The translations under genes and the position numbers were made by a program. Below, piece by piece: positions 1 through 64,000 of a DNA stretch of 64,000 nt; within the stretch, counting starts at the first letter, position 1; the number at the start of each line of letters is the position of its first letter. Location: IMG/VR virus record IMGVR_UViG_3300010334_000023, positions 62,001 to 126,000 of that record; one strand, 5' to 3'. The notes beneath the pieces are model-generated. The model did not search any database, was not told the origin of the DNA, and saw only the letters and a program-made list of their open reading frames with translations.

Positions 1-226
1 ATAAATGCTCATAATTAGGAGTCATCTACATGGCAAAAACACCTGCCGCAGAGGCACCCAGGGCATGACATGCCCTGGGTGTTTGGCAGTGGATACGATC
101 CCGGCTTGGCAATTGGCTGGGCTAGCATATGGACCAACGCATTAAACATCGGACCATGATAAATAGGTATTGAAATGATTATGGGGCAACGGTGCCCCGT
201 AGGCTTAGAACGCCAAGGAGTTTACA

Positions 227-1339
227 ATGGGACGTCCCCTCAAGAAGAAATATTTTGGCAATGTCACTGCCAGCGGACAGGCAATCATAGGCAACGCATG
301 GATACAGGGCGACACAGTCGCACGTCCAAGCTGGATAGTAAAGCAGCTGACCAGCAGCAGCTATCAGTGGCTCAGTGTCAACGGACAGGGTCCAGCAACG
401 CCAGGCCAGTGCTATCTAGTCAACGGACCAATCACGGGTCCAGGACAGGCCAACATCGCAGTTTACCCATATGGCGGCGAAGGCGGCGGCGCAGTTGCTG
501 CCAATGCTAACCTAGGTGTGTACGCTGGCACTGTCATAGTGGCCAACACGGGTTCTGTCACACAGGATTACGGCGTGGGCAACGTGCTCAGCTTGACAGG
601 CGGCACATACACTGGCAACCAACAGGCCAACGTCACTGTAACCAGCGTCAAGGTCGCAGCTGACAACATATCCACAGCGGGCACACGTTACAGCGTGGGC
701 GACACACTGACCTTCAGTGGAGCAGGTTACAGCACTCCTGTGGTTTTGACAGTTAGCTCAGCCAATGGCACAGGTGGTATCACAGGCGTGAACATCACCA
801 ACGGCGGAGTTTACACCAGTGCTGCCTTGCCCGCAGATCCAGTGGCATCAACTTCCAACGTAGCAGCCAACGTGGATGCCAACGGTGCCACGTTCAATTT
901 TGTCTGGGGCATCAACGCATTCAGCGTGGCAAACATAGGCGACTACACCACACTGCCTGCCAATCCGGTCAGCCTCAGCGGTGGTGGTGGTACAGGCGCA
1001 ACCATCAACGTGACTTACCAAGTCAGCAGCGTACAGGTCACCAACGGTGGCAGCGGATTTGATCCCGGCAACGAAGCCAGCGTGACATTTGGCACAGGCA
1101 ACGCCACAGCAGTGGGTGTGGTCAACGCAGCCGGTTCTGTGACCAGTGTGACTGTGACCAGTGGCGGCAGCGGCTATGTGGCATGCCCCACAGTGTCTCT
1201 GAATCCAATCAGCACACCCACACTGGCTGCGGAGATATATGACAACACTGTCAAGAACTTCATTGGTCAGACTTGGAGTTGGTTGCCAAACGGCTATCAG
1301 TTGCCTGGTCCAACCTGGGCACACTTGAACACACAATAA
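227..1339 (+). CDS. Virion structural/decoration protein with G/T/N/V-rich beta repeats
   Basis: 370 aa; MGRPLKKKYFG N-terminus; VTNGGSG(Y/F) repeats; TAAATA at 160-165 and AAGGAG RBS; paralog of 1452..3218. Confidence 0.6.
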   Translation: MGRPLKKKYFGNVTASGQAIIGNAWIQGDTVARPSWIVKQLTSSSYQWLSVNGQGPATPGQCYLVNGPITGPGQANIAVYPYGGEGGGAVAANANLGVYAGTVIVANTGSVTQDYGVGNVLSLTGGTYTGNQQANVTVTSVKVAADNISTAGTRYSVGDTLTFSGAGYSTPVVLTVSSANGTGGITGVNITNGGVYTSAALPADPVASTSNVAANVDANGATFNFVWGINAFSVANIGDYTTLPANPVSLSGGGGTGATINVTYQVSSVQVTNGGSGFDPGNEASVTFGTGNATAVGVVNAAGSVTSVTVTSGGSGYVACPTVSLNPISTPTLAAEIYDNTVKNFIGQTWSWLPNGYQLPGPTWAHLNTQ

Positions 1340-1377
1340 CCCTTGCCTGCTGTTGTAGCTGGCAGACTCAGGCGATG

Positions 1378-1413
1378 CCCCCGGAGAACCTTAGCGATCC
1401 GGGGGTTTCGTTT
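1378..1413 (+). terminator. Intrinsic terminator
   Basis: CCCCCGGA...TCCGGGGG stem followed by TTTCGTTT. Confidence 0.7.
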
Positions 1414-1451
1414 GGCTAAATATCGCACGCATAGCCACTAGGAGATATCAC

Positions 1452-3218
1452 ATGGGCCGTCCCGTAAAGAAATCATACATGGGTCCGTATACCCTGCCAA
1501 ACGTAGTGCCTCAGAGCCAGGGATCGCTGATACAGGGCACAGCATGGTTCCCTGATCTCAACGGCACGGCACTGGCATTCCTTGACAAGCAAGTTGGACC
1601 AACCAGCTACCTGTTCCGCAACGCAGCCGACTACACCATGCTCAGTGGTCCTTGTGAACTGGTACCAGGTGACGTTACTGGACCAGGACAGGCCAGCGTG
1701 TTAGTGTACCCTTACCTTTACACCGATGCGTACGGCGCAGAAGCCTACGTGGCCAACATCAGCATCGCTTCAGTGACCGTGGACAATCCGGGCACTAGTG
1801 GATTCCTTGCTGGGAACTTCCTGGCCATCAACACGGGCATATATGCTGGGGGCGAAGGCATCGTGGAAGTGCTGAGATTCACAGGCACAAACTTCGCTGT
1901 GAGCGGTGGCAGCAGCTTTACCACCAGCAGCACCATAAGTTTCAATCTGGGCACAGGTGGCACCAATCCTCTACAGGCACAGGTAGACGTGACCACGGTT
2001 GATCTCAGCGGCGCTATCACTGGATTCAATGTCATAGTGACAGGCAGCAGCACTGGCACAGCCAGCACATCAGGAGGCAGCTTTGATGCCACCACAGGCG
2101 GCGGCACGGGCGCAGTGATCACATTTGATACCATCCTTGACAAGGCTCACCAAAACACCTATGGCAATCCTCTGTCCATAGCCAATGTGGGTTCATACAC
2201 AAAGCCAACTTCATATAATGCCGATATCTACTATCTCACAGGAGGTGGCGTTGGTGCCACCATCAACGTCAGCGCTTGGTTCAGCAACAGCATCGTGGTT
2301 TCATCAGGTGGCACAGGTTACAGCCAAATAGACCCGCCGCCTGTGCTGATATATGACCCATTCATGAGCGGTGTACAAACAGCCGTGGCCACTGTGAACG
2401 GCGGTGCCGTGACTGACATAGAATTCACCGGCACTCGTCGCACGTTCCCACAGAGTGAGCGCGGCGCACATGACAATGGTCGCATGTTCCCTGCTGTGGC
2501 AGTCGATCCACTGGCAGTGCCCACAGCAACTATCTCCAGCTACGGACCTGCCAGCTGGGATAATTCCTCTGATATCGTGAACGGCGGCAGTGCCTACACC
2601 CAGGGTGACACGCTCACGCTGGCAGGTGGCACCTACATTGGTGATCCTGCCACAATCTATATCAACTCAGTTGACGGAACTGGAGCCATAGGCACTTTCT
2701 ACTGGAACTATGCCACAGCTGAATACACAGCATTCCCTGCCAATCCAGTGAGCTTCACGGGCAGCACCGGCACAGGATTCCAGATCAACATCAACACCAA
2801 GCAATTGGCGCCATACAACATCACAGTGACCAATCCAGGTGGTGCTCCGGGATACAATGCTTGGGGACCAGAGGGTCCTCCAGTGTTTGTCACACCAAGC
2901 GGTCCGAACACTGGTCCAGAAGGTGCCATATTCTATCCAGTGGGCAGTCCTGACATAGGCATCACAGGCGTTACCACAGGTGGACCAGAAGGCCAAGTGG
3001 GTGTGTATTATGCCAACGCTGTAGTACAGATAGGGTTTGTACCGCTACAGAGTCCCAACAATCCGCTGCCACAGGCACAAAAGATCATGGACCGCACGGT
3101 TCTAACCTGGGACAACCAGATCTATTCATGGTACTTGATAAGTACCACCAACATCCTGCCAGACCCAACTTGGGCCTATCTCCAAACTGGTGGTCAGCAG
3201 ATACAAAATGGCGGTTAA
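1452..3218 (+). CDS. Virion structural/decoration protein, paralog of 227..1339
   Basis: Shared N-terminus (MGRPVKKSY...IQGTAW...GPGQA..VYPY) and C-terminus (I.D.TV....YSW...PTWA); TAAATA at 1417-1422; AGGAG RBS. Confidence 0.6.
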   Translation: MGRPVKKSYMGPYTLPNVVPQSQGSLIQGTAWFPDLNGTALAFLDKQVGPTSYLFRNAADYTMLSGPCELVPGDVTGPGQASVLVYPYLYTDAYGAEAYVANISIASVTVDNPGTSGFLAGNFLAINTGIYAGGEGIVEVLRFTGTNFAVSGGSSFTTSSTISFNLGTGGTNPLQAQVDVTTVDLSGAITGFNVIVTGSSTGTASTSGGSFDATTGGGTGAVITFDTILDKAHQNTYGNPLSIANVGSYTKPTSYNADIYYLTGGGVGATINVSAWFSNSIVVSSGGTGYSQIDPPPVLIYDPFMSGVQTAVATVNGGAVTDIEFTGTRRTFPQSERGAHDNGRMFPAVAVDPLAVPTATISSYGPASWDNSSDIVNGGSAYTQGDTLTLAGGTYIGDPATIYINSVDGTGAIGTFYWNYATAEYTAFPANPVSFTGSTGTGFQININTKQLAPYNITVTNPGGAPGYNAWGPEGPPVFVTPSGPNTGPEGAIFYPVGSPDIGITGVTTGGPEGQVGVYYANAVVQIGFVPLQSPNNPLPQAQKIMDRTVLTWDNQIYSWYLISTTNILPDPTWAYLQTGGQQIQNGG

Positions 3219-3250
3219 CAGCCTAGCATACGCAATAGCCTATAGATGAC

Positions 3251-3277
3251 AACGCCGGCGCGAAGCCGGCGTTTTTG
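3251..3277. terminator. Terminator between convergent genes
   Basis: AACGCCGGC-GCGAA-GCCGGCGTT then TTT. Confidence 0.75.
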
Positions 3278-3301
3278 TATCTACTGTAGCGTAATGGTAT
3301 C

Positions 3302-3550
3302 TTAAGCCAGCTTTTCTTGCAGCGCCTTGAGACCGCAGATAACGCTAGCGTCGTCCATGACTGTGACAGGACCACGCTGCCATTTTGGAGCGATTGTCTT
3401 GAGATCTTCACTAGTGATCTCTGTAGCAGGATCAACTGTGCCCCAGTTTTTAACTGACTTTTCAGTGAACTCAATCTTCTTTTCTGTGAGCAGTGCCTTG
3501 GCACGGTCGCTGTAGGTGTCGTTCTTGAATGTGTAGATGGTAGTAGCCAT
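3302..3550 (-). CDS. Glutaredoxin-fold protein lacking CxxC
   Basis: TIYTFKNDTYSDRAKALLTEKKIEF matches the Grx N-terminus with DTYS in place of CPYC; AGGAGG RBS before ATG 3550. Confidence 0.6.
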   Translation of the reverse strand: MATTIYTFKNDTYSDRAKALLTEKKIEFTEKSVKNWGTVDPATEITSEDLKTIAPKWQRGPVTVMDDASVICGLKALQEKLA

Positions 3551-3592
3551 GATCAATCCTCCTGGATGGTTGCCGTCATATTTATTGCTGTG

Positions 3593-4093
3593 TCATATCA
3601 GCTTGCGGATATCAAGGCTTTCTGGGATCTTGCCTATGTCCTTGAGGAAGTATGCGCAGTAGGGTCCCTGCTTATCGCTCAGCGGCACTGCCAGCATGTG
3701 CCCGTTTTTCAGCTTGGGGAAGTACCACTTGACGTCTGGCCAGATGTTGATGATCTCCAGCTTGAGGAAGTTGGGCATGTATCCGTTGATGGGATTGTAA
3801 CAGAACACATCAAAGTCCTTGTCGTTGAGATAGATCAGTGGCATGATCTCCATCTCACCGCTGTCCTTGTCACCAATGATCACGCTCCAATCCAGAGGCA
3901 TCTGTAAGCTGAAGTTGCCTATGCGCAGATCCACGCAGGGGCTGTTGAAGCTTTCAAGGAATATCAGAGGTACAAAGTAGTAGTCAACGTTGCTTTGATC
4001 GCTGTAATCCAGCACACCAAAACGCACGTCGCCCACGTCGTCTGGTATCTGGTTTAGGTTATATGAGGTATTTTCCGTGGTCAGTATCTTCAT
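3593..4093 (-). CDS. Phage hypothetical protein downstream of uvsW
   Basis: Clean ORF with coding-like composition; start MKILT preferred. Confidence 0.6.
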   Translation of the reverse strand: MKILTTENTSYNLNQIPDDVGDVRFGVLDYSDQSNVDYYFVPLIFLESFNSPCVDLRIGNFSLQMPLDWSVIIGDKDSGEMEIMPLIYLNDKDFDVFCYNPINGYMPNFLKLEIINIWPDVKWYFPKLKNGHMLAVPLSDKQGPYCAYFLKDIGKIPESLDIRKLI

Positions 4094-4132
4094 ATCACCC
4101 ATACTTAGTGATAGATTGACTGAAATGTAGGA

Positions 4133-5599
4133 TTATTCTACCGTGGTTCTGTCTACTTTTTCAATGGTGAAGTCGTATTTGGCCTGTGTGTAGAACTGCT
4201 TGCGCTTGGTCAGATGCTTGGCACTGAACTTACAGGTGCTGGTTAGATCCCAGATCTGCACGAAGTCCTTGTCTTCAGCCTTGCGCAGGCCACGACCAAT
4301 GCTCTGGATCACACGCACAAAGCTCTTGCCAGGTTCGAGCATGACCAGATTGAACAAGCGAGGCACGTTGATGCCAACGGCTGCCACGCCATAGGTAGCT
4401 ATCAACACCTGATCATCGCTGATAGCAATGTTGTCATACTCTTCCTTGCGGTCCTTGGTCTTAACTGCGCCGCTGATGAATGTGCTGCCTCGGATGTATT
4501 CTTCCAACATCTTGCCAGTTTCGATGCGATCAACCAACACCAGAGTATTACCGCTGTCCTTGATAGCACCAATCATCTTGGCCATCCACTTGATGCGATC
4601 AGTGTCAGTGGTGAGGAACTTGAGCTCTTCCTGGTAGTTGGTATATTTCACTGTCTCGCGAGTCTGTAGCACGTTCACGTGGCACTTAGCCAACACGCCG
4701 CGATCCTGTAGCTCATGCGCAAACAGATCGCCCACGTTGGGTCCTATGCTAGCCAAGAGACTGATCTGGTTCTCTTCTTCTTCGGGTATGGTACCAGTGA
4801 GGCCCCAGCGTATGGGAATGTGGCGGAAGTTGTTGGTCAGCAGCTTGGTCAGCACGTCTGCCTTGGCCATGTGTGCTTCGTCCACGATGATGCCCATGAG
4901 GTCACGCATGAATATCTCATGCTGATGATCATCCAGCGCATCCTTGCTCTTCTTGTCCAGCACGTTCAGGCTCTGCCATGTGCAGATGGTGTGCGTCCTA
5001 TCGTATTCCTTGCGATCACCGTAGAGCACGCCCACGTCCAACCCCAGATTTCTGTAGTCTATCTCAGTCTGCTCAACCAAGCTCTTGTTGGGCACGATCA
5101 CTATGCTGCGGCCATAGGGTTCAATCAATCCGCTGAGCGTAGCTGTGATCAGAGTCTTGCCTGCGCCTGTAGCAACCTGTTGAACTGCTTGTAGATTTTC
5201 CACGAATGTGTTGATTACATCCACCTGGTAGTCACGCAGCAATATCTGCTGTCCGGCACGCTCATGACCCTTGGGCCATACCTTGTGAGCATGTGCTTGA
5301 TCGGTAACCGTGTTCAAGCTCAGCTCATAGCGCAGCCGGTTGTCTTCTATCTCAAAGTCGTAGCCATGCTCCTGAAGGATTGGCAGCATGCGATCTAAGA
5401 GACTGAGATAGGTACGCCCTCCCAGAGTAGCAAAGCTCTTGGTTCCGTCCCAGCGGCCCAGCTTGTAGGCTGCGCTGTAGCGTGCGCCTGGTATGAAGTA
5501 TTTCACAGCGTTCACGCAGGCCTTGCGAGCAGCCAGATCGAGATTGTTCATCTTGATGTTGACTTCGTCTTCAATCTCTATCACACAGTGCTTGATCAT
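4133..5599 (-). CDS. uvsW: UvsW-like superfamily 2 DNA helicase
   Basis: LRDYQ, ATGAGKT, DEAH, GLTGT, QSIGRGLR motifs; ATG 5599 follows a TTGTGT-17-TATACT promoter. Confidence 0.9.
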   Translation of the reverse strand: MIKHCVIEIEDEVNIKMNNLDLAARKACVNAVKYFIPGARYSAAYKLGRWDGTKSFATLGGRTYLSLLDRMLPILQEHGYDFEIEDNRLRYELSLNTVTDQAHAHKVWPKGHERAGQQILLRDYQVDVINTFVENLQAVQQVATGAGKTLITATLSGLIEPYGRSIVIVPNKSLVEQTEIDYRNLGLDVGVLYGDRKEYDRTHTICTWQSLNVLDKKSKDALDDHQHEIFMRDLMGIIVDEAHMAKADVLTKLLTNNFRHIPIRWGLTGTIPEEEENQISLLASIGPNVGDLFAHELQDRGVLAKCHVNVLQTRETVKYTNYQEELKFLTTDTDRIKWMAKMIGAIKDSGNTLVLVDRIETGKMLEEYIRGSTFISGAVKTKDRKEEYDNIAISDDQVLIATYGVAAVGINVPRLFNLVMLEPGKSFVRVIQSIGRGLRKAEDKDFVQIWDLTSTCKFSAKHLTKRKQFYTQAKYDFTIEKVDRTTVE

Positions 5600-5636
5600 C
5601 TCACAGTATACCTCATAGCCTGCTATCACACAAGCA

Positions 5637-5662
5637 GAGAGGAGGGATCGCTCCCTCCTCTC
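5637..5662 (-). terminator. Hairpin after groEL
   Basis: GAGAGGAGGGA-4 nt-TCCCTCCTCTC 11-bp stem; weak U-tract. Confidence 0.6.
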
Positions 5663-5687
5663 AGTATTTACAGCGATGTGAATCAGA

Positions 5688-7319
<1,632 letters not shown>

Positions 7320-7326
7320 TTACTCC

Positions 7327-7617
7327 TCAGTTTTCAATAACGGCAAAAAGTTCTTCTTCTTTGAGGACAAGTAGGTCTTGCCCGTCAATCTTGATCTGTG
7401 TGCCTGCATACTTGCCAAACAACACGCGATCATTCACGCTAACATCCAGCGGGATATAGTTGCCGCTATCATCCTTGGTCCCTTTGCCCACAGCAAGCAC
7501 TGTGCCCTGGTCAGGCTTCTCTGCTGCAGTGTCAGGGATGACGATGCCGCCCTTCGTGACAGTCTCGCTGTCCACGCGCTTCACTATGACCCGATTATTA
7601 AGCGGTCTCAGTTCCAT
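7327..7617 (-). CDS. groES: Co-chaperonin GroES
   Basis: [30 protein letters not shown]; AAGGAG RBS before ATG 7617. Confidence 0.97.
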
Positions 7618-7643
7618 CGTAGTCTCCTTGGTTAAATGGAAAA

Positions 7644-7670
7644 TTAGCACTCCATCAGTGGCAGTGCTAA
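7644..7670. promoter_or_regulatory. CIRCE element (HrcA operator)
   Basis: TTAGCACTC-N9-CAGTGCTAA, one mismatch to TTAGCACTC-N9-GAGTGCTAA, upstream of groES. Confidence 0.88.
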
Positions 7671-7678
7671 CACCTCAT

Positions 7679-7707
7679 AATATAGTCGGAGAATCTACTG
7701 AAAGCAA
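7679..7707 (-). promoter_or_regulatory. Sigma70-like promoter of groESL
   Basis: TTGCTT-17 nt-TATATT directly upstream of CIRCE. Confidence 0.65.
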
Positions 7708-7709
7708 GA

Positions 7710-8051
7710 GCCGGTTACGCGAGCGTCCACTCCTCCGGCGACCTTTATCGTAGGTCCGTTCACTGCCGCCTAATACCACCTGCTCACGCAGCTGGCGCTT
7801 ATCAAGCCTACGCACCCAGCGTCACGACCATGCCGTATAGTAGCGCCGTCAGGTCCCGGGACCTAGGCTGCTGTGCTGCTCCAGCATAGAAAAGCAGTCA
7901 GCCACTAGCTCGTCACCAGGCGTTACTCGATAGATGCGCTGGACGACTGGGCTCAAGGCCCGCGCTCCCGAGTTGCCAGCTGTGCGGACCCTGGGTGTTG
8001 ATCCTAGGCAGATTCCCATCAGCGGCAACTCTTCTGATGGCACACAGCTCA
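7710..8051 (-). ncRNA. Candidate large structured ncRNA, unclassified
   Basis: No credible ORF; own promoter; nested stems, 8-bp pseudoknot, long-range pairing, GNRA loop. Confidence 0.6.
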
Positions 8052-8056
8052 GCTAT

Positions 8057-8085
8057 AGTTTATGCGGCTTGGATGCTATTAGCAA
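8057..8085 (-). promoter_or_regulatory. Sigma70-like promoter of the candidate ncRNA
   Basis: TTGCTA-17 nt-TAAACT. Confidence 0.6.
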
Positions 8086-8144
8086 TACAGAGACAAAGAC
8101 GCAGCCAGTTTGGCTGCGTCATGTTTGTTTTATGCTGTTGGATA

Positions 8145-9173
8145 TCAAGCAGCCCTGCGATGGCAGCTCTTGGCAACCACTGACTGCCAGTTGCGCGGCA
8201 TGGCTTTACGCATGTCGCTGATCTTGAGGATCATGCGCAGGCTGAGCTCGCGAAGGTTATCCGCATGTGTCATGACATAATCAAGTACTTCAGATTTTTC
8301 CTGCTCATTGAACCCATAATTGCGCAGCATGTCGTGGCGTTCCACGGTGTTGCGGATGTGAATGAGCTTCTCGCGCTGAGAGTCAATGCCCAGATCCATG
8401 TAGTGGCAGCGGCTCACGATGGCTTCCAAATGGTTCTTCAAGCGCTCGCTGCGTACCTGATCAAACTTGAGGTTGGTGATGAACACGATGCCACCCTTGT
8501 ACTCGAAGCTGTTGGGCACACCGCTCTTCTCCAGTGCCAAACTGCGATGGTTGTAGCTGATGCGACGAGTCTTCTTGCTGTCCAGAGCAGCCTTGAGCAA
8601 GTTGAGGCAGTCCTCATCATAGAGCACGTTGTCGCAGTCATCAAACACCAGCACCTGTCCTTCCTCACGGAAGTAGTAGAGCTTCTCTACCAGCATGCTA
8701 GCACTGCATCCACCGCTGATCACTTCGTACATCTGTCCCATGCCATTCAAGCGGCCCAGCACGTCCAGCGTGTCATGCAGCGTGGTCTCCACAGTGTAGC
8801 TCTTACCAATACCAGCTGGACCACTCACAACCAAACCCTTGACGATGTTAGCCGCAACCGCGCGGCTCATGTCTTCGAGAATATCAAAAGTCTCTTGCAG
8901 TTCCTTGCGGATCTGATCATCTGTGCGAGCCTGCTCTGCTACTGGTGCCTTGGCTGCTGTGTGCAGCTCGCCAACATAGCTAATGTGAGCAGAATCGTTC
9001 ACATAGATGCGGTTGCGTCCCGCACGCAAGCCAGGTACATCTGCGCCATCTACCGTGATATAGATGCCGTCCTTGTCGCGCTTCTGCGTCTCAAGCAGCT
9101 TGAGAGAGACATTGCTTACGCTGGCTCCGCCGCGTGTGCGACCCTCTGTAACGTGTACGTAGCTTGCTGACAT
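8145..9173 (-). CDS. AAA+ ATPase
   Basis: GPAGIGKS Walker A, VLVFDD Walker B, FITN sensor, SRC; GGAG RBS before ATG 9173. Confidence 0.8.
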   Translation of the reverse strand: MSASYVHVTEGRTRGGASVSNVSLKLLETQKRDKDGIYITVDGADVPGLRAGRNRIYVNDSAHISYVGELHTAAKAPVAEQARTDDQIRKELQETFDILEDMSRAVAANIVKGLVVSGPAGIGKSYTVETTLHDTLDVLGRLNGMGQMYEVISGGCSASMLVEKLYYFREEGQVLVFDDCDNVLYDEDCLNLLKAALDSKKTRRISYNHRSLALEKSGVPNSFEYKGGIVFITNLKFDQVRSERLKNHLEAIVSRCHYMDLGIDSQREKLIHIRNTVERHDMLRNYGFNEQEKSEVLDYVMTHADNLRELSLRMILKISDMRKAMPRNWQSVVAKSCHRRAA

Positions 9174-9206
9174 GCTTTTGGCTCCGTTGTGCTCTCGTAT
9201 GTCCAT

Positions 9207-9244
9207 ACAATAGCACAATATGAGGTGCTGTCAAGCGGTTTTTT
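9207..9244 (-). promoter_or_regulatory. Early sigma70-type promoter
   Basis: AAAAAACCGC-TTGACA-16 nt-TATTGT with TG extension; near copy at 35791-35828. Confidence 0.7.
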
Positions 9245-9307
9245 CAGCATTATAGGCTTGAAATCATTGATGAAAATAGTGAAAAAACCGTTAAAAATAC
9301 CGCAGAT

Positions 9308-9772
9308 TCAGCCTCGAGTGTCCAGATGCGCATCTTCCATGCCCTGTATGCGCAGGCGCACGATATTGCTGATCTGGAACTGCTTCACGTCGAGGCCTTT
9401 GATCAGTGCCAGATACTTGTTGCGCACAAGCGCAACTTCGTTGATCAGCGTGGCCATGGTGACCACGTCATCTTCCCCATCGATGTACTTTTCGATGCTG
9501 CGATCAGTAAGCTCGCGCTGATAGCGTTCCAGATACCTGCGATAGTGATCGCTGCGTAGCTTATCATACTTTATGTTTAGATGCTTGAGTATGGCTTCAA
9601 CTTCCTGCAGCTGTCCAAAGCGATAGGCCATTATGCCGCTGAGTTCTTGGGCGGCTCTTTCGATGCCGCCCACGATCTTGGCTTCGACCCAGGAACCTTC
9701 CAGCTGATGTTGATACCAATCGATCGCATCTGGCAGCATAGCCATGTCATCGACGACTCGATTATACCACAT
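9308..9772 (-). CDS. uvsY: UvsY-like recombination mediator
   Basis: Helical 154 aa protein; KYIDGEDD, RNKYLALIKGLDVKQFQISNIVRLR; near uvsX. Confidence 0.75.
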   Translation of the reverse strand: MWYNRVVDDMAMLPDAIDWYQHQLEGSWVEAKIVGGIERAAQELSGIMAYRFGQLQEVEAILKHLNIKYDKLRSDHYRRYLERYQRELTDRSIEKYIDGEDDVVTMATLINEVALVRNKYLALIKGLDVKQFQISNIVRLRIQGMEDAHLDTRG

Positions 9773-9785
9773 GATTTATACTCGG

Positions 9786-9986
9786 TTATGTACCAAACTT
9801 ATTGTAAAGTTCCCAGAGCTTCCAGTCCATCTGATGAAGGCACTGCAGCATGGCAAACTGTACTTCTAGTTGAGCAGCTGCGATATCTGTCATATCTCGG
9901 CTATCAAGCGCAGAGTCAACTCGCTTCTGTAGCTGGTCTATGAAAACGTCCTGTGACTCGTTCTTTTGCCTGGTCATGTCTATCAA
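9786..9986 (-). CDS. Hypothetical protein
   Basis: 66-aa ORF overlapping the upstream stop (ATGA). Confidence 0.55.
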   Translation of the reverse strand: MIDMTRQKNESQDVFIDQLQKRVDSALDSRDMTDIAAAQLEVQFAMLQCLHQMDWKLWELYNKFGT

Positions 9987-10228
9987 TCATCCTCATAGTC
10001 AAGATCATATTCATAATCTTCTTCCACTGGTTCACCAGTATAATGCGCATCGATGGCACTGTCAAGGTGATCATCTTCGCCTTTTATGGCTTCAAAATCA
10101 TCTCGATCCATGCCTTTGTCTGCGAAGATGTTGACCAATCTCCTAGCCATGTCTTCTCTCTTGTTGTTTGGAAGGAGGTCATTGACCACCTCCCAGACTT
10201 CTAATAGCAGGCTTGCTCCGATTTCCAT
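9983..10228 (-). CDS. Hypothetical acidic protein
   Basis: 81-aa ORF tightly packed after uvsX, with GGAGG RBS. Confidence 0.65.
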   Translation of the reverse strand: MEIGASLLLEVWEVVNDLLPNNKREDMARRLVNIFADKGMDRDDFEAIKGEDDHLDSAIDAHYTGEPVEEDYEYDLDYEDD

Positions 10229-10231
10229 CTA

Positions 10232-11317
10232 TCAATCCTCCGATGTTGCGGAATCCATGTTGTCTGGATCAACTTCGAGTTCCAAGACTGGGGTTATCTT
10301 AGTCTCGTCCCATTCAGTCATGATCAGATCCAACAGCTCGTCGGTGACACCAGACCGGAAATACTTATGTTCCTTGCCTGTCTTGTCGGTGTACTTGAGC
10401 TTGTTGCCGTCCTTGACCAACACGCCCTTCTTTTCGAACATCTCGATCAGACCGCTATATTCGTTCATGCCAGTGTCCCAAGGGATCTTGATCTCCACGC
10501 TTTCAAACGGCTTGTTGTAGCGTGTCTTCATGATCTTGCAGGCTGCACGGATACCGCGCACGTCTGTGACCTTCTTGCCATCCTCATCTTCCTTGAGCTT
10601 GAGCTTGCGCATGGCTACCACGATAGAGCTTGCATACACAAATCCCTGACCGCCTGAGATCTTGTCATCCGGATCAAACATGTCTTGGCTGGCATAGGTG
10701 TGGTTGGTAACCACTAATCCAACGTCATACTCACCAAACATGTTCACGCAGTTGCGCACCAGTGCTGCCAGTGCCTTGGGCTTGCGACCCATGTCACCCT
10801 TCATCTCACCAGCTTCGAATTGGTTCACGTCGGTGGGTGTCAGCAGCATGCCCAGACTGTCCAGCACGAACAGGATCTTTGGACGCTCTTCTGGGTCAAC
10901 CTTGTCAAACCTGCTCTTGTAGTCTTTCATGAAGTCGCTGACCAAGCGAGCAACGTCGTCGATCATGGCCATGTTTACTTTGAGCAGCTTCTCATCACTC
11001 GTATCAACGCCCAGTGGCTTGAGCCAGTTCTCGTCAAGTGCGTTCTCTGTATCGATCAAGATCGGGAACACACCCGCTCGCTGAGCGTTTCTTATGACGT
11101 TGCCTGAGCAGATATAGCTTTTGCCGGAACCAGATTGTCCAGCAAACATGGTGACCTTGCCCAACGGGATACCGTTCTTGAAGTCACCACTGATAGCATA
11201 GTTTAGAGCGTAATTACCGCTGTGGATCCAAGTCTTAGGATCATGGAATCCAAGGCTGAGACTAGGGATAGTCTTGGCGATGTCCTTCCTGAATTTACTG
11301 ATGTCAAATGGCTTCAC
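10232..11317 (-). CDS. uvsX: UvsX/RecA-like recombinase
   Basis: AGQSGSGKS, IDTENA, LDSLG, NHTY, SGG, KTRY. Confidence 0.93.
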   Translation of the reverse strand: MKPFDISKFRKDIAKTIPSLSLGFHDPKTWIHSGNYALNYAISGDFKNGIPLGKVTMFAGQSGSGKSYICSGNVIRNAQRAGVFPILIDTENALDENWLKPLGVDTSDEKLLKVNMAMIDDVARLVSDFMKDYKSRFDKVDPEERPKILFVLDSLGMLLTPTDVNQFEAGEMKGDMGRKPKALAALVRNCVNMFGEYDVGLVVTNHTYASQDMFDPDDKISGGQGFVYASSIVVAMRKLKLKEDEDGKKVTDVRGIRAACKIMKTRYNKPFESVEIKIPWDTGMNEYSGLIEMFEKKGVLVKDGNKLKYTDKTGKEHKYFRSGVTDELLDLIMTEWDETKITPVLELEVDPDNMDSATSED

Positions 11318-11340
11318 TTTTTGCTCCTGTGATCATGTGG

Positions 11341-11369
11341 CAGGATGGGCGATTTGCTCGCCCATCCTG
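11341..11369 (-). terminator. Hairpin between gp32 and uvsX
   Basis: CAGGATGGGCGA-5 nt-TCGCCCATCCTG; no U-tract, so possibly a stabiliser or processing site. Confidence 0.5.
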
Positions 11370-11381
11370 TGTGTTATTGGA

Positions 11382-12434
11382 TTAGGATTGACCGCCGAGC
11401 TTGCGAGCGCGGATGGCTGCCAGGATAGCATCAGGAGAGTTTAATGTTGGCTTTTCTGCTGCTGGTGCTGCTGGTGCTGCTGCCTTGGGCGGATCCACAT
11501 CAAATGGAGCTTCGTCCACTGGAGCTGCCTTTGGAGCCGCACGTTCCATGATGCTGGCTGCTGTGACTGGTTTGGTCACAGGAGTTGCTGTGGTGTTAGC
11601 AGCAACATCGTTGTTGCTAGCAAACGCATCCATGCGCATGCCGTTTGGACGATAGAACTGTCCCCAACGATCTGCGTCATAGAGATCCTCGTTCACCGAT
11701 GCTTCAAACATCTCCATGATTGCTGCGAGATGCGCATCATCCGGCTTCTTTGGCAGGAAGCTGTTGAGCGTGAACAGTCCATGCTTTTCAATGGCGCTGA
11801 GTTCATCAACGTTGAGAGCACGTTCCTTCATAGACCAAGATGAGCTGCTATAATTGGCATACCCACCCTTAGTTGTCTTAGACAGGTAGAAATCACGTCC
11901 AGATTCGTAATCAGTAGGGCTATTCTCAAGATCCTGACGCATAAGGATCGCCTTAATAGCATCAAACACGCTAGGATTGATGATAAATCTCCGGATTGGA
12001 TTTTCCGGCGTGTTATCATCCTTGTTAGGATTCTGCGTGACAAAACCCTGGAACACATAGCTCTTCTTCCGCCAGTACTTGCGAGCCATATCTTCCAAAG
12101 TAGGATCCTTCCACCACGGACGTGTTTCGGCTGCGATGGGGCAGCTGCCTGGCTTCCACATGTCCATGCAAGGTACTTGCACTTCAACTGGACGAGCATC
12201 ATTTTGCCCCTTGACTCCAGGGAATGGAATCTTGATGATGAGTCGTTCCACCCAGAAGAAGTCGTTGGTGTCGTCGCCGTCCGGCAGAAACCTCAGAGTG
12301 GCAGTTGAGCCCTCTGGGTTGTTCCAAAACGGATAAATGGAGTTGTCGCCGGTAAATTGGCCGCCACGCGAGCGGTCTTTGCGAGCCTGCTGCTCTAACA
12401 GCTTGGCTTGGATTTCTTTAAGATTCAGTCCCAT
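11382..12434 (-). CDS. gp32: Single-stranded DNA-binding protein (gp32-like)
   Basis: LRFLPD, CMD..CPI, YWRKKSY, GRDF..K..GGYANY..S. Confidence 0.88.
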   Translation of the reverse strand: MGLNLKEIQAKLLEQQARKDRSRGGQFTGDNSIYPFWNNPEGSTATLRFLPDGDDTNDFFWVERLIIKIPFPGVKGQNDARPVEVQVPCMDMWKPGSCPIAAETRPWWKDPTLEDMARKYWRKKSYVFQGFVTQNPNKDDNTPENPIRRFIINPSVFDAIKAILMRQDLENSPTDYESGRDFYLSKTTKGGYANYSSSSWSMKERALNVDELSAIEKHGLFTLNSFLPKKPDDAHLAAIMEMFEASVNEDLYDADRWGQFYRPNGMRMDAFASNNDVAANTTATPVTKPVTAASIMERAAPKAAPVDEAPFDVDPPKAAAPAAPAAEKPTLNSPDAILAAIRARKLGGQS

Positions 12435-12510
12435 GATATGTGCCTCCTATGTGTGCTTTCATGTGCCTAATTGTGCTATAGACAGCCCGCAACACCTGTT
12501 GCTGACTGAC

Positions 12511-12538
12511 AGTTTATTTATGCCGCAGCGATTGTCAA
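12511..12538 (-). promoter_or_regulatory. Overlapping sigma70 and late promoters of gp32
   Basis: TTGACA(12538-33)-16 nt-TAAACT(12516-11) with TAAATA at 12520-12515. Confidence 0.6.
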
Positions 12539-12596
12539 GTGTCAATCTGCTATCTAAGTTTTCAGTGGAGAATTGGATTGGTGACAGCCGCATGCA

Positions 12597-13619
12597 TTAC
12601 ATAATGCCGGCTAGTTCCTCTAGTCGCAAGAGCTCTTGATCCATCTCTGAACTAGGTACAGTGATGCGGTAACCATGGCTTACCAAATACCTAGCAGCAG
12701 TTTCTAACGCATCCATGTTGGGGACATCCGACTTCTCGCAACCACAAGTTTCGGCTAGCCTATCCCGCAATTCTATCACTTGTTCAGCTGGTGAACTCAT
12801 TGTGCTGCTGGCTAGCTTGGTAATGCCAGTGGCATAACCCTTGCTGCCACTGAGCCTCTTGCTTTCTTTGGCAAGTTGCTCTAGTGCACCCTTGACATGA
12901 AGACCAAGCTCTTGATCTTTGTTACGCATCAGCTTGTTAGCACGCTTGAGCTTGATGTAATCCTCGCTCATGCGCATGATAGCTTTAGCAGTCTGGTCAC
13001 CAAAACGACCATCGTTGGCAAGATGCCGTGCCATAGCCCTGGCGCCCGCTATATGAGCATGGGGATAAGCAAAGCGCTCGCCCATCTTGGTCTCTATGAA
13101 TATGTTCTTGATGTGGCGCCAACGACTGCCCTTCTTCTCTTCGTTCACGGGATCAGTATGGCGTATGATCAGCTTGCTATTGCCTATCTGCTGGTAACTG
13201 CTCTTGGTGCTACCGTAAGGCTTGCTGATATCGCGGCTCTCTTGGATGTTGTTCACAGCATCTTCCCTGGGATCAATGTCATGATCAAACTTATACCAGT
13301 TCACACTGATGTTTTCCTTGTCACCAACATTGACTTGCATGCTGTCCTTGATCTTGATGACTGTGTTAAAATCCTTATCGTTAACTAGATTAGGCGTCTT
13401 GATATCCATGTGGCTACTGGCATCCTCGTCATGCAGCGTCACTAATATGTTAAAGCTGTCCAGTTTTGGATCACTGCTTGGTATGGTAGCAAAGAATCTA
13501 GTGGCTTCATGTGGATCCATGGTCTTGCTGCCGCCTTTGTCAAACATCTGCGTGCGATAGCCGTTGCCTCGCAGTATGCCAAAGATCTTATCGCCTATGA
13601 TGTCCCAGTTGTGATTCAT
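12597..13619 (-). CDS. Hypothetical late protein, probably virion-associated
   Basis: 340-aa ORF; TAAATA 7 nt before ATG. Confidence 0.6.
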   Translation of the reverse strand: MNHNWDIIGDKIFGILRGNGYRTQMFDKGGSKTMDPHEATRFFATIPSSDPKLDSFNILVTLHDEDASSHMDIKTPNLVNDKDFNTVIKIKDSMQVNVGDKENISVNWYKFDHDIDPREDAVNNIQESRDISKPYGSTKSSYQQIGNSKLIIRHTDPVNEEKKGSRWRHIKNIFIETKMGERFAYPHAHIAGARAMARHLANDGRFGDQTAKAIMRMSEDYIKLKRANKLMRNKDQELGLHVKGALEQLAKESKRLSGSKGYATGITKLASSTMSSPAEQVIELRDRLAETCGCEKSDVPNMDALETAARYLVSHGYRITVPSSEMDQELLRLEELAGIM

Positions 13620-13636
13620 GATGCTATATTTAGCTG

Positions 13637-15223
13637 TTAGAAGCCTAGGCTGATGGGCATTGGTTCCTGAACGTCCTCGACAAACTCGTCTTTCATGAGA
13701 TTGCCAAAGTTCTCATCCCAGCGAGTGACCATCTGCATCATGCGCACACACAGTATGGTGGCCATCACGGCATCATCGTGCTCTCCAACCTTGCCTTCAA
13801 AGCTGTTGCCCTTGGAAACAAAGAACTTCAGCTGTCTGACCAATTGCTTGCTGCGCAAAACCAGCTTGTTGCTTTCTATGAGGCTCTTCATCTTGGTGCA
13901 GGCCATGGCCTTGCTGCGCACGTTGGTGTTCAGGCCTCGACGCAGCCTGCTCACTCCCTTGACCTTTGGTTCATGCAACCATATGGCATTAAAGTTTTCT
14001 TCACCGATCTCGTCTATGCTCACGATAGCTGCTTCGCCCCAGCTGTTGTTTTCCAGAGTGAAGTATATCTCTGGTTCACTACGCTGTTCATTGCTCTTGC
14101 GCATCTCAGCATGTATGAAGTTGATGATGCCTTGCATGGTCTTGACCTGCTGAGGTATGCTGGTACGATTGTGGTTCCACTCTGCCACCTGTGCCATGTC
14201 CGGAAGGCTGAAGACCTGTATGCAGCTGTGATCTTTGCCCACACCAGCACTGGGATCCAGAGCCACCAGGTAAGTCTTGTTGGGTTTGATCTGATCATAC
14301 CAGCGTGTCTGACCGGTCTTGAACAAAGGTTCGGTACCCTGAAGCTGCAGCAGCGTGGCCGCATTGATCAGAGTCTCATCAGCTGTGATGAACTCAACCC
14401 CGTACTCTCGCCTAAATCGGTCTATACCGATCTTGGCACGCTCTTTATCTGCCCAGACTTCATCCCTGCCTGGCACTTCGCTGTAGTGAGCTGTGAATGC
14501 CGCAAAGCCGTTCACACCCAGGCCATCTGGTGTGTCATTGCCATAATCATCCACTGTCTTGTTGGCACCAAACCAAATCTCTGCGAACTTGTCCTCGTCA
14601 CTGTTGGGTGTGCTGGTGATGATGCACTTACCACCAGTTGCTAGAGTAGGACTCATAGCAGTCCAAAATTCTTCTGCGATACGCGGCTTCACGAACGCAA
14701 ACTCATCCAAATACAGCAGCGAGATACTCATGCCGCGCCCGCTATCTGGAGTTGTTGTAGTTGCCTTGATACGAGATCCATTATCGAACTTGATGTCCTG
14801 CACATTATATATGGCAACACCGGCACGTATCCAATCTGGCAGTTCTTCATAGGCAAACTTCACGCGATCCATGATCTCATTGGCTGCGCGGAACTTGTTG
14901 GCCGCTATCAACACCGTGACATCTTTGTTGAACATAGCATACCATAACAGATAACCCGCTGCCGTGGTAGTCTTGCCACTCTGCCGTGGCAAAAGTGCTA
15001 TCACGCTGGTATTCTTCCAGTATGCGTGTACCAAACGCTTCTGATAATCATATGCTTCAAATGCCATGCGACCTTTGGTAGGATGCTGTATCTTCATGTA
15101 ATTTTCCATGAAATACAGAGGGTCCTTGGCACAGCGTGCTATCTCGCGGATCTGTTCAGCCGTGTAGGCAGTCTTCTTGTTAGCCTGCTTTACTATCTGG
15201 AAATCTATGTCAGTCTTAGCCAT
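13637..15223 (-). CDS. gp17: Terminase large subunit
   Basis: PRQSGKTT, YLDEFAF, TSTPN, LDPSAGVG.D, HDDAVMA. Confidence 0.96.
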   Translation of the reverse strand: MAKTDIDFQIVKQANKKTAYTAEQIREIARCAKDPLYFMENYMKIQHPTKGRMAFEAYDYQKRLVHAYWKNTSVIALLPRQSGKTTTAAGYLLWYAMFNKDVTVLIAANKFRAANEIMDRVKFAYEELPDWIRAGVAIYNVQDIKFDNGSRIKATTTTPDSGRGMSISLLYLDEFAFVKPRIAEEFWTAMSPTLATGGKCIITSTPNSDEDKFAEIWFGANKTVDDYGNDTPDGLGVNGFAAFTAHYSEVPGRDEVWADKERAKIGIDRFRREYGVEFITADETLINAATLLQLQGTEPLFKTGQTRWYDQIKPNKTYLVALDPSAGVGKDHSCIQVFSLPDMAQVAEWNHNRTSIPQQVKTMQGIINFIHAEMRKSNEQRSEPEIYFTLENNSWGEAAIVSIDEIGEENFNAIWLHEPKVKGVSRLRRGLNTNVRSKAMACTKMKSLIESNKLVLRSKQLVRQLKFFVSKGNSFEGKVGEHDDAVMATILCVRMMQMVTRWDENFGNLMKDEFVEDVQEPMPISLGF

Positions 15224-15237
15224 GTGTTACTCAAGCG

Positions 15238-15260
15238 AACAGCGGCATATAGCCGCTGTT
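15238..15260. terminator. Hairpin upstream of terminase
   Basis: AACAGCGGC-ATATA-GCCGCTGTT. Confidence 0.45.
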
Positions 15261-15286
15261 ACTTATATTTGTTAAGCGTTGATCTA

Positions 15287-16480
15287 TCAATTCATCACGT
15301 CTTGACGACCAATATGGCTCAGAGGACTGCGGCTACCATCAGTTACAGGTTCCTCATTGCTGAATGGATCTTTGTCAAACTTATCACGAGAATTAGCTGT
15401 CAATGGGCTTTCTGATCCGTCATTGCTGTGCTCTAAATCAGCTTCTATGAGATAATTTGTGTATTCTTCGTTGAGCACGTTGAACAAGCTGTTGGCGCGC
15501 TGGGCCTGTTCGCTCATAAGCGTGTTATCACCGATCTTACCAAAGCGCTGGTTGATGTGGCGACCTTGATAGATGTAATCTTCGGGGTCAATTGGCTCAC
15601 CGTCTTCTGAATGCTCCGTATGACCATAGTCATGATCAGCATTTTCCATAGCAACTTCTTCACAGGTGCAGTTAGTCTGCGGATTACCACAGTGTGAACA
15701 GGTAGGCTCAGCTGACACACCATAAGGCATGCCGGCTTTTGGTGCCGCTACTACCAATTCAGCGTGAGCATTGCTGCGTCCAACACCGCTCATAGCCAAC
15801 AAGCGCTCTAGGGTATCAAAGTCCTCGTCTGTGGCTGTTACAGTCATGCTCTTATGGCTGCCTTTTTCATCAATGTTCTGTGTCATCACGATGTTCATGC
15901 TCTCACGCAGCTGCTTTTGGCTTTCGTTGTAAGCGTACACAAAACCCTGTGTGTCTGGGCCATTGTTAGTGGCACCGATCGGAGTAAATGGTATTGGGCC
16001 CAGCGGAGCATCCTCTTCCATGCTCGATGACCAGCACTCTTCCATTCCATGCACAGGGCACATCTCGCCTTCTGCCGTCATGTTGCACTCGCCTTCTTCC
16101 ATGTTCTCATGCATCTCGTCGTGCTCGATGTCTTTGGTCACTTCACGTCCGGCACGCTCTGCCTTGTCGTCTTCGCTGCCACGTTTGTGACCATGAATGT
16201 GATCTTTGTGGCGCTCGTCATATTCAATGTCATGAGCAACTCTGCGTCCAGCTTTCTCAGCACGGTCGTCACGAGTATGATCAGACTCTTCATCCATCAT
16301 CTCGCCCCGGCTGTCTTCCATCTGTATGCTGCCCTGATATCCGACGCATTCTTCCATGCCATGCACAGGGCACATCTCGCCCTCAGCTGTCATGTTGCAC
16401 TCTTCAGCTTCAAACACGCTGTCTCTGCGTCCCAAGGACTCTATAGCCCTAAGCTTGCCTAATATGCTATGGAAATCCAT
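15287..16480 (-). CDS. Acidic modular protein with a duplicated Cys/His motif, probable internal head protein
   Basis: ECNMTAEGEMCPVHGMEEC x2; DD(R/K)AE(K/R)AGR.V..DIE.DE x2; many (L/M)xE sites. Confidence 0.6.
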   Translation of the reverse strand: MDFHSILGKLRAIESLGRRDSVFEAEECNMTAEGEMCPVHGMEECVGYQGSIQMEDSRGEMMDEESDHTRDDRAEKAGRRVAHDIEYDERHKDHIHGHKRGSEDDKAERAGREVTKDIEHDEMHENMEEGECNMTAEGEMCPVHGMEECWSSSMEEDAPLGPIPFTPIGATNNGPDTQGFVYAYNESQKQLRESMNIVMTQNIDEKGSHKSMTVTATDEDFDTLERLLAMSGVGRSNAHAELVVAAPKAGMPYGVSAEPTCSHCGNPQTNCTCEEVAMENADHDYGHTEHSEDGEPIDPEDYIYQGRHINQRFGKIGDNTLMSEQAQRANSLFNVLNEEYTNYLIEADLEHSNDGSESPLTANSRDKFDKDPFSNEEPVTDGSRSPLSHIGRQDVMN

Positions 16481-16483
16481 GGT

Positions 16484-17302
16484 TTAACCCTTCCTCAAGA
16501 ATTCTGGTTTGTTTGGAGCTTTTGGTGCTCCCATGTTTACTCGCTTGCCATCTCTGTCCTTGTAGAACCTGTACTCTATTTCAGCACCATCATCAAAATT
16601 GCCTTCGGGTCCAAGACCACTGCGAGGCGTTGGGTCAGCTGGATCTTTGCTCGATGGCTTGTATACTGGTTTTGGGGTGTCGTACCTGGCATTGAAATCT
16701 GCCATGTCCTGTACAGGCTCATGAGGAGCTACCTTGTTCATCTCAAGCCAGGTAAAGAGCGGTTGGCTTGAATCAACTTCATCGCTTGGACGTGTTGCTT
16801 TTATACCAGCCAAGTAATCCAAAAAGCGCTTGTTATATGCATCGCCAAAGATATCAGTGACCACTGGCTGTTCAATGTCTTGGTAAAAACGATCTGTGCT
16901 TAGGCGTCCCATGGATGATAATCCATCCTTGGTAGCAAGCTCATGGAAACCCATGTCTGTCATGTATCTGTCTGAGTTCATCTCGACCGGTTCCATGGCA
17001 GTTCTCACCACTATGTTCTTCTCTGGTATGTTCATCACACCGCGGATTCCTTCCATGGTGATGTAGCTGCTCAGAGGCATTGTCGTAACGAAATTGATCT
17101 GATACACCGTTTGGTTTGCCTGATCAATGAAATCCATCTTGTCTCCCTTGAGCAAGACTGGTACAGTCATCTCAACCAGACCAAACTGCGTGAGATAACG
17201 CTCAACAGCATCTAACTGCTCATCGCTTGGTTCCACAGCAAGCTTGATCACGAATCCATACTCTCGTGTGCTTTCTGCGAGATACTCTCTGAATGACTTC
17301 AT
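16484..17302 (-). CDS. Hypothetical late protein
   Basis: Starts MKSFREYLAES; TAAATA at 17334-17329, then GGAG RBS. Confidence 0.65.
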   Translation of the reverse strand: MKSFREYLAESTREYGFVIKLAVEPSDEQLDAVERYLTQFGLVEMTVPVLLKGDKMDFIDQANQTVYQINFVTTMPLSSYITMEGIRGVMNIPEKNIVVRTAMEPVEMNSDRYMTDMGFHELATKDGLSSMGRLSTDRFYQDIEQPVVTDIFGDAYNKRFLDYLAGIKATRPSDEVDSSQPLFTWLEMNKVAPHEPVQDMADFNARYDTPKPVYKPSSKDPADPTPRSGLGPEGNFDDGAEIEYRFYKDRDGKRVNMGAPKAPNKPEFLRKG

Positions 17303-17327
17303 GGCAATAGATGCTCCAATGTACCTG

Positions 17328-17810
17328 TTATTTAGCGTCGCTTTCAATTTCACCTAGCTGTTTGAGCAGCTCATTTCGGTCCATCATTGTAGCTTTGACA
17401 TCCAACGGATCATCGTCAGGTGATTTAGTTGTGCGGTCAAGCTTGAGCTTGTCTAGCTTCAGCTTCAGCATCTTCAGCTTCTTGTCCACCTTAGAGTTCC
17501 TAGCATCTACTGCTATCTTTAGCATCTGGCTGCTGCTACTGAATATCTCTCCAGCATGACGAATTTCAACATTCATACCGAGATCCTGTAGATCTTGATG
17601 TGCTTTGATAGCCATGTTAGCCAGTTCATCCATCTCACGATCATGGAGATCCTGTCCTCTTGCTGTGCTAAGCTGACGATCAATGTCATCAGCCATGGCC
17701 AATGCTGCTGCGATGTCCTCTTCGTTAGGCTGCGCCGGTATCTCTGCATCGGAACCTTCAACAGGTTCTAGCTCAAATGCATCTTCCAGTGTCTTGAATC
17801 TGTTGGCCAT
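17328..17810 (-). CDS. Hypothetical helical protein (terminase small subunit candidate)
   Basis: 160-aa coiled ORF coupled to gp4; function suggested only by size and position. Confidence 0.4.
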   Translation of the reverse strand: MANRFKTLEDAFELEPVEGSDAEIPAQPNEEDIAAALAMADDIDRQLSTARGQDLHDREMDELANMAIKAHQDLQDLGMNVEIRHAGEIFSSSSQMLKIAVDARNSKVDKKLKMLKLKLDKLKLDRTTKSPDDDPLDVKATMMDRNELLKQLGEIESDAK

Positions 17811-18262
17811 CAACGGGTCCTCTTGGTCTTGGTTTTGGGCTTAGTGATATATATGTCACTTTCAGTAAGGATCCTGAAGGTCATTCCGTTCTTCTTACAA
17901 TAGGTCATTGCCGCTGCCCATTTAGCTGTGTTGAGTATGAGGCTTACCTTGTCTCGCTTGCTCTTGGCATTCTCAACCATGGCTTCCTTGGCAGGTTTGA
18001 CTTCTACTATCTCTGCTCGCCTCTTGCCATTCTTGTCTTGGTATAGTATCATGAAATCTGGCACATATTGGCTGGGTTTGCCGGTTAGAGGATTTGTATA
18101 GGGTATGCGTATGCTCTCACTGGCCCACTGTATCACACTGGGGTGGCTGTCAAGAAAGTTCATCACAGTCAGTTCCCAGCTGCTACGGAACGTGACTTCC
18201 TGCTTGCCTATCAGCTTTGCTGGATTCTTCGGTATGAATCGCCCTTGGCTGTACTTAGACAT
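17810..18262 (-). CDS. gp4: Head completion nuclease (gp4/TnsA-like)
   Basis: G.F.PKNP.K, FRSSWE, WASE, Y.PDF, EVKP, AKW.AA. Confidence 0.88.
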   Translation of the reverse strand: MSKYSQGRFIPKNPAKLIGKQEVTFRSSWELTVMNFLDSHPSVIQWASESIRIPYTNPLTGKPSQYVPDFMILYQDKNGKRRAEIVEVKPAKEAMVENAKSKRDKVSLILNTAKWAAAMTYCKKNGMTFRILTESDIYITKPKTKTKRTR

Positions 18263-19424
18263 TGCTATAACCTTCTAGACATGCAGATAATTCTGGATTG
18301 ATCATTTTCAAAGATGTCCTTCTCAGGGAATCCAACCTATCATTGTATTCGCTGAACATGCTGAGCCACACCGGAAGCGGTATGGTAGCTGGCATGCTTA
18401 GATGATTAGTTATAGCCGATATCACAGACTTGTGACGCGGGTAGTCAGCAGATCTACGTGTATATGAATCTATCAGTGCTTGTTTATAGACAGTGGGTAG
18501 ATTGCGTGCGTCTAACATGGGCGGATGCTTACACAGTATCACAGAAAGCTTGCTGATGTGAGGGTTGAGTTCGCTATCTACCCAGTCTAAGAGGTCTAAC
18601 ATAGCATGTGCGTTATACAAGCTGAAGACTGAGGTTATTTTTGCCTTCACGCGAGCATTTTTCGCACAAATATCTCGTAGATTCTTGGTCACAGCCGAAA
18701 CCCTATCCCAGGTACTGTCGGATCTTATGTAATCATTCAGCTGACCAAACGCGTCTATGCTACAGTCTATCTTAACTTCGCGCAGCACAGAGAAGTATGA
18801 CTGCATCTCCTCGTTCAGGTCATGAGTCATGTTGCTGCTCATGTGCAGCTGTAAGCGAGAAATATTTCCGTGATTAGCAACTTGAATCAATGCTTCTATT
18901 ATGCGTGCTTGATGCATCATTGGTTCACCACCGAGGAACTGTAGTCTCTCTGTGTTCTTAGCAGTTTCTGCAGACAGATACCATCCAGATTCTCGCAAAC
19001 CTACCGATAGCTGTCCAAGGGATATAGCATCTGATAGCCAACTAGTCGAACTGGTTTGATTACATGATCTACATTTGATATTACAGATGTTGTTCAGATT
19101 TACATCCTGGCTCATCAACGTTGGTTCTGCGGAAAAATCCACACCTATGAGATCTGCAAGCTCGAATGACCATGTCCTATGGCTGTAACCCTTGACCTGC
19201 TCATTGAACTCGCAGGTTTTACAATAGCGATGTCCTTGACCCTGCTTGAATTGTTGCCGTAGATTTTCCATGTAATCTGTATGGATGTACCCATCAATAT
19301 CACATTCGGGAACACTATCCGGCCATTTGCAGCAGGGTTTTAACTGGCCATCGGTTTCAATACGACCGTGAAACCAAGGAAAAGCACAGTAAGGTCTGTT
19401 AGCTGTTTGAGATGGCTGCTGCAA
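18255..19424 (-). CDS. Radical SAM protein with N-terminal SPASM/twitch-like domain
   Basis: CAFPW..PCC..CKTC, then CNIKCRSC, GGEP, SIDA, YIRS. Confidence 0.88.
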   Translation of the reverse strand: MQQPSQTANRPYCAFPWFHGRIETDGQLKPCCKWPDSVPECDIDGYIHTDYMENLRQQFKQGQGHRYCKTCEFNEQVKGYSHRTWSFELADLIGVDFSAEPTLMSQDVNLNNICNIKCRSCNQTSSTSWLSDAISLGQLSVGLRESGWYLSAETAKNTERLQFLGGEPMMHQARIIEALIQVANHGNISRLQLHMSSNMTHDLNEEMQSYFSVLREVKIDCSIDAFGQLNDYIRSDSTWDRVSAVTKNLRDICAKNARVKAKITSVFSLYNAHAMLDLLDWVDSELNPHISKLSVILCKHPPMLDARNLPTVYKQALIDSYTRRSADYPRHKSVISAITNHLSMPATIPLPVWLSMFSEYNDRLDSLRRTSLKMINPELSACLEGYSNV

Positions 19425-19881
19425 TAGTCGGACCCAGGGTTGGATTGTTTGCCCAGCTTGGATAGGGATTGATACCCTGGTATCCCAGCTGGCTAGTAGG
19501 CAGTCTTATGCTGTTGATAGTAGCAAGGAAATCATTCACTAATATGCCTTTTTTGAAGAGGCTACTCACAGGTTGCCCTGTCTGATTAGCATAGTAAACC
19601 GCCATGTTTGCTAGCACGGTGATCAAGCTATCTGGCACGTTAGGACCGCCAAACAGTCCAAGTGCCAATTGATACGCAGTGGAACCCATGTTGGTCACAT
19701 AGCGAGCAGGGCTTTGGCTCAACCCGTAGTTGGTAAAATCGCTACCTGATTGAGCTATTGGATTGCCTTGACCGTCAGCCCATTGGAACTGGCCGCCTTG
19801 GTTACTGACCTGTAGCTGACCGCTCTGAAGTGCTAGCTGCTTGCGTATATTGCTCTGTATTATATCTCTGTTTCCAGACAT
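19399..19881 (-). CDS. Hypothetical virion protein
   Basis: 160-aa ORF with AGGAG RBS in the tail region. Confidence 0.55.
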   Translation of the reverse strand: MSGNRDIIQSNIRKQLALQSGQLQVSNQGGQFQWADGQGNPIAQSGSDFTNYGLSQSPARYVTNMGSTAYQLALGLFGGPNVPDSLITVLANMAVYYANQTGQPVSSLFKKGILVNDFLATINSIRLPTSQLGYQGINPYPSWANNPTLGPTIAAAISNS

Positions 19882-19889
19882 ACCCGCTC

Positions 19890-21611
19890 CTATTCTAGAT
19901 CATAAGGATAAACCACAGGAGGTGGTTCATTATCACTGATATCACCACCAAAAACCAATGCGTCAGTTAGCGCAAGGAAAAGCTCTGTGGTATTGTTGCT
20001 GTTAGCAGCGCTGGAATATAGATCAGGTCCAAATTCAGGCGGAGGTGCAGGCTGATACGGAGCTTCATCGTATCCAATGTATACCCCTTGATCATCATAG
20101 ATTGGATTGCCAACTGCGATGCTAAATCCAACCCCGTCAACGTTTACGTCTAAACTCAAACTAGATTCGCCTCGCTGAACCCTGCGCCTTGCTTCTACCA
20201 GCGTCTCATACTGAGTAAAGAAGATTTGCCCAGAATCGCTACCATAAGAGTTTATCCTATTGCGCCTACCACTATGTAGATGTGGTCGTCTTCCGCCCGG
20301 AGTGTATACGTAAGCAGCATGATCAAAGGCCCAATCTGGTGCTGCGGGACTCACTGAGAAAGGTGTTACTACTATGTTGTAATATTGATTCCCACCATAT
20401 ATACCAGGGGCAGGGCTAGGGAATAGGGCGGCACCAAAATCAAAGCTACCAAAGCTACCTAGCAAGGTATAGCTGCCGCTGATGCTAACAGGTTGGAATA
20501 TATCTGTTGAGATAATATCCACAAAGGTTGGGATGTCTGGTAGCTGGCCCCGAGGTAGGCCAGCTATACCAACGTTCTGTACCGGTGGAAGATCGCTGCC
20601 TTGGCTACCAGTTATGGAATTGTACACGATATCACCGCTCAGAGAGGTAGCGTATGTGGTCTGCCCAGCAGGTATTAGCACTGTGGTTTCGGCTTTTGGA
20701 TAGTTACCAGCTGGTATGTTGTTGGTCCGTATGCTGCCGACTAGCGCCTGATAGCTAGTCCCATTCATGCCAAAATCGCTGTGTATACCACCCGCAGGCG
20801 CAGTGATGAAGGATTGCCTCTCATTATTGAGATATTGTGATTTTATCTCTCCTATGAGATCTGGTCTGGTTACCTCGCCTATTGGCGGCGGTTCACCAGT
20901 TGGTTCCAGATATGGCGACGAATCAAAACCAAACTGTGTAGCTAAAGCAGGCGTTATGTTACCAAGACTGTACTGAAGAGTCTCATAGCTCAATGTCATC
21001 CTAATCTCTTCTAATCCGCTATCTGTGCTGTCGTGTGCTCCAAAATCTATAGCCGTGATCTTGGGATTTAGATAGCTAGTCAGCGCATATTGTTTGTTAT
21101 AGAGAGAATAGACATCGATGCTGGTGAAGAAATTGATCTGATCAACAAGCGGTCGCAATCCCCAACCAGTGCTGTCATCAAAGGTTGGATCAGTGGGGTT
21201 AGTACCCATGGTTGTCTGTGATTTGAGCCTTGGATCCCCAAAGTAATAGCTGAAGTATTCTACCCACAGCTGCAGTGGTCGATTGTCAACCGTGTCATAC
21301 ATGACGACGTTGACTGGCTTATATTCAGTCTTGGTATAAGCATATCTCTTGCGATTGTACTGATTGAGCTCTCTGGTCTGGAGATCAACGTTGGGCTTGT
21401 CAATGGTCTTGATCTTGAAGCTCACACCATTTTCCCAGCTGCCTATGTTCTTGAGTTCTTGGAACATAGCCAATGCCTGTGTGTTTACCCGGAATGTGGC
21501 ATAGTACATGTACTTGACACGAGGTATCCGGTACATGGGGTTGCCACCGGTACCAAGGGTACCATAGAATGTTGAGGCGTAATTGGTGTTTTGTAAGGTT
21601 TTGATTGCCAT
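19890..21611 (-). CDS. Tail-tube-fold baseplate/tube junction protein with long C-terminal extension
   Basis: N-terminal ~230 aa tube-like (KTIDKP, NQYNRKR, YKPV...YDT, LSYE); late promoter. Confidence 0.6.
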   Translation of the reverse strand: MAIKTLQNTNYASTFYGTLGTGGNPMYRIPRVKYMYYATFRVNTQALAMFQELKNIGSWENGVSFKIKTIDKPNVDLQTRELNQYNRKRYAYTKTEYKPVNVVMYDTVDNRPLQLWVEYFSYYFGDPRLKSQTTMGTNPTDPTFDDSTGWGLRPLVDQINFFTSIDVYSLYNKQYALTSYLNPKITAIDFGAHDSTDSGLEEIRMTLSYETLQYSLGNITPALATQFGFDSSPYLEPTGEPPPIGEVTRPDLIGEIKSQYLNNERQSFITAPAGGIHSDFGMNGTSYQALVGSIRTNNIPAGNYPKAETTVLIPAGQTTYATSLSGDIVYNSITGSQGSDLPPVQNVGIAGLPRGQLPDIPTFVDIISTDIFQPVSISGSYTLLGSFGSFDFGAALFPSPAPGIYGGNQYYNIVVTPFSVSPAAPDWAFDHAAYVYTPGGRRPHLHSGRRNRINSYGSDSGQIFFTQYETLVEARRRVQRGESSLSLDVNVDGVGFSIAVGNPIYDDQGVYIGYDEAPYQPAPPPEFGPDLYSSAANSNNTTELFLALTDALVFGGDISDNEPPPVVYPYDLE

Positions 21612-21627
21612 CAAGTATTTATGGTCA

Positions 21628-21658
21628 AGAAAAACCGCCGGTTTGTGCCGGCGGTCTT
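21628..21658 (-). terminator. Intrinsic terminator after tail tube gene
   Basis: ACCGCCGG-CACAAA-CCGGCGGT then TTTT on the minus strand. Confidence 0.8.
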
Positions 21659-21680
21659 GATAATGAAAAGGTAGGGGTTA

Positions 21681-22277
21681 TTAACCTGCTTGTGGACCGC
21701 TACCGCTAGCACGTACACGGCTTGGCATGATGTCTTGATCCTGCGTTGCGTTATCGTAGCGCACAGTCAGCGTGATCATCATCGATTCGCTGTTGCTATA
21801 GTCAAAGCTGTCATAGGCCACAGTCTCGAGATAGCAGCCTTCGAGATACCAGTTCTCGAGAACCCCACTGTCTGATCCATCTAAAGTTTCAATCTGAGTA
21901 GCAAACTTGTAGTTGATACCAGCAAGGAATGAAGTCTGTGTAAAGTGGTTCATCTGCTTCTGCAGCTGATACGATGTCAGGTAGCTTACGCTGTTTGTAA
22001 CATCATCGCGTACAGTGATTTCAATGCTCTGCCATTCTGGTTTCTGAGCCACATACATCACGTTGTTGTAGCTGTGGATCGGTGTGCTGTTGTGTTGGAT
22101 GCTGGGGCGTCCGCAGGTTGCTACCTGTGTGGTTAACGCGATAGCTGCATTCGGTGGTCCAAAACCCTGCATGCTCACCCTGAAGCGATATTTCAGCTTC
22201 GGCATGAGGATGCCACGCCCTGTGGTTCCTAATTGGGTCGGTACACCAAAACTCTGCAAGGTTGGGGTAAAGGCCAT
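21681..22277 (-). CDS. gp19: Tail tube protein
   Basis: PKLKYRFRV, KPEWQSIEITVRDD, W.LEGC, ITLTVRYD; TATAAATA at 22309-22302. Confidence 0.85.
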   Translation of the reverse strand: MAFTPTLQSFGVPTQLGTTGRGILMPKLKYRFRVSMQGFGPPNAAIALTTQVATCGRPSIQHNSTPIHSYNNVMYVAQKPEWQSIEITVRDDVTNSVSYLTSYQLQKQMNHFTQTSFLAGINYKFATQIETLDGSDSGVLENWYLEGCYLETVAYDSFDYSNSESMMITLTVRYDNATQDQDIMPSRVRASGSGPQAG

Positions 22278-22301
22278 GTGTGATTCTCCTATGTCGCAGA
22301 G

Positions 22302-22309
22302 TATTTATA
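22302..22309 (-). promoter_or_regulatory. T4-type late promoter (representative of ~20 copies)
   Basis: TATAAATA or TAAATA upstream of late genes at 160, 1417, 3579, 13627, 17329, 21616, 22302, 27914, 32107, 34214, 34692, 35889, 37899, 37908, 39593, 47627, 50819, 51920, 53266, 55069, 58407, 58450. Confidence 0.85.
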
Positions 22310-22334
22310 CCAGACGTGTGTCCGATATCAGCTG

Positions 22335-23462
22335 TCAGATCAGCTTGCGGCTCTTTGGTATCTTGCTGTCTGCGCTGCTCACACAGGCGCTGCTAATGCA
22401 GGGCATTGGACCATCAAATAGCTTGAATCCGGTCTCAATGTAACCAAGTGGTTTATCGGCGCAACTATAGCTGCGCTTTATAGCTCCATCAGGCTCGCGT
22501 ATGATGATACTACGAAACCCACTTTCGCAATCCCAGCCATTGAATTGATTGAAATTGAAAGCATTGAATCGTTCAGCCTGGTCCATGTACCATTTCTTGC
22601 CAGTATCGTCTTCAAATTCTACCTGCATGATCTGCGGTACTGATGCGTCATCGCCGTTTGACACACTCATCTTTGCCATGCTGATCTTGGGCTTTGGCCG
22701 CTCTACCTTGGATTTAACCGTGGTAAAATCGCGCTGCGGCATGCCGTTGTGCAGTGTAGCAAGCTGATCCTTGGTATATCCTTCTACTACCTTGCTGGCA
22801 GTTGGATCGCTCTGTGGTTTTAGTGTTACGTTGATACCGCGACCCAGGAAGTATTCTGCTTCAGCATAGAGAGTATCAAACCATTCTGGCACCATGACGG
22901 TGTTCACGGTTACCTGTATGTCGTTCTCCTGCAGGAAAACCAGTTTGTCAGCAAACTTCTCTGTGTGACCTTTGAGATCACCTTGCTTGATCCCCTGTTC
23001 TCGATGCCAGCTAGCCGTCACGCTCACACGGTGCAGATCTTTGGTAGCATCAACGTATTTCTCGAACCAACGCAGCCCTTGGCTGATATTTGAAGTCATG
23101 TGCACGCTCTGATAGTTGCAGTTAGCAGTATCTTGGCTATAGTGCTCTAGCAGTCTTAGATAATCAGGATATACAGTCGGTTCGCCTCCGCTGAAACTGA
23201 AATGAAAGCTATTGTAACCTCGTTCTCTGCTCTGTCGCTTGATCTCATCCATGGTCATGAGGTTAAGCTCTATGGGACGATAATCTTTGGTGTTGCTGCG
23301 TGCGTATGGCCAGCAGTAGCTGCAGTTGTAGTTGCAGTATCGACCAATCAACCAGCTCACGCAGAATATATCACGATATAGCAGGGTACGCTGACCAAAT
23401 CTGGTTATCTTGTCGAATGGTATCTTGGTGAAATCATAGGAGCTAACCGCATCATTTGCCAT
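22335..23462 (-). CDS. Radical SAM protein with C-terminal Cys cluster
   Basis: CNYNCSYC, SGGEPT, TSN; C-terminal CESG..C..C...C. Confidence 0.88.
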   Translation of the reverse strand: MANDAVSSYDFTKIPFDKITRFGQRTLLYRDIFCVSWLIGRYCNYNCSYCWPYARSNTKDYRPIELNLMTMDEIKRQSRERGYNSFHFSFSGGEPTVYPDYLRLLEHYSQDTANCNYQSVHMTSNISQGLRWFEKYVDATKDLHRVSVTASWHREQGIKQGDLKGHTEKFADKLVFLQENDIQVTVNTVMVPEWFDTLYAEAEYFLGRGINVTLKPQSDPTASKVVEGYTKDQLATLHNGMPQRDFTTVKSKVERPKPKISMAKMSVSNGDDASVPQIMQVEFEDDTGKKWYMDQAERFNAFNFNQFNGWDCESGFRSIIIREPDGAIKRSYSCADKPLGYIETGFKLFDGPMPCISSACVSSADSKIPKSRKLI

Positions 23463-24012
23463 TTACGTTCTCCTGTATGGGATCTATGCTTAGCTCGTTT
23501 ATGTTTAGGTTAGCAGGTTGGTCAACCATCCATTTCACATACTGTGCCGCTTGATCAAGCTCCATGCAGGTCCTCGAAGGATGCTTGTGCTGCACGTTAC
23601 TAAGCGAGCCCACGCTCAGCAATGACACCTTGGGTCCACCTCCCCAGGTGCTCAATAATCCAAGGCTGTTGCAGAAATCTCGCAGTGATTTCTTTTCATG
23701 TTGATAGGTCCAATCGCTGCCTTTTGAAGTGCGATCCGCGGTGCTACCAATGCTAATGATATGCAGCTGATGTTTGTGATCTCGAGCAACTGCGTAGACT
23801 TCTCGGAGCAGCAGCGTCTGTTGAAACTGCCACAACGCACTGTTATTGATGAAAACATCGTATTCCAGTGCCAGCTGTGCTAGATCCCTGCGTCGTTGAT
23901 CTTTATCTAGATCCCAGCCATTTGCTCTACTAACGAAGCTAGCATCTGGCCAAATGCCGTGCATTGACTGTGCTAAACCCTTAGTTGGATTACCAGTAAT
24001 CAATATCTTCAT
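23452..24012 (-). CDS. Short-chain dehydrogenase/reductase
   Basis: ILITGNPTKGLA, FINNS, ISIGS, YxxxK (YQHEK). Confidence 0.8.
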   Translation of the reverse strand: MKILITGNPTKGLAQSMHGIWPDASFVSRANGWDLDKDQRRRDLAQLALEYDVFINNSALWQFQQTLLLREVYAVARDHKHQLHIISIGSTADRTSKGSDWTYQHEKKSLRDFCNSLGLLSTWGGGPKVSLLSVGSLSNVQHKHPSRTCMELDQAAQYVKWMVDQPANLNINELSIDPIQENVNGK

Positions 24013-25325
24013 AGGTAACCCTCCATCTCTGGTACCACATCTACTAATTTCTGCGATCTAATAGCATCCATCTTGGCTGTGAATGATACAAAAATATTCC
24101 AATGAGCCTCATGTAGATCCCCACTGGTCATGTATTCGATCACGCTACTGCAGATGTTCTTGCTGCTAGACACCACGTTCTCAGGAAAACCCTGATCCAC
24201 CACCCAATCATGGAAGTCATTGAATCTATTGGTCACTAGGTCTTTGAGATCTTGTGGCAGCACCCTTATGTTGAGATGTTTGGGGTGATGTGCTACATGA
24301 TGCGTCACGATTGGTTTCTTGATGGTGTTATTGAACTTGTTGAGACCGCTCTGTCCAAGCTTCCATCTCATGAAATCTGGCATGTGCAGCACGTTGTAGG
24401 CAGTCACGGTGTAAGCGAACCAGGCCTGGACGTTTTCAGGGGCTTCGTCGACCCTGTATATGTTTCGCAAAACCTTGCTCCAATCTGACGGATATCTTTG
24501 ATATTCCTGCATAGCACCGTATCCATCTATGCTAGCTCCTATCTGTATGGTCTTGAAATGAGTCCACAGATCGAGCACTCTGCTTGGTATGCTGGTCATG
24601 TTGGTGTTATATTCAACTACCATGTTGCCAGCTGCTCCATTCTCTATGCAGCGTTCTAGGAATTCATAGTGTCGCTCTATCAGCAGAGGTTCGCCTCCTG
24701 CCATGTAGACATGCTGCACGTTGCCAGCATTGGCTTCGATCTGCTGCCAGAAACTCTCGCTGTTGTGCCATCCATAGCTGTTGCTTATCCATTTGCCATT
24801 TGAGCGATGCATATGCTCGCGACCGTGCGTGTCGTTGAACCAGTCAACATCATACAGCTTGTTCCAGTCATCATACCAACCAGTGCTGTCCTGAGGTCCG
24901 CACATGCGGCATGCCAAGTTGCAGAGGTTTCCAAATCGTAGATCATAATATACCACAGGCAACGCTTCTGTATCGATGCTGCCATCTTCTGCGGTATGGG
25001 CTAACATTTTAGTACGCTGGTTCTTCCATCTATATGTCTCATATTTCCGACGGCTATCTAAGCCAGCGTCTTCCTCGCTCTTGCACCTGCCACATTCCTC
25101 GCTCCATATGCCCTGCATCATGTTCTTTCGCATGCCTATCAACAAAGCGCTGTTGCGAGCAGAGACCAGTTCGTCAGATGCTGCGTTATAGGGTGTACCA
25201 TCTGGTTTGCGAATCACGCCCTTGTTCTGCGTGATGTTGGCCTGGCAACATACCCTGAGATCGCCGTTGCTCCTCACTGCTTGAAAGTTCCAGGGAATAG
25301 GGCACCACGTGTCTGACTTGCTCAT
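24009..25325 (-). CDS. Radical SAM protein with N-terminal SPASM/twitch-like domain
   Basis: CPIPW, RVCC, CGRC, CNLACRMC, AGGEP, YNTN, ASIDG. Confidence 0.9.
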   Translation of the reverse strand: MSKSDTWCPIPWNFQAVRSNGDLRVCCQANITQNKGVIRKPDGTPYNAASDELVSARNSALLIGMRKNMMQGIWSEECGRCKSEEDAGLDSRRKYETYRWKNQRTKMLAHTAEDGSIDTEALPVVYYDLRFGNLCNLACRMCGPQDSTGWYDDWNKLYDVDWFNDTHGREHMHRSNGKWISNSYGWHNSESFWQQIEANAGNVQHVYMAGGEPLLIERHYEFLERCIENGAAGNMVVEYNTNMTSIPSRVLDLWTHFKTIQIGASIDGYGAMQEYQRYPSDWSKVLRNIYRVDEAPENVQAWFAYTVTAYNVLHMPDFMRWKLGQSGLNKFNNTIKKPIVTHHVAHHPKHLNIRVLPQDLKDLVTNRFNDFHDWVVDQGFPENVVSSSKNICSSVIEYMTSGDLHEAHWNIFVSFTAKMDAIRSQKLVDVVPEMEGYL

Positions 25326-26221
25326 ATCCTGCCCTGCTTCCTGGCCTTGACAAGTCCGCGTATGCCCAATCGGTTGTGATCACCGACGGCAAAATCATTC
25401 CATTCTGGTCCACCGAGAGCAATGTGCATGCACTTGGTAGGCGTGATACCAACTTCGGCACAGACTTCAATCTGCGATTGCCTATATTTGGCAGGAATGA
25501 AATCAGGCGTTTTCAATTCCTGCATGAAGTATATGCCAACCTTGGCAGCTCCGAGCACTGTGTGATTGTATCTGTTCTGCTGGCATATTGGCAGATCATC
25601 GTCAATGTTGCTGTAACGAATGCCACTGCGTATGTGTCCTGTACCTGTGCCTTTGGTAAGACTAAAGCTAACGCTCTCTATAGCTGGGTGATCCACGCTC
25701 AGTTGAACATCCACACAGGTGCCTATGTATGCGCAGTCAACTATGACCGGAACCTTGAGATCTGCGCATCTGTCCAGCATGGCATAGAATCCCTGCGGTA
25801 CATCCCCTGTTGTCGCATGAGGTACGCTGACTATGACATAGTCGCCCTGCTCTATCGGACCGTCCTCTATGTGCTTCCAATCCTTAACGATGCGTGCGTG
25901 ATAGGCATATTCACCTCGATACATGCGCAAACGCCTAGAAGCGTGTCGGTGGTAAGCTTCATCAAAGCTCTGAGTGGTACCATTTATCAGATGATGCTGT
26001 TTGAAACGTTCAAGCCCTATAACCTTACTAAGACGCATGTTTCCAAGGTAGAGCTTATAGGTATCTAGATATTCTAACCTGCAATCTAATGGATCGCCGC
26101 CATCCTGGAACCATTCTTGCCACGGCAGTGATTTGAAAAGATCCACGAACCGTACGTCATAAACAGCAGCAGTCTTCTTGCTGATCATGCCGCTATCTAC
26201 TAGTGATTGCTTGTCCATCAT
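25322..26221 (-). CDS. PLP-dependent enzyme (aminotransferase fold type I-like)
   Basis: NGTTQSF, VIVDCAY, SFSLTKG....IRSG. Confidence 0.7.
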   Translation of the reverse strand: MMDKQSLVDSGMISKKTAAVYDVRFVDLFKSLPWQEWFQDGGDPLDCRLEYLDTYKLYLGNMRLSKVIGLERFKQHHLINGTTQSFDEAYHRHASRRLRMYRGEYAYHARIVKDWKHIEDGPIEQGDYVIVSVPHATTGDVPQGFYAMLDRCADLKVPVIVDCAYIGTCVDVQLSVDHPAIESVSFSLTKGTGTGHIRSGIRYSNIDDDLPICQQNRYNHTVLGAAKVGIYFMQELKTPDFIPAKYRQSQIEVCAEVGITPTKCMHIALGGPEWNDFAVGDHNRLGIRGLVKARKQGRI

Positions 26222-27582
26222 CTGTTAGTATCCTTTATCACGTCATAGAATTCTGGCAGGCTATCCTGCATGCTCTCAGATCGTATTTTATCCAACCTAT
26301 CAGTGAATCTCCAAAACTTAGGCATGAGCTCTGCCTGATCCGCAGCTAGCATAAAACGTTGCCACTGATCGAGATGCTGCGTGATACCAGCTATCAGCTC
26401 ATCTCGGCGAGCATGATCATCGTCATAGAGTTCGCAAGCAAGCTTGATCAGCTCAGGCAATCTGCGGGCAAAATGCTCTACTACTTTCTGTTTTTCTGCC
26501 GGTGGCAAGGTTCTCGCATTTAGATGCTTTGGTCCATACAGAGGATGAAAGAATATCAGCGGACTGTTTGGTGTGAAACCAAACCTCTTGTACTTTCGGC
26601 GCATGAACCATTCCAGAGTGTCAGGTATGTACCAGATGTTGTATATCATGATCGTGCTGGCGATCCAGACCACAAAATTGATATCTGTGGCAGAATCTAT
26701 CCTATCTAGGTTCTCTTCGATCATGTGCCATCGGCAGGGGTGTCGTATGTAGTCATTGACCGGTCCAATGCCGTCAACGCTGGCTCCGATCCTAACTTCT
26801 CTAAAATGCCGCCACAGATCCCAGGCCACCGGTGGTATCTTTACTACGTTGCTGTTGTATTCGATGATGATGTTCTTGCTGATACCCATATCGATGCAGC
26901 GTTCGAGGAACTCCCACTGTTGATCAATGAGCATGGGTTCGCCACCAACTGTGTGTATGTGCTGTATGTTTTTGGCATTCCTAGAGATGTGATCCCAGAA
27001 CAGAGGTGACTCATACCAAGTGTAACCATCTGTGTCTGGTACTAATCTGCCACTATCATCTCTTGACAGTGTTACCTTTCCAAAGCTTTCATCATATTGG
27101 TGAGTGTTCCACAGGGCTACATAGTCTTCGTACCAAAAATTGCTTTCTGTTGGGCTGCACATCCTGCATTTCAGGTTACACTTGTTGCCAAATCTCACTC
27201 CGTAGTGCATGACTGGGCAAGACTCATTGGATATCTGTCCATCATCACAGGTCAGCTGCTTGGCCATATCAACAGTGAACCTATCAGACCACAGCGTGGT
27301 TTCTGTCTGGTTCCTGCTTATCAAACCACCTTTGCTTTCATTCTCGCAGCGTCTACAAGCCGGATTCCATCGGCCTGCCAGCATGTCCAAACGTATCTGC
27401 CGCAGTAAGGAGCTGTTGCGAGCATCTTCTATCATGTCTAACGTGGCGTTGAAGGTGCTACCGTTTGATTTGCGTAAGAGCCCATTATCAGCACCCTGCT
27501 GGCTATGCGAGCACACGCGCATGTCTCCGTTATTGCGGATATCTAGGCTGATCCAAGGCAGTGGGCACCAATTACATGACAT
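26218..27582 (-). CDS. Radical SAM protein with N-terminal SPASM/twitch-like domain
   Basis: CPLPW, CRRC, CNLKCRMC, GGEP, YNSN, ASVDG; paralog of 24009..25325. Confidence 0.9.
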   Translation of the reverse strand: MSCNWCPLPWISLDIRNNGDMRVCSHSQQGADNGLLRKSNGSTFNATLDMIEDARNSSLLRQIRLDMLAGRWNPACRRCENESKGGLISRNQTETTLWSDRFTVDMAKQLTCDDGQISNESCPVMHYGVRFGNKCNLKCRMCSPTESNFWYEDYVALWNTHQYDESFGKVTLSRDDSGRLVPDTDGYTWYESPLFWDHISRNAKNIQHIHTVGGEPMLIDQQWEFLERCIDMGISKNIIIEYNSNVVKIPPVAWDLWRHFREVRIGASVDGIGPVNDYIRHPCRWHMIEENLDRIDSATDINFVVWIASTIMIYNIWYIPDTLEWFMRRKYKRFGFTPNSPLIFFHPLYGPKHLNARTLPPAEKQKVVEHFARRLPELIKLACELYDDDHARRDELIAGITQHLDQWQRFMLAADQAELMPKFWRFTDRLDKIRSESMQDSLPEFYDVIKDTNR

Positions 27583-27617
27583 GTGCTAGTATATCACAGC
27601 TACTGGCTGCTCCATAA

Positions 27618-27908
27618 TCAAGCGTGGCCAATATGCCCATAGACTTCAATGTCAGTGAGCTTGCTCACCTCAGTGATCTGGTCCTTTATCAACCGATTTA
27701 CCAGCTTTAGATTCTGCTTTCTGCTGGCAGGATCTAACTGACCAATGATGTGTCCTAGATTCAAGCTCAGCACTGTGAGCAGGATCTCATTGGCCAGCTC
27801 TGAGCTCGTATCTGTTTCCAGCTTGCTATGCATTCCAGCTAGATAGGTGTATAGGGCCGCGCTGATATCATTCTTGAAAGAGTCAGCAATCTTATCTTGA
27901 TCAGTCAT
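27618..27908 (-). CDS. Hypothetical protein
   Basis: 96-aa ORF, TAAATA 5 nt before ATG. Confidence 0.6.
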   Translation of the reverse strand: MTDQDKIADSFKNDISAALYTYLAGMHSKLETDTSSELANEILLTVLSLNLGHIIGQLDPASRKQNLKLVNRLIKDQITEVSKLTDIEVYGHIGHA

Positions 27909-27954
27909 GACAATATTTAACGGTCAACCATGCAGGTTAGCAATGCTCATGCAA

Positions 27955-27979
27955 AGATAAACCGGGCATTTAGCCCGGT
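27955..27979 (-). terminator. Terminator after sheath gene
   Basis: ACCGGGC-5 nt-GCCCGGT followed by T-rich tail on the minus strand. Confidence 0.6.
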
Positions 27980-27987
27980 CCATCAGC

Positions 27988-30900
27988 TTATACGTTGATG
28001 TTGTTGCTACCGTTTGGTAGCGGATCTGCGTCATTCAACACCCTGATTGGTATGTAGATGAACTCGATCGCCTTTTCTGGCTTGATAGCTATATCAACCC
28101 AAAGCTCGTTGCGATCGATCCTAATCGGTGTGTTGTTGCTGCTATCGCACACGACTGAGAAGTCGTAGAGCGCACGCAATCCAACCAAGTTACCCATGAA
28201 GCTGTTAAACGCTATGGTAACTGCCTGCCTGGTCTGAGCGTCGTTTGGCTCAAACAAGAACGGCTGTGCCAACTGCCTTAGGTTGTAAACCAAGTAGTTG
28301 ATCAGGCGCGCAACATTGACTCTGTCCAGGCTTGTGGTGATTGGATCCAAGGTCTTCTGTCCATATACAACCAAACCACGATTTGGTATGAACGTGATCG
28401 GATTGATCTTGTTCACATACAGCACGTCGCGCTGTCCTTGGTTTAGACTGACTGGCTGATATGTACCGTCTGACTTGAGGTAACCAACGCTCAATGCGCC
28501 AGCAACCAAACCACGATTGAAACCAGCTGGAGCAAACCAAGGATAAGCTACTTGGTCATTGTAAGCATATACCGTGAGTGCCATGGTGCTTGGCGGCACA
28601 AACACTTGGTTTCCGTCCAAGTTCACTTCCAGTGCCCAGGGATAGTAAACTGCTGCGTATGATGTGTGGGTTATCAAACCATCAATGCTGTCATAAGCTG
28701 CGTTGTTGGCATTGGTAGCCCACTGCTGCAGGCTAGTGGTATCAGCTGGTAGCTCTCCAGGAGGATCTGCTAGGATGAAAGCTATCTGTTGTATGTCAAC
28801 ATTGAGCAGGTTCATCTCAGCCAAGCATTCTATGTAACCCGGTGTTGCTATCAAGTTGTAGAAGATCGAATCACCGCGTATGGCTTGGTTGCTAGCAAGC
28901 GAAGCATTAAGCGCTCTAAAGACCATAGCACGCTGCGCATCTGGTCCCATGTAAGGGGTGCCATTTGGACGGTTACCGCTAGCTGTGACCCAGCAATCCG
29001 GATCATAACCTTCAGAAGTGTTCACATCTGGGAAATAATCCATATAGTACTGCTTGACATTGTAGGTGCTATAACGAGTGTTGAACAGCAACATACCAGC
29101 TGGATAAAGCTCTGCGTTAGGCGCATCGCTATCCACATAGTTGCTGACTACCATCGCGCTAGGAGCTTGGCTGCCATTGGTCTTGCCATTGTTATTGTAT
29201 CGCGCGTCAGTGAATATGATGCCCGAAGGACTGCTGTGATTGGTGTTATCGATCAGTGTCCATGATCCAGATGATCCATCGTAGCGGTATAGCACTGGAT
29301 AGGGTGTCACGCTGCTGTCTACCCAGATGTCGTTGGTAACCAATGGACTAAGGTCGCTCTGTGTGCTAGGCATGCTGCCATCTATGATTGGACCATTTGG
29401 ATCTGTAGCTGGATAGGCATTCCTATAACCCTGCCAGATCTGGCCGCTGCCGACCATAATATCAACCTGTAGGTAGGTGTTATACCATAGCGTACCGTCT
29501 GCCGGAGGTCCTACTGGATTGGTGGTGCTCGGTGTATACATCAGTGTTACCCAAGCAGAACCGTCCCATTGATAAAGAACTGTCTTGGCCGTAGCAGGCA
29601 TGTCGCCGTCATTGTTATAACGAGCATACACTGTACCGTAGGTCTTGCTAGAACCAAAAGCAGCATTGGCTACAGCATCGCTGCTGTACATAGGCACAGT
29701 GTTGGTCAGAGGATTGATATTCTGCTCCACCCATATCGTACCATTGTACTTCTTAACTACCATGTTAGCGCCGCGATCGGCTGGTGTGGTATTGATCCAC
29801 ACGTTGGTAGCAGCAGTCTGTGCCAGTGTGCTAGGTACTGTAAGAGATGGATAGTAACCCTGATAAACCATCTGTCGTCCAAACACATAGCCAACTTGTA
29901 TACCTGCGCTGTTAAGAGGAGTTCCGCTGATATCCTTCAGTATGAACTGTGTACCGTTTGTGTTGGTGATTGTGAGATGGTTGCCAGTAGACACGCTAGC
30001 CACGATCGGACCACTTGGGAAAGCAGCATTGATAGCAGAGACCACACCAGCCAACGTGTTGTTAGGTGATGCCGGCACGTAAATCGTGGTAGCTATTCCT
30101 GTGCCAGGATTGATGCTGAATGTGTCAGCAGTTAGATATGCCATGCTAACAGTGAATGTAGCGTTGGTGCCGCTGCCCCCGGTGACGCTCACCGGATTGG
30201 TAGGTGCCACCGTGTAGTTGCCAGGATTGGTCACGGTCACTGTGCCAACACCCCAGCCAATAGTCACTGTGGCATTAGTACCGTTGCCGCTGGTTGATGA
30301 AGGTGTCACAGGATTAGCTGGGACGTTGGTGATGTGCTGTCCGGGCTGTCGTATGGTCAAGGTAACAATAGAGCCGCCGCCTCCGATGCTGGCCACTTCT
30401 AGTATGGTCGGAGTCACATAGGCTGGACCATCAAAAGTAAGCGTATCGCCTTGAGCATAACCAGTTCCAGTAGCAGATATGCTAGCCGCTACAGCCTGTA
30501 TGCTAGCAACAGTCAGCACACCCGTTACGCTGTGGGTACCACCAACGACATTAAGCGTGTCTCCTGGTGCGTAACCAGCACCAGGCGCAACTACAACCGG
30601 CGCTGGCTGTGTTTGTCCTGCTATGTTGCCGTTTGATATCTCAAGCGTAGCAGCTGTGAATGTTGGATTAGCCACAGTACCTGTCACTGCTCCATAGTAA
30701 GTCTGCGTGGTTGGCATACCTGCAGTCTGCCATGGGTGTGTGGTATTTGTTTCTGTGGTTATGTCATGGAAGAAAATGTCAGTAGCATCATAGTTGGTGA
30801 TTACCAAGAAGTTGCTGCTACCAGAAGTGGCAATGCTAGCCAAGGCATTGAAACTATTGGCATCAAGAACCGAATTGATCGAAGTTACAAAGCTGCTGAG

Positions 30901-32076
30901 AGAAGTTCCCGCCACAGTGATGGTCACAGGCACTGCATCACCAATGCTTATAGTGCATTGGTTGCCTATAGTGAAGGTTGGATTGCTGACTGTGCCCTGC
31001 ACCACACGCGGTGCTGCTTCGCGCCATCCCCAACCTGGATAATCCATGTCAGTGCTGCCAACCAAGAACCACCAAGCGTCTGTGTTACCGTTAAGCGTGG
31101 TCTGTTCGATCTTCTGCCAGATCTTGTTCTCCATTAATTCGGTAGTCGGATCAGTGCTGTATGCATCAACTATGAACTCACCAACTGTGCCGTAAGCATG
31201 TATTGGTAATATGGTGTTAGTTGGCTCCGGAGTCATAAATCCGATATCCTCTAACACGTATATGTTAGAATAAAGCAGATCAATCATCGTGGTGATATCA
31301 GTGCCGGTGATGCGTAGATAGTAGAGATCTTCTATCGTAGCTACTGTTGGATCAGGCTTGCCGGTGCGAGCATAGATCGTAGCGCTAATGCCAGAGTTAT
31401 GTATGGCGTTGTTGTTGATAGCACTTGCTACATCACTGAGGCTCATGCCAACTGTCATGGGCACTGTAGTTCCATTAATCACCAAGTTACCAACATGAGT
31501 AACGGCAGGAGTGCTGGCACTGGTCAGTCCAACTGATGCCTGTACCATTATCTCGAGATCAGTTGACTTTGAAAGTGTCAACGGAGTCTTGGCGCTCCAG
31601 CTCAATGCGCTGTTAGCGTTCCCATTGCTGCTGAATATGCCCCAAGTGGTGTTTGCTGTGTCAAGCCAATATTGGTTGAGTGAAGGAGGACCTGCTGGTT
31701 CAGTGGTGCTTGGCACCATCTGCTTTAGATCAACATCCGCACGCAATACATATGCAGTGTTTGCTATACCGAGATATTGATATGCTGTGAACAGACCCAG
31801 CTCATTCAGCTGATTACCATAGTCAGGCGTGCCAGCGGTGGTGTAGAAGGTTGGAGTTCCAAACGTCTGCAGCAGATCACGTTGGCTGCTGATTAGATAA
31901 AGTTGGTTAGCATTAGCAGCAGTAGTACCGGGCGCGTAAACACCTGAGCTACCAGGTTGTAGCTTATTAGCTGCCGTAGCAATGAGAATGAGCGGGACGG
32001 TTCCAGCACCTGCGCTAGCATATACGCTTTCATCTGTGACTGTGACGCTTACGCCGGGTGATACTAGGGTTGCCAT
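27988..32076 (-). CDS. gp18: Tail sheath protein with large inserted domains (1362 aa)
   Basis: LVSPGVSV, WFAPAGFNRG, YGQKTL, RVNVARL, FEPND, IKP.KAIEFIYI. Confidence 0.95.
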   Translation of the reverse strand: MATLVSPGVSVTVTDESVYASAGAGTVPLILIATAANKLQPGSSGVYAPGTTAANANQLYLISSQRDLLQTFGTPTFYTTAGTPDYGNQLNELGLFTAYQYLGIANTAYVLRADVDLKQMVPSTTEPAGPPSLNQYWLDTANTTWGIFSSNGNANSALSWSAKTPLTLSKSTDLEIMVQASVGLTSASTPAVTHVGNLVINGTTVPMTVGMSLSDVASAINNNAIHNSGISATIYARTGKPDPTVATIEDLYYLRITGTDITTMIDLLYSNIYVLEDIGFMTPEPTNTILPIHAYGTVGEFIVDAYSTDPTTELMENKIWQKIEQTTLNGNTDAWWFLVGSTDMDYPGWGWREAAPRVVQGTVSNPTFTIGNQCTISIGDAVPVTITVAGTSLSSFVTSINSVLDANSFNALASIATSGSSNFLVITNYDATDIFFHDITTETNTTHPWQTAGMPTTQTYYGAVTGTVANPTFTAATLEISNGNIAGQTQPAPVVVAPGAGYAPGDTLNVVGGTHSVTGVLTVASIQAVAASISATGTGYAQGDTLTFDGPAYVTPTILEVASIGGGGSIVTLTIRQPGQHITNVPANPVTPSSTSGNGTNATVTIGWGVGTVTVTNPGNYTVAPTNPVSVTGGSGTNATFTVSMAYLTADTFSINPGTGIATTIYVPASPNNTLAGVVSAINAAFPSGPIVASVSTGNHLTITNTNGTQFILKDISGTPLNSAGIQVGYVFGRQMVYQGYYPSLTVPSTLAQTAATNVWINTTPADRGANMVVKKYNGTIWVEQNINPLTNTVPMYSSDAVANAAFGSSKTYGTVYARYNNDGDMPATAKTVLYQWDGSAWVTLMYTPSTTNPVGPPADGTLWYNTYLQVDIMVGSGQIWQGYRNAYPATDPNGPIIDGSMPSTQSDLSPLVTNDIWVDSSVTPYPVLYRYDGSSGSWTLIDNTNHSSPSGIIFTDARYNNNGKTNGSQAPSAMVVSNYVDSDAPNAELYPAGMLLFNTRYSTYNVKQYYMDYFPDVNTSEGYDPDCWVTASGNRPNGTPYMGPDAQRAMVFRALNASLASNQAIRGDSIFYNLIATPGYIECLAEMNLLNVDIQQIAFILADPPGELPADTTSLQQWATNANNAAYDSIDGLITHTSYAAVYYPWALEVNLDGNQVFVPPSTMALTVYAYNDQVAYPWFAPAGFNRGLVAGALSVGYLKSDGTYQPVSLNQGQRDVLYVNKINPITFIPNRGLVVYGQKTLDPITTSLDRVNVARLINYLVYNLRQLAQPFLFEPNDAQTRQAVTIAFNSFMGNLVGLRALYDFSVVCDSSNNTPIRIDRNELWVDIAIKPEKAIEFIYIPIRVLNDADPLPNGSNNINV

Positions 32077-32213
32077 GGAAAACCTCTCCGTTTGAATTGT
32101 TCTTTCTATTTATCAGCGACTCAGCAAAAAACCAGGTTTTCTCTGGGTTAGGGCCAAGCAGACGCTTGATTGGCTGCTGCAGATGCGTTATTATTAGATG
32201 GACGGAGGTATCG

Positions 32214-32798
32214 ATGATCATAGGCATATGCGGGTTGATTGGCAGCGGCAAAGGAACCGTGGCTGATATACTAGAGCAAGACCAGGGATTCACCAAAGTC
32301 AGCTTCGCTGACAGTCTCAAAGATGCTGTAACAGCTGTGTTTGGATGGCCGCGGCATTTACTAGAAGGTGACACGGATGAGAGCAGAGAATGGCGCGAGC
32401 AGGTAGACCCATGGTGGGCCACCAGGCTTAGGATGCCAGATCTAACTCCGCGTTTGATCCTTCAGCTATGGGGCACAGAGGTTTGTCGGTCAGGCTTTCA
32501 TGACGACATTTGGATAGCTAGCATGGAACGCAAGCTGGACAGCAACGTCAATTATGTGATTCCAGACACCCGGTTTCCAAACGAGATTGCTCTCATCAAA
32601 AAGCTAGGCGGGCAGGTTTGGCACGTGGAAAGAGGCGGTCGTCCGTCGTGGTTTGACAAATATAAGCTGGGAGGATCGCCACCTAGTGACATACATGCCA
32701 GCGAATGGGCATGGGTGAGATCTAAGTTCGAACATACCATAGAAAACAATGGCACCGTGGATCAGCTCAAGCAAACTGTGCAGGGTTTGATCACCTGA
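32214..32798 (+). CDS. gp1: Deoxynucleoside monophosphate kinase
   Basis: MIIGICGLIGSGKGT, SFADSLK, LQLWGTE, DTRFPNE, HASE; GGAGG RBS. Confidence 0.9.
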   Translation: MIIGICGLIGSGKGTVADILEQDQGFTKVSFADSLKDAVTAVFGWPRHLLEGDTDESREWREQVDPWWATRLRMPDLTPRLILQLWGTEVCRSGFHDDIWIASMERKLDSNVNYVIPDTRFPNEIALIKKLGGQVWHVERGGRPSWFDKYKLGGSPPSDIHASEWAWVRSKFEHTIENNGTVDQLKQTVQGLIT

Positions 32799-32826
32799 TT
32801 AAATATGATATTATCAAAGGTTACCC

Positions 32827-33408
32827 ATGACGCAAGACTCACCAATGCTATTATCCGACGGCGGCGAGAGCCCAGTAACCGCAGCAGCAGCTGAACTAGC
32901 TGAGGAAGCTGGACATGAACTTAGGCTCCTTACCTATCCAGGATCAACCGTCAGCTTGAACCGAGGACATGTCTATGAGATAGACATGGAGCATCTAAAG
33001 GAAGCCAACCGATATCTGCTGCGTGCCAACAAGAATATGCACAGATCGTGGCCGAGAAGGCAGCTAGCAGCAGACAATGCGCTGCGACGAGATAGTTGGA
33101 CTGCCAAGTGGGTTCATAGGATCTATATGATAGGGTTGTTTACACAGGATGCCAGCCTGCTCAAGCTGAATACTGATTCGGCATGGGCAGCTCAGATGTA
33201 TGTTGATCGCTTCCTCTATGACCAAGAACCCTGGCAACTATGCGAGCTGTTCCTGTTTGATATGAAGAGCGAATCATGGTGGCAATGGCAGCAGCAGTGG
33301 TCGCGTGTCAGCGAGGTCCCATCTCCAGACGGAGTCTACACTGTTCTGGGAAATGACAAGATCACTAACGCTGGAAAATCTGCTCTGAGAGATCTTTTTC
33401 TCAGTTAG
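32827..33408 (+). CDS. Hypothetical protein
   Basis: 193-aa ORF with TAAATA upstream (~32800). Confidence 0.55.
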   Translation: MTQDSPMLLSDGGESPVTAAAAELAEEAGHELRLLTYPGSTVSLNRGHVYEIDMEHLKEANRYLLRANKNMHRSWPRRQLAADNALRRDSWTAKWVHRIYMIGLFTQDASLLKLNTDSAWAAQMYVDRFLYDQEPWQLCELFLFDMKSESWWQWQQQWSRVSEVPSPDGVYTVLGNDKITNAGKSALRDLFLS

Positions 33409-34193
33409 CCCACAATAATACCCAGAGGCATGGCATTATCGATATAGAGATCAATGTCCTTTTCGAGGCGCTCCATCGAAGCCTTGCTTTCTTCCAACAG
33501 CTGAGTACCTTTGAGCGTGGTGCCACCCTGTGGACCCGCTAGCGTGTTGTACTTGCTGTATGCCTCTCCCAACATCCTCTGGCACCAAGCCAAGGTGTAA
33601 TCTCTAATCCATGGGCGAGCAAATGGATCCTGTAGAATGACATCGTTTGGCCTATACATGTAGGCCCATATCAGTATCTGTTCATTGCCACTGGGCCTGC
33701 GTACAAGACTCAATCGCTTGGTAACCGTATCAAAGGTATAGTTGATGTCACGACCAAACATGCGCCCAGCTTGATCAAGGTATTCGTAGAAAAGCTCATA
33801 TGTCAACAGTCCGGCGCTATAGCCGCCGCCGGCTCCAGCCTGTAGGAGATAGAGGTTGGTATAAGCCAGGCTGAAAGGATCAATCTGAGTACCACCCGTT
33901 ATACCACCTAAACCTCTGCGGAACAGTTGCCTCACGCTCACCACATTGTCTGGCAGGTAATAATCCGTGATATCGTTCTGTAAGAGCAGGAACAAGTAGC
34001 TTTCTTCATCCGCATTTCCGCTTCTCTGACGATACCGATCGAACGAAAAGGTTAGAGCAGCACTGTAATGAGCAGGATCAAGTTCTATATCTACCATGCC
34101 GCCGCCCAGCATCAATTGGACTTCGTCAATTATCTGCTGCTGTAGAGGCGAGCTTGGATTTGAAGGTGGTACTGTAACTGTTGCTGTGACCAT
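33405..34193 (-). CDS. gp13: Neck / head-tail adaptor protein
   Basis: LGGGMVDIEL, WIRDYTLA, LGEAYSKY..LAGPQGGTTLKG; TATAAATA upstream. Confidence 0.85.
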   Translation of the reverse strand: MVTATVTVPPSNPSSPLQQQIIDEVQLMLGGGMVDIELDPAHYSAALTFSFDRYRQRSGNADEESYLFLLLQNDITDYYLPDNVVSVRQLFRRGLGGITGGTQIDPFSLAYTNLYLLQAGAGGGYSAGLLTYELFYEYLDQAGRMFGRDINYTFDTVTKRLSLVRRPSGNEQILIWAYMYRPNDVILQDPFARPWIRDYTLAWCQRMLGEAYSKYNTLAGPQGGTTLKGTQLLEESKASMERLEKDIDLYIDNAMPLGIIVG

Positions 34194-34229
34194 TTTCTTT
34201 GGATCTCCAGCGATATTTATAGCAGCGTA

Positions 34230-34682
34230 TCACTGTTCCTGCATGATCTTCATGACCTTACGGCAGTATCTGCTAGGCTTATTTCGCCAAGATTTACCAA
34301 GTCCTTCGTTGTATAAGGTAGCTGCCCTGCACTGATCGTCTTGAGCTTCATCTAACGCCATGCGCATATAGGTCATGCTGTATTCAAGATTCACTTCTGG
34401 CTCTAGCAGTGCGGCGCACTTGCCATTGAACCCTATGCCTCGAGCCGTGCCGCACTTGATCTGTCCTAGACCATAGTTGCCGCTGCTCAATGCCTTTGCG
34501 TCCCAATTACTCTCAACAGTCACTACAGCGATTGCCAGGGAGCTTGGCACGTTATGTTCTTGGGCCTTGTCAACTGTAAGTTGAACCAAAGGGTTGCTGC
34601 TGTGGTGCAACCCATCGGCACCAACTGTTTCACAGCCTGCGCATGCAAAACAGAAGGCTACGACCAGAGCCATTTTCATCAT
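34230..34682 (-). CDS. Lytic transglycosylase (SLT) with lipoprotein-type signal
   Basis: AVVTVESNW, GLGQIK..TAR, NL.Y, LYN.G; N-terminal MKMALVVAFCFACAGC. Confidence 0.85.
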   Translation of the reverse strand: MMKMALVVAFCFACAGCETVGADGLHHSSNPLVQLTVDKAQEHNVPSSLAIAVVTVESNWDAKALSSGNYGLGQIKCGTARGIGFNGKCAALLEPEVNLEYSMTYMRMALDEAQDDQCRAATLYNEGLGKSWRNKPSRYCRKVMKIMQEQ

Positions 34683-34721
34683 TGGCAAATATATTTAGCC
34701 TCCACTGAAGCAAAAGTCAAG

Positions 34722-35771
34722 TTATCTGAACACCTTGATCACCAGTGTGTCCTTGTTGAGCCGCCCATTTACGGGATGCCGCTTGCCTTTGATGTTATCA
34801 TTCATGACCAGATCCACTCGCTTAACCGTGGCAGCGTCGCGTAAAATCACCAAGACCTTCTTGGGATCACGCAGTGTCTTAGCAAAGCTTTTGGCTTCAT
34901 CGTAGCCAGTAATCTTGGTGCCTTTGATGCCAAGCTCACCTTCTGCTGCCGCGTAGACATAGAGCTTGCGGCTCTTGCTGTTGTAGATCACAGCTTTGTT
35001 GCTGCCAGGGATCATAGCTGGGCTCAAGCTAGCCATGTCTGTGTTGAGGTCAACCGTCTTGAACTTAGCCTTGCTGGCCTGCTTAATGCTCTTGCGACTG
35101 ACATCCTTGCTGCTGCTAACTGCCTTGGCATTGCCAGTGCTAGTAGCAAGCACGTTAAGCACGGTCACGATTGGTTCGATGGTTTCTGCTACCAATCTGT
35201 TTTCCTTGTCGCGCATAGCATCCGCAAAGCTCTCCTTGAAGTGATCATAGAGACGCTTGAGCATCTGTTGGTTTGGCCTGTAGCGATCCAAGCGCTTCTT
35301 GGTCTCTTCCTCGATCTTAGCCGTGTCTGCTATGTACTTGCGCCAGACAGCTTCAAGGCTACTGTACATGTTCACATATTCGATTGTGCGCCGTCCAGTT
35401 AAGCTAAGCTTGATGTCGTCGTCTGGTTCTTCAGCAACTACCTGCACCTTGAGCAGCTCTACCAGCTTGGACTCAAACCATTCCTTGGCCTGATCCGGCA
35501 TTACTGCGCCGTGATCCATGCAGAATGTCATGCGACCAATCGTAGCATATTGCCAGGGCGAAAGTGCATCCCAGTGATAACGTTCATCAATGTCCCTGTT
35601 GACCTTAGCCCAACCCAGGAAGCTCTGTTTTAGCGTGGGGAGATCGATCTCCACGCGAGCGTAGTCCATGGCATGACGCCATTCTCTGAGGTGATTTTCG
35701 TTCTCAGGACCAGCATTAGAAAAGTCCACACCCTTCATCTTGCGTCCAGAAACTTGAGTTTGCTCGATCAT
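34722..35771 (-). CDS. Early hypothetical protein
   Basis: 349-aa ORF; GGAGG RBS; strong early promoter. Confidence 0.65.
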   Translation of the reverse strand: MIEQTQVSGRKMKGVDFSNAGPENENHLREWRHAMDYARVEIDLPTLKQSFLGWAKVNRDIDERYHWDALSPWQYATIGRMTFCMDHGAVMPDQAKEWFESKLVELLKVQVVAEEPDDDIKLSLTGRRTIEYVNMYSSLEAVWRKYIADTAKIEEETKKRLDRYRPNQQMLKRLYDHFKESFADAMRDKENRLVAETIEPIVTVLNVLATSTGNAKAVSSSKDVSRKSIKQASKAKFKTVDLNTDMASLSPAMIPGSNKAVIYNSKSRKLYVYAAAEGELGIKGTKITGYDEAKSFAKTLRDPKKVLVILRDAATVKRVDLVMNDNIKGKRHPVNGRLNKDTLVIKVFR

Positions 35772-35790
35772 CTCTGTCCTCCAATATGCT

Positions 35791-35828
35791 ATAGTAGCAT
35801 GGTTTTAGGAGCTGTCAACTGGTTTTTT
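35791..35828 (-). promoter_or_regulatory. Early sigma70-type promoter
   Basis: AAAAAACCAG-TTGACA-16 nt-TACTAT with TG extension. Confidence 0.72.
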
Positions 35829-35920
35829 GCTGATTTTTACATAATTTTATCAGCAGATTCAATGATATAAACGCACGCAAAGCGCTGATAAATACCAATG
35901 CCGTAATCTGGGAGCGAGAT

Positions 35921-37054
35921 GTGCCACCATTAACCCTTTGGAAGGGTGCCGCAGTAAGGACAAACGACTACAAGCTGTTCGATCGTCTGATCAGCGAGGA
36001 GTACCGCATAGGCGGTACTGAATTCTTGGTACACAAATACCTTGGACCAAAACCAACCGGGGACAGCGGTGATTTTACCCTGCCCAACACGGCGTTAGAT
36101 GCACTCAACAGCGGACAGGACAACCTTCTGCAGATACAAGACGTGCTAAACATGGAGATACGCGATCGTGCCTACGATCAGGACGTGATTGCCCTAAAGG
36201 GACATTATCAGATCAGTGACACAGAATTTGACCTACGCCAGTTTGGCCTGTTCTTGAGCAATGAGACCATATTCATCACCTTCCATCTCAATGACATGGT
36301 GCTCAGCATAGGTCGCACGTTGATGAGCGGTGATGTTATAGAGATCAGCCATCGCAGAGATGATCTAGCACTGGGAGATTTTGTGATACCAAAGTACTAT
36401 GTGGTGCAGGAAGGAGCACGTCCAGCAGAAGGCTACAGTCCAACATGGTGGCCTCACATCTGGCGAGTGAAGTGTGATCCGATCACAGACAGCCAAGAAT
36501 ACCGAGACATACTCCAGAAACCAGCACAGGATCTCAATGGAGATCCAGTTCCCAATCCAAACGGCACCGGAACTCTCACCGTGGCTGACATGGTCAGCGT
36601 GTACAACCGCGAGATAGAAATCAACGACAGGATAGTAGCACAAGCTACCGCAGAGGTTCCATTCAGGAACCTACAGGCACAGCAGTTCTATGTGTTAGAT
36701 TCAAACGTACCGGTTACAATCTTGGCCAACGACGGCATTCCTCCAAACCAAAGCAAACCTGTACAGACAGGCATAGCTTTTCCGCCCGGTGCGCCCGCAG
36801 GTACTTGGATACTGAGAGTGGACTACAGCCCACCTCAGCTTTATGAGAGAGTGCAGTTGGCAAACAACAGCGGAGCAGTATGGACACGCTATGAGATAGA
36901 TTACCGCACCAGCTGGACACCAAGTACTTCCGTGCTTGCTGAGTTCATAAATAATGCCACAGCAACGAGCACTCTTTCCAATGGAGTTGTTGTACCTCAG
37001 AGGCAGGATCTGCGCACGGTGCTGAAAGCCAAGCTAGACCCAGACATCATATAG
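35921..37054 (+). CDS. gp14: Neck / head closure protein
   Basis: FDLRQFGLFL, IFITFH, GDVI, W.PHIWRVKC; late promoter 35889-35894; located between gp13 and gp15. Confidence 0.7.
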   Translation: MPPLTLWKGAAVRTNDYKLFDRLISEEYRIGGTEFLVHKYLGPKPTGDSGDFTLPNTALDALNSGQDNLLQIQDVLNMEIRDRAYDQDVIALKGHYQISDTEFDLRQFGLFLSNETIFITFHLNDMVLSIGRTLMSGDVIEISHRRDDLALGDFVIPKYYVVQEGARPAEGYSPTWWPHIWRVKCDPITDSQEYRDILQKPAQDLNGDPVPNPNGTGTLTVADMVSVYNREIEINDRIVAQATAEVPFRNLQAQQFYVLDSNVPVTILANDGIPPNQSKPVQTGIAFPPGAPAGTWILRVDYSPPQLYERVQLANNSGAVWTRYEIDYRTSWTPSTSVLAEFINNATATSTLSNGVVVPQRQDLRTVLKAKLDPDII

Positions 37055-37065
37055 GAGCGAGATAG

Positions 37066-37680
37066 ATGGTAACCGTTGAGCAACTGCAGCAGATTTTTAC
37101 GTCATCTGATCCAAGTGATCTACAAGAGATCTGTGATCCCTTGAATGCCGCTATGAACGAATTCAATATCAGTAGTGACAGAGAGCAAGCCATGTTCCTA
37201 GCACAGTGCGGGCATGAGAGCGGCGGATTCAGTGTCGTACAAGAAAACTTGAACTACAAAGCCGAAGGATTGACGAAGATCTTTCACAGATACTTCCAAG
37301 ATGTAGACACAGCTAGCAGCTATGCGCATAACCCAGAAAAGATTGCCAATCGAGTGTATGCCAATCGCATGGGCAATGGTGACGAAGACAGCGGCGACGG
37401 CTATCGCTATCGCGGTCGAGGTCTAATACAGCTCACAGGCAAGGACAACTACGATGCCTGCGGCGCGGCTCTAAAGGTCGATCTCACGGCAGATCCGGAT
37501 TATCTAGAGACAGCGGAAGGTGCTGCTCGCAGTGCTGCATGGTTTTGGTCACACAACGGCCTCAATCGGTTTGCTGATAAAGACGATATCGTTGGCTGCA
37601 CCAAACGAGTCAACGGAGGCACCATTGGCCTTGAAGAACGCACTCGTTATTATCAGATAGCAAAGTCTGTGCTAGCTTGA
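37066..37680 (+). CDS. Glycoside hydrolase family 19 endolysin
   Basis: FLAQCGHESGGF, ENLNY, YRGRGLIQLTGK.NY, SAAWFW, TKRVNGG..GL. Confidence 0.92.
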   Translation: MVTVEQLQQIFTSSDPSDLQEICDPLNAAMNEFNISSDREQAMFLAQCGHESGGFSVVQENLNYKAEGLTKIFHRYFQDVDTASSYAHNPEKIANRVYANRMGNGDEDSGDGYRYRGRGLIQLTGKDNYDACGAALKVDLTADPDYLETAEGAARSAAWFWSHNGLNRFADKDDIVGCTKRVNGGTIGLEERTRYYQIAKSVLA

Positions 37681-37881
37681 TTTCTTGATCATATCGCGCA
37701 CGTCAGTTACTTTTTCGTGCTCGATCATGTCTATGATTTGGTTGGTCAAGTGTATCTCGCGCTTGACCAACTCGTATTTCACGTTCAGCTTGCGTAGCTC
37801 CTCGTGGTAAAATGCCAATTCCTGTTCCTTGCGCCTGCGCATCTCATAGATATCATCCAAGAGGATAAGCTTAGCAGTCAT
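37672..37881 (-). CDS. Hypothetical coiled-coil protein
   Basis: Short ORF with TAAATA at 37904-37899. Confidence 0.55.
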   Translation of the reverse strand: MTAKLILLDDIYEMRRRKEQELAFYHEELRKLNVKYELVKREIHLTNQIIDMIEHEKVTDVRDMIKKSS

Positions 37882-37935
37882 ACGTTTTACCCATGCAATA
37901 TTTACCATAAATATCCATGAAAAGCAGGACAAAAC

Positions 37936-39597
37936 ATGGAATACTGGTACTCAGGACAGCTACGCAATTATCGACTGCAGTTCATACGTGCATTTAGCAA
38001 CTTCAGCTACAGCGTGGGAACCAATCCAGATGGTACCCCCATCTTAGTTAGAGTGCCATGCCGATATGGGGATCCAAGTAGGATAGCTGCTACCATAGTC
38101 AAGGGCAACAGCGAAAACAAGCTGTTGACCACACCATTCATTACCTGTTGGATAAGCGGCCTAACACTAGCACCAAATCGCCGGCAAGGACCTCAGATAG
38201 TTGATACTGTGCTGGTCAATGAAAGAGCCTACAATCAAGACACCAACCAATATGACAACACACCAGGAAATCGCTACAGCGTCAATCGCTACATGCCTGT
38301 GCCTTATGAATTAAGCATGTCGGTGGACATGTGGACCAACAACGAGAGCGTCAAGGAACAGCTGGTAGAACAGATCATGGTCCTGTATAACCCAGCCATA
38401 GAAGTGCAGACCAGCAATAACCCCATTGATTGGACTGTGCTCACTTGGATAGAGATGCAGGATCAGATCACATGGAGCAGCCGTACCATACCCATCGGTA
38501 CCGAAAATCCAATTGACGTGCTGACCATGGTCTTCCGTTTTCCAATCTGGATCACACCTCCTGCACAGGTCAATCAGCAGACTATCATTGAAAACATCGT
38601 TACCAACATCGTGCAGGGTACCAAAGAAACGCCCAATCAAGTAGAGTGGAGCGATTATGAGTTCCTAGCTAGACGCACATTCACACCAGGCGATCTCAGC
38701 ATTTCCCTGACATGGATAGGCAATAACCAATATACCATGGAACTAGCTAGCTATGGTGGCAATCCAGTTGACAACGGTAACCAAGCCACTGTGACTTTCT
38801 CGCAGGTAAATCCGATTTTGGTTCCCGGCACCAGCTTCAGCTTTAACGGCATAGTCATACCAATCAACACTACCAACATAGCCACGTTCGTAGACAGTGC
38901 TGCTGCTCTGATGATCAATACCAGCTATAACATACAGCTGCAGAACTACAACACAGTGATGTTCATCAACAACACAGCAGAGGACAACACCTTTACCAAC
39001 GTGACCGGAAATCCGTTGACTGGTCTGGGACTGCTAGCAACCACCTATCCCGGTGGGGAACTGGCATGGTGGAGGTTGATCAACTATTACGGGACTTTGA
39101 ATCCTTACAACATTTATGGTAATAATGCTAGCCAGATCACTGTTTGGACAACACAGCCAAACGTGGATCCAACAACTACCTATCAAGCAGCAGGTTGGAT
39201 TCAGCCACATCCAACGAACCAAAACCTACTCATATGGACGGTAGAGCCAGATAGCTTGCCCCCGACTACCATAGCTCCAATCACAGCAGTGGTAAATCCG
39301 CAGTCCAAAGGACCAGGTGCGGGATTGCCAGCTGCTGCTCCAGGTCAAAGCTATCTGCTAACCGAAATGCCATCTCTTAACAGCGTTAGCTGGGGCACTG
39401 TCACTGCCAATGCCAACGACATCATAACCTTCGATGGCACAAACTGGCAGGTCACATGGTCGGCTCAGAACTATCAGGGCAGCATGCAGTACGTACAGAA
39501 CCTCTTTCAAGGCAAGCTGCTTGAATGGAACGGTACGCATTGGAGCGAGTACATATTGCCTCGCTACGCAGCAGGTTTCTGGCGCTTCGCTCTATAA
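37936..39597 (+). CDS. gp15: Tail terminator / sheath stabiliser with C-terminal extension
   Basis: YWYSGQ.R..QF...FSNF, VP.RYG, PVPYEL, EQI.VLYNP. Confidence 0.82.
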   Translation: MEYWYSGQLRNYRLQFIRAFSNFSYSVGTNPDGTPILVRVPCRYGDPSRIAATIVKGNSENKLLTTPFITCWISGLTLAPNRRQGPQIVDTVLVNERAYNQDTNQYDNTPGNRYSVNRYMPVPYELSMSVDMWTNNESVKEQLVEQIMVLYNPAIEVQTSNNPIDWTVLTWIEMQDQITWSSRTIPIGTENPIDVLTMVFRFPIWITPPAQVNQQTIIENIVTNIVQGTKETPNQVEWSDYEFLARRTFTPGDLSISLTWIGNNQYTMELASYGGNPVDNGNQATVTFSQVNPILVPGTSFSFNGIVIPINTTNIATFVDSAAALMINTSYNIQLQNYNTVMFINNTAEDNTFTNVTGNPLTGLGLLATTYPGGELAWWRLINYYGTLNPYNIYGNNASQITVWTTQPNVDPTTTYQAAGWIQPHPTNQNLLIWTVEPDSLPPTTIAPITAVVNPQSKGPGAGLPAAAPGQSYLLTEMPSLNSVSWGTVTANANDIITFDGTNWQVTWSAQNYQGSMQYVQNLFQGKLLEWNGTHWSEYILPRYAAGFWRFAL

Positions 39598-39604
39598 ATA
39601 TTCC

Positions 39605-40354
39605 ATGCTTACTGAAAAGATTGCCAAGCTCAACATCGATGAAAAGAAGTTTGAACAGGTGTTTACACCCGAGGTACATCGTGTAGCTGACGTGCTACGC
39701 AAGTACGGATTTGATGCCAGAGTAGTAGGCGGAGCGGTGCGCGATTTCGTGCGCGGCAAAGCCCCTCGAGACATAGACTTTGCCACCGACGCTGATCCCA
39801 GCGAGCTAATCTACATTTTCAACATGGAAGACATTGATCACGATGACAAAGGCATTGGTCACGGAACCATCAAAGCAGTGTTTCCCAATGGCAAAGTAGA
39901 TGTTACCAGCATTGCCTACAAGCTAGAGCTCAAGGACGGAAAGGTACGCATCATACGCGGCCAAGACTGGGAACAGGATGCTCAGCACAGAGATCTCAGC
40001 ATCAACAGCATGAGCATTGACAAAGACGGCACGCTCTATGATTACACAGGAGGTCTCGATGATCTGCGCAACCAACGTGTGGTCATGCTACCTGTGACAC
40101 AGTATAGGATCAAGGATGACCCTCACTTGATCATGCGATGGTTCAAGGCACTGGGATATTTTAACAGTCCTCGTTGGCCCAAGCACGATCTCGAGATCAT
40201 CAAGCAGAACATGCCTCTGCTAGCCAAGATCAAGGACGAAGAAAAGACTGATCGAGAGCTAAGCAGCATCATGCGCAGCAGGCATGGACAGAAGATTGTG
40301 CGCATGATGTGCGACATGGGTGCAGACAAGTATCTGGGAATAAATTGCGATTGA
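39605..40354 (+). CDS. Class II nucleotidyltransferase (CCA-adding/poly(A) polymerase head), atypical
   Basis: VGGAVRD, DIDFAT, HGT, RDLSINSM, DYTGG.DDL; TATAAATA 4 nt before ATG 39605. Confidence 0.88.
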   Translation: MLTEKIAKLNIDEKKFEQVFTPEVHRVADVLRKYGFDARVVGGAVRDFVRGKAPRDIDFATDADPSELIYIFNMEDIDHDDKGIGHGTIKAVFPNGKVDVTSIAYKLELKDGKVRIIRGQDWEQDAQHRDLSINSMSIDKDGTLYDYTGGLDDLRNQRVVMLPVTQYRIKDDPHLIMRWFKALGYFNSPRWPKHDLEIIKQNMPLLAKIKDEEKTDRELSSIMRSRHGQKIVRMMCDMGADKYLGINCD

Positions 40355-40378
40355 TGTGGCTAACCCACACAATAAAGC

Positions 40379-41242
40379 ATGAAAAAAGATCTAATCATAG
40401 GTTCGTTCACCAACTACAGCTGGGATAAGATCCAGTACTGGGTCAACAGCATAGACGCTTGCGGCTTCAAGGGCGACAAGGCCATGCTGGTTTACAATGC
40501 CGAACTGAGCACAGTTCAGAAGCTCAACGATCGAGGTTTCAAGATAATGGGATTTAGTCAGGATCCCGCCAACGGTAATCTCGTATACAATGGCCAGCTG
40601 ATCATAGTCGTAGAACGCTTCCTGCATCTGCACAGCTTCCTTGATAATCTCATGAAGAGTGAGGACTATCGCTATGTGATTCACACGGATGTCAAGGATG
40701 TGGTATTCCAGCGCAATCCCAGCGAATGGTTGGATGCCAACATGGGCAATGCTAAGATACTAGCCAGCTGCGAGAGCCTGCAGTATCAGCACGAACCCTG
40801 GGGCAACGAAAACTTACAGAACAGCTTCCCTTGGGTGTACGATAAGATGAAGACCAATCCCATATGGAACTGCGGTGTTCAATGTGGCGTACCCAGCGTG
40901 ATGAAAGATCTGTGGCTCAACATATATCTGCTTAGCGTAGGTAGCCAGCATGCTACCAAGGTTCACAATCCCGATCAAGCTGCTTACAATGTGTTGCTGG
41001 GACTAGAACCCTACAAGAGCATCACCAAGTTTACCATGAGCGAGGACGGTTGGGCATGCCAAGCTGGAACCAGTTATGATCCAACCAAGATGCATACCTT
41101 CAAACCGCACTTGCTTGAACCTCAACCAAAGTGGGATGGTGAGAATGCTACCACTAGCAGGGGGGCTAGGCATTACATACTTCATCAGTATGATCGCATC
41201 CCGGAGTGGAAACCCATAATTGAGGCCAAACATGCAGGTTAA
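40379..41242 (+). CDS. GT-A fold glycosyltransferase
   Basis: HTDVKDVVFQRNP, NCGV, DQAAYN, HQYDR. Confidence 0.72.
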   Translation: MKKDLIIGSFTNYSWDKIQYWVNSIDACGFKGDKAMLVYNAELSTVQKLNDRGFKIMGFSQDPANGNLVYNGQLIIVVERFLHLHSFLDNLMKSEDYRYVIHTDVKDVVFQRNPSEWLDANMGNAKILASCESLQYQHEPWGNENLQNSFPWVYDKMKTNPIWNCGVQCGVPSVMKDLWLNIYLLSVGSQHATKVHNPDQAAYNVLLGLEPYKSITKFTMSEDGWACQAGTSYDPTKMHTFKPHLLEPQPKWDGENATTSRGARHYILHQYDRIPEWKPIIEAKHAG

Positions 41243-42197
41243 TTTACAAGAAGAATATCAGAAGGTTGACCAGATGCTGAGCAGTTTGGGCGTACCGCAC
41301 TTCAACCCAGGTCGCAGCATCGTGACCAGCGTTTACGGTAAGGAGATTGCCAGCGGTTATGTTCTAATGCGTGAGCTAGCCTTACAAGAAATCAAGCTAC
41401 CAATTGAAATATTCCATCGCAAAGGCGAGATAACACTCCAGCAAGCAGCCATACTGCGCAGCCCTGCACCTGATCAGATAACTGTGCGAGAGATACAGGG
41501 CAACGCCAAGGATTTCACTACTATCTATGGGACCAAAGCGGGTTGGAGCACCAAGATATATGCTCTATGGGAAAGCCAATACTCAGAGAACCTGTGGCTG
41601 GATGCAGATAGCTTTCCAATAAGAAATCCAGAATTCTTGTTTGATGACCAAGAATACTTGGACAAGGGTAGCTTGTTTTGGCGAGATGTTTTTAGCACTG
41701 ACCGCGCTAATCGCTATCACGACGACGCGCCAATGTGGCGCATCTTCAACGTGAATCCAAACGACGGCGAACCTTTTGAAACAGGACAGCTGCTGTTCAA
41801 CAAGGCACAATGCTGGGCTGAAATGAACTTGGTTAAACACTACGCTGACAACTGCGAGGTGTACTATCACTTTGGCGGAGATGCGGAAACATTCCGCATG
41901 GCGTGGCAACATCTAGATCTCAGAAATGGTCGACGGCCAAGCTACATCAACTACCAAGCTGACCCAATGGTGCCTTATGGATTCATGCCGTTTGGACCTT
42001 TCCACAAGGGCCACTCTAACCAATACAAGAAGTGGGGTGGCGGAACAGTGATGGTCCAGCGCGATCGCAATGGTCTAGAGCTGTTCAACCATCGCAACAT
42101 GGAGAAGTTCTCGCTTGGTAATAATCCTGTATACACTGACATAACCAATGAGCTGCGCTACCATCAGCACATACAAGACCTGAGGCGTTTGATATGA
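41232..42197 (+). CDS. Alpha-mannosyltransferase-like glycosyltransferase (MNN2/GT71-like)
   Basis: LPIEIF, LWLDADSFP.RNPEFLF, FW.D, ETGQLLFNK, GDAETF. Confidence 0.78.
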   Translation: MQVNLQEEYQKVDQMLSSLGVPHFNPGRSIVTSVYGKEIASGYVLMRELALQEIKLPIEIFHRKGEITLQQAAILRSPAPDQITVREIQGNAKDFTTIYGTKAGWSTKIYALWESQYSENLWLDADSFPIRNPEFLFDDQEYLDKGSLFWRDVFSTDRANRYHDDAPMWRIFNVNPNDGEPFETGQLLFNKAQCWAEMNLVKHYADNCEVYYHFGGDAETFRMAWQHLDLRNGRRPSYINYQADPMVPYGFMPFGPFHKGHSNQYKKWGGGTVMVQRDRNGLELFNHRNMEKFSLGNNPVYTDITNELRYHQHIQDLRRLI

Positions 42198-43336
42198 TAG
42201 ATCAAGTTACTGCGGTGAGATTTCCTAGCGAATGGCAGATCAAGAGGCAGCCAGCACGGCCCAATATGCTACGCATTGACTACTGCGGCGGCATGAAGTT
42301 TGACGAAAACTTTGACTGGGACAACATCTGGTACGATTGTGTGCAGTTGAACGATACACAGACCATACTGATCGGTCCGCCGATCTACGAAGGCAAGCAA
42401 TGGTTTGCTGCGAACGCAGGCTTCGCAGATCGGCATGGACGCGCACTGGACTATCAGTTTTATGATCTGGACAGGGTCAGCTATACGTTAGTGCATACCA
42501 AAGGCATAGACGAGTCACTCATCATGATCAGCAAGAAAGCTGATCCAGTGCACATCGAAGTCCATCACAATGATGGATATTTTAACGGCCACAAGACCAT
42601 GGTAACCCTGCAGAAAGATAACCCAATACAATGGATTGAGCAGTGGATGGACTATCACTATCGTGTGCATGGTATAGATGGTTTCTTGATCTATGACAAT
42701 ACCAGCAGCAAGTACACGGTCAACGAACTCGAGAGCAAACTAAGCAGAGATTATCTAAAGCTGAAGATAGTACCGTGGCCTTATCCATATGGTCCGCAGG
42801 GCAGCGACAACGCACCCTGGGACAGCGACTACGGACAGTACTGCATGCTTGAACATGCCAAATATAGGTATCTCAGCCATGCGGCGTTGGTTTTGAACAA
42901 TGACATAGACGAACTGATAGTAACCAAGGGTCCTTCTTTGGACAAGATCCAATCACAGTTAGAATCTGGGCCATATCACTGCCTAGCATACCAAGGACGT
43001 TGGATTGAACCTCACGATGTACCACGTAACAAAGGCGCATATGAAGTACCATTTGAATCAAGATTGTTCAGTGATTATTGCTGCACAGATGCCAATGACA
43101 AGCGAGGTATCGGACACAAGTGGATGTTGGTACCACAGAAAAACATCAACTATCAGTGGTTAGTTCATCGCATAGCCGGACCATATGGTGTGAGCGAGGA
43201 TCTGTTCTACGGACATTATCTTGCTATGAACACCAATTGGAGCTGGGAACGCGACAAATACACTGGCAATGTCAAGGATCTAACACCTGATCCGTGGCTA
43301 CATACAGCGCTGCAGAAGATTGAGGTATATAAATGA
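42194..43336 (+). CDS. Glycosyltransferase (GT92/GT2-like)
   Basis: W..W.DYH...GIDGFLIYDN.S, NNDIDE. Confidence 0.7.
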   Translation: MIDQVTAVRFPSEWQIKRQPARPNMLRIDYCGGMKFDENFDWDNIWYDCVQLNDTQTILIGPPIYEGKQWFAANAGFADRHGRALDYQFYDLDRVSYTLVHTKGIDESLIMISKKADPVHIEVHHNDGYFNGHKTMVTLQKDNPIQWIEQWMDYHYRVHGIDGFLIYDNTSSKYTVNELESKLSRDYLKLKIVPWPYPYGPQGSDNAPWDSDYGQYCMLEHAKYRYLSHAALVLNNDIDELIVTKGPSLDKIQSQLESGPYHCLAYQGRWIEPHDVPRNKGAYEVPFESRLFSDYCCTDANDKRGIGHKWMLVPQKNINYQWLVHRIAGPYGVSEDLFYGHYLAMNTNWSWERDKYTGNVKDLTPDPWLHTALQKIEVYK

Positions 43337-44022
43337 AAAAGCTTTTGGTAGTAACAGGCCCGCAGGGTTCTGGCAATCACATGTGGAGCAAGGTTCTAAG
43401 TGGTACTCCGGGTGTGCGAGGCTGGGAACAGTTGCAGAATGAATACTGGGTTGGACACGGTAACGAGCCGTTCGCACTGATATGGCAAGATCCCAAGCTG
43501 TTCCATGAGATAGACTGGGAACCAGGTAATTATGTTACCAGCATCAGCTGTCCAACTGTTCCAGTGGGAGGACCTACTGCTCCCAGCGTAGAACCACCCT
43601 ATGGCGATTTCATGGCTAATGCTAAGCAAGCAGGATTTGACGTCAAGCTGGCAATCATAGGACGAGACAAGAACATCCTAGAATTCCAACAGAACAGATT
43701 GCGAGAAAACCATAGCACACCAAGATTCTTAAAACACATCGAAGTGCTGATGTCCTATGATCCTGTTTTCATCAGCACAGAATTACTGTATCTCTATCAA
43801 GACCACTATCTCAGACAACTGTCAAAGCTCTTGGATTTTCCAATCAACAATACCAATCTACCGGAGATACTTAAAGACAATACCAATCTCAAATATCTAC
43901 ACCCAGTAGAATCTTATTGGCTAGATGAACACTGTAGGACCAATTCTAGAAAAAACGGCGATCCAACTAACCCTTATGTGTATCAACCAAAAAAGAACTC
44001 CGGAGGAGAAACAAACACATGA
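43333..44022 (+). CDS. P-loop / sulfotransferase-like protein
   Basis: VVTGPQGSGNHMWSK; later IIGRD. Confidence 0.5.
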   Translation: MKKLLVVTGPQGSGNHMWSKVLSGTPGVRGWEQLQNEYWVGHGNEPFALIWQDPKLFHEIDWEPGNYVTSISCPTVPVGGPTAPSVEPPYGDFMANAKQAGFDVKLAIIGRDKNILEFQQNRLRENHSTPRFLKHIEVLMSYDPVFISTELLYLYQDHYLRQLSKLLDFPINNTNLPEILKDNTNLKYLHPVESYWLDEHCRTNSRKNGDPTNPYVYQPKKNSGGETNT

Positions 44023-44978
44023 AGAAATTGCTGTTCGTTGTACACAGATATGCTCCGTTCCCAGGTGGTAGCGAATACTATGTGCAGGCCATGGCGGAAG
44101 AAGCACTGAGCAGAGGACACCAAGTAGCTGTGTTTGCTGGTGAACACCAAGGTGATCACAATGGCGTGCATGTAACCAGCGATCCTCAGATACTTGGTCG
44201 GCCCTGGGATCTCATAGTAGTGCACGGCGGCGATGTTGGTTTACAGAACTTCGTGCTGACCAATGTGCTGAGAATACCAAGTCCCATGCTTTACATGCTG
44301 ATACTGCCTAGCAACAGCGAAACATGCCTACATGCTCTCAGAGAATGTGCTTACCTTGGTTGGAGCACACCAGATGACATCAACCACATACGCAAGCATG
44401 GACAGAGCGATAAAGCTAAACGTGTGCGTCATGGTATCAAGCTGAACGAAAGCATAGGTAAACCAGGATTCAAAGACAAGCATGGTATAACCAAACGCAT
44501 GTTTCTCAGCTGCGGTGGCTATTGGCCCAACAAGAAGATGCGAGAGCTTGCTGATGTGTTTACCAGAGCAGAGCTTGACGATGCAGTGCTAGTCACTACT
44601 GGTTATGACAATCGCATGGATCTAATGCCTGCAGCCAGCGATACAGTGATGCCATTGATGATAGATGACAAAGCAGAAGTGCTCAATGCTATTGCCGAAG
44701 CTGATTGCTACCTCATGCACAGCAACCAAGAAGGATTTGGTCTAGTAATATTAGAGAGCATGCTCAATGAAACGCCGTGGATATCTCGTCAGATCGCAGG
44801 TGCTGCTATGCTCAACAAGTTTGGTCAAACCTACCAAACAGATAGCCAATTGATCAACTTGCTCAAGAATTTTGACCCAGTAACCTATGATTTGTCAGCT
44901 GCTAAACAGCACATACTGGATAATCATACCATACGCAGCACAGTTGATGACATAGAAGCGATCATCACTTCTTCTTAA
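44019..44978 (+). CDS. GT4 (GT-B) glycosyltransferase
   Basis: YAPFPGGSE, NKK, ADCYLMHSNQEGFGLVILESM..PW. Confidence 0.88.
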   Translation: MKKLLFVVHRYAPFPGGSEYYVQAMAEEALSRGHQVAVFAGEHQGDHNGVHVTSDPQILGRPWDLIVVHGGDVGLQNFVLTNVLRIPSPMLYMLILPSNSETCLHALRECAYLGWSTPDDINHIRKHGQSDKAKRVRHGIKLNESIGKPGFKDKHGITKRMFLSCGGYWPNKKMRELADVFTRAELDDAVLVTTGYDNRMDLMPAASDTVMPLMIDDKAEVLNAIAEADCYLMHSNQEGFGLVILESMLNETPWISRQIAGAAMLNKFGQTYQTDSQLINLLKNFDPVTYDLSAAKQHILDNHTIRSTVDDIEAIITSS

Positions 44979-46563
44979 CACGACCCAATGCTACAGCATC
45001 AGGAACCTTGATGTCCCTGATGTCTTTCTCGCCTGGTGTGACGATGCGTCCAACCTTTTGCTGCTGTGTTTTTTCAGCAGACTTGGCTGCTTTCCTAGCC
45101 ACTGCTGGATCGATCTTGGTGGTCAAGCTGGCATCAGGTTCGTCAGTCATCTTAGCACCCTGACCTATCTTGAATCCCAAACGTCCTTTGATTTCGGTGG
45201 CACTGAAGAACTTACCACTGTAGAATTTTATGCTACCCTTGAACTGCGGAGGCCAAACCAAATCATAACCTTGGCATAACAGATCAGCTCCCTGTACTTT
45301 GGTCTTGAAGTACATCTGCACAATGTTTGAATGGTTCAAGATCTCTTTGATGACATCCGTGTAATCTTCATCATTGAGCTTGGTCGTGACCTGCCTAGCT
45401 ATGGCAGCCAACGCATGTTTAGCAGGATCATACTGCGGATGATGAGTGTTAGCAGCATAATCGCTCATGTAATCTGCTATAGTTTCATCCGGTCTGTAGT
45501 CTCGCTTACCATTGTTGATGCTGCTCTTGATCTTGTTAGCCTGTGCATCTGTCACGATACCTTCCGTGGCAGCAACTTTGAGCAAGCCTTCCACAGCTCC
45601 AGAATCCATGATAGTGGTTATGACATCGTTAAACTTGCTAATCTTATCATCCTGCCAAAATGATGCTGGGAACTTGTCTCGATTTTTGGTAAGCGCATCA
45701 TACAAGCCCTTCACGCTAGCAGCTGCGCCGCCAACCTTAGCTTTGGTGCTTATCAGTATTTCCGAGGTCTTTGTTATCACGGTGCTGTCAAACAGGGTTT
45801 CGCCTGTGTTTGTGTTGTATTCTATGCTACTGCTACTTAGGCTTTTGCCCCCGTTCATGACTTCTTCTATCTCTGGTAGCTGATCACTAGGTTCAAACTG
45901 ACCTGTTATCAATGCTATAGGGCTGCCCCATTCGCCTAGATATTTGCTATGTAGATTAGCGTCTGCGGCCCCATCCTTGATCACATAACCGGTGCCATTA
46001 CCACCAGCTAGAGCACGCAGATATTCCTGCATCTGATCAACTGCTTGATCGCCTGCTGTACCTCTGGCAGAATCCAGCAAAGATGCTACCTGAGTTGGTC
46101 GCACGCGCTGCTTTCCCTTGACGACTTCTGCGGGTTTTAACCCGCTGCGTTCGCTGAAACTTACCTTGCGATTCATCACATAACCACCATGACCTGGAAT
46201 GACTCCAGGCGGTATGTTAGTGAGCTTTCCTTCTAGCTTGCCCAAGTCGCGAGTGAACAACACATAATGTTCAAAACCTCTGGGAGTTTCCATGTTCACT
46301 ATGTAAGCTGATTTGGTCCCGCGATCTCGGCTGTTTATCTCATATACCTTACCAGACTTGCCTTGCTTCCAATCCTGATATGCGTCTGTGAAATCTTCAT
46401 TGGAATCATACTGAGGTTGATCTTCTGGCAAAAGCGTGAGACCTTGGAAGGTGGCTATATCGTCGCGATCAGTAGGATCAACATATTCATCACCTGTGCG
46501 CCTAGCCACGAAACCGCGGCTCTCCACAAGTTGGCTAGCAGGAGCAAGATGCCAAATTCTCAT
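44965..46563 (-). CDS. Hypothetical late protein, possibly nuclease-fold
   Basis: 532 aa; N-terminal LVE site; E...LFDS...ISTK weakly resembles PD-(D/E)xK. Confidence 0.5.
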   Translation of the reverse strand: MRIWHLAPASQLVESRGFVARRTGDEYVDPTDRDDIATFQGLTLLPEDQPQYDSNEDFTDAYQDWKQGKSGKVYEINSRDRGTKSAYIVNMETPRGFEHYVLFTRDLGKLEGKLTNIPPGVIPGHGGYVMNRKVSFSERSGLKPAEVVKGKQRVRPTQVASLLDSARGTAGDQAVDQMQEYLRALAGGNGTGYVIKDGAADANLHSKYLGEWGSPIALITGQFEPSDQLPEIEEVMNGGKSLSSSSIEYNTNTGETLFDSTVITKTSEILISTKAKVGGAAASVKGLYDALTKNRDKFPASFWQDDKISKFNDVITTIMDSGAVEGLLKVAATEGIVTDAQANKIKSSINNGKRDYRPDETIADYMSDYAANTHHPQYDPAKHALAAIARQVTTKLNDEDYTDVIKEILNHSNIVQMYFKTKVQGADLLCQGYDLVWPPQFKGSIKFYSGKFFSATEIKGRLGFKIGQGAKMTDEPDASLTTKIDPAVARKAAKSAEKTQQQKVGRIVTPGEKDIRDIKVPDAVALGRVKKK

Positions 46564-47297
46564 AGCGAATCCATTGGTAGGTGCATGATGCCTTTGGCTG
46601 CAGATTCTCGAGCTTGTGCCAGCTTGGCATCTCTTTCAGGATCATCTTTCAGTGCTCGCAATATGCTCTTGGCTGAATTGAGATCGTCAGCAGTGGCATC
46701 AGGATTGAGCAGCACTTTGGCCACGGTGTCTCTGTCTCGAGCTACTTCAGTGTTGCCTTCTCTGGTCATGAGCTTGCCAGTGAAAGCATCAAACTTGAGA
46801 CCCAGTGCCTTGCCTATGCTGTTCATCAATATGAATATGTCACTGCCCTTGAATTCTGGATCATCATACATGCCCCTAGGTCCATGTTGGTGATAGGGAG
46901 CCACGGTACCAACGTCGTCTATGACCATGTAATCTACCTGAGCAATACCGCCGTCAAATGGTATGCCAACATGCACGTTACGACCACTCATCTTGGCATC
47001 ATAGCCTTTCTGCACTAGATATTCTTCCAGTGCTTTCTTGGCAGACTTTGCTGGATCTTTCTGGCTGATCGTCTTGAAGTATTTGACCAAATCACTGGTT
47101 TCTATCATGAGATCAATGTCGCCCGGAGGCACTTTCTTAAAACCTGCCGAGCCTATGTCCTTGGCTAGATTCACACGCAGTGCTGGTGGTAAGAGCTTTA
47201 TCGCATCATCAACCACTGCTGACACTTGATCTAGTGGCACAGCAGATGCGTTTGGTATAGCGTTACCGCCTTCGGTTATTATCTCTCGCCAACGCAT
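46560..47297 (-). CDS. Pol-beta superfamily nucleotidyltransferase-like protein
   Basis: IGSAG.K...GDIDL and QVDYM third Asp; MRWREIITE leader. Confidence 0.68.
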   Translation of the reverse strand: MRWREIITEGGNAIPNASAVPLDQVSAVVDDAIKLLPPALRVNLAKDIGSAGFKKVPPGDIDLMIETSDLVKYFKTISQKDPAKSAKKALEEYLVQKGYDAKMSGRNVHVGIPFDGGIAQVDYMVIDDVGTVAPYHQHGPRGMYDDPEFKGSDIFILMNSIGKALGLKFDAFTGKLMTREGNTEVARDRDTVAKVLLNPDATADDLNSAKSILRALKDDPERDAKLAQARESAAKGIMHLPMDSL

Positions 47298-47305
47298 CAG
47301 TTACC

Positions 47306-47605
47306 TCAAAAATTAAATGTTTTCACAGGTTGTACTGCAGAAGCATGTTCTGCTTCTAACTCACTGTGTATTTGCTCAACATTTATAACACCATATACCC
47401 AGGCTTCTACCATTTCTTCTGTAACAGAATCAAAAGGCACAAAGGTTTCCAGATTCGGCGCTCCTAGTTGAACAGTATCGTTCTTCTTATAGGTAGTACC
47501 GTCGTCAGCATATAGCACGCACCACCAATGTATCTGGCTGATAGCATCCGTAAAAACTTCATCGCTGTAAACATCAGCTGGGCCTAATTGCCAATCGTAT
47601 CTCAT
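47306..47605 (-). CDS. Small hypothetical late protein
   Basis: 99 aa; FVPFDSVTEE.V.AWV; late promoter 47632-47627; AGGAG RBS. Confidence 0.6.
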   Translation of the reverse strand: MRYDWQLGPADVYSDEVFTDAISQIHWWCVLYADDGTTYKKNDTVQLGAPNLETFVPFDSVTEEMVEAWVYGVINVEQIHSELEAEHASAVQPVKTFNF

Positions 47606-47671
47606 ATCTAGCTCCTTGACGCAGCATATTTATGGTTATATGATGAGTGATGATAGTCGAGCATGCATACA

Positions 47672-47699
47672 GAAAACCCGGGATTGCTCCCGGGTTTTC
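47672..47699 (-). terminator. Terminator after major capsid gene
   Basis: GAAAACCCGGGA-4 nt-TCCCGGGTTTTC. Confidence 0.82.
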
Positions 47700-47720
47700 C
47701 TTTCTAGTAGCTCTAATTTC

Positions 47721-48920
47721 TTAGAGGAACTTGAGATGTGCTGTGTTGATTGAAATACCAGCGAGGTAGTCAGCTGCGTTACCCAAGCTGCTTGCCGTGT
47801 TGGTAAGCTCTAGGTAGCCGTAACGTGACATGAAGCTGACCACTGGCTCGAAGGTATTCGGATCAATGATAACGCCTGAAGACGTTAGCGGAACGTATGG
47901 GCAGTAATAAGCTGCCGCATCAATTTCGCCTGGACCCTTATAACCAACGAGAACGTTGGTAGCATCGCTTGCGTACTGGTTGACGTAAACACGCATGCTG
48001 TTGTTCAAAGTACCAACGAACTTGGTGTTAGTTGGAGCTTCGAACGTGCCTTCTGTGGTACGTGCGAACGCAGAGGTCGTTGCAGACTGTAGGATGGTGA
48101 GAGCAGTTGGGCTCACAACAACCCAGTTGCCTGCGCCACGACGTGTGCGAGCAGCGATCAAGTTAGCAGCACGGTTGATGAGGATCGCAAGAGCTGCGTG
48201 CTCGTCACCAACGAATGTTGCTGTACCAGAAACTGCAGCCTGATCGTAGGTCAGTGTGGTACCAGCGAGAGCGAGCAAGGAGGTCAAGATCTCCTGATCG
48301 ATTTCAGCCGTAATTTCCTGAGCCAGAGCAGCCATGATTTCTGCTTCGATATCGATGCCCTGCTGTGCCTGTGCATCCTGTGCAGCTTCAAAGGTCCAAC
48401 GAGCTGATAGCTTGCGGGTCTTTGCTTCCACAACTTCCTTGAGGATCTGGATGTTCAAGCGCTTACCAGCAACGCCTTCGAGGACGCTAACTGGTGCAGC
48501 TGCTGGAGCAGTGCTGTTGCCGTTACCAGAGTAGAACGCAGCAATCTGGAATGGGCTAAGTGCTTCCGTGTTAGCTGCTACTGGATTTGGCGAACCAAAT
48601 GTATCAGCATAACGAACGCGCAGCGTGTGGATCTGGCCAACTGGGCCAGTCATAGGCTGAACGCCGATGATTTCGTTCGCGATAACCGTAGGCATAACGC
48701 GACGAATTACTGGGAGGATAACCTTGTTGAGAGTAGCAACGTTACCTGCAGACGTGCTGCCTGGGGTTGCGCTTTCAAAAAGGATTCCGGACTTGCTTTG
48801 CAGGTCCTTCTTGGTGTTCTCAAGGACAACTTCCATGACCTTCTTGCGATTGCCGGTCAGACCTTCGCAGAGTGCGGTCTTGGTAGCCGACCAATGAGTT
48901 TCAAACAGATTCTTGCTCAT
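47721..48920 (-). CDS. gp23: Major capsid protein
   Basis: GVQPMTGPVGQI, AKTRKL.ARWT.EAAQD, EITAEID, YCPYVPL, F.SRYG; start MSKNLFE. Confidence 0.96.
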   Translation of the reverse strand: MSKNLFETHWSATKTALCEGLTGNRKKVMEVVLENTKKDLQSKSGILFESATPGSTSAGNVATLNKVILPVIRRVMPTVIANEIIGVQPMTGPVGQIHTLRVRYADTFGSPNPVAANTEALSPFQIAAFYSGNGNSTAPAAAPVSVLEGVAGKRLNIQILKEVVEAKTRKLSARWTFEAAQDAQAQQGIDIEAEIMAALAQEITAEIDQEILTSLLALAGTTLTYDQAAVSGTATFVGDEHAALAILINRAANLIAARTRRGAGNWVVVSPTALTILQSATTSAFARTTEGTFEAPTNTKFVGTLNNSMRVYVNQYASDATNVLVGYKGPGEIDAAAYYCPYVPLTSSGVIIDPNTFEPVVSFMSRYGYLELTNTASSLGNAADYLAGISINTAHLKFL

Positions 48921-48933
48921 TTTTGGCTTCCTT

Positions 48934-50139
48934 TCAATTTTTGATGCCTGCGAGATAGAGAATTTGACCAATGTCTTGGTTGTTGTCTTCTCTCACCGCT
49001 TCTGACAGCTTGTTTGGCCTGTCACCCGTGAATGCCACGGTTTTGTTTGTGGCGTTTTCAGACAGTTTTTGCCTGATAGCGCCGGTTGCTTCACCGTTCA
49101 TCACGGTTGGAAGATAACGATTAAAGGCTTCCTTCAAGTTTGTTGTCTTGATGTCCTTAAGCATCTCTTCCATGATTGCCTTCTTATCGCGGTTCAGAGG
49201 AGCTAGCATCTCACTCATGAGCTCCAGCCTCTGTGTGCGATCGTTGGCTGCCTTGACTTGCTTTTCAGCTGCTTCAACAAGCTGTTGCTTGGTCTGGAGC
49301 TGCTTAGTTGCCTCATCAATGCGGGACTGGCTCTCGGCCAGTTGGCGCTGAAGTTGCTTGGTCATGCTGCCCTCTGATAGGTAACTAGCCATGTATTCTG
49401 CAGCGACTGCTTCAAAGATCCTGCGACCAAAGTTGTTCTCACGAGCAACCTTGATATCGTCCCTCCACTGCACCAACTCGCTACGGATGACTTCGTTCAA
49501 CGTCTTGTCCAACGTCTTAGTAGCCTTCTGCACAAATGCTGCCTTGGTTTCGGTGATCTTCTTCTTGCCCTCGGCAGCTAGCTTGGCACGCTGTTCGATG
49601 AGGGCCTTCTTATCAGTTTCAAACTCGGCAATCTCTTCTGAAAGCTTCTTGACCACGAAACCTTCTAGCTTGCTGATGCGATCCTGGGTGTTTCTCTTTG
49701 CGCTTTCGCGGATGGTTTCAACTTCTTGAGCCATCTTCTTGCGCTGTGATTCTAGCGTCTTCCTGTCGGAGACGAACTCTGATATCTCTTCTTTCAGCTG
49801 CTTTGCTACGAATGCGTTCAGCAGTTTAGTGTGTTTTGCGATCGAGGCTTCTGCGATACGCTTAGCTGCTAGGGTTTCCTTGCTGAGCTTAGCCTTCTGT
49901 GCGATCAGAGCAGCGCGGTCTTCTGCGAACTCTTCAAGCTCAGAACGGATAGTGTCGTTCAGCATGTTATCCATTGCCTCAACAAGCTGTTGCTTGTCAT
50001 TGGCATAACGTGCAGCATAATCTTCCTGCAGTTGGGCCTCGGTCTGCTTGATCTTAGCTTGGAATGCTTCTTGGAGCGCAGACTTGACTTCGGGGCCAAG
50101 TACTTCGTTCTCAAGGAGCTCTTCAATCTTTGTTGTCAT
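48934..50139 (-). CDS. gp22: Prohead core scaffold protein
   Basis: Coiled-coil with many (L/I)xE sites, between protease and capsid. Confidence 0.82.
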   Translation of the reverse strand: MTTKIEELLENEVLGPEVKSALQEAFQAKIKQTEAQLQEDYAARYANDKQQLVEAMDNMLNDTIRSELEEFAEDRAALIAQKAKLSKETLAAKRIAEASIAKHTKLLNAFVAKQLKEEISEFVSDRKTLESQRKKMAQEVETIRESAKRNTQDRISKLEGFVVKKLSEEIAEFETDKKALIEQRAKLAAEGKKKITETKAAFVQKATKTLDKTLNEVIRSELVQWRDDIKVARENNFGRRIFEAVAAEYMASYLSEGSMTKQLQRQLAESQSRIDEATKQLQTKQQLVEAAEKQVKAANDRTQRLELMSEMLAPLNRDKKAIMEEMLKDIKTTNLKEAFNRYLPTVMNGEATGAIRQKLSENATNKTVAFTGDRPNKLSEAVREDNNQDIGQILYLAGIKN

Positions 50140-50151
50140 TTGACCGACTCC

Positions 50152-50793
50152 TTATCTCAGTTTCAACTCGTCAACCCAGTTAAGCAGTATTTTCGTCAGA
50201 TGCTTCTGAGCAGAACCATCATGACGAACTGCTTCAGCGAGTTCGTTAGCTCGGTATCCGTGTTTGCGATTCATGATCGCCTCGTACATCGGCACGGGGT
50301 AAGCATTTGGCGCACTAGGTTTGGCTACTATATCAACTGTGAGCATGTCAAAGTCGCTTACCTCGCCGTTATCGTCTACATTGCCTGAACCACGGCTGCT
50401 GACACCTAGCTTTATACCGCTAGAAAGCAGCGTACGGACGATCTCGCCGCAGGGAGTTGGCAATATTTGTAGCTTGCCATAACCGTTAGCGCCGTCCATC
50501 CACATGTCAGTAATCTTATGGCTCACGCGATCGAGATGTATCTGTAGCTCCTGTGGGTGATCGCACTCTCCAAGAACTCCGTTGTCCTGCTTGATTGACT
50601 CATTGAGGGCCTCGACTGCTTTACGTATCTCATTGACGGGATAAACGCGACCGTTGTGATTGCGCAGCCCGCCTTGTATGAAGATACCTTTCATGTAGAC
50701 ATTCTTTGGTTGGCCCTCACCAGCCGATTCGGTTATGACCTCGGCTTTGGCAACGTCGTAAGTGAGATGCTCAACTAAGATGTTCTCTTTCAT
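50152..50793 (-). CDS. gp21: Prohead protease
   Basis: GIFIQ...N.NGRVYP, GECDHP, VSH.I, GVSSRGSG, DIVA.PSAP.A. Confidence 0.94.
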   Translation of the reverse strand: MKENILVEHLTYDVAKAEVITESAGEGQPKNVYMKGIFIQGGLRNHNGRVYPVNEIRKAVEALNESIKQDNGVLGECDHPQELQIHLDRVSHKITDMWMDGANGYGKLQILPTPCGEIVRTLLSSGIKLGVSSRGSGNVDDNGEVSDFDMLTVDIVAKPSAPNAYPVPMYEAIMNRKHGYRANELAEAVRHDGSAQKHLTKILLNWVDELKLR

Positions 50794-50867
50794 GTACATA
50801 CCTTGTAATCTGGTGTGATATTTAGTGACAGATTGATTAACCTGCGTCAAATAGGCATTTTTCTAAG

Positions 50868-50902
50868 AAAATACCGCAGGAATATATCCTGCGGTATTTT
50901 TT
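50868..50902. terminator. Terminator hairpin
   Basis: AAAATACCGCAGGA-ATATA-TCCTGCGGTATTTT. Confidence 0.8.
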
Positions 50903-50923
50903 ATAGCATCTATGCTCTTTCAA

Positions 50924-51877
50924 TTACTTGCGCGGAGCATGAGTGAGCGGGCTAGTTTGGTTGCCCTTGCCGAAAGTCTTGTCGGTTGTGTCAAGTGCGC
51001 TCTTGCTGTCTTCCTTCGCACCGTACTTGCCGCTCTGCTCATTTTCCATGCCCTCTGTATCAGTCTTGCGCTGATTGGTCTTTGGGAGGATTGGGAGCTT
51101 GTCGCTCTTTGGAGCTGCCTGTAGAGCATAACCATCTGCCTTAGGTCCTGTTCCGGTCTTGATCGGAGCAGCACCAAAGCGTGTGGTCTGGCTTGGAGGT
51201 ACTGGACTGTCTTGCTTGGTATCGGCATCCTTAGGGCTGAACTTGCCAGCGCCTACTTCACCCTTGGTAGGGATCGTTACCTTCTCAAGCTCAACAGCTT
51301 CAGCGAGATCATCGAAGTCTTCTTCGGTGAACATCTCGTCCATCTCTTCTTCGCCTTCTTCGCTGCCCTGCATTTCATCGCCATCCATGGACATCTCGTC
51401 GTCGCCCATGCCGTCCATGTGGTCTTCAGCGCCTTCTGCGGCTTCTAGCTCTTCAAACTCAGCCTTGAGCTTGGCAAGAGCAGTTTCGAGGTCGCCCATG
51501 GTGCCTTCGATGTCGTCCATGACGTCATGTTCAGCGCCTTCTGCGTCAGACATAGCATCGCCGAGATCTTCTTCAGCGTCATCCATGTCCATCTCAGCAT
51601 CACCCATGTCCATCTCAGCGTCTTCACCCATGATCTCTTCTGACTCAATCTCGTCATTTAGATCACTGATGTGGTCGCTGTGATGCATGACATCGTGGCG
51701 GAGATCCTTGCCTTCGTCACCGCCGAGTGTTTCTTCATCCATCTCTTCTGCGCTGATCAGTTCTTCGTGGATCTGACGAGCTTTTTCGATAAAGACCTGA
51801 TGTAGCAGATCCTTTGCCTTGCTCTCATCGCCTGCGACGAGATATTCAAGGACTTGTTCAAGTTTATTCCTAGCCAT
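50924..51877 (-). CDS. Highly acidic prohead core-like protein
   Basis: D/E/M-rich; between portal and protease; late promoter 51925-51920. Confidence 0.6.
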   Translation of the reverse strand: MARNKLEQVLEYLVAGDESKAKDLLHQVFIEKARQIHEELISAEEMDEETLGGDEGKDLRHDVMHHSDHISDLNDEIESEEIMGEDAEMDMGDAEMDMDDAEEDLGDAMSDAEGAEHDVMDDIEGTMGDLETALAKLKAEFEELEAAEGAEDHMDGMGDDEMSMDGDEMQGSEEGEEEMDEMFTEEDFDDLAEAVELEKVTIPTKGEVGAGKFSPKDADTKQDSPVPPSQTTRFGAAPIKTGTGPKADGYALQAAPKSDKLPILPKTNQRKTDTEGMENEQSGKYGAKEDSKSALDTTDKTFGKGNQTSPLTHAPRK

Positions 51878-51988
51878 TGCCTTTTACTCCTGTGGTAAGA
51901 TGTGTAGCAGACTCGGCTGTATTTAATGGCAACAGCCGAATCCTTTGAAATATAGGTAAAAAACCGTAGATACGATGAAACTTACCTA

Positions 51989-53035
51989 TCAGTAGACTTT
52001 TTGTATCCACACGCAACCGGGTAGATCTGAACCTGTGAGATTCTGTGTGACAACAGTACCACCACCACCTGGTAATGACACGCTCTGACCATTAGCTATA
52101 TACCAACCAATTGGTATGGTGGCACCAGTAGGCAGAGAAATGATGCCGTTAGTGGGCATTGGATTGTCAAGGAATGTGGTAGTTATGATGATGTTGCTGT
52201 TGCCGTGGAAGACGTTGCTACCACCAACTACACCGTTGATTATTATGTTAGAACCAAAGCTTAGGCTATTAGCTACACCATCCACTGGGCTGGGAACGTA
52301 ACCAAGCGCAGTGTTGATGTCATTGGCGTTCAGCAGCTGACCGCTGGTCACGATACCATTGCTGCCAACTGTCACATTTTGATAGTAGCCCGCTGTGACC
52401 ACGTGTGTTAGCGCCAGTGGCATCACCACATTACCGCTGCCGTTGAAGCTCACGCTGGCATTGGCACTGCCTGTCACTGTGATGGTCATGTTGCTAGTAA
52501 ATGCGTTAGCTGTGCTGGCTCTTCCAAAGAGGTGCAAACCGTTAGAATCGCTTGCTATTGTGATACCAGCAGCCAAACCCTGAGGAAATCTTGGCGCAAA
52601 CGCATAATATCGGTCATCAACCAACACGCTAGCTGGTAGCGCAGCTGGTTGCAGTGGTACTAAACTTGTAGCATAGATGATCTCGTTGTCTGCCAGTGTT
52701 AGAGCTACGCTAGTCCCAAGAATGCTGGTAGTAGCAGTACCTGCTGCGCCATCAAATGGCGGAGTGAGCACCTTCCACTGCACGCCGTTGTAATACTTGA
52801 TAGCTGCTGCTACAGTATCATACCAAAGCTGTCCTATCAACGGGCTTATTGGCGCACTGTTGCTAGCAAAAGTCTGTAGCAGATCAACGAAGTTTTGGTT
52901 GATATAAAGTCCAAAGTTCACGGTGTTAGCACCAACTAGTGCCAAGCTGGTGCTGGTAGTGTTTATGGTACCGTCAAGCACCAAGATGTTGCCCTGCGAC
53001 GTAGCCGTAGACTGATAAGGTATGTTATAACTCAT
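51989..53035 (-). CDS. Tail fibre/baseplate-associated structural protein
   Basis: TSL.LVG.N...G...NQNFV.LL..FAS..P..P..GQLWYD; collar-like C-terminus (IP.GW.I.NG). Confidence 0.6.
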   Translation of the reverse strand: MSYNIPYQSTATSQGNILVLDGTINTTSTSLALVGANTVNFGLYINQNFVDLLQTFASNSAPISPLIGQLWYDTVAAAIKYYNGVQWKVLTPPFDGAAGTATTSILGTSVALTLADNEIIYATSLVPLQPAALPASVLVDDRYYAFAPRFPQGLAAGITIASDSNGLHLFGRASTANAFTSNMTITVTGSANASVSFNGSGNVVMPLALTHVVTAGYYQNVTVGSNGIVTSGQLLNANDINTALGYVPSPVDGVANSLSFGSNIIINGVVGGSNVFHGNSNIIITTTFLDNPMPTNGIISLPTGATIPIGWYIANGQSVSLPGGGGTVVTQNLTGSDLPGCVWIQKVY

Positions 53036-53247
53036 AGACCTGGTGCGCCTTCTTCTGCCGGAGCGTATTGCATGGATAGATGATCAGCATGCACCAAATC
53101 TTCCAAAGCTTTAGCAGCACGCATCTTCTTGAGCTTGTTAAGCTGTATGAGCGTTAGTCTCACCCTCCTAGTGTCATGCAGCTTCGCCTGATTGAACTTG
53201 TCATCCTCAGGTGAGTAGTATGCGCCTTGGAATTCGTCAGCTCTCAT
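53032..53247 (-). CDS. Small hypothetical late protein
   Basis: DTRRVRLTL.QLNKLKKMR; late promoter 53271-53266. Confidence 0.6.
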   Translation of the reverse strand: MRADEFQGAYYSPEDDKFNQAKLHDTRRVRLTLIQLNKLKKMRAAKALEDLVHADHLSMQYAPAEEGAPGL

Positions 53248-53277
53248 ATGCCTGTCCTCGCTGGATATTTATGGTTC

Positions 53278-55044
53278 TTAGGTACCACCAAGTATGCCGC
53301 CACCTGGTGGTGCCGCCGGTGGAGCTTCACCGCCTGCCGGTTCTTCACCTGGTGGAGGTGTTTCTTCTACTCCGAGATCTGGTCCGCTTGTAGGAGCAGG
53401 TGTCTCTGAATCAGGACGAAGTCCAATAGCGTTCATGCCAGGTGGCTCGCTAGATGAGCTAGTACCCGTCTTGTCCTTGACGCGATCAGCATTCTCTTCG
53501 CGCCACATGACTTCGTTGCGAGATATCTCTTCCTGCGTCCAACCAAGGTAGCGTTCGAGGGCAAATCGCTTGCTCACATACTTGGTGGCTTCTGTGCCCA
53601 TGAGAGTGCTGAACAGATTGATCTGCTCACCATCCATCTGCATGCGACGATAGTCACTGAAGCTCTGGGCAGGGAAGAAGGTGATCTCAAAGAGGTTGCT
53701 CTGTATCTCTATGCCACGATGCTTGAGAAACAGCTTGAACTCTTTGTCAAGCACTGGGCTCATGAGGTTCTGTAAGCGACCGCAATACTTGCTGAAGCGA
53801 TATTCCTGCACGTAAGCAGTGCCAACCTTGCCATCGTTGTAGGTTGCAGTGCCATCATCTGGACCAGTTGGTAGATAGCTGCTAGGTATACCAAGACCGC
53901 GGATCATCTTGTTGTTGAAGTACTTGAGATCGTCGATCTGTCCAAGATTTTCACCAGCATTCAGCGTGTCAATGCGTGTCCCCTTGCCCTCGGCATTGGT
54001 AGCAAGGAAGAAATCTTCATTGATGCTGATGGGATTGTAGGCAGCATCTATAACGCTGACACCACCGCCCGTCCTGTTGGGAATTCGTCGCTGATATATC
54101 TCGTTCTTGATGCGTTCAACGTACTGCATGGCACGAGGACCACTCAGAGATCCCACGTCAATGTAGAAAACTCTGCGTTCTGGCGCACGCACGATGCGAT
54201 AGATAAGGATGCAGTCTTCAAGCAGATCTTTCTGCTTGTAAACCTTGTAGATGCTTTCTAATATGCTAGTTCCAAAAGGCCATTGGTTGTCCATGCCTTC
54301 GCTGAGGCTGAGATGCACCACGTGAGTGGCATCAACTGCTGTGTCATTGGGTTGATTGTTGAATCGGCTCTGGCGAGAACCAGCAGTGCTGGCCTGACCA
54401 TAGTTTAGTGTACCAGCGCCGCTAGCAGGATTACCACTGCGCGGATATCCACCAGGGAAGCTGTATTGGTCGTGAACAAGCATGTTAGAACCAACCAACG
54501 TGGTGAGATTGAAATCTATCTCACGTATCACGTACTGTTCAACGCTCTTGCCTTTGTCTTCATTGACGATGATCTTCTCAACTTTAGTAGGATCAATCCA
54601 TATCAGCCGGAATGTTTCTGGATCCCTGATGTAGATCTGATCACCATATTTGATCACATTGCGAAACATGCGCCACAGGCGCTGGCGCCACTTGTTCAGA
54701 GCACACCACTGCTGCAACGTCTCTGTGAGCAATTTGATCTCAGTCTCGCTGAGCTTGCCTTTGTAGTTGAGCTGGAAAGGTTCATCATCCTTGTCAAAGC
54801 TCTGCGTGCTGAAATCGCTGATTGTGTCCAGAGCACGGCTGATCTCGCTGTCCAGATCCATTTGTTCGTACTGCACATAGCGCTCTATGCGATTTGGAGC
54901 ACCACTGTAGACTTCAGGCAGATAGCTGTTGTATTTTGATGAGCTTCCTGGTTTAGCATCCCCATCGCTGTTCCACTGCTCCATGCGCTGCTGCATGCGC
55001 GCCTGAGTTGGTACAGCGGAGAAATATTTCTTCCAAGATGCCAT
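53278..55044 (-). CDS. gp20: Portal vertex protein
   Basis: LEDCILIYRIVRAPERRVFYIDVG, EDFF, IDTL.AGENLG.IDD.KYF. Confidence 0.95.
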   Translation of the reverse strand: MASWKKYFSAVPTQARMQQRMEQWNSDGDAKPGSSSKYNSYLPEVYSGAPNRIERYVQYEQMDLDSEISRALDTISDFSTQSFDKDDEPFQLNYKGKLSETEIKLLTETLQQWCALNKWRQRLWRMFRNVIKYGDQIYIRDPETFRLIWIDPTKVEKIIVNEDKGKSVEQYVIREIDFNLTTLVGSNMLVHDQYSFPGGYPRSGNPASGAGTLNYGQASTAGSRQSRFNNQPNDTAVDATHVVHLSLSEGMDNQWPFGTSILESIYKVYKQKDLLEDCILIYRIVRAPERRVFYIDVGSLSGPRAMQYVERIKNEIYQRRIPNRTGGGVSVIDAAYNPISINEDFFLATNAEGKGTRIDTLNAGENLGQIDDLKYFNNKMIRGLGIPSSYLPTGPDDGTATYNDGKVGTAYVQEYRFSKYCGRLQNLMSPVLDKEFKLFLKHRGIEIQSNLFEITFFPAQSFSDYRRMQMDGEQINLFSTLMGTEATKYVSKRFALERYLGWTQEEISRNEVMWREENADRVKDKTGTSSSSEPPGMNAIGLRPDSETPAPTSGPDLGVEETPPPGEEPAGGEAPPAAPPGGGILGGT

Positions 55045-55106
55045 GTGATGTATGCCTCTTTAATGGGATATTTATAGTGTGTTGGCTCCGGTACCACTAG
55101 GTCAAC

Positions 55107-58100
55107 TTAATAGACCACAGCAGCAACCTTGCTGAATCCGTCGCTCATGACCCTAACCTGACGATCTTCAACTAGCAGCAGCGATTCGATGTTGTTATTG
55201 AGCTTGTTGAGCGCTGCCATCATCTCCTTGTGTCGCTGTTCAGGACTGTGTGGCCCGTTGCTAGTAGTACCAGTGCCGCCTGCTGTTGGATTGGTAGCCA
55301 CTGGACCACCACCAGACAGACCTGGAGCGGCTGTGGCACCAAAGGTTGAGCTGATCACGTTTGGTATGGCTAGGGTAGCCTGCCTGTTAATGAGATCAGA
55401 CAAGCTAAACAGATTGCTGAGGCTTTCGATAGATATGCTGTCAGCAAACGCATCAACTAGATAGCTGTAAGCGTCAGCAAAATAGTAGAGCCTGTCAGCT
55501 ACTAGCGGTATGTTACCGGTTTCAGTCTCGAGATTTGCCAAGCGAGCCATTATCTCGTTGCTGCCTAGCAGCCAATTTCCCATTAGCACAAAAGCACCAT
55601 CACGGAAGATGAGGTCTAACATTGCCAAAGTATCCAACGCTGGTTTGCTAAAAATCCCAGTATTGATCAGATCAAATGCTCTGGCATAAGCTTCGCCAAA
55701 ACGTCCCATGACTTCAGATGCTGCGTTCAGAGGCTCGGCAAGCTCACCAAATAATGCTATTTGCTTCCTGATAGTATCGCTAGCTAACAACCTGTCACCC
55801 TTGAACAAAAGCTTGAGCTTGTCCATAGTGTCAAACGCTGTTTGACTAATGGATGCATTGTTAAGCGCATAAATTACACGGGGATAGGCATCAGCAAACT
55901 TGCTCATAGCATCGCCTGCTGCCTTGAGAGGCTCTGCTATCTCACCAAAGCGCTTGAGCTTGGTTATGGGATCGTCTGAGAAGAAGCTGCTTATCCAACC
56001 AGTTAGGCTACCTAGGCTGTTAACCACCTCTCCTGCACCCATAGCAGCTAGTCCAGCGCCAATCTTGATCATACCGTTTCCGGTCTGTTCTAGCTTGGTA
56101 CCATCAATGTCAGTGAATGACTTGAGACCTTCAGCCATCTTGGGCAAGGCTGCGCCCATGATCCACGTTGCACCAGCTATTCCTGCGCCTATCAACGTGA
56201 TGCTACCACCAAGTATTGCTGCACCCAACAGAATATATGGATCTGCCATGGCTTTGAGACCGATACTTAAACCTTCAAGTATGGCGCCTAGTGCCACACC
56301 AAGGCCTTTGCCTATACCACCTACTATAGCAGCTATTGCCTTGCCTAGACCTTCGCTGATGCTAGCGATGGCCTTGCCTAGCGTATCAGCCAGAGATACT
56401 AGTACGCTGCTTAGCTTGCCAAGCACATCAGCTAACAGGGAAGTCATGCCTCTGATAGCATCTCCCACTGCACCACCTATGCTCTTGATGCCATCAGCTA
56501 GGCTGGCACCCATGCTGGACATGGATTTGGTAGCACCGCCTGCGGCATCTGCGGCAGCCCCAGCTACGTTGCCAAGACCTGGAACGTTAGCTAGAGGTTT
56601 CAATCCAGGCACGCTGAACAGATTCTTGACTAGGCCGGCACCGGATCTCAGCGTCTTGACCACTCCCCCCAGCAGTTTGTAAATTATGCCACCACTCAGT
56701 ATGGCCGCAACAGTGCTGGTCACTACTTCCTGCGTGGTCATCGGCGTGCTGTCTTGACTGTCGCCTCCAGCTTTATCTGGCGTGGCATTCATACCAAAGA
56801 GAAAGCCAAATGTGCTTTTGATATGGTCTCCCAACCAAGTGAACCATTTACCCACGGTCTCAGCTGGTTTGGTAACCAGATCATAGAGACCTTCAAAGGT
56901 AGTGGTGAGTATATCAGCTGTTTTTTCAATCACTTTGAAAAGAAACTCTATGGGTCCGGCAACCAGTGCCAGCACCTTGGCGGACATCAGGGTGAAACCA
57001 TTGTTCAGAGTGTTGAGGCTTCTGCTTACTGCTTTCTGTGCGTCAGCTATGGCTTGTGCATCAGCAGGTGTGGGCTGCCCCTCTTTGATGGCTTTCTGAG
57101 CTTGTATGAAACTAGTAGCGTACTTCTGTAGGGTCTCAGCTGCTTCTTTCTGACCTATCAGTCGAAGCTCATTGGCTCTCTGCTGGAAGGTCTGGCTCAT
57201 CATAGCCAGATCCTCGTTCTGTGCCTGTACGTTACCTGCCATGGTATCTGCTGACAGCTTCTGTATCTGTTCCAAACCTCCAGGGAACATGTTCATGGCT
57301 TTGAACACATCCGGCATGACCTTGCTGAGACCACCAAATCCCGTGGGACTGTTAAGCTGAGCAAACATGGTCTGTAGCTCAGCTGCTGTGTCAGAACCTA
57401 CCACATTGAGCTGAGCTAATCCTTTGCGTGCCGCATCCTGCAGCTCTGGGGCAAGGCTGTTTATCAGCAGCTGAACGTCGGGTTTCTTCAGCTGCTGTTT
57501 TATTTCTGCATCAAGCTGTTCGCGTCTCTTGCCAGTGCTCTGGCTGAGCCTGTTGAGCTCCTGACCATATTCTATAGCACCTTTTTTAAGCTGATCGTCC
57601 GTGATTCGACCAAGCTGACCGGATGTACGCATCTGATCTGCATAGCTGAGGAACAGTTCTTGCGACTCTTCCATGCTCATACCAAGGTTGCTGCCGTTAT
57701 TGGTTAGCTTGGCAAATTCCTTGCCTAGCTGAGCAGTCTTGTTGATGCCCATGTAAGTGACCACTTGGCCATGTTTGGTCAGCACCTTGCTAAGCGTCTG
57801 CAGATCAAGTCCAGTATCATTGCTGGCATGTGCTAGCTGGCTGAGACCACCGCTGAACACCAAACCGTTGTCATAAAGGCTCATGACACTGTCTGCAAGC
57901 TGAGTGCCTCGCTTCCATATGATATCAAAAACCTCAGCTGCGAGCGTGACCCTGCCTAGCATTGCTGAGAGAGCTGTGTTACCCTTGCCAAGGTTCCAGC
58001 TAAAACTGTCTGCTGCGTTGGCTATGCCCCCAAACAGGCTGCGGCTGTCCATGCTGCTGAGGCTGTCAAAGGTCTTTGCCGTGAAACCCAGGGTCCTCTT

Positions 58101-58367
58101 GAGATCTTTGGTGCTAGCCGCTAGATCGAGATCAGCACCAGTGTTCTTGTTGACAGCTTCTGTGTTCTTGTTGAGATCCTCGGCTACCTCGCCTAGATCC
58201 TTGATAATATCAGCGTATTCTTTGTCGTTCTTGGCGACGCTCTTGGCGACGCTCTTGGCAATGTTCCGCAATACGGCATTGCTGTTGTCGCTGCTGGCTA
58301 GCAGTGATCGCAGCGTAGCATCCTTGGCCCATTTGGGATAATACTCTTTATCGAGTTCGTCAGACAT
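55107..58367 (-). CDS. Tape-measure-like protein
   Basis: 1086 aa, helical A/G/L-rich with hydrophobic segments and repeats; divergent from baseplate hub gene. Confidence 0.7.
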   Translation of the reverse strand: MSDELDKEYYPKWAKDATLRSLLASSDNSNAVLRNIAKSVAKSVAKNDKEYADIIKDLGEVAEDLNKNTEAVNKNTGADLDLAASTKDLKRTLGFTAKTFDSLSSMDSRSLFGGIANAADSFSWNLGKGNTALSAMLGRVTLAAEVFDIIWKRGTQLADSVMSLYDNGLVFSGGLSQLAHASNDTGLDLQTLSKVLTKHGQVVTYMGINKTAQLGKEFAKLTNNGSNLGMSMEESQELFLSYADQMRTSGQLGRITDDQLKKGAIEYGQELNRLSQSTGKRREQLDAEIKQQLKKPDVQLLINSLAPELQDAARKGLAQLNVVGSDTAAELQTMFAQLNSPTGFGGLSKVMPDVFKAMNMFPGGLEQIQKLSADTMAGNVQAQNEDLAMMSQTFQQRANELRLIGQKEAAETLQKYATSFIQAQKAIKEGQPTPADAQAIADAQKAVSRSLNTLNNGFTLMSAKVLALVAGPIEFLFKVIEKTADILTTTFEGLYDLVTKPAETVGKWFTWLGDHIKSTFGFLFGMNATPDKAGGDSQDSTPMTTQEVVTSTVAAILSGGIIYKLLGGVVKTLRSGAGLVKNLFSVPGLKPLANVPGLGNVAGAAADAAGGATKSMSSMGASLADGIKSIGGAVGDAIRGMTSLLADVLGKLSSVLVSLADTLGKAIASISEGLGKAIAAIVGGIGKGLGVALGAILEGLSIGLKAMADPYILLGAAILGGSITLIGAGIAGATWIMGAALPKMAEGLKSFTDIDGTKLEQTGNGMIKIGAGLAAMGAGEVVNSLGSLTGWISSFFSDDPITKLKRFGEIAEPLKAAGDAMSKFADAYPRVIYALNNASISQTAFDTMDKLKLLFKGDRLLASDTIRKQIALFGELAEPLNAASEVMGRFGEAYARAFDLINTGIFSKPALDTLAMLDLIFRDGAFVLMGNWLLGSNEIMARLANLETETGNIPLVADRLYYFADAYSYLVDAFADSISIESLSNLFSLSDLINRQATLAIPNVISSTFGATAAPGLSGGGPVATNPTAGGTGTTSNGPHSPEQRHKEMMAALNKLNNNIESLLLVEDRQVRVMSDGFSKVAAVVY
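58229..58259. repeat. 12-bp tandem repeat (AKSV) in tape measure N-terminus
   Basis: TCTTGGCGACGC x2 + TCTTGGC. Confidence 0.7.
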
Positions 58368-58468
58368 GTCCTGCCAAAATCTTTCATAACCCTGCGATTG
58401 CGCAGTTAAATATCTGTGCTATCACACGCCAGCACAGATGCTGGCAGGATATTTATGGAAAGAAAATC

Positions 58469-59332
58469 ATGGTCAACAATCCACTACAGAAGCATTTTAG
58501 GAGACCAGCACTCTGGATCAAGCTGCCCACGGGTGGACGCTGGTACCAAGATGGCAGCGTCAGCATCAATGGCGAAGGCCAGGTGCGCATCTTTGGTCTA
58601 ACTGCCAAGGACGACATCATGCTCAACACGCCAGACGCGCTGTTGAACGGCCATGCGCTGGAAACGGTCATACAGAGCTGCGTGCCAGATGTCAAGAACG
58701 TCAAGGGACTCATGCAGCCAGATCTAGATTCCATCTTCCTTGGTATAAAAGCAGCCACAAACAATGGTCAGTTTGAGATCGAACGCAAGTGCGAAGCCTG
58801 TGGTCACGAAAACAACTTCGCAGTACAGTGCAACCATCTCATAGATCAGACCACGTTCGTGGAAGACAGTGACTGTGTGGTGATGATTGGCAGCGACATG
58901 CGAGTGCACATCAAACCATATAGCTATGAGATGCGCACGATTCTCATACAGAAGCAGCTGGAAGAACAGCGGACTCTCACTGCTATTGAACAGGACAATC
59001 AGATAACCGATGACATGCAGCGTGCCGGAATATTAGCACAGAGCATAGAAAAACTCACAGAGCTTACTTTCAAGCTGGTAGCCAACAGCATAGTCAAGGT
59101 TGATATCATAGCAGCAGAACCTATCACAGTGACAGATCAGCAGCACATCACAGAATGGCTGCTGAATACCGACAAGGTAACAGCAGATGCTGTGATCAAT
59201 GCTGTCAATGAGCTCAATCGCGTTGGGCCACCAAAAGAAACACCGGCACAGTGCGAGCAATGCGGACACGGTTGGACCGAGAAGCTGAGCTTTGATCCCG
59301 CGCTTTTTTTCACGCGACTATCGCCACCATGA
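58469..59332 (+). CDS. gp26: Baseplate hub / tail assembly protein (gp26-like)
   Basis: NPL..FRRP..IKLP, T.KDDI.L.TPDALLNG, two CxxC pairs, ..FDP..FF. Confidence 0.78.
   Translation: MVNNPLQKHFRRPALWIKLPTGGRWYQDGSVSINGEGQVRIFGLTAKDDIMLNTPDALLNGHALETVIQSCVPDVKNVKGLMQPDLDSIFLGIKAATNNGQFEIERKCEACGHENNFAVQCNHLIDQTTFVEDSDCVVMIGSDMRVHIKPYSYEMRTILIQKQLEEQRTLTAIEQDNQITDDMQRAGILAQSIEKLTELTFKLVANSIVKVDIIAAEPITVTDQQHITEWLLNTDKVTADAVINAVNELNRVGPPKETPAQCEQCGHGWTEKLSFDPALFFTRLSPP
59305..59311 (+). other. Candidate -1 frameshift slippery heptamer T TTT TTC
   Basis: In-frame X XXY YYZ; the -1 frame is open and in frame with ATG 59329. Confidence 0.55.
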
Positions 59333-59541
59333 ACCCTGACCTGATTGGTACCATGCTAGAAACCATGGTTAAAAATCAGGATCTCATAGAACAGGACGTG
59401 TCATCCTTGGTGTTCCACATGCAGGGTGGATTGGACTATGATGATGCTTGGCTGCTTACCACTGAGCAACGTCGCTTAATGGCCAAGATCATACAGAAAC
59501 ACTACGATGATCAGAACCCTAATAAGAAAAATCTATTGTGA
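59329..59541 (+). CDS. gp51-like baseplate assembly protein / possible frameshift extension of gp26
   Basis: 70 aa; L.FHMQGG..Y..AW.L...R; ATGA overlap, no SD. Confidence 0.6.
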   Translation: MNPDLIGTMLETMVKNQDLIEQDVSSLVFHMQGGLDYDDAWLLTTEQRRLMAKIIQKHYDDQNPNKKNLL

Positions 59542-59544
59542 TTG

Positions 59545-60040
59545 ATCCTGTGATGAGCGTAGCTCATCAGTTAGCTGAGCTAAAGCTCATCTAACACGTT
59601 TTCTTTAATAATGCTTGATTAGTTATTCTGGTCGATTAGCAGCCACATCACTCCCTTTGCCAGGGAGTGACCATGTGAAACATCATTCTGGTTCGAACGA
59701 CACCACTGCCCTTTCATCCTTGCTTGTCAGCAGCTGGCGGAGTGCCTAATTCCAGCTTGCGGATGAGATCCTCTGAGGAGTCTATACCTCAACACTCGGT
59801 TATGGGAGTTTACCCACGCTACATGATGGTCAAACGGCCAGACGCATCATGCATCACAGCTGGCCAGTCGCACGGCGGCTGTGATCCTTTTCCTGATTTC
59901 CTTGGCAGGGGCCTAGCAGATAGAAATCCCCGTTCAGTGAGTGTGATAACCTTGCCGTTATCCTTTCACTGAGTGGTAACACCACCATTATGGAGCCAAT
60001 ATGGATTAGTAGGTTACAACTGTGAGGTAACCCTGGAGCC
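59545..60040 (-). ncRNA. Candidate large structured ncRNA or structured cis-element, unclassified
   Basis: ~500 nt without a credible ORF, at least 9 stems; GCAA-capped loops favour the minus strand. Confidence 0.5.
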
Positions 60041-60044
60041 TATT

Positions 60045-60401
60045 TCACTTGCTGTGCTTGATTGCTGAGTCTATGACTTCTGCTAGCTTATGGCGTTCTT
60101 TGTTTAACATCTCTGAGCCAACGACCTTCCACAGCTGTTCAAGCTGTGAATCGGACAATTTCTTGTGATTCTCTGAGCAATGAGTGTTGAATTCTTCTCT
60201 GATGCTAAATCCTGGCTTGGCCAAGGTTCCGTAGCTGATTGGAGCTGCGCGGCGCTGCCATGGGCTGGTCTTCTTGGCCGGCGTGGTAGCAGCAGTGGCA
60301 GCCTTGGCATCTTCTGGAAACCAGTGTTTCTCAGCTGGCGTGTTTTCGACCACCTGAGACTTGCTTTTCTGCCTCTGTTTGGCAACTTTCTTGGTGACCA
60401 T
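60045..60401 (-). CDS. Basic hypothetical protein
   Basis: 118 aa, GGAGG RBS. Confidence 0.55.
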   Translation of the reverse strand: MVTKKVAKQRQKSKSQVVENTPAEKHWFPEDAKAATAATTPAKKTSPWQRRAAPISYGTLAKPGFSIREEFNTHCSENHKKLSDSQLEQLWKVVGSEMLNKERHKLAEVIDSAIKHSK

Positions 60402-60948
60402 CTGATACCTCCGTTACTGTTATAGCATTGTCATCTATGGTGTCAGCTGTCAAGTTCGATGACAGGAAATGGTCATCTGGTTGAGCCAGCCAATCATCCA
60501 GCAAATGCACGTAGAAGTCTTTGTATTTGTTGTGATACTTACCAGGAATGGCCTGTTTGAGGAACACCATGATATCCACGTTATTGTACTTGATAACGAG
60601 GCTCATCAATCGCTTGCTGGCATCTGCATCTTGCTGTGCCTGGGCAAGCCATTGATCCCATTGAGCAACGCTGTGCTTGAGCACGCTCTGGAAGCTGGGT
60701 GGTGTCTTGTAGTGCTTGCATTCCACGCTGTAGGTAAAGTTTCGAGGGCATATCAGGTCCCCGAAAATCGCATAGTCTAAGCTGTAGCTCTCAGTGCGGA
60801 TCTTGTTGCTACCACCAAAGAAGCTGCCGCTGTCTGGATTGCGGCGGAAACCGTTAGCCATGCCCAGCGCCGCTTCGAATCTAGCAGACAGCGTGTTTGC
60901 TATCTTGCGTTCAAAGCTTGAGCCTTTTGCCTTGCCATTCACTGCCAT
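60331..60948 (-). CDS. PD-(D/E)xK nuclease, Holliday-junction-resolvase-like
   Basis: KAKGSSFERKIA, GDL, VECK, W..Q. Confidence 0.72.
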   Translation of the reverse strand: MAVNGKAKGSSFERKIANTLSARFEAALGMANGFRRNPDSGSFFGGSNKIRTESYSLDYAIFGDLICPRNFTYSVECKHYKTPPSFQSVLKHSVAQWDQWLAQAQQDADASKRLMSLVIKYNNVDIMVFLKQAIPGKYHNKYKDFYVHLLDDWLAQPDDHFLSSNLTADTIDDNAITVTEVSDGHQESCQTEAEKQVSGGRKHAS

Positions 60949-62732
60949 CAGGTAATTATCTCATGTTCATAGCTGAAGGTAGTAAATCCACCTTCTTTGA
61001 TCACGCTGAGCACGTTGCTAACACGGGTTATCAGTTCTTCTCTGTGCGATATCACGAACACGTTCTTGCCACGCTCGCGTTCCATGCGCTTGAGCACAGC
61101 AACCGAGCCTTCCAGACCAGCAGGATCGAGGCCGCTATCTAACAGTTCGTCCACGAACAGCAGATTGATCGCTTGGTTCATGTTCTCAAAGATGTCACGG
61201 AAGCTCCAGCTCAATCCCAGTATCAAACGAGTGCGTTCACCACGTGATAGATTGTCAAAGTCCAGATCCTGACCCAGCAAGCTGATCTCTGTGGTGAGAT
61301 CATTGAGAAACTTGACGCTGTGAGGCAGTCCCAGCTTGTCCAGGTAGTCGTTTAACCTGCTGTTGAGATAGGCTAGGTTCTGATCAATGATGCGCTTGCG
61401 TATGAAGCTGTCCTTGTTGGTCAACAGCTTGAGCAGGAACTCTTGGTGTTCTCGAGCCTTGATCATGGTGTTCAGCTTGTCATAGCTGACTTCTTGTACC
61501 GTGCTCTGTAGGCTGTCTGCCTGATCTAGATAGGGATTCTCAGCCGCACGCTCCTTGACCAGATCTTTGTGCAGAGACTCCAGAGTGCTCTTATGGTTCA
61601 CTGCTTCGGTCAGCGTGGGATAGAAAGTCTGAGGCGTGCCCATGGCAGCATACACAGGTTCAACCTCATCTATCTGAGACTGTAGATCGGCAATTTCCTG
61701 CTTCTCGGCATTGACCTGTTGATCCAGCGTGGCAATCTTGCCTTCTAGCTCGCCGATGATGTCTTCGTGCTTGTGGTCCTTGATCTGCTGTTCGCACATT
61801 GGGCATTGCTTGTGCACGCTGGCACGTTCAAACTGGTTTAACAGGCCGTTGAGCTGTGTTTCTAGCTGTCCAGCATGCCTGCTCTTGAGGCTTTGATCCT
61901 TGCGCAGCTGTGCCAGGGCCTTGCCTAGCTCTCTGTGAGTCTCGACCAACTTGTGTTTTTCAAGCTCTGTTTCAATGTCCAACAGCTCAAGCTGTTCTAT
62001 GGCAGCTTCCAGAGTGGCCACTTCTTGCAGATGCTTGTTGTCCCAGTTGTTGATCTTGTTCTGCAGATCTTCGATGGCCTTGGCAATCTTCTCATTAGCA
62101 GTCTTCACGGTGCGTATGCGAAACTCTTCCTGATCAATCTCAGTCTTGGTGGCCTTGATCAGTTCCTTGAGATTCTCAGCCTTTTGGCTCAGCAGCGTGA
62201 TGCCCAGCAGCTCTTCGATGATCTCGCGCTGTTTGGCAGCACCCATGGCCAAGAATGGCTCTGTGTAGGTGTTTAGTGCCACGATGTGCTTGAACAGCGT
62301 GTGGCTCATGCCTATGAGCTTGACGATGTCTTTCTGGCTGTCACGCGCATCGCCCTGTGCTTCATCGGTGGCTTCTTCGCCAACCTTGCTCTCATCATCC
62401 ACCATCCAGCGGAAGAACTGCGGCTTGCGACCGCGCTCAATGCGATGCGTGTGACCATTGAGCTCGAATTCGATGCTCACGGCCATGTTCTTGCCGTTGA
62501 TCTTGTTGACGAGGTTGTCGCGCTTGATGTTGGTCAGTGCTTCACCGTACAGCCCATAGCTGATGGCTTGGAGTATGGTGCTCTTGCCCACGCCGTTGCG
62601 CGAACCATTGCCGCCCAGATCCAGATTGTCACCTAATACCAAGGTCAATCCGTTGCGATCCAAGTCCACTGCTTGCGTTACCGCACCAACAGACAAGAAG
62701 TTCTTGAGGCTCACGCTTTTCAGTTTCAACAT
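60948..62732 (-). CDS. gp46: Recombination ATPase subunit (SbcC/Rad50-like)
   Basis: KNFLSVG, NGVGKST, CPMC hook, LSRGE, VDELLD, VISH. Confidence 0.94.
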   Translation of the reverse strand: MLKLKSVSLKNFLSVGAVTQAVDLDRNGLTLVLGDNLDLGGNGSRNGVGKSTILQAISYGLYGEALTNIKRDNLVNKINGKNMAVSIEFELNGHTHRIERGRKPQFFRWMVDDESKVGEEATDEAQGDARDSQKDIVKLIGMSHTLFKHIVALNTYTEPFLAMGAAKQREIIEELLGITLLSQKAENLKELIKATKTEIDQEEFRIRTVKTANEKIAKAIEDLQNKINNWDNKHLQEVATLEAAIEQLELLDIETELEKHKLVETHRELGKALAQLRKDQSLKSRHAGQLETQLNGLLNQFERASVHKQCPMCEQQIKDHKHEDIIGELEGKIATLDQQVNAEKQEIADLQSQIDEVEPVYAAMGTPQTFYPTLTEAVNHKSTLESLHKDLVKERAAENPYLDQADSLQSTVQEVSYDKLNTMIKAREHQEFLLKLLTNKDSFIRKRIIDQNLAYLNSRLNDYLDKLGLPHSVKFLNDLTTEISLLGQDLDFDNLSRGERTRLILGLSWSFRDIFENMNQAINLLFVDELLDSGLDPAGLEGSVAVLKRMERERGKNVFVISHREELITRVSNVLSVIKEGGFTTFSYEHEIIT

Positions 62733-62734
62733 GC

Positions 62735-63754
62735 TTATATGCTCTGATAGATCTGGATCAACTGCTGCCGATCTATGGTATTGGATTCTATGCTCTGCAG
62801 ATGGCTGATCACGATGGTGTCCACGCTCTCAAAGTTGATGTCACCATCTGGTATGGCACCTTGCGCATCTGCTTTGGCCACCTGTAGGTTCACTTCGCGA
62901 GCGTTGAGTTCGCGCTCAAACAGCTCCTTAAGGAAGTTGGCTTCTTCATAGGTGATGTCCAGATCCACTGCGATGCGAGCATAGGTCTTGGCATCAATGA
63001 TAGATTCTGGATCTTCCAGCAGCGTGCTCAGAGGCGTTACGCGATATTTTGGAGCACCAGGCCAAGCACGGAACGTGGGATACTTGCCTGGTTCCCAGAG
63101 CATGATGCCTCGGTTGTCATCCCAGGCATCTGAGTAATCATGTGGGAAGCAGTTGCCAGTATACCAAACCTTGCCGCGGTTCTGTCGCTTGTGGAAATGG
63201 CCAGTGAACACCTGCGTTTGGTTAGCAAAATGCGTCTCGTTGAGCAGCCCGTGATCTGGCATCTCCACCATGGCATTCATCTTGAACTTTGGCAGTTCGA
63301 AATGTCCAAACATGTATGGCGCTTTGATCTTTGGCACAGATTTCCAATCATCGCCTACCAACCATGGTATGAAGCTTACGCCATCAAACACCTGTTGTGT
63401 CTCGATCAAGCGGATGTTCGCAAATTCCTTGATGTAAGGGATGCTGTGGATCTCGTACTTGTCCCTGTAGAACAGATCATGGTTTCCTATGAGGAAGAAC
63501 ACATTATCAAAGTAATCGTTCAGCTTTTTGAGCCCGCTCACTGAGTAGTTGAGCGTGCTTACATTGATAGCACTGCGATTGTGATGCCAATCGCCGCCGA
63601 AGATGCAGTTCTTGCTGCCCCATTCTTCGGCCTGCTCGATCATCCATTCTATGAACTGCTCACAGCTGGAGTTGTGCTCGCGGCTGTTGTTTCGCAATCC
63701 ATAGTGGATGTCGGTGAAGTACACTGTCTTTGAGAAGTCTATGTCTTTTGCCAT
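62735..63754 (-). CDS. gp47: Recombination nuclease subunit (SbcD/Mre11-like)
   Basis: DIHYG, GDW, GNHD, GHFE, GHFH. Confidence 0.93.
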   Translation of the reverse strand: MAKDIDFSKTVYFTDIHYGLRNNSREHNSSCEQFIEWMIEQAEEWGSKNCIFGGDWHHNRSAINVSTLNYSVSGLKKLNDYFDNVFFLIGNHDLFYRDKYEIHSIPYIKEFANIRLIETQQVFDGVSFIPWLVGDDWKSVPKIKAPYMFGHFELPKFKMNAMVEMPDHGLLNETHFANQTQVFTGHFHKRQNRGKVWYTGNCFPHDYSDAWDDNRGIMLWEPGKYPTFRAWPGAPKYRVTPLSTLLEDPESIIDAKTYARIAVDLDITYEEANFLKELFERELNAREVNLQVAKADAQGAIPDGDINFESVDTIVISHLQSIESNTIDRQQLIQIYQSI

Positions 63755-63787
63755 GCACTTGTATGTTACGGCATCAGCTCATATTGA

Positions 63788-64000
63788 TCAAGTGCTCTCT
63801 TTGGCAGCAGAAGCAGCAGCATCTGCTGCGGCACGAGCCTGTTGGTTCTTCATGTCATGCTCGGTTTGGCGCGTGTAGCTTGGTGTGGCACCATGCATGA
63901 TCAGGATGTCATCTCGGATGTTTTGGTTGCGTTTCTCTATGTTGAGTACGCGAGTGAAGCTGTTGGTGATGGCAGCAGTGTAATAGGCAAATGGATTGGG
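63788..64000 (-). CDS. gp55: Late-transcription sigma factor, C-terminal part (truncated by window)
   Basis: Own translation: PNPFAYYTAAITNSFTRVLNIEKRNQNIRDDIL...; upstream of gp47. Confidence 0.82.
   Translation of the reverse strand, partial: PNPFAYYTAAITNSFTRVLNIEKRNQNIRDDILIMHGATPSYTRQTEHDMKNQQARAAADAAASAAKEST

Follow-up and report, generated by a model that had tools for sequence, protein, structure and literature searches.

The locus and its features

The region analyzed here lies within a 64-kb window (the whole 64,000-nucleotide stretch of DNA that was examined) of the 216-kb record IMGVR_UViG_3300010334_000023, from a giant freshwater phage. It contains a plus-strand gene of the T4 gp26/gp51 family that ends CTT TTT TTC...TGA and overlaps a second open frame in the -1 register. 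Genetic code 11 was used throughout. The features of the locus are as follows.

55107..58367, minus strand: divergent neighboring gene of 1086 aa, probable tape measure protein
58469..59332, plus strand: ORF1, 287 aa, ending ...SFDPALFFTRLSPP before its stop codon, inferred short product, a gp26/gp51-family baseplate-hub assembly protein
59293..59295, plus strand: TGA in the -1 frame, the 5' limit of the stretch (59296-59332) in which a shift can yield the long product
59304..59310, plus strand: T7 homopolymer
59305..59311, plus strand: heptamer T TTT TTC in X XXY YYZ phase on Phe280-Phe281, proposed site of the -1 shift
59311..59541, plus strand: -1-frame extension, 76 codons from CAC 59311 plus stop TGA 59539-59541
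59314..59380, plus strand: predicted RNA hairpins downstream of the heptamer, one at 59314-59324 and a larger stem-loop at 59340-59380
59329..59331, plus strand: ATG in the -1 frame overlapping the ORF1 stop (ATGA), a possible secondary start for a free 70-aa peptide

The initial annotation had claimed a probable -1 frameshift joining ORF1 to the downstream frame, and each of its statements on the sequence is confirmed. After TGA 59293-59295 the -1 frame reads SRAFFHATIATMNPD... without a stop to TGA 59539-59541. The predicted long product therefore has 357 aa (ORF1 residues 1-281 plus HATIATMNPDLIG...KKNLL), with a tryptic junction peptide that would begin LSFDPALFFHATIATMNPDLIG. The 16 nt before ATG 59329 (CGCGACTATCGCCACC) hold no Shine-Dalgarno (SD)-like purine run, and a peptide started there would lack the first 8 residues of the conserved domain described below.

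ORF1 is assigned to Pfam PF12322 (1.9e-11; 44.5 bits against a curated cut-off of 24.5) and to phrog_150 (4.7e-17), and is the only PF12322 match in the record. On the same Pfam model, T4 gp26 scores 8.8e-64 and gp51 scores 3.9e-52. Alignment with its relatives shows the conserved motif NPDAL.NG, two CxxC pairs (C108/C111 and C262/C265), and a C-terminal FDPxxFF motif, with C262, C265, F280, and F281 invariant and C108 and C111 nearly so (90% or more). In contrast, the 70-aa ORF and the 81-aa open frame gave nothing in Pfam and PHROG scans, a direct nucleotide search with the region found no phage relatives, no PDB relative was found by sequence, and Rfam and tRNA scans of the downstream ORF-free stretch were empty.

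The proposal in the initial annotation that the locus adjoins the tape measure gene is only partly confirmed. The gene at 55107..58367 lies on the opposite strand, has no Pfam or PHROG hit, and has no significant BLASTP match to T4 gp29. It is tape-measure-like by composition, with a helical N-terminal part and a Gly/Ala-rich hydrophobic center, by its nearest named clusters in the ESM Atlas, which are mostly tape measure proteins (scores 0.94-0.95), and by the annotation of the orthologous neighbor in vB_Ec-M-J. In CBB the neighbor is annotated as a virion structural protein, and the CBB virion mass spectrometry table lists CBB_251 (29 peptides; PMC5259590), assuming that the numbering of the paper matches that of the record. 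In Atu_ph07, the predicted tape measure gene is not adjacent but lies 15 genes away.

Conservation of the heptamer and of the -1 frame

Within the window, the T7 tract is the only run of 7 or more T or A. Among 67 ORFs of at least 150 aa (22,195 codons) there are 28 in-phase XXXYYYZ heptamers (0.13% per codon), such that a 12-codon overlap would hold one about 1.5% of the time. Another candidate, A AAA AAG at 43989-43995, was set aside because the downstream gene has a strong SD of its own.

The stronger argument is conservation. The identical in-phase heptamer is found on an invariant Phe-Phe in 73 of 75 distinct homologous loci (about 30% protein identity). It is present in 13 of 14 sampled cultured phages, Atu_ph07, Phosso, Paride (PA5oct group), PHA46, XbC2, Kaldavass, fHe-Yen9-04, GAP32, XaC1, CBB, and vB_Ec-M-J among them, and in 64 of 66 distinct IMG/VR loci, the other two of which carry A AAT TTT. 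In the same genes Phe is encoded by TTT 73% of the time and other FF pairs use all four codon pairs, so that the expected frequency of T TTT TTC at an xFF position is only 0.068. All seven positions of the heptamer carry 2.0 bits in the 73 distinct relatives, while neighboring wobble positions carry 0.1-0.5 bits. Interestingly, in some relatives a -1-frame stop sits directly 5' of the heptamer and the ORF1 stop lies one codon 3' of it, which confines the shift to this site. All-pyrimidine X_XXU_UUY motifs belong to the shift-prone classes in E. coli (PMC4066793).

The -1 frame is open for 65-129 codons in every relative and encodes a conserved domain of about 76 aa, nearly gapless in 61 aligned relatives, that begins at the slip site (FF[RHQ]xRLL..PEEI...WYMRGG...ER...; mean column identity, 45%), whereas the zero-frame tail after FF consists of 1-11 variable codons. 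The domain usually has no start codon of its own. In 59 of 75 loci the first ATG lies more than 12 codons into the domain or is missing; Paride and one further locus have no ATG at all, and the nearest relative (45% amino acid identity) has none until 20 codons after the Phe-Phe. Only 13 of 75 relatives have an ATG abutting the ORF1 stop. Strain variation points in the same direction, as single-nucleotide differences are almost all third position in ORF1, and the two within the extension, at 59520 and 59536, are synonymous in the -1 frame.

Natural in-frame versions of the long protein also exist. A profile of the extension gave 759 database hits, and 20 of the top 150 are proteins of 319-351 aa that carry the domain at their C terminus, joined through ordinary codons such as CTC TTT CGT. 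These align end to end with the conceptual fusions (hhalign probability 100%, E 3.6e-91, 337 columns), and one of them is predicted to fold as a single compact unit (pLDDT 96.2, pTM 0.92).

The evidence for a stimulatory element is less clear. The predicted fold of 59312-59400 has -23.7 kcal/mol (z -3.3, with 0 of 200 shuffles as stable), and the 70 nt downstream in 75 relatives have a mean z of -2.0, but RNAalifold on 51 codon-aligned relatives found no consensus structure (consensus energy 0), and no conserved upstream SD-like element is visible. The site would have to work on its own, as the lambda G/GT site is reported to do.

Relationship to T4 gp26 and gp51

T4 gp26 and gp51 are themselves paralogues within PF12322, and gp51 homologues also carry PF28602 in precomputed tables. 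Neither ORF1 against gp26 or gp51 nor the extension of the window against gp51 gives a significant direct BLASTP match, and identity of ORF1 to gp26 is about 17% in alignment; only profiles and intermediates show the relationship. The short product ends a few residues after the invariant FF, as gp26 does (KEFFELL), and the long product appears to continue as gp51 does (VF followed by KLLVNPDEI...ERGFVLKLIEK). Compared directly, the similarity between the jumbo-phage extension and the gp51 C terminus is weak (P 0.001-0.009, probability 4-34%), although above all 50 shuffled controls. Through intermediates, the LPCS28 extension aligns without gaps to gp51 residues 200-244 (BLASTP 6e-4), and hhalign of the LPCS28/LG08 extensions gives E 4.9e-5 against the gp51 C terminus and 2.7e-4 against the jumbo-phage extension. 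The conceptual fusions align colinearly to the end of gp51 (E 1.1e-4). The jumbo-phage extension is about 20 residues longer than the gp51 tail. Additionally, the model of the in-frame homologue matches predicted structures of gp26- and gp51-type proteins in BFVD. The gp51-like label given in the initial annotation may thus hold in the specific sense that the extension corresponds to the C-terminal tail of gp51.

Gene counts in complete genomes support the frameshift. Atu_ph07, Paride, GAP32, vB_Ec-M-J, PHA46, LG08, and LPCS28 each have the heptamer, the extension, and one PF12322 gene, whereas T4 and Moon have non-slippery FF codons and two PF12322 genes, 26 and 51. As a search for loci related to T4 gp26 returned only close relatives, controls were taken from GenBank records; T4-type gene 26 uses GAG/GAA TTC TTT, TTT GTT, and similar codons at this position. 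T4 uses two divergent genes and no recoding, and its gene 26 also has an internal-start product, 26', for which no counterpart was seen here. In tandem PF12322 gene pairs of uncultivated phages, a version without the extension and a version with it are encoded by two adjacent genes. The long one is colinear with the conceptual fusion of the window, its junction has a single Phe and no T-run, and the upstream paralogue has lost the CxxC pairs.

A proposed two-product gene and its alternatives

Taken together, these comparisons support a programmed -1 ribosomal frameshift, to which we assign a probability of roughly 0.85 in the absence of protein or ribosome-profiling evidence. Most ribosomes would read ORF1 to its TGA and make the 287-aa gp26-like protein, while a minority, probably a low percentage, would slip back one base when the two tRNA-Phe on TTT TTC re-pair with TTT TTT, and would continue for 76 more codons to make the 357-aa protein with an added helical domain that may correspond to the gp51 tail. 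It can therefore be hypothesized that the pair replaces, from a single gene, the two paralogous T4 proteins gp26 (short) and gp51 (long), with the frameshift fixing their ratio. T4 literature lists gp26 and gp51 as hub assembly chaperones (PMC3004832), and it is inferred from this that the two forms act as assembly chaperones of the hub and tape measure and are absent from the virion, an absence stated in the literature only for T4 gp51 (PMC3004832).

The initial annotation had compared the pair to lambda G/GT and P2 E/E+E' (Xu, Hendrix, and Duda 2004; Levin et al. 1993; as summarized in PMC5009743). The resemblance is one of expression design, in that two products share an N-terminal body and the longer one is made, here by inference, by a -1 shift on a heptamer a few codons before the stop of a tail-assembly gene. 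It is not one of homology: no tail-assembly-chaperone family hit was obtained, there was no PDB fold match beyond generic helical hairpins, and the body of about 280 aa carries two zinc-ribbon-like CxxC pairs. Nor does the gene lie immediately upstream of the tape measure gene in the same operon.

The signal appears to have gone unannotated in all 15 inspected phage records that carry it (Rak2-like, PA5oct-like, Atu_ph07-like, LG08, and LPCS28) and in hundreds of metagenomic relatives. Every GenBank record inspected annotates a separate small ORF, where it annotates anything, the long product is missing, and gene callers start the small ORF anywhere between profile positions 1 and 35. No report of a frameshift in this family was found in literature searches that covered few subscription journals. 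If correct, our analysis would extend frameshifted tail assembly chaperones, already known from siphoviruses and P2/Mu-type myoviruses, to T4-type baseplates through a non-homologous protein, and would link genes 26 and 51, whose roles in hub assembly have stayed unclear for decades, to a single two-product gene. It could further be speculated, with about even odds, that the gp26/gp51 family is the tape-measure and hub chaperone of T4-type tails, the counterpart of lambda G/GT, and that one gene read in two frames is the ancestral state, as kept in jumbo phages, LG08, and LPCS28. Gene duplication would then have replaced the frameshift in T4-type Straboviridae and in an uncultivated lineage, hard-wiring the short and long forms. 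Such a history would give the "catalytic" gp51 a defined origin and would show that the chaperone frameshift principle arose in, or spread to, a second and structurally unrelated protein family.

The alternative that survives best, although unlikely, is that the same long product arises by transcriptional slippage, with RNA polymerase adding one U on the T7 run. A homopolymer of strictly conserved length is present, and transcriptional slippage is a known alternative route for such genes (PMC5009743). Against this, efficient bacterial transcriptional slippage probably requires runs of 8-9 or more in most cases, and no relative has lengthened the run. The second Phe is TTC in all 73 loci and never TTT, and two relatives have only T5 but keep a canonical ribosomal heptamer, A AAT TTT, in phase. 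The run is always in X XXY YYZ phase, although the FF codons force that phase anyway. The data cannot separate the two routes, as the metatranscriptome contigs that hold parts of the locus skip 59196-59705.

It is similarly unlikely that there are two separate proteins and no frameshift, with the 70-aa ORF translated from ATG 59329 by termination-reinitiation at the ATGA overlap. This overlap exists in the window, so a free peptide made by reinitiation cannot be excluded here; the same or a TAATG overlap is found in 13 of 75 relatives, and FF is invariant at the protein level even in T4 gp26. However, conservation of the domain begins at the heptamer, upstream of this ATG, which has no SD before it and no equivalent in most relatives. 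The synonymous positions of the heptamer are invariant although the same genes use TTC for only 27% of Phe codons and T at 34% of third positions, T4-type gene 26, without the extension, encodes the position with non-slippery codons, and natural in-frame fusions exist.

Finally, a sequencing or assembly error in a true T8, or a chance alignment of frames, is all but excluded, since T7 is kept without indels in contigs from three independent metagenome runs, two of them from strains about 2-4% diverged, and in 73 distinct loci from isolates and metagenomes sequenced by many groups, while the in-frame lineage has a different junction and a second paralogue beside it. Such errors do occur, as one public record, Escherichia phage CMSTMSU (marked UNVERIFIED), has T6 and a split hub gene.

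Sequence and gene content of the locus

The sequence features at the proposed frameshift locus are the following, numbered in the window, with frames given relative to ORF1.

58469-59332, + strand: ORF1, 287 aa, ending ...SFDPALFFTRLSPP and a stop, with the last codons CTT TTT TTC ACG CGA CTA TCG CCA CCA TGA
59304-59310: run of seven T's
59305-59311: heptamer T TTT TTC, in X XXY YYZ phase
59293-59295: TGA in the -1 frame, after which this frame stays open to 59541 and reads SRAFFHATIATMNPDLIG...KKNLL and a stop
59329: ATG that overlaps the ORF1 stop (ATGA), with no Shine-Dalgarno-like sequence before it

The initial annotation had described the same heptamer, open -1 frame, and ATG, and every one of its sequence statements is correct. 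The T run is the only run of 7 or more T or A in the 64-kb window, and in-phase slippery heptamers occur at only 0.13% of codons in the window's long ORFs. A classical A AAA AAG heptamer also lies in phase at 43989-43995, 11 codons before the stop of an ORF at 43333-44022, and the next gene (44019-44978), a GT4 glycosyltransferase, is in the -1 frame with an ATGA overlap. As that gene has a strong SD (GGAGGAG, 44002-44008), however, this second arrangement is probably due to chance.

ORF1 matches Pfam PF12322 (T4_baseplate, 1.9e-11) and PHROG 150 (baseplate hub). PF12322 covers both T4 gp26 (8.8e-64) and T4 gp51 (3.9e-52), and these two classical hub-assembly genes are therefore paralogues. 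The small downstream ORF has no family hit. The window comes from a 216-kb viral record from freshwater metagenomes, estimated to be 42% complete, and its cultured relatives, which share only about 30% protein identity, are jumbo myoviruses, namely Atu_ph07, the PA5oct group, and Rak2-like phages such as GAP32 and CBB. The genomic context is T4-like, with portal, major head protein, prohead protease, sheath, tube, and gp46/47-type nuclease.

Conservation of the slip site and of the -1 frame

To place the heptamer in a comparative context, the homologous locus was retrieved from 14 cultured phages and 80 IMG/VR contigs, which gave 75 distinct loci with a complete locus. Of these, 73 have exactly T TTT TTC, in phase, on an invariant Phe-Phe of the motif [FY]DPxxFF, 1-11 codons before the stop. 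The other two (L023, 2313-2549, and L027, 919-1155) have only five T's and a zero frame ending NFS and a stop, but here an in-phase A AAT TTT heptamer would give the same ..NFF-IRSLI.. long product. One further record (Escherichia phage CMSTMSU, 2076-2357 of our locus L018), marked UNVERIFIED, has six T's and a hub gene annotated in two pieces, which probably reflects homopolymer sequencing errors in that record.

The conservation exceeds what codon usage would predict. In the same genes Phe is TTT 73% of the time and third positions are T 34% of the time, so that the expected frequency of this heptamer on xFF is 0.068, and other FF pairs in these genes use all four codon combinations. Information content is 2.0 bits at each of the seven positions, against 0.1-0.5 bits at nearby wobble positions. 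In several loci a -1-frame stop lies directly before the heptamer and the zero-frame stop lies one codon after it, in which case the shift can only occur on the heptamer.

The -1 frame encodes a real domain. It is open for 65-129 codons in every locus, and from the slip site on, the peptide is conserved and nearly gapless (FF[R/H/Q]xRLL...PEEI......WYMRGG..Y.EA..LS..ER..I...I..N.ETTKK..LPFF), with a mean column identity of 45%, which is higher than in the body of the protein, whereas the zero-frame tail after FF is short and variable. Start codons in the -1 frame are scattered: two loci have no ATG at all, in 59 of 75 the first ATG is more than 12 codons into the domain or absent, and only 13 have an ATG at the ORF1 stop, as the window does.

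A profile search of 1.84 billion proteins with the extension found 759 hits, most of which are small called ORFs that begin at any profile position from 1 to 35. Interestingly, 20 of the best 150 hits are proteins of 319-351 aa that carry the domain at their very C-terminus. These natural single-frame proteins align end to end with the conceptual frameshift products (hhalign probability 100%, E 3.6e-91, 337 columns), and their junction uses ordinary codons and a single Phe. One of them, folded with an alignment (A3), gives a compact predicted model (pLDDT 96.2, pTM 0.92) in which the extension forms helices 256-331 of the same fold.

Population data are in line with these observations. Contigs of three independent freshwater runs keep T7, and in two strains that are 2-4% diverged, SNPs in ORF1 are almost all at third positions, while the two SNPs in the extension (59520 and 59536) are synonymous in the -1 frame. 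There is no SNP in 59234-59519 in two diverged strains (runs X7 and X8), although they differ about once per 30 nt in 58486-59233, and the slip site and most of the extension are unusually invariant at the DNA level. Beyond the extension, at 59542-60044, lie about 500 nt with no ORF of 100 aa or more, where indels occur between strains (59597, 59722, and 59924). This stretch is present in a metatranscriptome contig (59706-60200) and has no Rfam or tRNA hit, and GAP32, CBB, and XbC2 also have about 800 unannotated bases at the same place.

Gene number and relationship to T4 gp26 and gp51

Complete genomes that carry the heptamer and the extension (Atu_ph07, Paride, GAP32, vB_Ec-M-J, PHA46, Rhizobium phage LG08, and Cronobacter phage LPCS28) hold exactly one PF12322 gene, whereas T4 and Moon hold two, genes 26 and 51. 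LG08 and LPCS28 (the latter in Straboviridae) are non-jumbo T4-like phages of 150 and 183 kb whose single PF12322 gene ends GAT TTT TTC, with an open -1 frame of 65-72 codons (1866-2057 of the LG08 locus, L117, and 1866-2042 of the LPCS28 locus, L118) whose peptide resembles the gp51 tail. The frameshift arrangement is therefore not confined to jumbo phages. T4-type gene 26 encodes the aligned position with non-slippery codons (GAG TTC TTT, GAA TTT GTT, AGT TTC CTT, and others); it is followed by gene 25, and gene 51 is divergent. T4 gene 26 also carries an annotated internal-start product, 26' (the C-terminal 95 aa; 2803-3090 of the T4 locus, L010), so that T4 also makes two products from gene 26, by a different mechanism.

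The contigs that carry the in-frame long form have a second PF12322 gene without the extension directly upstream. In these uncultivated phages (L101, 51-2051, and L104, 820-2744), the tandem pair consists of a short gene lacking the CxxC pairs and a long one with the extension in frame. The short gene of L104 still ends TCT TTT TTC AAT GAC TAA, with a -1 stop right after the heptamer, and it is conceivable that this is a relic slip site.

T4 gp26 ends three residues after FF, like the window's short product, whereas T4 gp51 continues ...VF-KLLVNPDEIFTFYQ...MIPAERGFVLKLIEKDKQ, like the long product. The similarity of the extension to the gp51 tail is weak when tested directly, with hhalign giving P 0.001-0.009, although this is better than all 50 shuffled controls and in colinear position. 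Intermediates strengthen it. The LPCS28 extension aligns without gaps to gp51 residues 200-244 (BLASTP 6e-4), and the LPCS28/LG08 profile matches both the gp51 tail (E 4.9e-5) and the jumbo-phage extension (E 2.7e-4). The whole conceptual fusion aligns colinearly to the end of gp51 (E 1.1e-4).

Proposed mechanism and possible function

The initial annotation had inferred that a -1 frameshift joins the gp26-like ORF to the gp51-like ORF. Its observation is confirmed and its interpretation is supported, and we put the probability at about 0.85 that a programmed -1 shift at 59305-59311 yields a 357-aa gp51-like long form beside the 287-aa gp26-like short form, possibly with an extra free 70-aa peptide in this particular phage. 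The best reading is a tandem -1 slip of the two tRNA-Phe on U UUU UUC. In E. coli, UUY in the A site and all-pyrimidine heptamers are among the shift-prone classes (PMC4066793). No conserved stimulator was found: the region downstream folds more stably than shuffles (z -3.3 in the window, mean z -2.0 over 75 loci), but hairpin positions differ between loci, and RNAalifold finds no consensus. A low percentage for the shift is only inferred, from heptamer-only sites such as lambda G/GT.

Transcriptional slippage on T7 would give the same protein and is unlikely but not excluded, as the one metatranscriptome that holds parts of ORF1 and of the downstream region does not include the slip site. Two observations speak for the ribosomal route, namely that the run is never lengthened, because the second Phe is always TTC, and that the two T5 loci keep a canonical heptamer.

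The expression design matches lambda G/GT and P2 E/E+E', but the protein does not, with no family hit and no fold match to them or to anything in the PDB beyond generic helical hairpins, although predicted viral structures of gp26- and gp51-type proteins do match. The gene is a member of PF12322 that appears to work like a G/GT pair but is not one. None of the 15 GenBank records inspected that carry the signal annotates a joined product, and full-text searches of an incomplete literature collection, including the PRFect paper and the 2016 recoding review, turned up no mention of a frameshift in this family; what appears to be new is the occurrence of an already known expression design in PF12322.

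When these results are set beside what is known of T4, a role in tail assembly can be hypothesized. Leiman et al. list T4 gp26 and gp51 as hub assembly chaperones and state that gp51 is required for assembly but absent from the final particle (PMC3004832), and many GenBank records now call gp26 a "baseplate hub assembly chaperone." The divergent neighbor of ORF1 (55107-58367, 1086 aa) has no family hit but is tape-measure-like, with a helical N-terminal part and a Gly/Ala-rich hydrophobic center, and its nearest named clusters in the ESM Atlas are mostly tape measure proteins. It is annotated as tape measure in one relative and as "virion structural protein" in CBB, and the CBB virion mass-spectrometry table lists CBB_251 with 29 peptides, which is this neighbor if the paper's numbering follows the record's. 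By analogy with G/GT, it could be speculated that the short and long forms escort the tape measure and hub, with the extension recruiting another component.

Inside the tail gene block of the window, three ORFs with radical-SAM-domain PHROG hits (22335-23462, 24009-25325, and 26218-27582; - strand) sit between the tube gene (21681-22277) and the sheath gene (27988-32076), the latter of which is unusually long (1362 aa), and a second tube-like ORF of 574 aa lies at 19890-21614.

Follow-up and report, generated by a model that had tools for sequence, protein, structure and literature searches.

Large, intricately folded non-coding RNAs have previously been described in bacteria and their phages. 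GOLLD and ROOL RNAs, which are often phage- or prophage-borne, are several hundred nucleotides long and known from metagenomes, GOLLD having first been seen in lake metagenomes; they contain multi-way junctions, pseudoknots and highly conserved unpaired nucleotides, and their function is unknown (PMC5737381; PMC12286853), although they assemble into homo-oligomeric cages (PMC12286853). OLE and raiA RNAs are large, complex and well-conserved bacterial RNAs with suspected ribonucleoprotein or ribozyme roles (PMC9723947; PMC10861870). Where the function of such RNAs was solved, they turned out to be ribozymes, ribonucleoprotein cores or, recently, RNA-only cages (PMC12286853). Here we analysed a gap of about 500 bases in an uncultured lake phage, which we read with fair confidence as a gene for another RNA of this general kind, probably transcribed from the minus strand, with no match to a described RNA family and with an unknown function.

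The window analysed is a stretch of 64,000 nucleotides, bases 62001-126000 of a 216,498-base viral contig from a freshwater metagenome (IMGVR_UViG_3300010334_000023), rated 42% complete. Its genes are those of a T4-like jumbo phage, including a T4-type portal, a gp26-like baseplate hub (58469-59332, plus strand; identified by PF12322 and phrog_150), and, on the minus strand, a PDDEXK resolvase (60331-60948), an SbcC-like gene (60948-62732) and an SbcD-like gene (62735-63754). The nearest cultured hub proteins, from Atu_ph07 and Rak2-like jumbo phages, are only about 30% identical, and a BLAST search of the region against 50,697 cultured-phage records gave no match. The gap at 59542-60044 lies between a 70-aa plus-strand ORF (59329-59541), which follows the hub and converges on the gap, and a basic 118-aa minus-strand ORF (60045-60401). 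The latter overlaps the end of the resolvase ORF by 71 bases (60331-60401), its real start may be further downstream, and its N terminus is strongly basic. Neither small ORF had a family or atlas hit, and no partner protein could be named.

The original prediction described this gap as a densely structured non-coding region and inferred either a large ornate non-coding RNA or a structured replication origin or packaging element. The 503 bases indeed fold below all 100 dinucleotide shuffles on both strands (-169.4 kcal/mol, z -3.51 on plus; -170.4, z -3.09 on minus). Most of the predicted stems were recovered and are supported by covariation across relatives, namely 59934-40/59966-72 enclosing 59945-50/59957-62, 59853-60/59878-85, 59822-28/59845-51, 59714-19/59761-66 enclosing 59732-37/59752-57, 59648-56/59662-70, and the two hairpins at 59551-59595. 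The predicted stem 60011-17/60027-33 exists but lies outside the conserved RNA, the GATTTC/GAAATC stem is not kept in distant relatives, and the CACAT/ATGTG extension is not kept in all relatives. Another ORF-poor gap, at 7651-8144 (about 494 nt, GC about 0.55, fold z -3.61), which is probably the first structured region of the original prediction, is not conserved like the present RNA, because BLAST to a complete 518-kb relative stops at the gene edge (window 6802-7628 matched, the gap not). Two further gaps of about 400 nt, at 27590-27987 and 47298-47720, have moderate fold scores (z -2.7 and -2.3) and each ends in a strong GC-rich hairpin that looks like an ordinary terminator.

To collect relatives, we searched IMG/VR for syntenic loci through the flanking proteins, and viral and metagenome contigs through conserved motifs. 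This gave 26 distinct versions, of which 24 were used; they fall into five groups (A to E) that are 45-100% identical to the window over a 750-base stretch centred on the element, and all come from lake samples. In four relatives, the core changes at 0.139 substitutions per site against 0.381 and 0.337 in the two flanking ORFs, about 2.5 times better conservation than the protein genes beside it, and against the 518-kb relative BLAST identity is higher in the gap than in the flanking genes. No frame spans the core and 55 of 59 indels are not multiples of three, so it is not coding. The hub and a small ORF lie on one side in all five groups, the 70-aa ORF being homologous in groups A to E, and the SbcC/SbcD block lies on the other side in every group whose contig reaches that far (A, B and E). 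In contrast, the gene just upstream on the RNA's own strand differs between groups, the 118-aa ORF being conserved only in groups A and D. The RNA is single-copy in the window's record and in the complete 518,643-bp relative. A 455-kb relative lacks it; there, hub, small ORF and resolvase lie head to tail on one strand without a gap (L015:4883-6510). The recombination block is therefore inverted relative to the window's clade, and the RNA sits exactly at the junction in the clade that has it. The hub-protein match in the 455-kb relative (L119, G002:C1:120929-121786) also carries one in-frame TAG, which could mean stop-codon recoding, two genes or a broken gene. A search with the family pattern found no member in 185,579 bacterial and archaeal species genomes, the two hits there (Ferrithrix and Kitasatospora) being chance matches.

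The original prediction did not assign a strand. Plus- and minus-strand consensus folds of the 16 closer sequences share 98 pairs, in which the non-Watson-Crick cells are 29 A:C against 2 G:T as read on the plus strand, that is, 29 G-U wobbles on the minus strand. In the model-based alignments of all groups, G-U outnumbers A-C on the minus strand by 60 to 6 and 63 to 11 (123 against 17 in total), although these alignments were fitted to the minus-strand structure, which favours G-U there, and the unbiased count uses only the 16 closer sequences. Several minus-strand G-U pairs are nearly invariant. These wobble pairs put the RNA on the minus strand, in the direction of the SbcD/SbcC/resolvase block.

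Because RNAalifold on a MAFFT alignment of all 24 sequences lost most helices through misaligned variable hairpins, we built two covariance models from the 16 closer sequences (R1, 60008-59822; R2, 59821-59618) and used them to align all five groups. In the 5' half, 50 pairs are 95.2% paired and 41 show compensatory changes, with slid controls at or below 49% paired; in the 3' half, 47 pairs are 96.3% paired and 28 show compensatory changes, with slid controls at or below 56%. None of 500 shuffles reaches these values in either half. The 97 nested pairs, 69 of them with compensatory double changes, define a conserved core of about 385 nt, read from about 60004 down to about 59620, with invariant unpaired stretches of 10-25 nt. 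The 5' edge is marked by an invariant YAUA at 60003-60000, followed by a four-way junction (59999-59902) comprising the closing helix 59995-59999/59902-59906, hairpin 59972-59986, the long hairpin 59935-59971 and hairpin 59907-59931. The closing helix is 99% paired, with UUGGC/GCCAA replaced by CCGG, CCUA, CUAGC and CCAGC pairings in other groups. In place of the GATTTC/GAAATC stem, the conserved pairings are GGGG/CCCC and the first of two pseudoknots, in which the loop of hairpin 59907-59931 (59917-59919) pairs with the A-rich linker after the junction (59893-59895). Its three pairs are 100% paired, reading CG:18 GC:4 UA:1, then UA:23, then GC:19 CG:4, with slid controls at or below 44% paired, and the pseudoknot reads CUG/CAG, GUCAU/AUGAC or UUGGC/GCCAA in different groups. 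Two hairpins follow. In the hairpin at 59853-59885, which has an internal loop, all 8 pairs of 59878-59885/59853-59860 and 3 of 4 pairs of 59873-59876/59863-59866 show compensatory changes. In the hairpin 59841-59851/59822-59831, which has a conserved 9-nt loop, 9 of 10 pairs are compensatory, with up to 6 pair types at one position.

The 3' half begins with a short hairpin UGGG/CCCA (59803-59816) inside the near-invariant 30-nt stretch UAGCnUGGGUAAnCUCCCAUAACCGAGU; it is 100% paired, changing to GAGG/CCUC in three sequences. The hairpin UUGAGG/CCUCAG (59773-59792) is 99% paired with 3 compensatory pairs. A three-way junction (59715-59765) comprises the closing helix 59761-59765/59715-59719, in which CAUCC/GGAUG changes to GUCC/GGAC, GUUCC/GGAAC and GCCC/GGGC in other groups, an invariant 24-nt hairpin at 59733-59756 (GCUGGAAnUAGGnACUCCGCCAGC) and a variable hairpin at 59721-59732. 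In the second pseudoknot (59740-59797), GAGUn (59797-59793) pairs with nACUC (59744-59740) in the apical loop of the invariant hairpin. Its 5 pairs are 100% paired in 23 distinct sequences; four never vary, and the fifth reads A-U in 15, G-C in 7 and C-G in 1, without exception. A small hairpin at 59682-59701 is 100% paired with 5 compensatory pairs, and a ten-pair hairpin CACUCCC/GGGAGUG at 59647-59671 is 96% paired with 6 compensatory pairs and is also present in group B by eye. The 3' tail region (59626-59645) could form a weak hairpin 59640-59645/59629-59634, the weakest helix at 85% paired. Alternatively, 59643-59647 could pair with the 5' YAUA (60000-60004) to close the whole RNA, but this candidate helix, YAUA with UAUG/UGUG, is complementary in groups A, D and E, shows only wobble changes without a double change, is not seen in groups B and C, and remains tentative. 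The direct repeat TTCTGGT(T)CGA noted in the original prediction occurs at 59626-59635 and 59686-59696, in the tail and in the small hairpin, twice in the window against 0.18 expected and nowhere else in the 216-kb record. It reads CGA(A)CCAGAAU on the minus strand, and its two copies sit in different structural contexts. A related CAGAAU word occurs twice at matching places in the distant member L039, and AUCAAAA occurs twice in the relative L104. The 216-kb record has no excess of sites complementary to the repeat, and we rejected it as a target-pairing site. A hammerhead-like CUGAUGA at the 3' hairpin was rejected by inspection, as it sits inside a perfect stem and no GAAA follows.

Terminator-like hairpins flank the core on both sides. 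On the plus strand, two tandem hairpins (59551-59569 and 59570-59595) are followed by a T-rich run up to 59605 (ACGTTTTCTTT), which is kept in relatives, and the stems keep their pairs through compensatory changes (59574/59591 reads GC, TA and AT; 59579/59586 reads GC and TA). They are probably the intrinsic terminator of the hub operon, although a consensus scan did not list them because the T run starts 3 bases after the stem. Within group A their sequence is almost invariant, and they may also end or cap the minus-strand RNA, which would then reach 455 nt. The two hairpins share the word GCTCATC, so in the window's type they could refold into one long nested hairpin, an alternative lost in the L013 type, where the second hairpin is TTGATC/GATCAA. 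On the minus strand, the hairpin at 60011-60033 lies directly after the stop of the upstream ORF, and several relatives (for example L011, L014, L057 and L104) carry a hairpin of different sequence at that place, often followed by a U-rich run. The strongest is that of L104, a 7-pair GC-rich stem followed by UCUCUUUUUUU.

The sequence is present in lake metatranscriptomes. One of them (X7) contains 67% of the sampled words of the element and a 1077-nt contig at 59706-60782, running from the core through the 118-aa ORF into the resolvase gene, whereas two others (X21 and X22) contain only 200-nt contigs inside the core, from a 92-95% identical relative; several further RNA runs contain a few words. 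This fits transcription on the minus strand but is weak support, because the contigs have no direction, the libraries may contain DNA, and in X7 the depth over the RNA is no higher than over the neighbouring genes. The flanks of the relative in X21 and X22 would fall under the 90% cut-off, and restriction to the core therefore does not prove a discrete RNA.

We are fairly confident that the gap contains a gene for a large structured non-coding RNA, as the first inference of the original prediction had it. Because terminator-like hairpins of both neighbouring operons box it in, and its conservation does not depend on which gene lies upstream, we infer that it is an autonomous, trans-acting stable RNA, whose compact tertiary fold would be the functional entity, as the RNA part of a ribonucleoprotein, a self-assembling architectural RNA or a ribozyme. 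This trans-acting reading rests on anatomy alone, without an identified partner protein, substrate or activity. No sigma-70-type promoter lies upstream on the minus strand and no canonical terminator with a U run follows the core on that strand; the RNA would be made either by read-through of the weak upstream terminator or from an unrecognised phage promoter. It is also possible, though doubtful on present evidence, that the RNA is a new functional class and not merely a new family, such as a ribozyme or a self-assembling RNA particle specific to roughly 500-kb freshwater phages, which might even work with the phage's own assembly or recombination machinery, given its fixed place between the baseplate-hub and SbcCD/resolvase modules. 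The element offers a well-defined target of about 400 nt for structure determination and biochemical screening, a marker for that phage clade, and a test case for what large RNAs do in giant phages.

The main rival, which we consider unlikely, is a cis-acting 3' untranslated element of the SbcD/SbcC/resolvase transcript, a structured cap that protects the mRNA from 3' exonucleases and insulates the two converging operons without a role of its own. The position directly downstream of that operon on the same strand, the unbroken X7 contig and the lack of a separate promoter would fit this view. However, a protective cap needs a hairpin or two, not about 100 conserved pairs, two pseudoknots and invariant unpaired stretches better conserved than the genes it would protect; moreover, the gene just upstream differs between groups while the RNA stays, and a terminator-like hairpin separates the upstream ORF from the RNA in several relatives. 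Transcription from the plus strand, starting after the terminator of the hub operon, is very unlikely. The plus strand folds as well as the minus strand, a plus-strand alifold uses several invariant G-U pairs, and a weak sigma-70-like match lies at 59657-59686, but this putative promoter lies inside a conserved hairpin. The wobble counts favour the minus strand, and near-invariant minus-strand G-U pairs, for example GU:18 at one pair of 59873-59876/59863-59866, would be A-C mismatches on the plus strand. The long-range helices of a 5-sequence plus-strand fold (TGCC/GGCA and CATTCTGGTTCGA with GAGCCAATATG) clash with the closing helix 59995-59999/59902-59906, which covaries in all groups.

A replication origin, single-strand initiation site or packaging signal, the alternative raised by the original prediction, receives no support and appears highly improbable, despite the position between converging gene blocks next to recombination genes and the possibility of hairpins in single-stranded DNA. 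The strand-asymmetric wobbles and the pseudoknots fit RNA, the sequence occurs in RNA libraries, there are no iterons or A+T-rich unwinding block beyond a 23-nt spacer, the only repeat has two copies, and there is no skew change at the site. In the complete relative with terminal repeats, the element lies at 415.6 kb of 518.6 kb, about 103 kb from the end. A missed protein-coding gene, such as the 82-codon plus-strand ORF 59724-59972, can be practically dismissed: stop-free stretches of 70-110 codons occur on the plus strand in several relatives, but the open frames differ between relatives, the indels rarely keep frame and the substitutions in stems are compensatory. A diverged member of a known large RNA class is likewise very unlikely, even though Rfam models for some classes, notably group I introns, may have limited reach, and T4-like phages can carry group I introns and huge phages tmRNAs. 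Rfam 15 gave no hit at gathering score in the 64-kb window, only noise in 59450-60150 (E 1.7 or worse, 11-17 bits against cut-offs of 35-71), and nothing in the RNA of four other members; across six family members no hit below E = 1 lies inside the RNA, with no subgroup-specific group I model applied. ARAGORN found no tRNA or tmRNA in the window, and three minus-strand frames contain no tag-like peptide. There are no exons to join as for a group I intron, since the upstream ORF ends before the element with a C terminus homologous between groups A and D, and the downstream sequence is antisense to the 70-aa ORF. Neither the window's record nor the complete 518-kb relative has a match to the reverse transcriptase family PF00078, expected beside retron, DGR or group II intron RNAs, or to PF07282 of TnpB-type nucleases, in a search that did not include IscB. 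For Y-RNA-like (YrlA) RNAs, no PF05731 (Ro60/TROVE) match and no tRNA-like hit was found. Full-text literature searches found no description of such an RNA in jumbo phages.

Among known systems, GOLLD and ROOL are likewise several hundred nucleotides long, with multi-way junctions and pseudoknots, and carried by phages, but the present RNA does not match their Rfam models, is apparently smaller (about 385-455 nt against roughly 580 and 800 nt), and is not next to tRNA genes, none of which lie in the 64 kb. From sequence comparison alone, no conserved palindromic loop was seen, and the 8-mer GUUCGAAC is not kept in the relatives L057 and L108. OLE and raiA are chromosomal in Bacillota and relatives, and OLE has defined partner genes beside it, whereas here no conserved same-strand partner gene exists and Rfam gives no match. 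The phi29 pRNA, which appears to work as an RNA part of the phage's own machinery rather than as a regulator, is probably about 170 nt and shares no sequence or fold; a virion or assembly role for the present RNA is pure speculation, prompted only by its fixed place beside the baseplate-hub genes. The hairpins at 59551-59595 and 60011-60033 look like intrinsic terminators of the two converging operons, but they account for about 70 of the 500 bases, and the 385-nt core between them is far more elaborate and far better conserved than any terminator. A large ornate phage RNA of unknown function is already known in general, and the present RNA resembles GOLLD, ROOL, OLE and raiA in kind, but not in sequence or fold.
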